Positions 1-38,422 of a stretch of 38,422 nt of DNA are shown piece after piece. Source of the stretch: a virus (lineage: Duplodnaviria > Caudoviricetes); the IMG/VR virus record IMGVR_UViG_3300010362_000052, positions 1-38,422 of that record. One strand, 5' to 3'. A program made the position numbers and the translations under genes. A model generated the notes under the pieces. It was not told where the DNA came from and did no database searches. It saw only the letters and a list, made by a program, of their open reading frames with translations. Numbering within the stretch: the stretch's first letter is position 1; every line of letters begins with the position of its first letter.

Positions 1-1
1 C

Positions 2-727
2 TACTGGGCCCTGGCGGGGCTCAACGGTGGAACGGTCGGCCGCTGCCGCTACGACCAGTTCCTGGTGTCGGATAATTTCATCCCCATCCCGCCGGAGGTG
101 CTGGCCTCCGATGGTTCCCGCCGCGGATCGGCCTGGACCGAGTTCGCCGAGGCCCACCAGGGACAGATCAGCCTGCGCGAGCAGGAGTTCGCCCCGCTGG
201 CCGAGATGGTCGCCTCCGTCAAGGCGCACAAGTTCGCCGCGCGGGTGCTGTTCGAAACGCCGGGCCGCAATGAGTTGAAACTGCGCTGGAAGGATGCGGG
301 CACGGGCCTCTCTCTCCGCTGCATGATCGACGCGCCACGGCTGGCAGGCGACTGTGACGCGCCGATCATCGCGGACGTGAAGACGATGGCGAGGATGCCA
401 ACCCCCAAGCTGTTTTCGAAAATCGCCTGGGACCACGGGTACGCCCGCCAGGCCGAGTTCTACCGCGACGCCATCGCCGCTCTCACCGGCGATCGACCGC
501 CGTTTTGCTTTATCGTGGCGCTCAAGGCGCCCCCTTACACTTGCCGCGTCTTCGAACTGTCGGAGGCGTACGCCGAGGAAGCCCGCCGGCAGAATCGGCA
601 CGATCTCGAACGGTTCGCCGACGCCAAGGCCACCGACACCTGGCGGGACGATGACGGCGCGGTCCTCACCGTCGATCAGCCCGACTGGACCGCTCACACC
701 CCAAGCTGGGAGATCCCGTCTCCCTGA
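2..727 (+). CDS. PD-(D/E)XK exonuclease, RecE/exonuclease VIII (DUF3799)-like; 5'-truncated by window edge
   Basis: Frame is open from position 2 (YWALAGLNGG...). Motifs E-LKLRWKD..TG..LRCMID...IIADVKT and Y..QAEFY..A, then F.FIVALK.PPY. Directly upstream of a Bet/RecT gene. Confidence 0.85.
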   Translation, partial: YWALAGLNGGTVGRCRYDQFLVSDNFIPIPPEVLASDGSRRGSAWTEFAEAHQGQISLREQEFAPLAEMVASVKAHKFAARVLFETPGRNELKLRWKDAGTGLSLRCMIDAPRLAGDCDAPIIADVKTMARMPTPKLFSKIAWDHGYARQAEFYRDAIAALTGDRPPFCFIVALKAPPYTCRVFELSEAYAEEARRQNRHDLERFADAKATDTWRDDDGAVLTVDQPDWTAHTPSWEIPSP

Positions 728-737
728 AAGGAATGCC

Positions 738-1832
738 ATGACCACCGCCACCGCTCCCGCACCGACCGCGCCCGCCCCCGCCAAGCCGAAAGGCGTTCTC
801 ATCAAACCGTGTCGGTTGCCGTTCCCCGCAGCCGCCGAGACGTACGGAATCTCCGTCGAGAATTGGCGGGTGCTGGTCGATGCCATCTACCCCAACGCCA
901 GCAGCATGGAGTCGATCATCCTGGCCGCGGCCTACTGCCGCAACCGCAACCTCGACATCATGAAGCGCGTCGTTCACATCGTCCCCATCTACAGCAAAGC
1001 CCAGGGCTGCTACGTCGATACGGTCTGGCCGGGGATCGCCGAGATCCGGATCACCGCCCACCGCACCCACGACTACGCCGGCCACGATGAGATGGTCTTC
1101 GGTCCCGATACGACGATGCGGCTGGGGGAGGTCCTGATGACCTTCCCGGAGTATTGCCAACTCACGGTCTACCGGCTGGTGGGGGGGATGCGCTGCCCGT
1201 TCCCTGGTCCGCGGGTCCGCTGGCTGGAAACGTACGCCACGGTCAAGCGCGACAGCGAAGCGCCGAATGAAATGTGGACGAACCGCCCCTACGGGCAACT
1301 GGAGAAGTGCGCGGAAGCGGCGGCCTTGCGCGCGGCCTTCCCCGAAGAACTGGGGAATGAATACGCCGCCGAAGAGGTCGAGGGCCGAACCTTCAATATG
1401 GGTTCGATCATCGACATCGAGAAGGAGACCGTGCCGCACAAGACGGCGAGCAAGGTCCGCCGCTCCACGCTCAACGATCGGGACAAGCCGACCGAGCAGG
1501 CACCCGAGACCACCGTCCCCGATGTGCCCGAGTTCCACGACGAGCCCCTGCCGCAGCAGTTTCCCGAGACGCCGCCCGACGACGCCGGCCCTGACGAGGA
1601 ACGGCATCCCGGCGAAGATGAGCCGATGGAAGAGGCACCCGTCGGCCCCGAGCAGGCGCTCTCCCCGGTGGCGCTGGCGATCGAGGAAAAGCTCCACGAT
1701 CCCAACATCAACCGGGAAGGCAACGCGCACTGGATGCAGGAGATCAGCGCAGCCAAGCTGACGCCCGACGAACGGAAGCATCTGAACGCCATCGCGCAGG
1801 AAAACTCCCGCCGGCTGAAAGGCAAAAAATGA
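738..1832 (+). CDS. bet: Phage single-strand annealing recombinase (Bet/RecT family) with acidic Pro-rich C-terminal tail
   Basis: ATG at 738 after AAAGGA. Motifs YC..RNLDIMKR.VHIVP, GIAEIRITAHRT, MWTNRPYGQLEKCAEAAALRAAFPEELG..Y..EE. Confidence 0.9.
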   Translation: MTTATAPAPTAPAPAKPKGVLIKPCRLPFPAAAETYGISVENWRVLVDAIYPNASSMESIILAAAYCRNRNLDIMKRVVHIVPIYSKAQGCYVDTVWPGIAEIRITAHRTHDYAGHDEMVFGPDTTMRLGEVLMTFPEYCQLTVYRLVGGMRCPFPGPRVRWLETYATVKRDSEAPNEMWTNRPYGQLEKCAEAAALRAAFPEELGNEYAAEEVEGRTFNMGSIIDIEKETVPHKTASKVRRSTLNDRDKPTEQAPETTVPDVPEFHDEPLPQQFPETPPDDAGPDEERHPGEDEPMEEAPVGPEQALSPVALAIEEKLHDPNINREGNAHWMQEISAAKLTPDERKHLNAIAQENSRRLKGKK

Positions 1833-2062
1833 GCATCGACCCGTTCGCTGGCAAGCCGTGGAAGCACATCCACGATCCCGAGGAATTCGAGCCCACCGGC
1901 ATCGGCTTCGGGAGGGACAACGACGGACGCCATGCCCTGGTGTTCAAGTCGGGAGATGAGATGCTGGTTGTCCCGATCAAAAACAAAAGGATGCTCGAAA
2001 TGGTTGACCAGGCGGTCGCCAATATTCGCGCCCTGTGGGCCCAGCGGGAGGAGCGGAACTGA
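1829..2062 (+). CDS. Hypothetical phage protein (77 aa)
   Basis: ATGA overlap with bet, TGATG overlap with the next gene; protein-like composition. Confidence 0.7.
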   Translation: MSIDPFAGKPWKHIHDPEEFEPTGIGFGRDNDGRHALVFKSGDEMLVVPIKNKRMLEMVDQAVANIRALWAQREERN

Positions 2063-2565
2063 TGACCGAGCGCCGCTGCAAACTCTGCTCGAAGGCTTTT
2101 CAGCCAATCCGCGGGGTGATGGTGTACTGCTCCGCCCGCTGTCGTGTGCAGGTCAAATACCGTAAGGACCGCGAAAGGCGCGCCCCAACTCTTCGGCATT
2201 GTCAATCCCCGGAGTGCCACCACTTTTTCTTTGGATTCGGAAAGCACCGGTACTGCTCGCGCAGGTGCCAACACCGAGAGCAAGCCCGGAGAACTCATCC
2301 GTACCAACTCAAGCATTGTCGCTGCCCGGATTGCCAGAACTTTTTCGCGGGGACTCCCAGGCATCGCTACTGTTCTCCCGAGTGCCGCCGACGAATGGGG
2401 ACTGTCTTCGCTTCGACAGCACAGCGGCAGCGCAACCTGGAATCCGCGAGACGATACCGGCTTCGACGCTTTCCGCCCGTCTTTCGGGAACTGCGTCAAT
2501 TGACGACCCTCTTAAAAAATGAATTACGCATCGAGAACAACCGGCCCCGGCGGATCGACGAATGA
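2062..2565 (+). CDS. Zn-finger repeat protein (3 x CxxC/CxxxxC...YCSxxC modules), putative DNA-binding
   Basis: ATG at 2062 after GGAGGAG. Modules CKLC..YCSARC, CQSPEC..YCSRRC, CRCPDC..YCSPEC; very Arg-rich. Confidence 0.75.
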   Translation: MTERRCKLCSKAFQPIRGVMVYCSARCRVQVKYRKDRERRAPTLRHCQSPECHHFFFGFGKHRYCSRRCQHREQARRTHPYQLKHCRCPDCQNFFAGTPRHRYCSPECRRRMGTVFASTAQRQRNLESARRYRLRRFPPVFRELRQLTTLLKNELRIENNRPRRIDE

Positions 2566-3275
2566 GACTCTGGCAAACATCCACTCTGCGTAAAGCCGTG
2601 GCACAGACCGAAAACTACTGCCAGCGCTGCGGGAAGGCTTTTCGATATAAGGGGAAGGGCCCCCGATCGCTGTTCTGCTCCAGCATTTGTCACGGGAGGT
2701 GGTGGTATTACAAGAACAGGAAGCTCTCCACCGGCCATCTGCTCCATTGCCGAGACGAACACTGCCACAATTTTTTCGTGGGCCGGGCCACCCGCTGGTA
2801 CTGCTCACAAGAATGTCTGGTACGCAGCCGAAGCGCTCGATGGCGGCGCAGACACCGGGACCCCGATCGACGGACGACCTGTCGGCGTTGCTCGAAGCCC
2901 CTCACCGGGCGGCAACGAGTCTTCTGCTCAATCTTCTGTGGTGCCAAAGTGCATAATGGCCAGCGCCCGCACGCCCCGCCAGAACTGCTGCACTGCGCCC
3001 ATCCCGACTGCCAGAACTTTTTCGTTCGACGGAGCACCGCTCAGTATTGCTCTAAATTCTGCACGACCAGGGCCATGTATTTGAAAGGGCGACGGCGCTT
3101 CTTCGCGCAGTTTCCCGCCGAGGTTGTGGAAGTGTTTAAGCTGACCAGCATTCTCAGAAAGGAGCTTGGCTATGGCCTCCGGCCGAAAAAAACAAAATTC
3201 GAGTATGAACGGGACTATGAACAGCGAAATCAGAAACACCAGCGACCTGCGGAAAATCTTGACACAGACCATTGA
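2562..3275 (+). CDS. Paralogous Zn-finger repeat protein (4 modules)
   Basis: ATGA overlap. Modules CQRC..FCSSIC, CRDEHC..YCSQEC, CRRC..FCSIFC, CAHPDC..YCSKFC; C-terminal FP..V.E...LT.IL+.EL helix shared with the upstream paralogue. Confidence 0.75.
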   Translation: MRLWQTSTLRKAVAQTENYCQRCGKAFRYKGKGPRSLFCSSICHGRWWYYKNRKLSTGHLLHCRDEHCHNFFVGRATRWYCSQECLVRSRSARWRRRHRDPDRRTTCRRCSKPLTGRQRVFCSIFCGAKVHNGQRPHAPPELLHCAHPDCQNFFVRRSTAQYCSKFCTTRAMYLKGRRRFFAQFPAEVVEVFKLTSILRKELGYGLRPKKTKFEYERDYEQRNQKHQRPAENLDTDH

Positions 3276-3441
3276 AGGGGTGCGCGCGGGCACCATCCAG
3301 CCATCGGCCGCGAACTCGATCGCCGGCCTCTCCACCAAAATCCTGCAGTCGGCGCGACTGGATCTGGACTTCATGCGGTTCAACCGCGAATCCGGGAAGA
3401 AGATCGAGAACCAGACTCCCGAGCCCCTGAAACTGACATGA
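3172..3441 (+). CDS. Small helical phage protein
   Basis: AAGGAG (3159-3164) 7 nt before ATG 3172; alternative starts 3205/3217. Pattern N..DLR..L..TIEG......I....A..IA.....I..SARL.LDF recalls a widespread small phage family. Confidence 0.7.
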   Translation: MASGRKKQNSSMNGTMNSEIRNTSDLRKILTQTIEGVRAGTIQPSAANSIAGLSTKILQSARLDLDFMRFNRESGKKIENQTPEPLKLT

Positions 3442-3632
3442 CCGAGCCCCAGGAACGAATCGGCGGCTGCACCCATTGCCACGCTGACCGTGCGCACCGC
3501 CGCGGCGACCGCACGGTACGGTTTGAGTGCGGTTCGTACGTCGGGCCCCAGGGCATTGTGCAATCCCCCGAGTGCAAGCTGGCCGTCGCCTACGGCGGCT
3601 GGCAACATTACCAGGCAGCGCAGAATGTCTGA
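3438..3632 (+). CDS. Small Cys-containing hypothetical protein (64 aa)
   Basis: ATGA overlap; CxxC...FECGS...C pattern suggests a Zn ribbon. Confidence 0.6.
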   Translation: MTEPQERIGGCTHCHADRAHRRGDRTVRFECGSYVGPQGIVQSPECKLAVAYGGWQHYQAAQNV

Positions 3633-3786
3633 CGATCGAACTAAGGCGGCAGCGTATCGCCGCCACGCCCGCGAAGCGTATCGGATGGTTCGCCAGAAGG
3701 CACGGACGATTCAGCGTTTACAGCAGCAGCTTGAAGCTGCGCGGCAGGAACTGGCCGCGCAATGGAGACTGCGGCGCATCGTCTAG
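3625..3786 (+). CDS. Small basic coiled-coil hypothetical protein (53 aa, MSDDRTKAAAYRRH...)
   Basis: In-frame ATG at 3625 overlapping the previous stop; fills the gap up to the initiator gene. Confidence 0.55.
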   Translation: MSDDRTKAAAYRRHAREAYRMVRQKARTIQRLQQQLEAARQELAAQWRLRRIV

Positions 3787-3789
3787 GTC

Positions 3790-4497
3790 ATGTCTCAAAA
3801 CTGGATCAAGTGGGTCAAGGGACTCACCCGGCGAGCCGAGGTCCTGCAGATTTCCGCCCTCCTCGGGATCGCTCCTGCGCACGCCGCCGGCCTGTGCATG
3901 GTCGTCTGGGAATGGGCCGACGACAACACGACGAACGGCCGCGTAACGAATGTTACGCCGAGTTACGTTGACGTCGTGGCCGGGCACCCTGGCTTTGGTG
4001 AAGTTCTCGAAAAAGTTTCGTGGCTGCGCGAGGACGGTCGGGGGGGGATCACCTTTCCCCGCTGGGATCGGCACAACTCGGCCTCTGCCAAAAAACGCGC
4101 TCTTTCGGCCGAAAGAATGGCCCGCAAGCGCAATCGGGACTCCCAGAATGGACACCTCGAAGAGCGTAACGGCGCGCGTAACAACCGCGTAACCAGAAGA
4201 GAGTATCAGAGTGTAAGAGATAAAAACTGGTCTGTGGTTCTAAAGAACATGACTGTACCAGAGTTCAAGCAACCTCCAGCTTTGCTTGCGCGCTACCAGC
4301 AGGCTGTGAAGTGGGGCCTGGTAGACGGGTCCGAGGTGCGGGCGCATGAGTTTTTTGGTTTCGCCGCGCACGCTCTGGCCGAGGCGAAAGAGCCGGCGGC
4401 GCTCTTCGTCTGGCTGGTGAGGAAGTGGGACACGGCCATCATCACCAACGGCGATGCCGACACGGCGTCCCGGATGCTCAAGGAGGCCCGCAAGTGA
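3790..4497 (+). CDS. Phage replication initiator / replisome organizer-like protein
   Basis: N-terminal WIK......R..EV..I...LG......G.....W.WAD and FP.WDRHN..SAK.RA...ERM pattern typical of lambda O-analogous initiators; coupled (GTGA) to DnaB; internal iteron-like repeats. Confidence 0.75.
   Translation: MSQNWIKWVKGLTRRAEVLQISALLGIAPAHAAGLCMVVWEWADDNTTNGRVTNVTPSYVDVVAGHPGFGEVLEKVSWLREDGRGGITFPRWDRHNSASAKKRALSAERMARKRNRDSQNGHLEERNGARNNRVTRREYQSVRDKNWSVVLKNMTVPEFKQPPALLARYQQAVKWGLVDGSEVRAHEFFGFAAHALAEAKEPAALFVWLVRKWDTAIITNGDADTASRMLKEARK
4164..4193 (+). repeat. Three GCGTAAC direct repeats (iteron-like) followed by an A/T-richer tract; candidate replication origin
   Basis: GCGTAAC at 4164-4170, 4176-4182 and 4187-4193; the same heptamer occurs as an inverted pair at 3941-3958. 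Confidence 0.55.
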
Positions 4498-5879
4498 AGC
4501 CCTCGAAGAACGGCCACAAACCCGAACCGTCCCCGTCGCCATTGGAACCGCCCAAGGACAAGAAGGCCGAACTGGCGCTCTTGGGCTCGATCCTCCTCGA
4601 AAGCGAGCAGATCGACGAGGTGGCGCTGGTGCTGGGGCCAGATGATTTCTACTGGCAGGATCACCAGTGGATCTATGCCGCCGCCCTCGACCTGCACCAG
4701 GCCGGCAAAGCGGCCGATCCGGTCGTCGTGTTCGACGCGCTCAACGCCCGGCATCCCGGCCACCGGATCAAGGCCGAGGATCTGGTGGCGGCGATGGAAT
4801 CGGTGCCGCACGGCGGGCACGCGCGATTCTACGCCGACATCGTGCGCGACAAGTCCATGCGGCGGGTCCTCATCGCCACCGGGACCGACGTGGTGCGCGA
4901 CGGGTACGATCCGACCTTCGATGTGGACGACCTGGCGGGCATGGCCAGCGATCGGATGCTCTCAGTCCTCGAACGCTCCACACGCAGCGAGCAGACTTCG
5001 ATCCGCGATCTGCTCATCGACGCCCTCTACGAGATCGGCAACGGCAAGACGCTGGGCCTGCTCAGCGGGTACCCGGATCTGGACAAGATCACCAACGGTT
5101 TTCAGGCGGGGAACATGATCGTGGTCGGCGCCCGCCCCGGCATGGGCAAAACCTCCTGGGCCGGGAGCATTGCCCTGTCGATCGCCGGCCGCGGCCAGCC
5201 GGTGGGCTTTATCACCCTGGAGCAATCGAAGCTGGAACTGGCCGAGCGGTTCCTCTCCGCCCAGTCGGAACTGGGAATGCACCACATGCGCGGCGGCGGT
5301 CTCACCGAGCGCGAGCATGAGCGGATCGCCGAAGCGGCCAGCAGCCTGGACCGGCTGCCGATCTACCTCGATGAGGCTCATCACCCCACGCCGACCGCGC
5401 TGGAAGCCGCGGCCCGGCTGCTGGTGCGCCGGCACAAGGTCGAGATCATCCTGATCGACTACCTGCAACTGGTCTGCCCGGAGGATCGCCGGATGCCGCG
5501 CGAGCAGCAGGTGGCCGACACCAGCCGGCGGATCAAGGCCCTGGCGAAAACGCTCCGCATCCCCATCGTGGTCCTGGCCCAGCTTAACCGAGAGATCGAG
5601 AAGCGGGACCTGAAGGATCGCCGACCGCGGCTTTCGGATCTCCGCGAATCAGGTTCTCTGGAGCAGGACGCCGACGTGGTGATCTTCATCCACCGCCCCG
5701 AGTTCTACGCCTGGGAGGATCGGCCGGGCCAGGCCGAGATCGTGGTCGCCAAACATCGGAACGGCCCCCGCGGCACGGTCAAGCTGCATTTCGACAAGGC
5801 CACCATGCGGTTCACGGAACCAACACCCGAGGAACGGCTCGACCCACAAACGTTAATGGCGTTCGACGACCAAAGTTGA
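4494..5879 (+). CDS. dnaB: Replicative DNA helicase DnaB
   Basis: AGGAGG (4481-4486) then GTG 4494. Walker A GARPGMGKT, IDYLQL, LAQLNR, RPRLSDLRESGSLEQDADV, AKHRNGP; N-terminal AE.ALLGSILL domain. Confidence 0.97.
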   Translation: MKPSKNGHKPEPSPSPLEPPKDKKAELALLGSILLESEQIDEVALVLGPDDFYWQDHQWIYAAALDLHQAGKAADPVVVFDALNARHPGHRIKAEDLVAAMESVPHGGHARFYADIVRDKSMRRVLIATGTDVVRDGYDPTFDVDDLAGMASDRMLSVLERSTRSEQTSIRDLLIDALYEIGNGKTLGLLSGYPDLDKITNGFQAGNMIVVGARPGMGKTSWAGSIALSIAGRGQPVGFITLEQSKLELAERFLSAQSELGMHHMRGGGLTEREHERIAEAASSLDRLPIYLDEAHHPTPTALEAAARLLVRRHKVEIILIDYLQLVCPEDRRMPREQQVADTSRRIKALAKTLRIPIVVLAQLNREIEKRDLKDRRPRLSDLRESGSLEQDADVVIFIHRPEFYAWEDRPGQAEIVVAKHRNGPRGTVKLHFDKATMRFTEPTPEERLDPQTLMAFDDQS

Positions 5880-5916
5880 AATCCGCGGCCGGGGAGTAAC
5901 GCACCCCGCATTGTCG

Positions 5917-5951
5917 GGCTCCCTCACCGCCGATGTCACGGTGGGGGAGCC
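5917..5951 (+). promoter_or_regulatory. GC-rich RNA hairpin in the dnaB downstream intergenic region
   Basis: GGCTCCCTCACCG (5917-5929) pairs with CGGTGGGGGAGCC (5939-5951): 13 bp with one G-U. No immediate U-tract, so function is uncertain. Confidence 0.45.
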
Positions 5952-5987
5952 GCTGCGGCCTGTTTTCAAAACCGAAAGGACCCACAC

Positions 5988-6743
5988 ATGACGACCGCGA
6001 CCGCTAAAGAAAAACCTCTCGACCTGCAGGTGGATTTTTCTCCGAAGATTGCCACTGGGGACGTGAGCAGTTCCGTGGGGATCAAAGTCTCCCGCAACCG
6101 GCTTCCCGATAAGGTCGCCGTGCAGAACTTCTGCAGCAAACGGATCGACGCCCGGATCAGGCTCTCGCCGGCCAACGGCGAAGATGCGCGCCAGATGCAC
6201 GACCCCGAAGATGGCTACGCCGAACTGGAGGGGCACGCCGATAGCGGGCGCGTCTCCATTGGCCCGAGCGACATTACGTTCCGTCTGAAGTTTTCCCACG
6301 ACGAGATCGACAAGCACGTCCTGGCCGACTTCGCCAAAGGCTCCGGCACGCTCACGGTCAGGGGCGTGGAGGACATCCCCGAGCCCGACGACGACGAAGA
6401 CGACGAGGATACCTCCGAAGACGCCGCCCCTGTCGCCGGTCGCCACAAGCGGGCATTCACCGGCAAGGATGAGGGGATCGGGCTGCCGATGAAGGCGCTG
6501 TGTGATTACGGCTTTCCGGAGAAATTTGTCGAGGCGCTGATCGACGCCTGTGATGGCGACACGATCGGCCATCTGGAGATCCGCCAGCGGGATATGCCCA
6601 GTACCTGGATGAAGGACATCGAGGGTCTCGGCGGCAAAAGCCAGCCCAAGCTGGTCAACGCCTACGACGCCCTGCGTCATGCCTACCCGCAGACGCAGAA
6701 GGGCGCCGACACGCTGCCGTTCGAGAAGGGCGCGGAATCGTAG
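5988..6743 (+). CDS. Hypothetical protein with acidic linker and C-terminal HhH/RNAP alpha-CTD-like domain
   Basis: AAAGGA SD before ATG; DDDEDDED linker; C-terminal ..EAL.....TIGHL......W..DIEGLGGKS. Confidence 0.75.
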   Translation: MTTATAKEKPLDLQVDFSPKIATGDVSSSVGIKVSRNRLPDKVAVQNFCSKRIDARIRLSPANGEDARQMHDPEDGYAELEGHADSGRVSIGPSDITFRLKFSHDEIDKHVLADFAKGSGTLTVRGVEDIPEPDDDEDDEDTSEDAAPVAGRHKRAFTGKDEGIGLPMKALCDYGFPEKFVEALIDACDGDTIGHLEIRQRDMPSTWMKDIEGLGGKSQPKLVNAYDALRHAYPQTQKGADTLPFEKGAES

Positions 6744-6753
6744 GAGGTGAATC

Positions 6754-7056
6754 GTGCAATCCGTTTTTGACTTCGACGGCAAAACCTATAGCGCTGACTT
6801 CGACCGCGAACGGCTCAATGCCCAGTGCCGGCGCGTGTTCGATGTCATGAGGGATGGGTTGTGGAGGACGCTTTCCGAAATCGGAATGCTCACCGGCGAT
6901 CCCCAGGCGTCGGTGTCCGCACGCCTGCGTGATTTCAGGAAGGCGAAATTTGGAGGATTCGTCGTGGAACGACGCGCACGCGGAGATAGGGGGAAGGGAC
7001 TTTTCGAATATCGGGTTTTGGCCGGAAAGGGGAACGGCGATGGGCGAAACAACTAA
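6754..7056 (+). CDS. Winged helix-turn-helix DNA-binding protein
   Basis: AGGAGG SD then GTG; WRTLSEI...TGDPQASVSARLRDFRK HTH with a wing ending in FEYRV. Confidence 0.8.
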   Translation: MQSVFDFDGKTYSADFDRERLNAQCRRVFDVMRDGLWRTLSEIGMLTGDPQASVSARLRDFRKAKFGGFVVERRARGDRGKGLFEYRVLAGKGNGDGRNN

Positions 7057-7885
7057 GATCGAATGGACCGATCACACCTTCAACCCGTGGATCGGATGCA
7101 GTCACGTCCACACCGGCTGCACCAACTGCTACGCCGAGGCCCTGTCGAATCGGTTCGGCAAAGCCCGGTGGGGAAAGTACGGCAGCCGGGTCCAGACGAC
7201 CCGCAACTACTGGCGCCAGCCTCTCAAGTGGAACAAGGCCGCGCGCGAGGCCGGCGTCCGGCGACGGGTGTTCTGTGCATCGCTGGCGGACGTCTTCGAG
7301 GATTTCACTGGGGACGTGCATACGCCGCTCGGGCTGCACCTGGGCGGCAACCTGGACACGATCCGGGCGGCCCTGTTCTGGCTCATCGACATGACGCCCG
7401 ATCTGGACTGGCTCCTGCTCACCAAGCGCCCGGAGAACATTCACCGGATGTGGCCCGGAGGCCCGCGCCCCAACGTCTGGCTGGGGACGAGCGTGAGCGA
7501 CCAGGCGACCGCCAACAAGTTTATCCCCCCCCTGGTGGAGTGCCGGGACGTGGTGCCGGTGCTGTTCGTCTCGTACGAGCCGGCCTTGTGGCAAATCGAC
7601 TTTTCACAGTACGCGCCGGAACTGGACTGGATCATCGTCGGCGGCGAGAGCGGTCCCAACGCCAGGCCATTCGATGTGCAGTGGGCGTACAGCACGATCG
7701 TCCAATGCAAAGACGATGGCGTCGCCTGCTTCGTCAAGCAGCTTGGGGCCAACGTTGAGTTCATCGAGCGAGGCTGCGTCAGCCCACTCTATCTCGAAGA
7801 TCCCAAGGGCGGCGACCCCAGCGAATGGCCCGAGGACCTGCGCGTGCGGGAGTTCCCGATTGTGAGGCACGCCCATGCAGGCTGA
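7040..7885 (+). CDS. Phage Gp37/Gp68 family protein (DUF5131; three-Cys, radical-SAM-like)
   Basis: T.IEWTDHTFNPWIGCSHVHTGCTNCYAE, RVFCASLADVFE, LLLTKRPEN, NVWLGTSV, FVSYEP, DWIIVGGESG..ARP, FVKQLG, KGGDPSEWP..LRVREFP. Confidence 0.93.
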   Translation: MGETTKIEWTDHTFNPWIGCSHVHTGCTNCYAEALSNRFGKARWGKYGSRVQTTRNYWRQPLKWNKAAREAGVRRRVFCASLADVFEDFTGDVHTPLGLHLGGNLDTIRAALFWLIDMTPDLDWLLLTKRPENIHRMWPGGPRPNVWLGTSVSDQATANKFIPPLVECRDVVPVLFVSYEPALWQIDFSQYAPELDWIIVGGESGPNARPFDVQWAYSTIVQCKDDGVACFVKQLGANVEFIERGCVSPLYLEDPKGGDPSEWPEDLRVREFPIVRHAHAG

Positions 7886-8105
7886 GATCGACATTCTGGA
7901 AGTGATCGAGGCGCTCGACCGACGGACGACGTACCTCATCAACTCCGGCAAGCAGGCCGATGCCAACGCCGTGCGCACCAACATCAACCTGCTCATCTGG
8001 GTGCTGCGGTATGAAAAAAACCCGACGTACGCCAACACGCAGAAGTGGCTGCTGAAGATGATCGCCGACAACGATCAGGCCAAGGCACGGGAGCGAAATC
8101 AATGA
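7875..8105 (+). CDS. Hypothetical protein (76 aa)
   Basis: Overlaps both neighbours; helical, protein-like composition. Confidence 0.65.
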   Translation: MQAEIDILEVIEALDRRTTYLINSGKQADANAVRTNINLLIWVLRYEKNPTYANTQKWLLKMIADNDQAKARERNQ

Positions 8106-8656
8106 GACTGATCGCCGTCGATCCTGGTGACACAGTTTCCGCTCTGGTCCTCATGGAGCCGAACGATCGGCTCATGGTCTCGCGGTATGAGTCAAACGAG
8201 AGCCTGCTCGACTCCCTGCGCGTTCTCGACGCGGAGCATCTGGCCATCGAAACGCTCCACGTCCGCGGCCAGCCGACTTCCCAGAATGAACTGGATACGC
8301 AGTTGTGGGCCGGGCGCTTCATCTGCGCCTGGGATGGTCCCTTCACGCTGGTCCGGCGGGAGCGCGTCAAAGGGCATTTCGGCGCCTCGGGAGTTTCGAA
8401 TCCTGATGGCGTGCTGCGCGAGAGCCTCATCGGCCGTTTCGGTGGAGAGGCCGTGGCGGTCGGCGGCAAGCGCTGCCGGCATTGCAACGGGAAGGGTTGG
8501 CGGGGCAGAGACCATCATCCGTGTGAACTGTGCAAAGGCGCCGGCGTCCAGAGCCATCCGGGCGTGTTCTACGGCTGGAGCGGGACGGATCTGTTCTCCG
8601 CCTGCGCCATCGCCTGCTGGTGGTTTGATACGCAGGCGAAACGGGAGGCGTCATGA
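8102..8656 (+). CDS. RuvC-like (RNase H fold) Holliday junction resolvase with inserted CxxCxGxG Zn finger
   Basis: ATGA overlap; LIAVDPG, LAIE, R..VK.HF, D..SA.AIA; insertion CRHCNGKG...CELCKGAG. Confidence 0.75.
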   Translation: MRLIAVDPGDTVSALVLMEPNDRLMVSRYESNESLLDSLRVLDAEHLAIETLHVRGQPTSQNELDTQLWAGRFICAWDGPFTLVRRERVKGHFGASGVSNPDGVLRESLIGRFGGEAVAVGGKRCRHCNGKGWRGRDHHPCELCKGAGVQSHPGVFYGWSGTDLFSACAIACWWFDTQAKREAS

Positions 8657-9444
8657 GGTTCGGCAGTCTCTTCAGCGGCATCGGCGGCATGGACCTGGGA
8701 CTCGAACGGGCCGGCTGCAAACTCGTCTTCCAGTGTGAAATCAATCCCTTCCGCCGGCGGGTTCTCGCCCGGCACTGGCCGTACGTCGTCCGCTTCAACG
8801 ATATCCGCAAACTCTGCCGGAGGCTTTATGACTGCCATCCCGAAGATGAGGAAGGTGAATGCTACTGTCCCCGCTGTGGAACCGAATTCGGAGAGTGTGA
8901 GTGCATCGGCACCGACCAGTTCAACGACGAATGGGGACCCATCGAACTGCTCGCCGGGCGCGACCCCAGACCGGCTCTCGGCGCTGAGTTCATCCGTGTT
9001 GTTGATGAACTTCGCCCGCGGCTTGTTCTGCGGGAGACCGTTACCCAGGGCGGCACCACTTCCGTTTGGCCGTGGTGGCGCTTCCGACAAGCTCTTGAAC
9101 GTCTTGGCTACGCTGTCATCCCCTTCCGAATACGGGACTGCTGCGTTGGCGCTGACTTCCAACGAGAGCGGGTGTTCCTGCTCGGTGAACTTTCAGAGCC
9201 CGACTCCCAGCGACTGGAGGGGCCCGTCGGTCATCTCGTCGCGCAGGGCTATCAAGCGCGGCAGGACGCTGACCTTGGCCGACCAGCTCGATGGAGTGCC
9301 AGACCCCAGGTTTGTCGAAAAACTACTCGGCTTCCCGGAGAAGTGGACCGACTTAAATCCCTCGGCGGCTGCTGTACCCCGGCCACCGCTGAACGGATCG
9401 GCCGGCTGATTTTGCAGAGTCTTCCGAAAGGAGGTGACCGGTGA
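8653..9444 (+). CDS. DNA cytosine-C5 methyltransferase-like protein (alpha subunit), catalytic motif IV degenerate
   Basis: Motif I SLFSGIGGMDLGLERAG, CEI.....VL..HWP, motif VIII-like Q.ERVFL, motif X-like DRLKSLG...P..AE.IG. The PCQ motif is absent (LLAGRDPRPALG) and ENV reads ETV. Confidence 0.85.
   Translation: MRFGSLFSGIGGMDLGLERAGCKLVFQCEINPFRRRVLARHWPYVVRFNDIRKLCRRLYDCHPEDEEGECYCPRCGTEFGECECIGTDQFNDEWGPIELLAGRDPRPALGAEFIRVVDELRPRLVLRETVTQGGTTSVWPWWRFRQALERLGYAVIPFRIRDCCVGADFQRERVFLLGELSEPDSQRLEGPVGHLVAQGYQARQDADLGRPARWSARPQVCRKTTRLPGEVDRLKSLGGCCTPATAERIGRLILQSLPKGGDR
9005..9409 (+). CDS. Nested alternative-frame C5-methyltransferase beta subunit carrying motif IX (EcoHK31I-like); start uncertain
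   Basis: The +1 frame is open 8735-9409 and encodes ESGCS....SPTPSDWRG and DPRFVEKLLGFPEKWTDL, the motif IX missing from the alpha frame. Confidence 0.7.
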   Translation: MNFARGLFCGRPLPRAAPLPFGRGGASDKLLNVLATLSSPSEYGTAALALTSNESGCSCSVNFQSPTPSDWRGPSVISSRRAIKRGRTLTLADQLDGVPDPRFVEKLLGFPEKWTDLNPSAAAVPRPPLNGSAG

Positions 9445-9908
9445 CCGACATCCAAAGGCGCTTCGATGAGGTGCGCTGGCTGCTCCAGAGGAAGGCGCGA
9501 CGCTTCGCGGCCTTCGATCGGGACGATCTGGAAAGTCTGAAATGGGAAGCGGTCTGGAAAGCCGCGCAGACGTTCGATGCACGCCGTTCCAACTTCTCCT
9601 CCTGGGCGTGCCGGATCTTCGAAACGCTGTGCGGCGACAAACGGATCATCCTGCGGCGGCTGAGCCGGCGCCGGGAAGCCGGCCGGGCCAGCGGGCGGCG
9701 GCTGGCTCGACCAGAGCGGGTCGAGGTGCGGGAACCGCTCGATCCCTTCGATCTGGACTGCCTGGGATTTTTCGCGCGGCGGGTCGTGGATCTGTATCTG
9801 GAGGGCTATTCGCTGCGGGAAATTGACCGTCGATTCCAGCAGCCGACCAACTGGGCGGGCCGCACGCTCAAAGAGGCGATTACCACACTGAGAATCAATG
9901 CACTCTGA
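9441..9908 (+). CDS. Phage sigma-70/ECF-like RNA polymerase sigma factor
   Basis: AAGGAGG SD then GTG; region 2 DRDDL......AVWKAAQTFD.RRSNFSSWA; region 4 L.....RRVVDLYLEGYSLREI. Confidence 0.8.
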   Translation: MTDIQRRFDEVRWLLQRKARRFAAFDRDDLESLKWEAVWKAAQTFDARRSNFSSWACRIFETLCGDKRIILRRLSRRREAGRASGRRLARPERVEVREPLDPFDLDCLGFFARRVVDLYLEGYSLREIDRRFQQPTNWAGRTLKEAITTLRINAL

Positions 9909-9931
9909 CTTTTTCAGGAAGGGAGACCATC

Positions 9932-10894
9932 ATGCCCGTCGAAAAACCACAAACGAAAGCGGAAAAGACAACTCACACGACGGTGGACACGATCTGTTTT
10001 TCGGTGAAGGACGCGCACCATTGGGAGGTCCCCATCGACATTCAGCGCGGCGTCAAGGTCAACAAGAAGGTTATGGAACTGGCGATGCAGATCAAAAACG
10101 ATGGCGGGGTGATCCCCGGCATCATCACCCTGGGCGTGCTGGATCGGAAAACGTACCTGATCGACGGCTTGCAGCGGCGGGAGGCGTTCTTCATTTCCGA
10201 GCACCTGTACGGCTACGCCGACGTGCGGACGTGCTATTTCAAAACCCGCGCCGAGATGGGCGAGGAATTCGTCCGGCTCAACAGTCAACTGGTGAAGATG
10301 ACGCCCGACGACATCCTGCGGGGACTGGAGGCCGCCGTCCCGCTGCTGGCGGAGATCCGCAAGGCGCGGCCGTTCGTCGGCTACGGTCGAGTCCGCATCA
10401 CAGGGAACAGCAGCAAGGCCGGGTTGCTCCTCTCCATGTCGGTCGCCCTGCGGTGCTGGGCTGCATCCCGCCATGAAACGCCCCGCTCATCGTCCAGCGG
10501 GCTGGAACTGGCCCGCGAACTGCAAGCCGACGAAGCCGAAAAGCTGATCATGTTCCTGGGCGCCGCCTTCGAAGCCTGGGGCCGGGAGGAAACCGGCTGG
10601 CGATTGTGGGGCGCCGCCAACCTGACCATCGTCATGTGGATGTTCCGCCGGCTGGTCACCGACCCGCCCAGCACGTCCTACTCGCGCGTCAAGCCGATTT
10701 CGCTGGAACTGTTCCGCAAGTGCATGATGTCGCTGTCGGCCGACCGCAGCTATCTGGACTGGCTCGTCGGCCGGCAACTCTGTGAGCGGGACCGGGCCCC
10801 GGCCTACAACCGCTGCAAGCAGATTTTCACGCGGCGGATCTTCGATGAGACCCACAAGAAACAGACGTTCCCCCAACCGGAATGGGCCCACTGA
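9932..10894 (+). CDS. ParB/Srx-superfamily (DGQHR-like) domain protein
   Basis: GGAG SD; IQR motif, PGIITLG, YLIDGLQRR.A, EEF.RLN; helical C-terminal domain. Confidence 0.75.
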   Translation: MPVEKPQTKAEKTTHTTVDTICFSVKDAHHWEVPIDIQRGVKVNKKVMELAMQIKNDGGVIPGIITLGVLDRKTYLIDGLQRREAFFISEHLYGYADVRTCYFKTRAEMGEEFVRLNSQLVKMTPDDILRGLEAAVPLLAEIRKARPFVGYGRVRITGNSSKAGLLLSMSVALRCWAASRHETPRSSSSGLELARELQADEAEKLIMFLGAAFEAWGREETGWRLWGAANLTIVMWMFRRLVTDPPSTSYSRVKPISLELFRKCMMSLSADRSYLDWLVGRQLCERDRAPAYNRCKQIFTRRIFDETHKKQTFPQPEWAH

Positions 10895-11028
10895 TGGCAA
10901 AGTACCGCTGTAAGCACTGTCAACAATTGTTGACACGGGCCAGCCGCAAAGCCTGGATCTTGTCCTACTGCCAGCGCGCCGGCCGGTTCGTGCATATCCA
11001 GCGGGTCCGCCGCCGCAAATCGGATTGA
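10894..11028 (+). CDS. Small Zn-ribbon-like protein (44 aa, MAKYRCKHCQQLLTRASRKAWILSYCQRAGRFVHIQRVRRRKSD); not in the ORF track
   Basis: Translated by hand; TGATG coupling to the upstream gene; CxxC...SYC. Confidence 0.6.
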   Translation: MAKYRCKHCQQLLTRASRKAWILSYCQRAGRFVHIQRVRRRKSD

Positions 11029-11054
11029 CAGATCGTCTTTTCCACCGGTAAAGT
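11025..11054 (+). promoter_or_regulatory. Sigma70-type promoter upstream of the membrane/secreted gene cluster
   Basis: TTGACA (11025-11030), 18-nt spacer, TAAAGT (11049-11054). Confidence 0.55.
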
Positions 11055-11149
11055 CCCCGCCATCACCGGTGGCAGGAAGCCTGGTTTACTCCAAGGCCCC
11101 GTGATCTCTCATGCAGTAGACGCCGCTCTCGGCCTGCTGCCTCCCCCCA

Positions 11150-11458
11150 ATGCCCGACGTCAACACCGTTGCGCAGTCCCACGACGCCACGCAGATGCTT
11201 TTCTATTTCGTCTGCGTGTTGGGCGCTGCCATCGGCGGGGCCGTCTTCTGGTTCTCGAAATGGGTGGTGATTCCGCTGCGCGATGTCTTCATGGACTACA
11301 TGAAGAATCAAGCCACCTTCGCCGCCTCCGTCAACAAGGCACTGTCGGAAGCTGCCCCCGATCGTCAACGGGCCCACAACGAAAGCCTCGCGCGATTCGA
11401 CAAGCTCGATGCCGCGCTGGCCAAGATCCTGCAGGAGATCAATATCCCCCCCAACTGA
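11150..11458 (+). CDS. Single-TM membrane protein with C-terminal coiled coil; putative holin
   Basis: Hydrophobic LFYFVCVLGAAIGGAVFWF segment followed by an amphipathic helix; first gene of the cluster. Confidence 0.55.
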   Translation: MPDVNTVAQSHDATQMLFYFVCVLGAAIGGAVFWFSKWVVIPLRDVFMDYMKNQATFAASVNKALSEAAPDRQRAHNESLARFDKLDAALAKILQEINIPPN

Positions 11459-11471
11459 TCCATTGAGGTGC

Positions 11472-12452
11472 ATGATGGACATTCGCCGCGTTCTGTTCGT
11501 GCTGTTGGTGTGCTGGTGCATCGTCACCCCGGCTATCGTCGAGTCCGATTCTGAAAAGAAACCGAGCCCGAAATCGACCGCCGGGGATAATGCACCCGCT
11601 GCCCCTCAAAAGGCAGTGGCCCCGGCGGTCGTCGTCTCGGATGTCAGCCAGGCGATCAAGCAGGCGAAGGAGAAAGCCGCGGCCGACGTAGACGCCGCTG
11701 TCATCAAGGCTGTCTCTTATCAGGCCCCGCCACCTCCGCCCGCTCCGGCTGGAGAGAATCCTGCGCCGCCGGCGGAAATGCCCCCGGTCGTCCTGTCGCT
11801 GCCTGACGTGGTGAGAGCGCCCGTCGGCATCCCCGTCAAAGTGAAAGCCACGACGAACGGCGTGATGGTGCGCTGGCTCGCCAAGGATGACGGTCTGGCG
11901 ATGATCGACGGCGAGCTACTGAAGGACAGCACGCTGACCCAGGTCTGGGCGAACTACCCGGGCCAGTATCGGCTGCTGGCTTACACCAGCCTCAATGACG
12001 TCTTGAGCGATCCGGTGCAGTGCCTGGTCGTCGTCCACGGGGCCCAGCCGCCACCGCAGCCGACTCCGGTACCGCCGCAGCCCGAGCCGATCCCGCCCGA
12101 GCCCGAGCCCACTCCCCCGCCAACGCTCGCCGCGCACCTGTGGGTAGTGACCGTCGATAACGTCGCCAAGCGCGACGCCGCCACCACGCGGGTTCTCACT
12201 GACATGCAACTGGACGCCTCGATCCGAGCGGCCGGGCATCAGTTCAAGAAGATCAACTCGACGATTCCCGAAGCGCAGAAATTCATGCCGATGATGCAGG
12301 CCAATGGGGGCATCCCCGTCGTGGTGATCATGGACGCCGACAAGGTGGAACACAACTGGCTCAACCAGGCGCCGGCGGATCTCAAGCTGCCGACGACCAG
12401 TCAGGGCCTCAAGGATCTGATCAACAAGTACACGACTTCGAAGGTGCGCTGA
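11472..12452 (+). CDS. Secreted protein: signal peptide, Ig/PKD-like domain, Pro-rich linker, C-terminal alpha/beta (thioredoxin-like?) domain
   Basis: GAGG SD; MMDIRRVLFVLLVCWCIVTPA signal; V.W....PGQYRLLAY beta domain; PPPQPTPVPPQPEPIPPEPEPTPPP linker; GIPVVVIMD...LP.T..GL..LI.K. Confidence 0.75.
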   Translation: MMDIRRVLFVLLVCWCIVTPAIVESDSEKKPSPKSTAGDNAPAAPQKAVAPAVVVSDVSQAIKQAKEKAAADVDAAVIKAVSYQAPPPPPAPAGENPAPPAEMPPVVLSLPDVVRAPVGIPVKVKATTNGVMVRWLAKDDGLAMIDGELLKDSTLTQVWANYPGQYRLLAYTSLNDVLSDPVQCLVVVHGAQPPPQPTPVPPQPEPIPPEPEPTPPPTLAAHLWVVTVDNVAKRDAATTRVLTDMQLDASIRAAGHQFKKINSTIPEAQKFMPMMQANGGIPVVVIMDADKVEHNWLNQAPADLKLPTTSQGLKDLINKYTTSKVR

Positions 12453-13306
12453 TGGATCTTCCTGATATCCGCGGGCGTGACGGTGTGACCCACAAGCTGG
12501 GTTACGTCCCGCCCACCAAAGACGAAACGATGGTCCGCGCCTCGCGCACGAACATCCAGACGATCCGCAAACAGAACGGTTTGAGCCCGCTCATCAAACC
12601 CGGCGACCCGGACTGGCGCGAATGTGATTACACCGCCGGTGCGCCGCTGGAACTGATCACCGACCAGGGACAGGAAGGAAGTTGCACGGCCTGGACCTGC
12701 GTCGGCGCCCAGGCCCGCCAGCGCTGGCTGCGGGTCGGTGATGTCGTCGTGGCCAGCGGCTACTACGTCTACGACTGCATCAACGGTGGTCAGGACAACG
12801 GCAGTAACATCATCGCCAGCCAGAAGATCATCGAGACGGTCGGCGCGCCGCCGATCGACGCCTATCCGCGCTGTCGTTATCCCGGCTACATCCCGGCTGT
12901 GCCCGACGGCACCCTCATGTACCGCGAAGATGTGGCCATTGTCGGGGCGACCGCGCTGGAAGCAGCCACGATGCTGCTGATGGGAATGCTGTTCCAGGGA
13001 CCGATCTACGTTGACAACAGCTTTGACAACTTCACGCGCGACGGGGTGGCCTGGAACGGCTATCCGCCCAACACGACATCGACCAACCATTCGGTCTATT
13101 TTGCCGGCATCCGTTTTTTGAACGGCGACCCGGAAAACTGGTATCTGATTCTCGTCAATTCGTGGCGTTACAACTGGGGCCCGTGGGGCAATGGCTGCTG
13201 CCTGTGCCCGCCGGATGGCATCAACAACGGGGCGCGTGCCGATGACGGCTACGGTCATGCCTCGGTTTTGAAACCCGTTCCCTCGGGCTCGGAAGGTCTC
13301 CCATGA
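12452..13306 (+). CDS. Papain-like (C1 family) cysteine peptidase
   Basis: DQGQEGSCTAW (oxyanion Gln, catalytic Cys), NGGQDNGS, NHSVYFAG (His), LVNSW..NWG..G.G (Asn); TGATG coupling. Confidence 0.9.
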   Translation: MDLPDIRGRDGVTHKLGYVPPTKDETMVRASRTNIQTIRKQNGLSPLIKPGDPDWRECDYTAGAPLELITDQGQEGSCTAWTCVGAQARQRWLRVGDVVVASGYYVYDCINGGQDNGSNIIASQKIIETVGAPPIDAYPRCRYPGYIPAVPDGTLMYREDVAIVGATALEAATMLLMGMLFQGPIYVDNSFDNFTRDGVAWNGYPPNTTSTNHSVYFAGIRFLNGDPENWYLILVNSWRYNWGPWGNGCCLCPPDGINNGARADDGYGHASVLKPVPSGSEGLP

Positions 13307-13833
13307 AACGCCGCAGTTTCTTCTCCGCACTGGCTGGAATGTTCGTCTCAACCGGGCTGGTCAAAGCCGACACGCTGGAACAGTGGATCGGGGGCTCGTC
13401 GCTCGATGCCTGGTTGAAATCGTCAGCGCCTCCCGGCAACGTGCCGCTGCAAGCGCCGCCACCCCTGCCGCGGGGCACGGTCGTACCGCAGCCGCTGCCC
13501 ACGCCCACCAAGCGGGCGATGACCTGGGCCCTGACCTGTCTGCGCCACGGGGCGCACTGGACCTTTGAGGGCATCAACTGGATGCGGGCTTCGATCGGCT
13601 TCATGCGGAACCACCTGGTCAGCGTCCACGGTCACCACCGCGGCGAACTGGAGGGGCTCAGCAAGGAGCAGCTTGCCAACCTGCACGACGCGCATCACGA
13701 GGGGCGCTCGTTCGCCAATTATTCGATCCCGCGGACTCCCCGCAACGGCGTCGATCATCTGCCGATGAGCTACGAATCGTCGAGTTGTCCGGGCGGGCGC
13801 TGCCCTATCAAGAAGCGACACCGCAGGGCGTAA
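13303..13833 (+). CDS. Tat-signal exported His-rich protein with C-terminal CPGGRCP motif
   Basis: MKRRSFFSALAGMFVSTGLVKA twin-arginine signal; NHLVSVHGH...L..LHDAHHEG; SSCPGGRCP; ATGA overlap. Confidence 0.75.
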   Translation: MKRRSFFSALAGMFVSTGLVKADTLEQWIGGSSLDAWLKSSAPPGNVPLQAPPPLPRGTVVPQPLPTPTKRAMTWALTCLRHGAHWTFEGINWMRASIGFMRNHLVSVHGHHRGELEGLSKEQLANLHDAHHEGRSFANYSIPRTPRNGVDHLPMSYESSSCPGGRCPIKKRHRRA

Positions 13834-13952
13834 AGATGTCTACTCCAGAGCGCGTGCTGTTGTTAATGTGTGCGGCTGATTTGGTCCTGCTCCACGTCGC
13901 CGCGATTTGGCGGCACTACCGAAAGCGACCCCGTTACAAAGGAACGCCCATC

Positions 13953-14504
13953 ATGACCCGAGCTTTGTTTGCCCTGGCCCTGTCGCTCTGTTTCCCCCTG
14001 GCGAGCATCGCCGCGCAGACGACGGTGAACGTCAACAACGGCGGTCAGCCGACCTACGGGCCGGCAGCCGCTCCGACGGCGATTGACTGCCCGACGCCGC
14101 CCACGGCTCAGTACGTCGCGCCGCAGCCGATGACAACGAGCATCGACTGCCCGACCTATGTGCCGCCGCAGCCGATGACGCGCACCTACACGACCTACGA
14201 ACCGCGCGTCAGGACGTACACAACCTACGAGCCGCGGGTGAGAACATACACGACCTACGAGCCGCGGACGTATACCTACCAAACTGCGCCGCAGGCTGCC
14301 CCGCCGCCGATGTATCCGCTGTTCGCCTATCGCTCGGGAGGGTACGCTCCGCGCGCTCCGCGCATTTCGCTCGCCAGCATCTGCTTGGCCTGTCGCGCAC
14401 TGCATCACGCCAAGAAAGCCGCTCGGGAAGAGGCCAAGGCGGAGAAGCACGCCGCCAAGGCCGCACGTCACGCCGCGCTGGCCGGAGATGATTATTGTCC
14501 GTGA
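13953..14504 (+). CDS. Secreted Thr/Tyr/Pro-rich repeat protein (alternative upstream start at 13836)
   Basis: AAAGGA SD before ATG 13953; MTRALFALALSLCFPLASIAAQ signal; IDCPT x2; RTYTTYEPR x3; CxxC and Ala/Lys-rich tail. Confidence 0.7.
   Translation: MTRALFALALSLCFPLASIAAQTTVNVNNGGQPTYGPAAAPTAIDCPTPPTAQYVAPQPMTTSIDCPTYVPPQPMTRTYTTYEPRVRTYTTYEPRVRTYTTYEPRTYTYQTAPQAAPPPMYPLFAYRSGGYAPRAPRISLASICLACRALHHAKKAAREEAKAEKHAAKAARHAALAGDDYCP
14181..14270 (+). repeat. Three tandem 30-nt coding repeats (RTYTTYEPRV)
   Basis: cgcacctacacgacctacgaaccgcgcgtc / aggacgtacacaacctacgagccgcgggtg / agaacatacacgacctacgagccgcggacg; differences mostly synonymous. Confidence 0.9.
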
Positions 14505-14512
14505 GGTGAACG

Positions 14513-14689
14513 ATGAGCCGCACGATCAAAGGACAGAAGGGCCCGGGTTACGACTACTGGGGGCGCCGGCCCTATTCCGGTAGCTGCGGGTACGGTCCCT
14601 ACATCAAATTGCGGACGCACCGGAAGGAACGCCGGCGCAGCAAAAAACTGGCGTACGACTTTTCACAGGGAGACTGCCATGATTCTTAA
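14513..14689 (+). CDS. Small basic protein (58 aa, MSRTIKGQKGPGYDYWGRRPYSGSCGYGPYIKLRTHRKERRRSKK...); not in the ORF track
   Basis: Translated by hand; GAGGTG SD before ATG 14513; fills the gap between two genes. Confidence 0.65.
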   Translation: MSRTIKGQKGPGYDYWGRRPYSGSCGYGPYIKLRTHRKERRRSKKLAYDFSQGDCHDS

Positions 14690-15017
14690 TGTCACCCTGG
14701 CGCTCCCGAGCGAAAAGCCGCTCCTCAAGAGCCGCACGCTCACCGTGTCCGGTGTGGACGAGGACGGCACGACGCTGGAAACGGTGGTCGTCGAGTTGGG
14801 ACGCGACGACAAGACAACGCAGATCGACGTCCCCGAAGGGGCCAGCATCCGGCTGGAGCAGGTGGATAGCGACAAGTGGGGCCCGAAGGCGCCGTACGTC
14901 ATGCACTTCACGGCGACCCGACCACTCCCAATGAGCGATGAGGGGCAACTCGCCGTCGCTGAATCGCCTCACCACAAAAAGCCGGAACACAGGGGCCATC
15001 GCCACAAGGAAGACTAA
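14679..15017 (+). CDS. Hypothetical beta-rich protein (112 aa)
   Basis: GGGAG SD; stop overlaps the stop of the convergent giant gene. Confidence 0.65.
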   Translation: MILNVTLALPSEKPLLKSRTLTVSGVDEDGTTLETVVVELGRDDKTTQIDVPEGASIRLEQVDSDKWGPKAPYVMHFTATRPLPMSDEGQLAVAESPHHKKPEHRGHRHKED

Positions 15018-18000
15018 TCGGTCGCTCCGGCCATCGCCGACTCAATCTCGAACTGGGATTCCTTGCTCAGATGGTGTCCCCTGCGGGCAGCCCTCCTCTC
15101 CAGCGTATTTTCCACTTCAGGGGTTCTGAAGCCAAGGCGTTTCAATTCCTGGGCTGCCCACTTGCGGTCGATAGCAGCCTCCTTGAAGCGCTCCACAAAC
15201 TTCGGAATTGGCTCGCCCAGCTTCCGCTCCGGCGAAGCCGTGAGCGCGTGCCCCAGCGTACCGATATACTCCTTGCGGAGTGATTTCCGCTCCCCGGTCT
15301 TGTCGTCGATGTACGTCACATCGCGCTCTGTCTCTTTCGACAGAGGATTCGGGTAACTCTTCCGGGGCGGGTTCCCCAGGGCATAATCGGCCAGCCCGAC
15401 ACTGTAGGCGCCCAGTTCCAGCTTCTCCTCGTTGGTGCTGAGCTTGAGCGCCTGTTTCCGCAGTTTCGTCAGGACCTCCTTGTAACGGGTCATCTGCCGC
15501 AGCCGGGCCTCGTTCTCGTCGTTCGACCAGCCCTCATGCTTCGCGGTGGCGACGTTCGTCTCCAGTTCGCCGTATTGGTCGTAGAAGTCCTTGATGGCCC
15601 GCTGGTAGAGCCCGCGCGTTTCGAACTTCCGGGTGAATGCCTCGGCGAGGGTTTGGGCTCCCTTCGCCAGAATGTTCTGCTCCTTCCTCTGCGCGGCCCG
15701 CTCGATGGCGCCGACGTACTCGGTATACATCGTGCCGCTGTACTGGTTCAGGATGTATTCCGTCTGAGAGGGAGAGAGCCCGACCCAGTGGGTCAGATAC
15801 TTGCTCATGAATTTCGACGATTCGAGCGTGTGCGGCCCGGCGCGGAGGTACTTCGCCAGATGCTCGTCGTCTTTCATTTCGATGGGGCGCCCCGACCAGT
15901 CCGTATTAGCGATGAGTTCGTAGACCGTGCTGAAACCTGCCGGCCGCATGGGCGGGGTCAGCGCTTCGATCTCGTGCCAGAGTTTCTCCCCCAGCCGTGG
16001 CTTGTCGCCCCGTGTCCAGGCGACGAACGCCTCCATCAGGTTCGGAATGAACGAGAAGCCGCGCGGCTTGGGGATCTTGAGCCACGGGATGCCGAATGTG
16101 GAGAACGTCCAGTAGCGGTCGGCAATGTTGCCATCCATCCCCTTACGGTCGTCGTCGTCGCCGTTCATCAGGGCATAGATCAGGCTCACGGTTGCCAGCA
16201 CGGCGGCAGCCGTCGCCCGCTTGCCCCAGGCTTCGCCCTTGCCGGTGGCGATCTCGCCGATGGTCGTGAGTTCTTTCTCCAGTCCGGCCATGCCGGCGGA
16301 GAAGAACGGAATGACCTTATCCACTTCGCGGGCCATGTAACCCTTCCGCTTGAAGTTGGTCAGGACCTCGTTGCCCGCCGCAATCGCCCGGGAGATCAGC
16401 TTCTGCGGGAGCGCGTCGATGACCCGTCCCTGGGGGTCGATCCAGAGGTTGTTGCCGGCTTGCCGCTCGGCCGGCGTCGCTTTCCCGTTGGGACGGTAGC
16501 CGGCCTGCCGGATCACCGCCGCGATCTCGGCCAGCCGCATCCCCGAGTCGAGGATGCCGATTGCATCCTTGACGCTGTTGAGGGTGTCGTATTTCACCCC
16601 GACGACGAACTTCTCCCACGTCGTACGAGCGAAGGTTCTCTCGATCATGGCCTTGGTCGTCTGCGCCGGTGTGCCCAGCCGATGACCGGTGATCTTGCCG
16701 CCTTCCCGCTCCTGCAGCTCGTTGAGGATCTCCCATTCGACAGTCTTCTCGCCGACGAATCCCGGGAGCCTGTCCGCCCGGAGCTTCGCCCCGATGACGC
16801 CCCCCACGGAGATGAGGTGAGCGTAGTAGCGGTCGAACCAGCCGGTGTGTTTGCTCTGGATCGGGAACATCGCCGCGTCGATGACCGCCAGGCTGAGGAT
16901 CGTACTCGGGTGGAGGGCCACCGACATGGCCTTGATGGGGTTGGTGACAAATTTCGCCTGGGCGTTGATGATCCCCGTCCAGAGGCGGGCGAAGGTGTTG
17001 GCCTGCATCGGCGTCCGCATCCCCATGATGGCGTTGTAGACGTAGGGATGGGGGAACTGCACCATCAGCGGCTTGTCGTCCACCATCACCCGGACGACAT
17101 GCTCCCGGGGATCGCTCGAAAAGTCCTGCCGGTACCAGGCCACCGCATCGTCCAGGTCGGGGACGTGATCCGTGAGCGCGGTGAGGGTCCTCGGATCGTT
17201 CGTGCCGTACCGGAATTCCAGCCGTTGCCAGCCGATGTTGCTGAGGGTGCCGTCGCGGAGTCCGCTCACGTCTTTAATAAGCTGCGCGAAGTCTTCGTCG
17301 ATCAGCGGCTGGCGGATCGACGTACCGATCCGCTTCGGCTTGGTCATGTCGCTGAGAAGCTGTTCCAGCTTGGCCTTGTCCTTCACCCACTTGGCGTCGG
17401 TCTTGACGATCCATTCGCTCATCCCGGGGGCCCCGCCCAGGGCCGGCAGGGTGAGCCGCAGGAAGGGCATCATCATGGCGTATTTGACAGCCGCGTTGTG
17501 AACCTCCTGATTCTGCCGCATGTATGCCTGCAGGGGGGGCAGGATGGCGTCCGAGGAACCAACCTCGGTCATCCGGCGGAACGGGCTGCGCCCCCCGAGC
17601 AGGCTCTTCGAGGTCCCCATCACGAACTGCTTGGCGCGGCCGAAGAGTCCGACCTCGCGGGTCCGGTAACGGGGGACGTAATAATCCTTCTGGGAGTCGA
17701 TCATCCTTTTTGCGGCGGTGAAACCGATTACCCCTTCATTGACGGCCAGCATGAGCAAGCCTTCTGAGAATTGCCGCATCCCCTTGGCGGCATCCTCAAA
17801 CCGTTTGAACTTGGCCGCATCGGCTTGCACCTCGGCGACCCGGGCTCTGTAGACCCGCTCCTCTTCACCCGGGTTGTAGTTTGGCCGGCGCGCGATCCGC
17901 GACAGGGCGTCCTGAGCGTCCACGAACGTTTCCCACTCTTTCAGTTCGTTGCGGGCGATGTTCCGCATGTAATGCTTCGCGCTTTCGGCGAGCTTCTGAG

Positions 18001-21000
18001 GTTTGTTGCCGCTGATCGTGAAGATGCCGTTCTCCCAGGCGTCAGCCGCCCGCGCTTCGTAGCTCCCCATCAGTTCGTCAATCCGCTCGTTGAACTCCTG
18101 CTTGCGGATTGGCGCCATCGCCCCGTACTTCTTCTCGATGGCGCGACCGGCAATTTCCTTGATGACGCTGGCTTCGTCCTGCATGGCGCTGCGGAAAGCG
18201 CTGACCCCGCTGGTCAGGGTGTCCTTCATCGCCTCCATTTTCTCCTTGTCCAGTTCCATCGCCCGGCGCCCCATCGCCCACTGGTTGGCGAGGATCGTGT
18301 CCTGGGGGTTCTGCTTGCGGAACCGCTCGATCCAGTTCCACATCTTCTGGAACTTGGCCTTCTCCTCCTCGTGCTTGTCGAGCCAGTCGCTCAGGTGCTG
18401 GTACGCCTGGGGGGCAACGGTATAGCCGGCGTTGGTCGTGAAGACATGCCGCAGGAACTCGGCAAACCCCTCGGTGGGGTCCTTCCGCTTCTGGTTGTAA
18501 TCGAGCGGCCCCAGTTCGTCCTTGACGCGCTGCGGCATCGAGGTGAAGAGGTCGGTATGGTCGTCGATCCCGTGCGCGACCTCGTGGAAGATGACTCCCA
18601 GGTTGGCCCACTCGGGAGACGATACGCGGATCACTTTCGAGAGCAGTTCGTAGTAGGCCAGGGCCTTGTTCCGCAGTCGTCCCTTGAGGATCGGGTAGCC
18701 CCAGAGCCGGGAGAGCGAATAGCGGATATCGTGGGCGGAGATCGGGCCCTTTTTCTTCGGGCTCAGCTTGGGGAGCTTGAGCTTCTCGTACGCCTTCTGC
18801 CAGAACGTCTTTTTCTTCGGGGCGGTGGCAAACGTGGGGACGTTCCCGGGGCCGGCGCTGGTGCCGGTCCCCGTGGCGAACCGATCGGTCGGATAGTGCT
18901 GGCGGCGCAGGGCCCGGAGGTCTTCGTCTTCGTCCTCCTCTTCGTCGAGCGCGTCAGGCTGGGGAGCGTGGGGAGGGTGTCTGCGGTGCTGTACGGCCTC
19001 TTCGTGCTGTTTCGCCTCGGCCTGGCTCTTTGCCTCCATCTGCTCGGTGATTTCGTTGAGGCGTTTGGTAACCTTTTCCAGTTCGTCGTCCTTCTCCCAT
19101 TTGCTGTTGACGACTTCTTCGTAGTCCACTGCCTCACGCTTTTTGGCCTCCAGGTTCTTCTTCACCTCTTCCACAGCCTGCCGGGCCCGGTCGTCCAGGC
19201 TGTTCAGCACGTCCACGATCCCGCTGCCGGTGACCGCATACCCCTGATAAATCGAGGCGTTTGGGTTCCAGGTGGGCAGAAAGTCCACCAGCGTCTTTGT
19301 CAGCCATTCGAGAACTACCTTCTTCTCTTCAATCCCCGCGAATTTCTGAAAAGCGCCCGACCTGATCACGATGTTCATGTCGCCGAACTTGATCCCCTTC
19401 CGGAGATTTTCGGAATAGGCTTTCGTCTGGTTGCCCCGGTCGGGTTCGTACGGCGCAACCTTTTCGTCCTTCGTCAGCTTGAGAACGTTCTTTTCGTGTT
19501 CCTTGATGATCGAGTCGATCTTCGCGGCGATGGCCTTCTCGTCCTCCATCTTCTCTTTGTCGATCGACCAGTTACCCGACTTGAGAAGGGCGTTGATGTT
19601 CTTCTCGGTCTCCTCGGCATTGGGGATGTACCTCTTCTCGTAATCGCGGATCGTCTCACGGACCCCGCGCAGACGGTATTCGGCCCGCCCCACCTCGTCG
19701 CTGTGGGACTCCTTCTCCATCTCCAGTTCCCGCTTTTTGTATTCGAGGTCGAGCTTCTCGAAGTAAAGCGGGTCGTCGAGAACGGAGGCAAGCTGCTCCT
19801 CCATGCTCAGCGTCACGGCCGAGGCCGGGTCCTCAAACTCCCGGCCCGCCTTCCCGGTGATGGCTTGCCAGACCACCTTGGCCTTGCGGACGAGTTTGTT
19901 CAGAATTGCCGAGTCGAGCGTGCCGCTCATGGCATAGCGGTAGATTGAGACTTCCGGGTTGAGGTTGCCGAACCGGAGGATGCGGCCCTCTCGCTGCTCC
20001 AGGTCGGTCGGCATGTAGGGCGAATCGAGGTGGTGCAGGGCGACCAGGCGTTTCTGCACATTGACGCCCACCCCCATCTTGGCACTCGACCCAAGCAGGA
20101 ATCGGATCTGACCCTGGTTCACGCGCTCGAAGAGCGCCTCCCGCGCGTCATCATTGTTGTAGTCGGCCACCGCGGCGATCTCATTGGCAGGAACACCACC
20201 CGCAATGAGCCGCTTCTTGATGTCGTTGAACAGGAACGCGCCCTTCTCGGATTCTTCCTTGGCCTCCTCCATCGGGATGTTGAGATCGACCGTTTCCCCC
20301 TCCAGAAACTTCCAGAGCTTGGTCATGTTCCGAGGGTTGAAGCTGTCGGAAAAGATAAGCTGCGTCCCCTTCACCTCTTTCGAGTCATGGTACTCCTGCA
20401 GAGCCAGCTCGGTCATTTTGTCGAGCTTGCCACCGACCTCCGCCTTGGCGCCCGGCACGATCAGCCGGATATCAATGGACGCTGCCTTCCCGGCGCCGAA
20501 GAGCGAGATCGGGACCCAGTTATTGAGCTTTTTGTCTTGGCCCGACATACCCTTGTAGATGGCGTACGCCTTCTTCACGATCTCCTGGAATTTCTTACCG
20601 CCGGCACTGAGCGGCACCGTGATCGACTGGACCTTCCCACCCTTGAGGGCTGGCAGACCTCCCTCGCCCAGCGCGATCAGCTTGGCCCGGAGCATGTCCG
20701 GGGAGATAACGTCCCAGGCGGTACGAATGAGCCGGGCGAATTCATCGCCGTTGGTGAACCGCGACAGGGCCTGTTTCTTCACCCAGGTCCCGCCCGCGTT
20801 CATCTCGGCGATCGTCTCCGTCATGGCGAAGGCGCCGACGAACCGGTCGAACGTATCGACCCCCCAGTCCTTCAAGACGTCTGGGGCGACGTAGTTCAGC
20901 ATGTGCCAGGCTTCGCCGAGGGTGTTGGTGATCGGCGTGCCGGTCGCCAGGACGATGTTCCGGCCGTTGGATTTCTCCCGGACGTGCCGGATCTTCATCA

Positions 21001-24000
21001 TCAGCGCCATCGACGTGGGATTCTCAGTCAGATTGAGCCCCACCAGCTTGTCCAGCTTCGACTGGAAAAACGGCTTCTTGTAGGCGTGCGCCTCATCCAC
21101 GAACAGGGAATCAATCCCCAGTTGCTCGAACGTCACCGCATCGGTCGATTCCTTCGACCGTTTCATGGCGTCGGCGAGCCGCTTCTGCAGCCTGTTCCGC
21201 GCTTTCACGATCTCTTTGACCGTGCTGGATTTCTTGCGCCGCCGGCTTTTGGATTCTGCGCGCTCCTCCTTCTCGATCTCGGCTTCGAGGATCTCCAGTT
21301 GTTCCTTGACGTAGGCGATCTCCGTCTTGGGGTCGATGGGGAGCCGGTCGAACGTGCTTTGCGGCATGACGATGGCATCCCAGTCGGTCGCCAGCGAACG
21401 GGCAAGGAACGCCTGCCGGTTTTCCTTTTTGAGGTCGTTCTTCGTGGCGACCAGCACGCGGGCCCCGGGATAGAGCCGCAGGAACGATTTGGCAAACTGT
21501 CCGAGGGTCGAGTTCTGGACGGCGATCAGGGGCCGCTTGGCCAACCCGAGCCGCTTCTGCTCCATCGCGGCGGCGACCATCAGGAAGGTCTTGCCGGCGC
21601 CAACGGCGTGGGCGAGCAAGGCCCGACCGTCGAGCAGAATCCGCCAGACCGCATCCCGCTGGTAATCGCGGAGCGTGATCTCCGTGTTGCTGTTGGGGAG
21701 TTGCAGGTGAGACCCGTCGTACGTCATCGGAACGTACGAATTGAAACGGTCGTTAAACGCCGCTTCGACCGCATCCCGGGCCTCTTCATTCTTCTCGGCG
21801 TACCTTTTCCATTCCTTCTGAAGCTGCTGGATCTTCGCCCTGGCGCCGGTCGTGGCCTTTTCATCGACGACGTACTGGGGGCTGCCCCGGGGACCGATAT
21901 TGATCCTGACGACCGGATCTTTGAGGTTGAGGGCCGCTTCCAGCAGATCGCTGGCGTCCTTGTTGCCGACGTTCCAGGCTTCGTTACTGATCGAGCCGAC
22001 TCGCCAGCCGTCGATGGCGTCGATGTACTGCACTGACGCCTGGTAGTCGCGGAAGATTTCCCGGGCGAAATTCTGAACAACATGCGCCGGCAGCCACGCC
22101 GCGCCCAGACGGAAATTCTGAATCCCCTTGATGGCGATGGGAGCCGGCTGGACCTTCTTCAGGGCCTCCACGTTAGCCTTGTACTTCGGATCAGACTCAG
22201 CCGCGTCCTCCGCCAGACGCAGCTTCTCCCGCACGTTCCCCGACAGATACCGTTCGGAAATCTCCCACTCGCCCGACTCCGGGTTTTCGTAGGCCATGCC
22301 GCTCTTGGGCAGTGTGCTGGTCACCACCTCCAGGACGGATTTGCCCAGAAGCTGGGCGACATACGCCGGATCAATCCGCCCGCGGTAGCCGAGCGAGATC
22401 CGGATGGCGTCCGGCGCCGTTGAAGCGCTGGTCGGTGGCCGGCGCGAGCCATCGAGGATGCGCTTCGTGAGCGCTTCCGATTTCTTGTAAGTCTTCCGCT
22501 CCTTATTCGTCTTCGGGTCGATCTCCTGACCGGTCATCAACTCCAGCGACTGCACGAACCAGTAGTCAGGATCGCTCGTAAACGGGCGCGTCTTTACATC
22601 ATCGAGGTGCCCGTGCGCCTTGATGTATTTGTCGAAAATGACGTTGATTTCTTTGAGCGACTTTTTGAACTCCGCATCGGTGCTATCTGGCGAAAGCATC
22701 AGGGCGCGGTGCGCCCGCCACTTATCGCGCAGGGCGGCGTAGTCCTTTGCCCGCTTGATCACCTCGGCCTTGTTGAGCGAAGGGTGCGCACCCTCGGGGA
22801 GCTTCCCGCCGGGCACCAGCTCGTGGAGCTGCCCCTTCGCGGAGAAATAGACCTTGCCGTTCTTCTCCACGATCGAACCGTGGATGGCCTCGTCCTCTTC
22901 TTCGGCCTTGATCACCTCCCCCTCGGCCTTGCCGGTTGCGGCCATGATCTCCGCCGGCAGGGTGGCCGTAGCCTTGTCGATGGCCTCGATCAGGTTCCGG
23001 CCGTCTGGCTTGACGGTGTATTCCTTCTCGTCGGCCTTGCGGGCGTACATCTTCCCCTGCATCGAATGCTCGCCGAGAACCATCTCGGGGTGATCGACGA
23101 AATACTGGTTGACCGTAGCCGTCGTCGTTCCACCGTCCGCCGGGACATCCTCGGTGAGCCGCCAGAGGTTTTCGATGTGCTGGTTGCCGATGGGTTTCCG
23201 CAGGAAAAGGATGTCCGCGGCGACGTCCGTCCCGGCGTTCTCCCGGAAGGCGTTGTTGGGGAGTCGGATGGCACCGACCAGATCCCCCTTGCCGACGAGG
23301 AACGTTCGCTGATCGACGCGCGCGTCGAGCGTGTTGTGGGTCGAGATCACCGCCACGATTCCGCCCGGCCGCACGGCATCCAGGGCCCGGGCAATGAAGT
23401 AGTTATGCAGGTTGAGATCCTGCCCATACCGCTCTTCGGAATCGGGCTGCGTCTGCGCGGCGAAAGGGACGTTGCCGATGACCAGATCGACCGAGTTGGG
23501 GGCGATCTTCGCTTCGTTCAGGTCCTTGTTGATGATCTTCGCCCGCGGGTACAGCTTCTCCATCATTCGGGAGGAGAGCGGGTCCATCTCAACCGCGTAG
23601 AACTTCGACTTGCTTCCCACCTCGGGCGGGGCCAGTCCGATGAAGTGACCGATGCCGGCGCCCGGTTCGAGGACGCGCCCGCCGGTGAAGCCGAAATGCC
23701 GCACGGCTTGCCACATCTTTTCGATGATCGGCCGGCTGGTGTAGTGGGCGTTGATCGTGGTGTCGCGCGCCTTGTACCACTCGTCCTCGGTCAATTCATC
23801 CTTGAGGATGCGGTAGACTTCGCCCCACTTCTTTTCCCAGTTTTCATCGCGGCCGTACGCGGACTCACGGATCATCGCCTCGCCCGTGTAGCGGTCGAAC
23901 GCCTGGGACATCGCCCCCCAGCCGGTGTAGCGCGCGAGAACCTTCTTTTCCTCGGGAGTGGCGTCGCGGTTTTCGGCTTCGAGCGTTTTGAGCAACCGAA

Positions 24001-27000
24001 TGGCATCGACGTTCGCCTGGGCCTTCGCGGGAAAGCCCTTGGGCACGATCACGTCCTCGGGCGCGATGACGTGATTTACGCCAGTTCGTGCTTCTCCTTG
24101 AACTTCTGGAGGAGCTTCTCCTCCTCCGGGCTCAGCGGCTCCTGGTCCTGCCAGTCCGGGTTGATCGGGAGAAGGTCGCTTCGGGCGAGTTCCAATATCT
24201 GGTCGAACGTCGCCTTCGGGAGTCTTTTCTTCAGTTGGGCCACGCTCTCCAGGTAATCCTTCACCCTCTGGTCGAGGAGCGACTCCAGTGTCTGGGGGTG
24301 GGGCAGCAGGCTCGCCAGGTGCCGGGGGTGCATTTGCTCCAGGTTCTCCAGGACCTCCCCCCACTCCGGTGTCTGGTTGAACGGCACCAGGACGCTTTGC
24401 TCGTCCTCCGCCTCCGCCCCCTCCGCCGCCTCTAGGTCGTCTGCCACTGGGTTCTCCTTCGGGTGGTGCCGGTTCCGGCGGGGCCGGTTCCTGCTCGGAT
24501 TCTACTGGAGGTTTCGGCCCCTTGGCAATCTCCTGCTGCATCCGTTTGACGATGCTCTCGGCCACCTTGTCGAGCATCTCGTCGGTAATGTCGAAGTCCA
24601 CAGTTTCGGGGTCCAGGTCGAGCAGCTTCCAGTCCGCCTGATCGTGAGCGAGGTCCCTCGCCAGTTCGTGGGCCAGATGGAGATCCTCGTCGCCGAGCGC
24701 CTGTTTGATTTCCGAATCGTTGCGGATCTGTGTGGCCACATCCTCCAGCACCGGGATAAATTTGTTGGCGATCTCGTCGCCGTACTTCTGGCGGATCTCC
24801 TCCAGGGCAATCATCAGCGGCCGTCGGCGGTTTGCCCGTTCGATCGGGCCGACTGCCTCTTCGGCCATCTCTGGAAAGTGGCGCTGGCCCCCCTCCGCGG
24901 TCGGTGCCTTCCCCTTGGGGGCGGTCGGCGGTCGCTCGGCAGGCGGTTTGGGAGGAGTTGGCTCAGGTTGTTCGACCTTGGGAGGTGGCGGGGCTGTCGG
25001 CTCGGGCTTGGCTTCGGACTTCGCGCCCAGGGCATCCAGCGCGTCTGCCACTCTGTAGTGGAGGTCTTTAATCTGTGGACCGGTTTCGTACAGCTCACCG
25101 GAGTATTGACCGAGGGGCGTGACCGATTCGAGTTTCTCGACGATTCTGGCCAGTCTCGAATCGACCCGCACGCCCAGGTGGCGCGCAAGCCATACCAGTT
25201 CCTTCCCCGTGATCTCGGTTTTGAATCGGGAACGAAGATCCTCCAGTTTCTTCCGAGTGTCTTCGTCGTACTCACGCCGGTGTTTTTCGTATTCTTCCTT
25301 ACGCTGCTTTTCTTCGGCCTCGCGCTGCGGCGCCTCCGCCTTCCACTTTTCGATCACCTTCCCCATCTGTGTGTGAATTTTCCTGATGTCAGCGAGTGTC
25401 AGCGGTGCGCCGACATTTTTCTGATACAGGTGTGGCTGCAAACTACCTTCAGTTTTGATTCCCGTGGGCGAGATGTGTTTAACGCTCCGCGTCAGGACGC
25501 CCCTGACCGCCTCGTGGATCTTCATACCGCCGCTGCCCAAGCGCTCAATCAGGTCTACCAGTTCCTCACCGGTGATCGACTTGTGGAATCGGGTCATCAC
25601 CTCGTCAAGATGCTTTTCGTGGGCGATCGACTCCTCGCGGTGCCGCGCCTTCTCTTCGGCGTAGTCTTTTTCTCGCCGCTGTTCCTCTTCTTCAAGAATG
25701 GCATCCAAGCCGTTGAACTTCTTCAGGAAGAACTCAAGCGCGTGCTTTCCCTTGGGAAGTTTTTCGCCGGTGAGTTCCTCGAAGAACCGACGGTAGGCAG
25801 GGAGACCGGACTCCAGCAGGCCCTGCACCATCACCTTGCGCATCTCCCGAGGATCGCTGATACCCCTAATGATCTGACGCGCATCGTCGCGCAGAATGTT
25901 GAGGTAGTGTTCGCGGCCGTGGCGAGCCAGATCCGGAGGTTCTCCGCCCTTGCGCTTCCGGTAGTCTTCAATCTCTTCCTCTAACCACTGCTGAGCGGCC
26001 TTGTCGGCAACCTGCTCGGGGTTCTCGATCGGCGCCCGCGGTTTGCCCGGCGCAGGGGCCTCTGGCTCGGCTGGCGGAGCAGCCCCCCCTTGGGGGGGAG
26101 TGGTAACCCCTCCGCCAGCCGGAGTCGCCGCGTTGATCACATCCCAGGCTTGCTGCGGCGTCATTCCACGAATGGCCTCCTCGGAATACCCGAGGTCCGC
26201 CAGTTGCTGGCGCATTTTCTGCGTAATCATCATCGGCACGCCGGCCGGCGGTTTCGGTGCCTCTGGAGCAGCGGGTGTCGCCGACCAGATGACCGAGCCG
26301 TCCCGCCCGAACAGCTTCGACACCATCGGCTCATCGACGTACTGCCCGCTTTCGAGTTTGATCTCGCCGGCCGAGGCGTCGTAGGCTGTCGGCTTCCAGA
26401 GAGCGGATACCTTGTGGCGCGTGCCGTCGTGCAGCTCGACCTCGGCAACGTCTTGGAGAGCGGCGTGCGCGAACGTTCCCACCTCGGGGGCCGGAATCGG
26501 CGCGCCGCCTGGGCCTTCTGTCGTCTCCGGTATGGGGGCCGGCGCTCTGGGCTGCGGGCCCGGCGGTTGTTCTACCGGCGGTTGGGGCGCAGGAGCGGGC
26601 GTCGGGGGTTTCTCCACGACGGGCGGAGGCGCGGGAACCGGCGGCGTTGGCGGGGGGCTCGGTGTTGGGACATTCGGAGGTTGCGGTTGTGGTGCGGGTG
26701 GTTGTGGAGCAGGGGGCTGCGGTGCCCCAGGCGGCGGAGTGACAAAGCCCGGAACCGGCGGCTGCGGCACGGTCGGCCCGGCGCCCGGAGGCGGCGCAAG
26801 CTGAGGTCCGAGCGGCTGCTGCTGCCGACCGAACGAGGGCATCCCGTACTGGGCGTAGTGCGCCGCTCCGCCCGCGATTCCGCCCGTCAATCCACCGGTC
26901 AACGTGGGCTCGATCGTGCCGTCGAAGAGTGCCGCCAGCCCCGTCTTCGGCTGGCCGTTCTCGTCGAGGATCGGGATGTTGTGGGCCAGCTTGTTAGCGT

Positions 27001-27979
27001 TCTGCAGAAGCTGCGCCGTGAATTCCTCGGTCGCTTCTTCGCCGAAGGTGTTGAGAACTTCACGAAACGCCTGCTTGAGTGGCTGTTTGAATCCGAGCAG
27101 AGCCGCCGCCGCGCCTTTCCCCTGGCCCATGAAGAGCATTTCGGTGAGGGTGTCGGCCGTGGCATTGACGGCGGCGTAGGCGTGCTGCTGGCCCTTGCTC
27201 TCAATTCCCGCCTGGCTGGCCTCATGCAATCCCGCGTCGTACGACTGAGCCGCCATCACGGCCAGGTAGCCGCCGGAGCCGAGGGCCCCGCCGATCGAAG
27301 CAATCTCGGCCAGCGATTTGACGACGCCCGTCACCATTCGTTCGGCGAACGGCGTGGGGTGCCCGTACTTCTGCTTGTAGCCCTCTTCGCGGGCGGCGAG
27401 ATAATCGAGGAACACTCCCGAGACGTCGCCGATCGGTTCGATGAGACCGGCCTTTTCCAGTCCGCGGGCGACGACGTTGGTTGCTACGCCGGCCGTCTGG
27501 GCGATCCCTGCTCCCGCCTGCTCACCGGCTCGAACGAGCGGGTTGAAAGTGAAGCCCGGCATCTGGGAAGCGCGCCACGCCGCCAGGTCCTGGTCCGACC
27601 GCCGCAACTCGCCGAGCATCTGCCCCTGCGTCTGCGTCGTCGGCTGGAACGGCTCCTGGAAGCCCGGCGCGAACTGTTGCTGTGCCAGCCAGTCCGGGAC
27701 GCGGCCTTGCGCTACGTTGTCAGGGTCGATGCCGAACTGCATCAGAGCCGAATGGGCCTGCTCCAGCGTCGGCATTGCCGACGGTTCCATCGGCTTCGGT
27801 GGAGGGGGCGGGGGCGCGAAAGGATCGACCAGAGCGGGATCAATGCCGAACTGCTTGAGCTTGGTGGCGGCTTCGTCCAGCGAGGGCAGTCCGGTCTGTT
27901 CCGGGTGCCAGAAATCCTGCTGCGGATTAGCGTTCGTCCTCGGCTGGAACGTCCACGGGAGATAATCCAGCAGGCTCAT
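15014..27979 (-). CDS. Giant DarB-like polyvalent virion/ejection protein (4321 aa): N6-adenine MTase, SNF2/SF2 helicase, zincin metallopeptidase, LPD38-like C-terminus
   Basis: MTase: L..YTGWG, NAHYT, VLEPGAGIGHF, IGNVPF, RLPNNAF. Helicase: LRDYQ, AHAVGAGKT, FVDEAH, ATGTPITN, MGVGVNVQ, QREGRILR. Peptidase: HEVAH...EGFAEF. C-terminus: NFKRKG..IPFF, KIPKP. Last gene of the ejection cluster. Confidence 0.92.
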   Translation of the reverse strand: MSLLDYLPWTFQPRTNANPQQDFWHPEQTGLPSLDEAATKLKQFGIDPALVDPFAPPPPPPKPMEPSAMPTLEQAHSALMQFGIDPDNVAQGRVPDWLAQQQFAPGFQEPFQPTTQTQGQMLGELRRSDQDLAAWRASQMPGFTFNPLVRAGEQAGAGIAQTAGVATNVVARGLEKAGLIEPIGDVSGVFLDYLAAREEGYKQKYGHPTPFAERMVTGVVKSLAEIASIGGALGSGGYLAVMAAQSYDAGLHEASQAGIESKGQQHAYAAVNATADTLTEMLFMGQGKGAAAALLGFKQPLKQAFREVLNTFGEEATEEFTAQLLQNANKLAHNIPILDENGQPKTGLAALFDGTIEPTLTGGLTGGIAGGAAHYAQYGMPSFGRQQQPLGPQLAPPPGAGPTVPQPPVPGFVTPPPGAPQPPAPQPPAPQPQPPNVPTPSPPPTPPVPAPPPVVEKPPTPAPAPQPPVEQPPGPQPRAPAPIPETTEGPGGAPIPAPEVGTFAHAALQDVAEVELHDGTRHKVSALWKPTAYDASAGEIKLESGQYVDEPMVSKLFGRDGSVIWSATPAAPEAPKPPAGVPMMITQKMRQQLADLGYSEEAIRGMTPQQAWDVINAATPAGGGVTTPPQGGAAPPAEPEAPAPGKPRAPIENPEQVADKAAQQWLEEEIEDYRKRKGGEPPDLARHGREHYLNILRDDARQIIRGISDPREMRKVMVQGLLESGLPAYRRFFEELTGEKLPKGKHALEFFLKKFNGLDAILEEEEQRREKDYAEEKARHREESIAHEKHLDEVMTRFHKSITGEELVDLIERLGSGGMKIHEAVRGVLTRSVKHISPTGIKTEGSLQPHLYQKNVGAPLTLADIRKIHTQMGKVIEKWKAEAPQREAEEKQRKEEYEKHRREYDEDTRKKLEDLRSRFKTEITGKELVWLARHLGVRVDSRLARIVEKLESVTPLGQYSGELYETGPQIKDLHYRVADALDALGAKSEAKPEPTAPPPPKVEQPEPTPPKPPAERPPTAPKGKAPTAEGGQRHFPEMAEEAVGPIERANRRRPLMIALEEIRQKYGDEIANKFIPVLEDVATQIRNDSEIKQALGDEDLHLAHELARDLAHDQADWKLLDLDPETVDFDITDEMLDKVAESIVKRMQQEIAKGPKPPVESEQEPAPPEPAPPEGEPSGRRPRGGGGGGGGGRAKRPGAVQPDTGVGGGPGEPGANAPPAPGEPAAPPPDTGVAPRPEGEGLPGERGPTEEKTPEGDVRPDIGTRPKRPSPDQPGLAGPGAAEPGGGEAPPEVQGEARTGVNHVIAPEDVIVPKGFPAKAQANVDAIRLLKTLEAENRDATPEEKKVLARYTGWGAMSQAFDRYTGEAMIRESAYGRDENWEKKWGEVYRILKDELTEDEWYKARDTTINAHYTSRPIIEKMWQAVRHFGFTGGRVLEPGAGIGHFIGLAPPEVGSKSKFYAVEMDPLSSRMMEKLYPRAKIINKDLNEAKIAPNSVDLVIGNVPFAAQTQPDSEERYGQDLNLHNYFIARALDAVRPGGIVAVISTHNTLDARVDQRTFLVGKGDLVGAIRLPNNAFRENAGTDVAADILFLRKPIGNQHIENLWRLTEDVPADGGTTTATVNQYFVDHPEMVLGEHSMQGKMYARKADEKEYTVKPDGRNLIEAIDKATATLPAEIMAATGKAEGEVIKAEEEDEAIHGSIVEKNGKVYFSAKGQLHELVPGGKLPEGAHPSLNKAEVIKRAKDYAALRDKWRAHRALMLSPDSTDAEFKKSLKEINVIFDKYIKAHGHLDDVKTRPFTSDPDYWFVQSLELMTGQEIDPKTNKERKTYKKSEALTKRILDGSRRPPTSASTAPDAIRISLGYRGRIDPAYVAQLLGKSVLEVVTSTLPKSGMAYENPESGEWEISERYLSGNVREKLRLAEDAAESDPKYKANVEALKKVQPAPIAIKGIQNFRLGAAWLPAHVVQNFAREIFRDYQASVQYIDAIDGWRVGSISNEAWNVGNKDASDLLEAALNLKDPVVRINIGPRGSPQYVVDEKATTGARAKIQQLQKEWKRYAEKNEEARDAVEAAFNDRFNSYVPMTYDGSHLQLPNSNTEITLRDYQRDAVWRILLDGRALLAHAVGAGKTFLMVAAAMEQKRLGLAKRPLIAVQNSTLGQFAKSFLRLYPGARVLVATKNDLKKENRQAFLARSLATDWDAIVMPQSTFDRLPIDPKTEIAYVKEQLEILEAEIEKEERAESKSRRRKKSSTVKEIVKARNRLQKRLADAMKRSKESTDAVTFEQLGIDSLFVDEAHAYKKPFFQSKLDKLVGLNLTENPTSMALMMKIRHVREKSNGRNIVLATGTPITNTLGEAWHMLNYVAPDVLKDWGVDTFDRFVGAFAMTETIAEMNAGGTWVKKQALSRFTNGDEFARLIRTAWDVISPDMLRAKLIALGEGGLPALKGGKVQSITVPLSAGGKKFQEIVKKAYAIYKGMSGQDKKLNNWVPISLFGAGKAASIDIRLIVPGAKAEVGGKLDKMTELALQEYHDSKEVKGTQLIFSDSFNPRNMTKLWKFLEGETVDLNIPMEEAKEESEKGAFLFNDIKKRLIAGGVPANEIAAVADYNNDDAREALFERVNQGQIRFLLGSSAKMGVGVNVQKRLVALHHLDSPYMPTDLEQREGRILRFGNLNPEVSIYRYAMSGTLDSAILNKLVRKAKVVWQAITGKAGREFEDPASAVTLSMEEQLASVLDDPLYFEKLDLEYKKRELEMEKESHSDEVGRAEYRLRGVRETIRDYEKRYIPNAEETEKNINALLKSGNWSIDKEKMEDEKAIAAKIDSIIKEHEKNVLKLTKDEKVAPYEPDRGNQTKAYSENLRKGIKFGDMNIVIRSGAFQKFAGIEEKKVVLEWLTKTLVDFLPTWNPNASIYQGYAVTGSGIVDVLNSLDDRARQAVEEVKKNLEAKKREAVDYEEVVNSKWEKDDELEKVTKRLNEITEQMEAKSQAEAKQHEEAVQHRRHPPHAPQPDALDEEEDEDEDLRALRRQHYPTDRFATGTGTSAGPGNVPTFATAPKKKTFWQKAYEKLKLPKLSPKKKGPISAHDIRYSLSRLWGYPILKGRLRNKALAYYELLSKVIRVSSPEWANLGVIFHEVAHGIDDHTDLFTSMPQRVKDELGPLDYNQKRKDPTEGFAEFLRHVFTTNAGYTVAPQAYQHLSDWLDKHEEEKAKFQKMWNWIERFRKQNPQDTILANQWAMGRRAMELDKEKMEAMKDTLTSGVSAFRSAMQDEASVIKEIAGRAIEKKYGAMAPIRKQEFNERIDELMGSYEARAADAWENGIFTISGNKPQKLAESAKHYMRNIARNELKEWETFVDAQDALSRIARRPNYNPGEEERVYRARVAEVQADAAKFKRFEDAAKGMRQFSEGLLMLAVNEGVIGFTAAKRMIDSQKDYYVPRYRTREVGLFGRAKQFVMGTSKSLLGGRSPFRRMTEVGSSDAILPPLQAYMRQNQEVHNAAVKYAMMMPFLRLTLPALGGAPGMSEWIVKTDAKWVKDKAKLEQLLSDMTKPKRIGTSIRQPLIDEDFAQLIKDVSGLRDGTLSNIGWQRLEFRYGTNDPRTLTALTDHVPDLDDAVAWYRQDFSSDPREHVVRVMVDDKPLMVQFPHPYVYNAIMGMRTPMQANTFARLWTGIINAQAKFVTNPIKAMSVALHPSTILSLAVIDAAMFPIQSKHTGWFDRYYAHLISVGGVIGAKLRADRLPGFVGEKTVEWEILNELQEREGGKITGHRLGTPAQTTKAMIERTFARTTWEKFVVGVKYDTLNSVKDAIGILDSGMRLAEIAAVIRQAGYRPNGKATPAERQAGNNLWIDPQGRVIDALPQKLISRAIAAGNEVLTNFKRKGYMAREVDKVIPFFSAGMAGLEKELTTIGEIATGKGEAWGKRATAAAVLATVSLIYALMNGDDDDRKGMDGNIADRYWTFSTFGIPWLKIPKPRGFSFIPNLMEAFVAWTRGDKPRLGEKLWHEIEALTPPMRPAGFSTVYELIANTDWSGRPIEMKDDEHLAKYLRAGPHTLESSKFMSKYLTHWVGLSPSQTEYILNQYSGTMYTEYVGAIERAAQRKEQNILAKGAQTLAEAFTRKFETRGLYQRAIKDFYDQYGELETNVATAKHEGWSNDENEARLRQMTRYKEVLTKLRKQALKLSTNEEKLELGAYSVGLADYALGNPPRKSYPNPLSKETERDVTYIDDKTGERKSLRKEYIGTLGHALTASPERKLGEPIPKFVERFKEAAIDRKWAAQELKRLGFRTPEVENTLERRAARRGHHLSKESQFEIESAMAGATD
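24076..24447 (-). CDS. Nested same-strand, out-of-frame acidic helical protein (123 aa) inside the giant gene
   Basis: AAGGAG (24459-24454) 6 nt before GTG; globular amphipathic sequence, whereas the host frame here is a Pro/Gly/Glu linker. Confidence 0.65.
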   Translation of the reverse strand: MADDLEAAEGAEAEDEQSVLVPFNQTPEWGEVLENLEQMHPRHLASLLPHPQTLESLLDQRVKDYLESVAQLKKRLPKATFDQILELARSDLLPINPDWQDQEPLSPEEEKLLQKFKEKHELA

Positions 27980-29397
27980 GCGGCCCTACCTTTTTCGAGG
28001 AGAATTTTGGCCCGGTAGTACATCGCCCACTGGAGCGGAGTCCACTTATTCAAGGGAAGCTGCTGAAGCTGCTGGATCGTCTGGCCGGCGACTTCGGGCG
28101 TGGCGATTCTTTCGATCATCTGCTGCGGAGTCGGTTGCTGGGGTTGTCCTCCGGCTTGCTGCGGCGGTTGTGCTGGTTGTGGTGCTCCACCCTGTTGAGG
28201 CGGCAGTCCACCCATCACCCGGGCTTCATCATTCGCGCCTGCCGAATCCCGAGCGGCCTCCTCCTTGGCTCCCGCGTATTCCGCTTCGAGGGCTGCTCGC
28301 TGTTGTGCAATCCAGTTCGGATCGCTATGGAGCATCGGGGCATTCGGATTGTTCGTCCTCGTCGCGTTGTCGTAGTCGGCTACTTTTTGCTGCTGGATAA
28401 GACTGTCGAGTTCTTTGCGGATCGCCAGACGCCGCTTGATGGCAGAAGCCTCCACTCGATCCTTGTACTTTTGATGCGCTTCGGCCGTAGTGAGCGGCAC
28501 GAGATTGCCCTCGAAATCGACTTCCGGTTGCTCGCCGGCGCCCTTCGGCAGACCGCGGATACCTTCCAGCCCCCATTCGCCATTCTTCCCTTGACTGGGA
28601 TAGACCGGATAAGTACCGGGCTTCGGGTCTTTCGAGAAGCCGCCGGTTTGGGGATCGTAGTAAACGCATCTCTTCTGGATCTGCTCCAGTGTCGGTGGTT
28701 CCGGTGGTTGATCGGGAGTCATGGCGTTAAGCTGCGCCACCGCCTGCCGCAGGTCGGGCAGAACCGTGCCACGAGTCGCCGTCCCGTTCGCCACCGAATC
28801 CTGATAGTTCTGGATGTCGGATTTGAGCTTGGCGATGCGCTGCTGGGCCGTGGGGCTGAATGAATACCCGGACTGCTGCGCCTTCTGCTGGTTCTGAGTG
28901 AATTGCGCCAGCGGATTCTGGAACAATTGCTCCATCTGCGCTTCTTGTTTGAGCCGATCGTTGTACGCGGCCATCTCCTGCTGGTTGGCGAGCGCGATCT
29001 GTCCCTGGGCAGACTGCAAGCGCATCGCTTCGCCCATGTCCTGCGTACTCTGCTCCTGATGGATCTGGCCCTGTAAGAGCGCGAGGTCCCGCTGATTCTG
29101 TCCCGCCAGAGCGTAGTGGTACGCCTGCTGCTGGGACTCGATGGCAGCCTGGTAGGGCATTTTCTGGAGTTCGTAGAACTGCTGCTCCTGCCGCTGCTGG
29201 TTCTGATTGGCCATCTGCGCGAAGGCCATCATCCGGTCCTGATTCATCTGCTGCTGGCGCATCGCCATGTCGTTATACATCTGCGCCTGCTGCATCCGGA
29301 CGCCGGTGAGCCACTTGGCGTACTCGCCCTGTCCTCCCAGGAGGGCCATTCCGCCGACCGCTGCGGCCGGAGGCGCGTAGTTGATGGTGATGGGCAT
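27976..29397 (-). CDS. Gln-rich putative internal virion / DNA ejection protein
   Basis: ATGA coupling to the giant gene; Gln/Ala/Met-rich coiled-coil N-half; position in the ejection cluster. Confidence 0.7.
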   Translation of the reverse strand: MPITINYAPPAAAVGGMALLGGQGEYAKWLTGVRMQQAQMYNDMAMRQQQMNQDRMMAFAQMANQNQQRQEQQFYELQKMPYQAAIESQQQAYHYALAGQNQRDLALLQGQIHQEQSTQDMGEAMRLQSAQGQIALANQQEMAAYNDRLKQEAQMEQLFQNPLAQFTQNQQKAQQSGYSFSPTAQQRIAKLKSDIQNYQDSVANGTATRGTVLPDLRQAVAQLNAMTPDQPPEPPTLEQIQKRCVYYDPQTGGFSKDPKPGTYPVYPSQGKNGEWGLEGIRGLPKGAGEQPEVDFEGNLVPLTTAEAHQKYKDRVEASAIKRRLAIRKELDSLIQQQKVADYDNATRTNNPNAPMLHSDPNWIAQQRAALEAEYAGAKEEAARDSAGANDEARVMGGLPPQQGGAPQPAQPPQQAGGQPQQPTPQQMIERIATPEVAGQTIQQLQQLPLNKWTPLQWAMYYRAKILLEKGRAA

Positions 29398-29398
29398 G

Positions 29399-30451
29399 TT
29401 AGATGTTCATCCACGGAGTCATGCGGGCAGGAGTCGCCTGTGCCGCCGGTTGTGCTGCCGGCTGTGCGGCTCCCATTCTCAGACCGGCGGTCGGCTGTCC
29501 GGCCGCGGCCATCTGGTACAGGTAATTATTGAAGGCGTTCATGTTGTTGGTCTGCTGCGGCGTCATTCCCGGCGTTGCGGTCTGGAATGGCTGCTGCATT
29601 TTGTTCAGGGTGCTCTGTTCGCCCTGGAGCATTCCGACGTCGCGGATCTGTCCGTAATTCATTCCCTTGAGCCCGGCGTCGATGATCGGACCACTTTGCT
29701 GTCCCTGCATCATCATCGCCTGCTGGGGCGACATATTCTGAACTGCCGCCACCTGGGCCGGACTCATGCCGCTGGCTTTCACCAGCCAGTCCTGCCCGTA
29801 CGGCTGGCTACCGCCTTGGGAAAAAGGGCTCGCCTGACCGGCTGCACCTCCTTGTCCGGGACCAACCTGATTCATGAGACTCGGGGCGAAACCTCCCACC
29901 GCTCCGCCGCCTGTCCCGGCCGGGGCGCCGGTCATGCCGGCCGGCATCCGTCCCATCTGGGCCCCCATGAGTCCCGGAAATTGTGAGAGGTTGCTGCCAG
30001 CGGGCATTTGTCCCGTCTGCGGCGGTGGCGCTGCTGCACCGCCCCCCGCTCCCTGGAACATCGCCATGCCACCTTGCGGCTGCATCTGAAGCGGGTTACC
30101 CGGAGTGCGGCCCGCCAGTGGCGAGCCCGCCGTGTTGCCACCCATTCCAGGATACTGCGGCATCCCGCCCCCGCCTGCCGCCGGGCGAGTGAGATTCGGG
30201 TTATAGGTCGAGCCCGGCACGCGCTGCGCAAACCTTTGGTCGTTCGTGGAATAGCCACCGGTCGGATTGCGGTAGGCGAAGGCCAGGCCGCCCGTTCCGA
30301 AATTCTGGATCGGCGGTTGCTGCGCGCCGCCGCCCGGCATCCCGCCCGGCATCCCGCCCGGCATCCCGCCCGGCATCCCGCCCGGCATCGCCGCACCTTG
30401 TCGCTGCATGGCCGCACCAACAAGACCTGGATACATCGAGAGCATGGACAT
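29399..30451 (-). CDS. Low-complexity Gly/Gln/Met/Pro-rich putative ejection (pilot) protein
   Basis: AAGGAG SD upstream; MPGG repeats; very few charged residues. Confidence 0.7.
   Translation of the reverse strand: MSMLSMYPGLVGAAMQRQGAAMPGGMPGGMPGGMPGGMPGGGAQQPPIQNFGTGGLAFAYRNPTGGYSTNDQRFAQRVPGSTYNPNLTRPAAGGGGMPQYPGMGGNTAGSPLAGRTPGNPLQMQPQGGMAMFQGAGGGAAAPPPQTGQMPAGSNLSQFPGLMGAQMGRMPAGMTGAPAGTGGGAVGGFAPSLMNQVGPGQGGAAGQASPFSQGGSQPYGQDWLVKASGMSPAQVAAVQNMSPQQAMMMQGQQSGPIIDAGLKGMNYGQIRDVGMLQGEQSTLNKMQQPFQTATPGMTPQQTNNMNAFNNYLYQMAAAGQPTAGLRMGAAQPAAQPAAQATPARMTPWMNI
30330..30389. repeat. Perfect 12-nt tandem repeat (GCCCGGCATCCC, about 5 copies) encoding (MPGG)n
   Basis: Units start at 30332, 30344, 30356, 30368 and 30380 (last partial). 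Confidence 0.95.
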
Positions 30452-30463
30452 GACTCACTCCTT

Positions 30464-32383
30464 TCAGGCTGCGGCGTACATATTGTAGGGCTGAGAACTG
30501 GCTTGCCGTTGGATGGGCTGGCGCTGGGCTTGCAGCGCCTGCATGTATTGGGTGTAACCCGGCGGCTGTGACAATCCCGTCGATGTGGTCGGCTGCTGAC
30601 CAAAGGGATTTGACAACGTCGCGCCGGGAAGCGCACCCACCGGATTCTGTGACGGGAAATTCGGCATGTTGGCGAAACCGTTCTGACCGTAGCCCGTCCC
30701 TGCGGCGCCCGCGGCCATCATGAGTTGCGCGAGCGTGTTGTAATCCGGCCCCTGTTGATTTACCGATTGCATAAAATTCAACTGGTTTTGACCCAAGCCG
30801 GTCTGCTGCTGCTGGGCTTCGTTGCCGAACTGGAGGGCTTGTCCCTGCAGATCGGCGAGACCACCAGCCGCCTGCTGGCCAAACTGGAGCGCGGGCATTC
30901 CGAACTGGGCCAGCGTCTGGTTCGTCTGTCCAGCCACGTTCTGCGCGAGGTTCGTCAGAGCCCTTTGCTTGTCGAGGTTGATGCCACGGTTCACCGCATC
31001 GGTGACCGTGGTATTGGTGAGACCACGATTCATCAGACTCTGCTGCGCGTCGGCCTGATTGCGGGAGAACGCTTCGTTGAGATCAGTCGCTTCGGTGCGG
31101 CCGAGCAGATCGAGGTTCCCGAGCGCTGCGCCGAGCATCGAGCCGTAACCCTGCCCGATATTCGACATCGCCGATCCGAAATCATTCGTGCGCTGGCCGT
31201 AGAGACCAGCCAGCCCGGCGTTCGTCTGCGCCAGATTGCCTCCCAACGTGCCGTAGCCTTGCATGATGTTGCCGTACATCTGCCGGTTGGCTTCGTTGGC
31301 TGCGTTCTGCGCGTCCTGGAACGACTTGACGGCCGAACCGAGGAAGTTTCCGGCACCAGCGCCGCCCGGCGGCGGTGCGGTCGTCGATCCCGGCGGAATC
31401 ATTCCACCCATTCCGCCACCACCCATCCCGCTGCCGTAGCCATAGTTGGCTGGGTCTTGCGGAGCCATGTTCCGCTGCGCGATCTGGTTGAAATAATCGG
31501 ACGCCTGATTGGCTGCCTGCTGCTGTCGCCACGCCTCTGCGTACGGATCATTCGTGCCGCCAGGGCGCACGCCACCACCACCACTCGTACCACCAAGGGG
31601 GGTGCTTCCTGGTGGCTGATATCCGGGAGGAGGCGTGAAGCCACCACTGCTGGGATCGTAACCCCAGCCACCGCTCCCAAAGGGACCGGTGTAGGTGCCG
31701 TCAGGATTGCGCGTCCAGCCGCTGCTGGGTCCGGGGCCGCGCGGCGCGGCTTCACCAGATCCGGTCCCCGGTTCCTCTGGCGCTCCAGGGATGCCTGATC
31801 CCGGATTCGCCTCGGGATCATTTCCCGCGGGCGGTATGGGCGTGCCTGTGAGCGGGTCAGTTGTCGAGCCTGGCGGAACGTCTGGCGGCAGTCCGCTGGG
31901 GCCGGTGACTGGCGGAAGCGGAGTCTGCCCGGTGTAACCACCCGGCGGATAGGGCGGAAGGGGTCCGGGATAACCGCCGGGCGGAGTGCTGCCTGGATAA
32001 CCGCCGGGCGGAGTGCCGGGAGGCGGCGGTGTCGTCGATGTTGGAGGCGCACCAGGGGGCGCGCCGGCGGGCCCCGACGATGGTGGAGGAATCGCGCCCG
32101 GAGGCGCGCCAGATGGCGCGCCAGGTAGCGCCCCAGGAGGCGCGCCGCTTCCAGTGGCGGGCCCCGACGACGGCGGCGGAATTGCGCCCGGTGGCGCGCC
32201 GCTTCCCGGTTGTGTCGCGGTCCCAGGCGGAGCCATCGGCGGCGGAATCGCGCCCGGAGGGGCACCCGGAGGGACAGGACCGTTCGGTCCCATTGTCCAA
32301 CCGTTTTGCATCATCCATTGCAAGTAAAACGGATTGGCCGGCGTGGCTCCCATCGTGTAGAGAGCCGGGTTGAGCAGTGACAT
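30464..32383 (-). CDS. Pro/Gly-rich N-half plus Gln/Asn/Ala helical C-half; putative DNA ejection/pilot protein
   Basis: GGGAGG SD before ATG 32383; GAPPGAIPPP repeats; QSLMNRGLTNTT motif similar to the A.RGL..S motif of podoviral ejection proteins. Confidence 0.7.
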   Translation of the reverse strand: MSLLNPALYTMGATPANPFYLQWMMQNGWTMGPNGPVPPGAPPGAIPPPMAPPGTATQPGSGAPPGAIPPPSSGPATGSGAPPGALPGAPSGAPPGAIPPPSSGPAGAPPGAPPTSTTPPPPGTPPGGYPGSTPPGGYPGPLPPYPPGGYTGQTPLPPVTGPSGLPPDVPPGSTTDPLTGTPIPPAGNDPEANPGSGIPGAPEEPGTGSGEAAPRGPGPSSGWTRNPDGTYTGPFGSGGWGYDPSSGGFTPPPGYQPPGSTPLGGTSGGGGVRPGGTNDPYAEAWRQQQAANQASDYFNQIAQRNMAPQDPANYGYGSGMGGGGMGGMIPPGSTTAPPPGGAGAGNFLGSAVKSFQDAQNAANEANRQMYGNIMQGYGTLGGNLAQTNAGLAGLYGQRTNDFGSAMSNIGQGYGSMLGAALGNLDLLGRTEATDLNEAFSRNQADAQQSLMNRGLTNTTVTDAVNRGINLDKQRALTNLAQNVAGQTNQTLAQFGMPALQFGQQAAGGLADLQGQALQFGNEAQQQQTGLGQNQLNFMQSVNQQGPDYNTLAQLMMAAGAAGTGYGQNGFANMPNFPSQNPVGALPGATLSNPFGQQPTTSTGLSQPPGYTQYMQALQAQRQPIQRQASSQPYNMYAAA

Positions 32384-32394
32384 GACGCCCTCCC

Positions 32395-32988
32395 TCACTC
32401 ATCCTCAAACAACCAGAAGGGCGCTTCCGTCACGCTCGTTCCGCCTCCGCCTCCGGCTCCGTTGATCGTCAGAACTGCCCGGCCTGCTTGCCCGGTCCCG
32501 TCTTCTCCCACCCAATACTGTCCGGGTGCCGTGACCGGCTCGATAAAAAGTTGCAGCGCGGCTCCCGACACCCAGGCCGGCAGATTGATGATTTCCTGAA
32601 TGATGTTCGAGATGTCCGGGCTGTCCACCGGCAAGCTCGCATTGCAGAGCGGGTTCCAGGCTTTCGAGTGGGTCGTCCTGATCCGGTTACTGCCATCAAT
32701 CGAATCGGTGACGGGTGGCGGATTGACGGCATGTTCTCCCCAGATCCGGAAATTTCTCAGTCCACCTTGACCATTCGGCGGCGGCGAGACGGTCATTGTC
32801 AGAATCGCCGAGTTGACCGTTTCGCCCATCACCAGCGTGATGTTCGTAAAGCGCAAAAAGGCGACGTACATGCCAGCGCTGCCGACATTGATGATGTAGG
32901 GCAAATTGCGGTTCCAACTCCCCGCGCCAGCGACGTGCGGCACATACCACCCGTCATCGGGCATCGAAGCTATTCGGAAAGCTGGCAT
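32395..32988 (-). CDS. Beta-sandwich (CBM/DNRLRE-like) virion or tail-associated protein
   Basis: ATG 32988 in TGATG overlap; FLRF.NI......V.SA.LT and SPDISNIIQEIIN...W.SG..L.LFI pattern. Confidence 0.65.
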   Translation of the reverse strand: MPAFRIASMPDDGWYVPHVAGAGSWNRNLPYIINVGSAGMYVAFLRFTNITLVMGETVNSAILTMTVSPPPNGQGGLRNFRIWGEHAVNPPPVTDSIDGSNRIRTTHSKAWNPLCNASLPVDSPDISNIIQEIINLPAWVSGAALQLFIEPVTAPGQYWVGEDGTGQAGRAVLTINGAGGGGGTSVTEAPFWLFEDE

Positions 32989-33473
32989 CAGAGATTCTGG
33001 CCGATGATAAAACCGTCGTAAGTACCGACACCGATCGTCACGAATCCGAACCAGTCCACCGCGCCACCCGTTGGCGTGAGGACTGGAATAATCCCGTTCA
33101 TCCACCGAATCCCGCCCCACCACGTCACCGTCCGGCCGCCGGTCGGGTCCTGAACCAGCCGGATGCGGAAGCGCTCGTTGCGCGCCACGTTTTCATTCGT
33201 CACTGTCAGAATGCGGTTGCCTCCCAGTGTGACCTGGTGAATCGACGAGTTGTCCATGTCGAACACAATCACCGGCGCGTCAGCGTCGATGTAGATGGGA
33301 TCTTGACCACCGCCGCCACCTCCACCGCCCCCGCCCCCGCCGCCACCCTCATTCACGACATCGCCCGTCGTGTTGTTGCTGGCGAAGACCACCCGATTGA
33401 CCGTGCGCCTTGCCGCGGCGCCGGTCGTCGGTCGGCCGAGGTGACCCTGTGTTGCAGGAACTTCCTGGCTCAT
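32988..33473 (-). CDS. Short tail-fibre-like protein with poly-Gly linker
   Basis: ATG 33473 in ATGA overlap; poly-Gly tract then VTLGGNR.L...LVQDPTGGRTVTW...IRW..G..P.LT....VD domain common in phage tail proteins. Confidence 0.7.
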   Translation of the reverse strand: MSQEVPATQGHLGRPTTGAAARRTVNRVVFASNNTTGDVVNEGGGGGGGGGGGGGGQDPIYIDADAPVIVFDMDNSSIHQVTLGGNRILTVTNENVARNERFRIRLVQDPTGGRTVTWWGGIRWMNGIIPVLTPTGGAVDWFGFVTIGVGTYDGFIIGQNL

Positions 33474-35053
33474 AACTGCCTTGCTCCGGGCAGCCCCATG
33501 CCGGCGAGAACGGCATAGAGGGCTTCGAACTGCCAAGTCTCATCGAACTTCGAATTCGAGAGCTTGATGAAGAGGGCTTGCCCAGTGGTCCCAGGGCGAA
33601 TGGCTTCACTGCGTCCTGCGCCGATCGTGCGCGTGAAGCGTGGGGTGGCCGCATTATAAGCATGTTCTGCGGAATGTCCCGTAAAAATTTCCAGCTTCAC
33701 CTTGTCGGATTGCTCACCCAGAACGGAAATCAGTTCCGTAATCCGGGCTTTAGCCCCCTGCATCTGAATCGGACCAATTTTGAGATGGCTCTCGATCGCC
33801 GTGCCGTCGTCCTGTTTGCTGTGCCAGTCGAGGAACTGAATCGCCCCGTCGTAGCGCCCCAGCAGGAGAACCCGATCGTCCACCGCATCGCCGTCCATCA
33901 GGTGAGTGGCGGTGCAGTTGTGATCCGGGTTGCCGAACGTATCGGGCCAGAAGGCTTTGTTCTGAGTGTCGAAACACCAGTTGGTGGTGGGCCCGCCGGC
34001 GATCGGCGTGATGTAGAACATGACGGCCTGCAGGGAATCATCCCACCCGAGGCGAACGATGTTCTCGGCGAAGTCGATGCGCATCAGTTGGTCGTCAACG
34101 CGCAGAGCGGAGACCCGCTCCGGCTGGGCCGGCTGCCCAGGCGTTGGCCGAAAGACGTAGAGCCCGCCGCGGCTGCCGACAAACCAGACATTGCCCAGAT
34201 TGTCCTTACACCACGAATCACCGAAGGCCATCCCCACCGTGTCGGAGATCCGGTCGATCTGACCGCCGGCCATCGGATCGCCCGTCAACTGCCAGAGCGA
34301 GTGATCGCCACCGATCGCCAGAACGTCATCCGAGTAAGAGACCAGCGTGTTGATGATGTCGGGAACGAGCCCCGCTTCACAATTGTTTCCGGCGACCGCC
34401 TGGCTGGCGGTGGTGAAGGCCGGCGAATAGTCGTAGTCGAGTGGTACGAATTGGCGCGACATGAACCAGTTTTGCGGATCGCCCAGGAGACCACTCCAGA
34501 CCAGCCGGCCCCGCCAGGAGGTGATGAGGCGTGGAGCGTAGCCGTTCGAGTCGATCGGCAGGGCGCCGAACGTAGCCACCATCGTAACGACGGTGTTCGT
34601 GGCCGGGTCGTAGTATTTCCAGTTGAGCCCGTCGGCGTAATAGATTTTGCTGAGGAGAACCGTCGAGGAAATGAACGGTGTCGTCGTGCTGAGGGCGGCG
34701 GCGCCGTTGGTGACCGCCCCATAAACCCCACCGCGGCTGGCCGTCTTGACCGTGCCGCCAGCGACGGCGACCAGGGTATTCGTCCGGACGGATGGACCGC
34801 CCGTGCTGTAGGAGGTCGCCGACCGGATGACGTGATTGATGTTCTGGATCGGGGCCGATCCGTTGAGCGTGCCGGCCAGGTACCGGGTGTGTCCGCCGCG
34901 CTGTCCGCCACGATCGGCGTTGAAGATCGGGTCCATCGACCGCACGTTGAGCGCATCGTAGATCGTTCCATTCGCCTGGTGGGTAAATCCATCCTGCGTG
35001 TTGACGCCCCCCCTGGGGAACGGCAGCTCGTGGTATAATTGGCCTTTCGCCAT
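33470..35053 (-). CDS. Podoviral tail nozzle / packaged-DNA stabilization protein (P22 gp10 / tail tubular B-like beta-propeller)
   Basis: N-terminal PFPRGGVN...ALNVR, WRGRLV, WFMSR, VWFVGSRGGLY; beta-rich; immediately upstream of the ejection genes. Confidence 0.7.
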   Translation of the reverse strand: MAKGQLYHELPFPRGGVNTQDGFTHQANGTIYDALNVRSMDPIFNADRGGQRGGHTRYLAGTLNGSAPIQNINHVIRSATSYSTGGPSVRTNTLVAVAGGTVKTASRGGVYGAVTNGAAALSTTTPFISSTVLLSKIYYADGLNWKYYDPATNTVVTMVATFGALPIDSNGYAPRLITSWRGRLVWSGLLGDPQNWFMSRQFVPLDYDYSPAFTTASQAVAGNNCEAGLVPDIINTLVSYSDDVLAIGGDHSLWQLTGDPMAGGQIDRISDTVGMAFGDSWCKDNLGNVWFVGSRGGLYVFRPTPGQPAQPERVSALRVDDQLMRIDFAENIVRLGWDDSLQAVMFYITPIAGGPTTNWCFDTQNKAFWPDTFGNPDHNCTATHLMDGDAVDDRVLLLGRYDGAIQFLDWHSKQDDGTAIESHLKIGPIQMQGAKARITELISVLGEQSDKVKLEIFTGHSAEHAYNAATPRFTRTIGAGRSEAIRPGTTGQALFIKLSNSKFDETWQFEALYAVLAGMGLPGARQL

Positions 35054-35133
35054 CGCTCAAAATCCCGGCCTCGCCCGTTGGAGAGTGATTCGCCCGACAC
35101 CCCCAGAAAAGTCGGGCGAGGCCGTTTGTCCTT

Positions 35134-36654
35134 TCAGATGATTCGTGTCCGGGCGCGCCGCCCCTTCCTGGCGGGCTGCCTCTCTCGGTGTTCACAGCGC
35201 ACGCTGAAATCCGCCAGCACGCGCATTTCGGGAGCGTTGAGCGCCATCTCGATGTAGTAGTTGGCGTCGTACCAGTTGGTGTTGGCCCGGTGATGAAAGG
35301 GAAACCGCCGTAGCATCGACCGGCGGTGGATGACGCAGCCGAAGCCGTTCCCGCGCACACCGACGACTCCCGTCTTTGAGCCGTCGTCGGGCAACATCAA
35401 TCCCATGTCGTCCCAGGTGACGAGCTTGTTCTCTTCGAAGCGGTGGCGATAAATCCCCGCCACGCTGGCGACATCGGCGTTGAAATGCTGCATCAGGCGC
35501 CGGCCCGCATCCAGCGGGGGGAGAATGTCGTCTTCAATCACCCAGACGTATTCCGTCGTCGCTTCGGTGGCCATGCGGTTGTAGATCCGGGGCATGGCCG
35601 AATCGACGACCTGGGCAACGAATGAATTGCGGCGGTTGCGGTCGGCGAAGGAACCGGGTTTGGAGAGCTTCGTCTCCATGTAGCGCACGTCGCCGTACTC
35701 ACACTCCATCGCCCAGCGCCGCAGCATCCTGCCGAAGCGGGGATTGTCGCTGGTGTCACACAGCATCAGCCGTGTCTGGGAATGCGGCCATTTCTGCCGC
35801 TCCAGGAACTCCCGCATTTTGGGCCACGCCCAGAACCGCCCGGCAAAGGGGATAAACAGCGTCAGCGACTCGTTCGCCAACGCTGCTTCAACAAAGTACG
35901 TCCAGTTCTCCTGGCGGACGCGCGTGAGCCAGTTTGCGCCGTGATTGCGCCGCAGGAGAGGCGCCTCATGTTTGGCGAACCGGAAACCCTTGCGGGCGAT
36001 GGCGCGCCAGAGTGCCCAATCCTGAAGCATCGGCCAAGGCAGCCGGACATGGGCGTCAAAAGCGCCGCTGACCTCGATGGCATCCCGCCGGACCAGGCTG
36101 GCGCTATGGCAGAAGTTCTGCCTCTCGATCGACTGCATGTCGGCCGGCAGGTTGTAGACGACCAGTTCGTTCTTGTCGCCAAAGTTTTGAATGCTGCTGA
36201 AGGCGACGGCGACGGTCGTGTCAGCGAAGCACATGACGCCGCTCTCAAGGTAATTGCGGGGCATCACGTCGTCGGCGTCCAGAAAACAGACCACCGGCGC
36301 GTGGGTGATCTGAAAACCTGCCCGCTGCGCACAGAGGACATTGCCGGCCTCGATCCGGACGTAGCGGACGGTAGGAAACTGCCGCGCGACCTCGGCCGTG
36401 TTGTCGGTCGAAGCGTCATCGACGACGACGATCTCCGCCGCCGGGCGGGACTGCCGCAGAACGCTCTCGATCGCCTCCTGAAGGAAACGGCCATAGTTGT
36501 GGCAGGGGATGATCACGGCGATCGCGGGCTCCGGCCCTGGCAATCTCACCCGGCCGGTCTTCCGCAGGTGTTTCTGAATGGCCACCGCCAGAGGCACGCC
36601 GTTCACCCGGAAAGCGGGTTTCGGAATGAATGAGCCGATGAATCGAGGGGCCAT
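35134..36654 (-). CDS. Glycosyltransferase family 2 with two GT-A domains
   Basis: Domain 1: VIIPCHNYGRFL.EAIESVL.QS, VVDDASTD, FLDADD, QDWALW. Domain 2: LFIPF, WVIEDDILPP, GFGCVI, D.NY, A D.SV.CEH. Confidence 0.9.
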   Translation of the reverse strand: MAPRFIGSFIPKPAFRVNGVPLAVAIQKHLRKTGRVRLPGPEPAIAVIIPCHNYGRFLQEAIESVLRQSRPAAEIVVVDDASTDNTAEVARQFPTVRYVRIEAGNVLCAQRAGFQITHAPVVCFLDADDVMPRNYLESGVMCFADTTVAVAFSSIQNFGDKNELVVYNLPADMQSIERQNFCHSASLVRRDAIEVSGAFDAHVRLPWPMLQDWALWRAIARKGFRFAKHEAPLLRRNHGANWLTRVRQENWTYFVEAALANESLTLFIPFAGRFWAWPKMREFLERQKWPHSQTRLMLCDTSDNPRFGRMLRRWAMECEYGDVRYMETKLSKPGSFADRNRRNSFVAQVVDSAMPRIYNRMATEATTEYVWVIEDDILPPLDAGRRLMQHFNADVASVAGIYRHRFEENKLVTWDDMGLMLPDDGSKTGVVGVRGNGFGCVIHRRSMLRRFPFHHRANTNWYDANYYIEMALNAPEMRVLADFSVRCEHRERQPARKGRRARTRII

Positions 36655-36655
36655 G

Positions 36656-38422
36656 TCAAATCTGATCGAGAGCGGTCATCGACCCTTGCAGGAGGGTGAT
36701 GACGCTGTTGTTGGTGAGCGTGCCGATCACGCTGAAGTGATAATTCCGTTTGACGAACTTGGGCGTCTGGGCGGCAGTCAACTGGAGCCGCAACTCCTGC
36801 CCCGGCCCGGTCGGGGTGAGGATCGACATCGGCAGCCGGCCGATTTCGTCGGAGCCGTTCTGGAACTGGAAGATGACGCTGGCCCCGGTGAGATCCGGCC
36901 AACTCCCATCGCTGTTGAGGAACAGCAGCGCCCGTCCGTCCGCGGCCAGGTAGGAATCGCCGCGCAGGATCGTCACTTCGCCGGTGAGCGGATTGACCGG
37001 GCCGACGAAAGCCACATTGGCCGACGACATCGACGCGCGGGTGCTGACCGGGACGTCGAGGTTCGTGCCGACGATGTATCCGGCGGTGCCGGCGCCATAA
37101 CCGTTGGGGAGGATCGTGCTCCAGGGATCGCCGGCACTCCCAGCGGCTTGCAGCGCCTTACCGGTCGAGCCGGTCGTCAGGTGACCGGAGAGCATTTCAT
37201 CCCAGACCGCATCGGCGATATCGGCGGCCGTCGCGCCGCCCCCACCCGAGAGCGTCAAATGTGTCGTCGTGGCGTTGAGATCGACGCCGGTCCCGGTATG
37301 GACATAGGTCATGCCGTTGCCGTTCGTCGAGAGCGCTGCGGCATAAATCCCGTCGCCCGTAACGCCGGTTCCGCTGACAGCGTGGAGGCCGTCCCCGATT
37401 CCAGCGCCGTCAAGTTCCATCCCGTGCCCATTGACGAGCCCTTGCCCCAAGATGCCGGCAAGCTGTCCCGACGCCTTGAAACCAACTCCGTTCATTACGT
37501 TCGCCTGACAAAGAATGCCCCAGCCAGTTCCCGTACTAAGATTGAGAAATTGCGCTCCGGCAGAATTTGGTGCGGCTGTAGCACAAGACAATCCACATCC
37601 ACCGGTAGACGAACTGGTACACTGGAATCCATGACCTGTGGTGTTGCTAAAGGTCACGCCGGCAGTGACTGACATCGCTCCCGAATTGACGCCATCTATG
37701 AACAAGCCACCTGCCGTCCCTGGCACATTGCCGCTGGTGAACAGGCTCTTTCCGATCGAGCCAGCCACGGTGAAGTCCCCGGCCGTTGTGTCTTGCCAGA
37801 CGGCTGTGGCAATTGCCGCCGCAGTCGGGCCGCCGCCGCCACCCGTCGGAGCATTCGCCAGGGCCGCAGCGGTGTAGACGCTGGTGTTGGCAGTGAAGGC
37901 GTTGTAGAGCGACTTGCCGACGCTGTTGGCGACCGTGAAATCGCCAGCCGTGGAGTCTTGCCACACAGCCGTCGCCACCTGGGCGGCGGTCGGCGGGGTG
38001 ACCGTGAGCGTGTAACCCGTCTTGTCGTTGTTCGTCGTCACCGTGACGCCGCTGCTGACACTGGTGACCGATCCCATGTTGGAGCCGACGATGGCGTGAC
38101 CGCTCGCGGCGCCGGGGGCGATGTTGTTGATATACAGTGCCTTCCCGATACTGCTGGCGACGGTGAAGTCGCCGGCCGTGCTGTCCTGCCAGACCGCCGT
38201 GGCAATCGCCGCTGTCGTCGGGGGAGCCGTACTGTTCGGCATTCCGCCGACCCCCACGCTGTTCCAGTCGATGACATCACATTTGACGAGCGCCGCTCCG
38301 GCCGTGCCCGTGAAGTTGGTCGGCTGCGTCGTCCCCATATTGGCGTTGATTACGGAGACGCTCGTCGTGGCGATGGCGTTGATCCGCTTCACGTCCACAT
38401 CGAGGAGGGAATTGGCATCGAG
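36656..38422 (-). CDS. Tail fibre / virion structural protein with AVW repeats and C-terminal Ig (BppU-like) domain; 5'-truncated by window edge
   Basis: Frame open to 38422 (LDANSLLDVDVKR...); Gly/Thr/Ala-rich; PTAAAIATAVWQD.TAGDFTVA.S.GK.L repeats; C-terminal RGDS...DLTGA......LTAAQT....YHF.V. Confidence 0.75.
   Translation of the reverse strand, partial: LDANSLLDVDVKRINAIATTSVSVINANMGTTQPTNFTGTAGAALVKCDVIDWNSVGVGGMPNSTAPPTTAAIATAVWQDSTAGDFTVASSIGKALYINNIAPGAASGHAIVGSNMGSVTSVSSGVTVTTNNDKTGYTLTVTPPTAAQVATAVWQDSTAGDFTVANSVGKSLYNAFTANTSVYTAAALANAPTGGGGGPTAAAIATAVWQDTTAGDFTVAGSIGKSLFTSGNVPGTAGGLFIDGVNSGAMSVTAGVTFSNTTGHGFQCTSSSTGGCGLSCATAAPNSAGAQFLNLSTGTGWGILCQANVMNGVGFKASGQLAGILGQGLVNGHGMELDGAGIGDGLHAVSGTGVTGDGIYAAALSTNGNGMTYVHTGTGVDLNATTTHLTLSGGGGATAADIADAVWDEMLSGHLTTGSTGKALQAAGSAGDPWSTILPNGYGAGTAGYIVGTNLDVPVSTRASMSSANVAFVGPVNPLTGEVTILRGDSYLAADGRALLFLNSDGSWPDLTGASVIFQFQNGSDEIGRLPMSILTPTGPGQELRLQLTAAQTPKFVKRNYHFSVIGTLTNNSVITLLQGSMTALDQI
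37153..38224 (-). repeat. Four dispersed ~28-30 aa coding repeats (TAA.IA.AVW.D......V.GS.GK.L)
   Basis: Copies at about 38135-38224, 37907-37998, 37743-37829 and a divergent one at about 37153-37236. Confidence 0.85.

Follow-up and report, generated by a model that had tools for sequence, protein, structure and literature searches.

DarB of phage P1 belongs to the closest described systems, and both its packaging into the virion and its protection of DNA from restriction have been shown experimentally. Proteins of the DarB type are thought to be delivered along with the DNA, methylating it during translocation, and a JC1 homologue of the DarB-like giants was detected in virions by 51 peptides (PMC9144972). 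In these proteins the methylase is preceded by LPD36, a four-helix domain with a GXG(G/A/S) motif (PMC5512222); neither TnpV nor DUF1896, nor any overlap or frameshift, is mentioned in the main text of that study. DarB-like giants are common in phages, plasmids and conjugative elements, the methylase considered here being matched in 1,324 plasmid and 123 phage records, and the small gene described below may bear on their control. A full-text literature search, with subscription journals and the supplement of Iyer et al. 2017 outside its coverage, returned no report of such nesting. The parts are known, and the arrangement appears to be undescribed so far.

The giant gene and the frame within it

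The window, that is the whole 38,422-nucleotide stretch of viral DNA analysed, contains on its minus strand a giant gene (15014..27979) for a protein of 4,321 aa that matches phrog_10089, DarB-like, with 1371 bits. An unclassified N-terminal part of 1,177 aa is followed by a linker, LPD36, an adenine methylase, a SNF2 helicase and LPD38, with Pfam matches to the methylase, SNF2, helicase C and LPD38 domains. LPD36, adenine methylase and SNF2 helicase on a single chain place the giant among the DarB-like polyvalent proteins. The LPD36 and methylase region (23003..24082, minus strand) has TGWG at residue 1352, motif I at 1434 and the catalytic motif NVPF, which is the consensus of its family, at 1503. 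Further along the chain, the SNF2-type helicase (19960..21680, minus strand) contains the Walker A sequence GAGKT at residue 2127, DEAH at 2295 and helicase C at 2610-2671.

Genes for RecE/RecT-like proteins, DnaB and a cytosine methylase lie on the other strand of the window. A DUF5131 gene (6854-7885, plus strand), a papain-like peptidase (12452-13306, plus strand) and a family-2 glycosyltransferase (35134-36654, minus strand) are also found, and a weak portal-like match (27976-29397, minus strand) stands immediately upstream of the giant. In the tree considered below, the cellular sequence nearest to the window's methylase (23003-24082, minus strand) belongs to a Planctomycetaceae genome, which hints weakly at the host.

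In the +1 frame of the giant gene lies a nested TnpV-like gene of 123 aa (24076..24447, minus strand), whose translation starts with GTG at 24447-24445 and stops with TAA at 24078-24076. A Shine-Dalgarno sequence, AAGGAG (24454..24459, minus strand), precedes the GTG with a spacer of 6 nt. The first-pass annotation had drawn attention to this ORF, and its length, start, ribosome-binding signal and quoted sequence all match, on the minus strand. The giant's own reading of the span (24074..24448, minus strand; residues 1178-1302) has the composition claimed for it, a linker rich in G, P, E and R. The nested stop had been placed at the start of the methylase domain, at the residues NHVI; it does fall at a domain boundary, as the LPD36-methylase region begins where the nested gene ends, but NHVI opens LPD36, with TGWG following at residue 1352, and the methylase core motifs come only at residues 1434 and 1503.

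Codon log-odds over the span are +0.27 for the nested frame, similar to the body of the gene, and -0.56 for the host frame. The GC3 of the host frame drops to 0.30-0.45 here, where nearly every other block of 40 codons has 0.55-1.0. A profile built from 67 relatives with the window protein left out picked the nested segment (E 1.8e-9) from the 504 six-frame segments of the window, whereas the second-best segment reached only E 1.1; no second copy of the nested gene was found among these segments.

Nesting across the family and selection on both frames

Loci for the survey were gathered by similarity to the window's methylase and represent its nearest relatives, not a random sample. In addition to a first 8 loci they comprise the 80 best matches among 447 viral stretches, the 80 best among 594 genome stretches and 6 named phages, which together with the window give 175 partly redundant loci, or 102 lineages at less than 70% identity. 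Against 14,398 six-frame segments, an iterated profile matched the family in 123 of the 175 loci, in every case in the +1 frame. By lineage, the gene is nested in 74 of 102 and is a separate upstream gene in one (L103), and five more nested lineages come from a divergent second subfamily (profile match P 84.5%, E 6.9e-6). The conserved ORF that the first-pass annotation had proposed to look for, with its Shine-Dalgarno sequence, in other DarB-like genes is therefore nested in 79 of 102 lineages, in one frame only. A test that used no profile gave a similar picture: a +1 ORF of at least 65 aa, led by a Shine-Dalgarno sequence and ending at the start of LPD36, occurs in 63 of 102 lineages, compared with 0 of 102 in the +2 frame and an expectation of about 0.01 such ORFs per locus.

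The nested start is ATG in 68 of 75 lineages. A Shine-Dalgarno match of at least five bases is found in 57 of the 75, against 3.6% of control +1 start codons, a frequency somewhat inflated by the choice of the best-scoring start in each lineage. Nested copies span phages, plasmids and genomes of Pseudomonadota, Bacillota, Acidobacteriota, Verrucomicrobiota, Planctomycetota, Chlorobiota and others. As giants with unrelated N-termini, from phages, Firmicute elements and plasmids, all retain the gene, a capsid-specific role is unlikely. The small gene goes with the LPD36-methylase-SNF2 module irrespective of the giant's N-terminus, and this constant pairing with the methylase-helicase gene supports the first reading. 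On the methylase tree, which is unrooted, the nested state is scattered over the entire tree and the un-nested L103 sits among nested lineages. The tree is read without the plasmid rows L224, L225 and L230, the P1 row forms a long branch, and the label 'none' includes both Firmicute loci in which a nested gene may lie outside the fetched 3 kb and lineages that have unmatched +1 ORFs.

No family match was obtained in 22 of the 102 lineages, several of which still hold a +1 ORF at that place. Protein-like +1 ORFs that neither profile matches precede LPD36 in L020, L021, L044, L045, L048 and L057, and likewise in L070, L086, L095, L115 and L145; these are probably more divergent members of the family. 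L132 has two protein-like +1 ORFs in tandem within the giant, each led by a Shine-Dalgarno sequence and lying 704-446 and 410-5 nt before LPD36, and L104 has a +1 ORF of 205 aa; the ORFs of L104 and L132 were not matched to the family.

The host frame is free of stops across the nested gene in 74 of 75 lineages, where codon shuffling predicts 12.3 and synonymous resampling 3.7, and it follows that both frames are under selection. The third frame contains 542 stops across the nested genes of the 75 lineages. Upstream of the nested gene the host frame is open for at least 200 codons in 65 of the 75, and the short plasmid types have conserved host N-termini in common upstream of the nested start. 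The giant would be translated straight through the nested gene, the other frame supplying a flexible spacer that joins the variable N-terminal part to the enzyme. With its own start signals, a conserved product and a host frame open beyond chance, the ORF has the marks of a same-strand nested gene.

A chance shadow ORF, or an assembly error that fused separate genes, has to be weighed at this point. Long alternative ORFs are common at 63% GC, and the window protein taken alone matches no family. Chance is nevertheless refuted by a conserved family in one frame and place, by the open host frame and by the substitution pattern given below. Assembly error is countered by cultured phages among the carriers of the nested gene, and one public contig is identical over the stretch, though possibly the window's own source. 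This explanation has next to no probability, and the sequence evidence makes it almost certain that the nested ORF is a real, translated gene.

A different use of the +1 frame would be programmed frameshifting or reinitiation, in which it encodes either the end of a giant cut short or a leader from which translation of a free methylase-helicase restarts. The nested stop at a domain boundary would suit this, as would the proteins in which an upstream helical domain is fused in frame to a TnpV-like domain (P0051, P0078, P0149 and PBC5 orf33). However, a Shine-Dalgarno sequence (57/75) and an ATG (68/75) are the rule, a host-frame ATG lies near the nested stop in just 4 of 75 lineages, -1 slippery heptamers occur in 2 of 75 nested ORFs against 30 of 225 controls, and Atu_ph08, a close relative of PBC5, is unshifted. 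Frameshifting or reinitiation is accordingly most improbable. The helical domain concerned is often found in the host frame upstream of the nested start, and its fusions in called proteins (P0051, P0078, P0149 and PBC5 orf33, at L011:1-2482), one of which has an N-terminal HTH, possibly point to a binding partner or to frameshift relics. Two further proteins, P0070 and P0095, have the TnpV-like domain at the N-terminus of longer chains with hydrophobic C-terminal parts, one of them with DUF805. No in-frame fusion of a TnpV-like domain to the methylase was seen in the 175 loci, nor in any of the 150 top matches out of 3,487 called proteins, each of those 150 being 76-367 aa long.

The gene had been described as overprinted in the linker, a description that is better reversed. 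In all 18 close pairs compared, conservation is higher in the nested protein than in the linker (62% against 50%, with the methylase at 80%). Substitutions at nested codon positions 1, 2 and 3 number 546, 463 and 702, the minimum coinciding with the host third position. Codon usage, this substitution pattern and the existence of free-standing relatives put the nested gene as the dominant and probably older frame. Because free-standing relatives are known for the inner frame only, the linker is probably the derived reading, and the spacer appears to be a by-product of the inner gene. This would be an unusually old and widespread case of a long gene overlap.

In 21 of 21 phage records that match one family member only the giant is annotated, the GenBank entry for PBC5 orf33 finishes in the nested frame because of a shift that Atu_ph08 does not have, and in two plasmid records from Burkholderiales the small gene is called and the giant begins downstream. 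The statement that the gene is invisible to gene callers is true only in part, as 3,487 called protein clusters match the family. A partner gene missing from most sampled members alters their annotation, in which the small gene is left out or the giant is given too late a start. Copies are likewise unannotated inside annotated helicase genes at L175:5983-6342 (a C. perfringens plasmid) and at L228:2519-2995 (the Campylobacter pTet-type cpp14), and the Campylobacter stretch of L228 is present in 228 plasmid records. Short plasmid methylase-helicases start with QL(D/S/N)LF- or QLSFDF-like motifs, about 150 aa or less upstream of LPD36, that resemble the beta-clamp binding motif. These N-termini are those of L109, L133, L155, L150, L151, L136, L147, L224, L230 and L231, and include lineages without the nested gene; the L-D codons of a QLDLF-like motif can also spell a TTGAC promoter box.

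Relationship to TnpV and probable link to DUF1896

The likeness to TnpV that had been noted loosely is borne out at the level of the family: 21 of 30 relatives scanned match Pfam TnpV (PF14198), 8 of them above the cut-off and the best at E 8.5e-44, and the Firmicute nested copies are canonical members. The window protein itself gives no match against the 27-bit cut-off and is a remote superfamily relative, not a member of PF14198; it was a leave-out profile including TnpV members that recovered it at E 1.8e-9. Taken alone, it has no match in Pfam, PHROGs, NCBIfam or PADLOC or in a word-based homologue or solved-structure search, and in the ESM Atlas it matches unnamed clusters only, at less than 0.8.

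A confident fold was obtained, with a predicted model of pLDDT 86.7 and pTM 0.72 that consists of five helices (residues 27-39, 41-47, 51-75, 81-92 and 107-119). Foldseek found nothing at E 0.001 in PDB or BFVD. VIA-align placed 2APL first among 48,161 chains (Z 5.7, rmsd 2.4, 62 residues), a Z that is weak for a helical protein and under the value which the program itself treats as reliable for that class. This entry is taken here to be PG0816, a structure of DUF1896 (PF08989). No Pfam DUF1896 match was returned for the window protein or for the relatives scanned, while one Bacteroidota DUF1896 protein matches the family profile at E 1.7e-6, and a three-sequence DUF1896 alignment compared with that profile by hhalign gave P 74% and E 2.7e-5. 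DUF1896 was matched in 4 of 201 Bacteroidota genomes, and in all four it stands directly before the methylase gene (in one case in pieces) as a separate gene whose phase relative to the methylase gene varies. The top structural match, the profile comparison and the shared position make DUF1896 a likely remote relative of the nested family, as the first reading had raised. TnpV and DUF1896, both of function unknown, thereby gain a shared and testable context.

DNA-mimic anti-restriction proteins, of the Ocr and ArdA type, are marked by a strongly acidic conserved core. The net charge of the conserved core is -3 in the window protein, with a median of -2 over 68 sequences and values of -5 or below in 10 of the 68, and the canonical TnpV of L126 is neutral. 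The DNA mimic originally envisaged is consequently unlikely. None of the 75 lineages has a net basic nested protein, hence a DNA-binding regulator is not favoured either.

The family also exists outside the giants. TnpV was found in 21 of 61 Clostridia genomes, with 30 loci returned; once the seed locus and one locus without a profile match are set aside, 28 remain, of which 8 are nested in methylase-helicase giants, 19 are alone, meaning no methylase within 1.5 kb, and 1 is unclear. In L103 and L179 the TnpV-like gene is un-nested but directly before the methylase gene. Conversely, the enzyme occurs alone, and the nested gene was not found within 3 kb upstream of P1 darB or of 5 of the 8 plasmid homologues fetched (of 1,324). 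With P1 DarB devoid of such a gene and 19 of the 28 sampled Clostridia TnpV genes standing by themselves, the idea of a two-component DarB system is conjectural.

These observations could indicate an independent anti-defence or mobility factor, made early from its own promoter, which was trapped when the upstream domain was fused to the methylase-helicase by read-across. The 19 lone Clostridia loci are surrounded by mobile-element and cargo genes, and in plasmids TnpV lies under or beside recombinase genes. TnpV of Tn4451 has been postulated to be Xis-like, aiding excision (PMC3158075), and DUF1896 is reported to be often beside AcrIIA9 and ArdA (PMC6739104). The promoter predicted before the nested start would also fit such a factor, and linkage could come from entrapment in an essential gene rather than from shared function. 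On the other hand, as a separate gene it still precedes the same enzyme, and in differing phases, no substitute occupies that position among the assigned lineages, and the nested stop lies between -130 and +110 nt from the start of LPD36 in 67 of 75 lineages. An independent factor is on these grounds rather unlikely, and the reading of the nested protein as a functional partner of the methylase-helicase is, from the comparative sequence evidence, mildly favoured.

A predicted promoter, the proposed function and known systems

The coding sequence of the giant contains a predicted sigma70-type promoter, TTGCCA-18-TAGAAT (24499..24528, minus strand), which lies about 50 nt before the nested start and scores 10/12. 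It is the sole minus-strand sigma70-like site within the giant gene and the best of three such sites in 19 kb, where 2.6 are expected, so it is notable by its position and not by its count. Across the family, sites of at least 9/12 within 100 nt upstream occur in 16 of 74 lineages, compared with 2.7-2.9 in shuffles (maximum 7-8, 200 shuffles), and sites of at least 10/12 in 10 of 74, compared with 0.42 (maximum 2). Several are near consensus, for example TTGACA-17-TACATT. A promoter-like site is thus seen in a minority of lineages, roughly one in five to one in four, while most show none, and a host sigma70 promoter of the gene's own is predicted for part of the family. For C. jejuni pTet, the rows of supplement file 5 of PMC3656092 give dRNA-seq start sites at 3704, 6414 and 8581 and, among those rows, none before the nested ORF (~4705). 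The pTet nested ORF starts just 100 nt into the giant.

Two kinds of partner can be considered. The small protein could be a chaperone, loading factor or activating subunit needed for the folding of the giant, its packaging or export, or its action after delivery, in a role like that of P1 Ulx. Co-location guarantees co-expression, the gene is kept across phages and conjugative elements, and P1 DarB requires accessory proteins, none of which were found in Bcep22-like phages (PMC9144972). Such a protein needs no separate promoter, however, and one would seem superfluous for a plain folding chaperone. Several lineages have the enzyme without the nested gene, orphan TnpV genes have no client nearby, and the family profiles show no similarity to P1 ulx. 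A chaperone or activator is therefore a doubtful candidate.

It is suggested, tentatively, that the nested product is instead a separately expressed off-switch, or inhibitor, for the methylase-helicase. This fits best since a host-type promoter of its own would put the partner before, and apart from, the late giant. The small protein would be produced soon after the DNA has entered, as well as in lysogens or donors, and would remain in the cytoplasm. There it may bind the enzyme module and hold the enzyme off DNA until the giant has been packaged or exported. A delivered giant would then act free of the small protein until newly made small protein turned it off. A complex prediction with residues 18-123 of the small protein (68 rows) and LPD36-methylase (392 residues, 101 rows) returned no answer, with a score of 0.01.

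A more speculative extension, to be regarded as a long shot, is that TnpV and DUF1896 belong to a single superfamily whose members inhibit DarB-type methylase-helicases. Expressed from their own promoter in lysogens and plasmid carriers, such proteins would disarm the anti-restriction enzyme injected by competing phages or conjugative elements, and the incoming DNA would be left to host restriction. This would be a form of anti-anti-restriction control, from which the many orphan TnpV genes of small mobilizable elements would have been stolen as copies. The nested gene can be silenced without altering the giant, which allows a clean test in cultured phages.

Set against described systems, the locus has several partial counterparts. 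One profile joins the window protein and the nested Firmicute members to TnpV of the Tn4451-type mobilizable elements, but descriptions of TnpV make it a free-standing gene with a postulated Xis-like role, unlike the window gene, which is buried in a giant methylase-helicase gene; a Pfam scan found no recombinase beside it in the window. DUF1896 provides the top, if weak, structural match (Z 5.7) and precedes the same enzyme gene directly in 4 of 4 genomes, but it is a separate and longer gene (about 145 aa). With P1 DarB, and with the LPD36-methylase-SNF2 dyad of the polyvalent proteins (PMC5512222), the giant shares domain order and motifs, whereas darB is without a nested gene and the P1 helper ulx is a separate downstream gene.

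A parallel for the arrangement itself is offered by embedded +1 genes of phages such as Rz1 within Rz. The products of these two genes work together. As in that pair, a whole gene lies inside another on the same strand (PMC9144972). Unlike Rz1, the inner gene here is under stronger constraint than the outer frame and is known in free-standing form among its relatives, and the outer frame is a spacer in a protein of 2,000-5,000 aa, in an arrangement that extends over phages, plasmids and integrated elements of many phyla.
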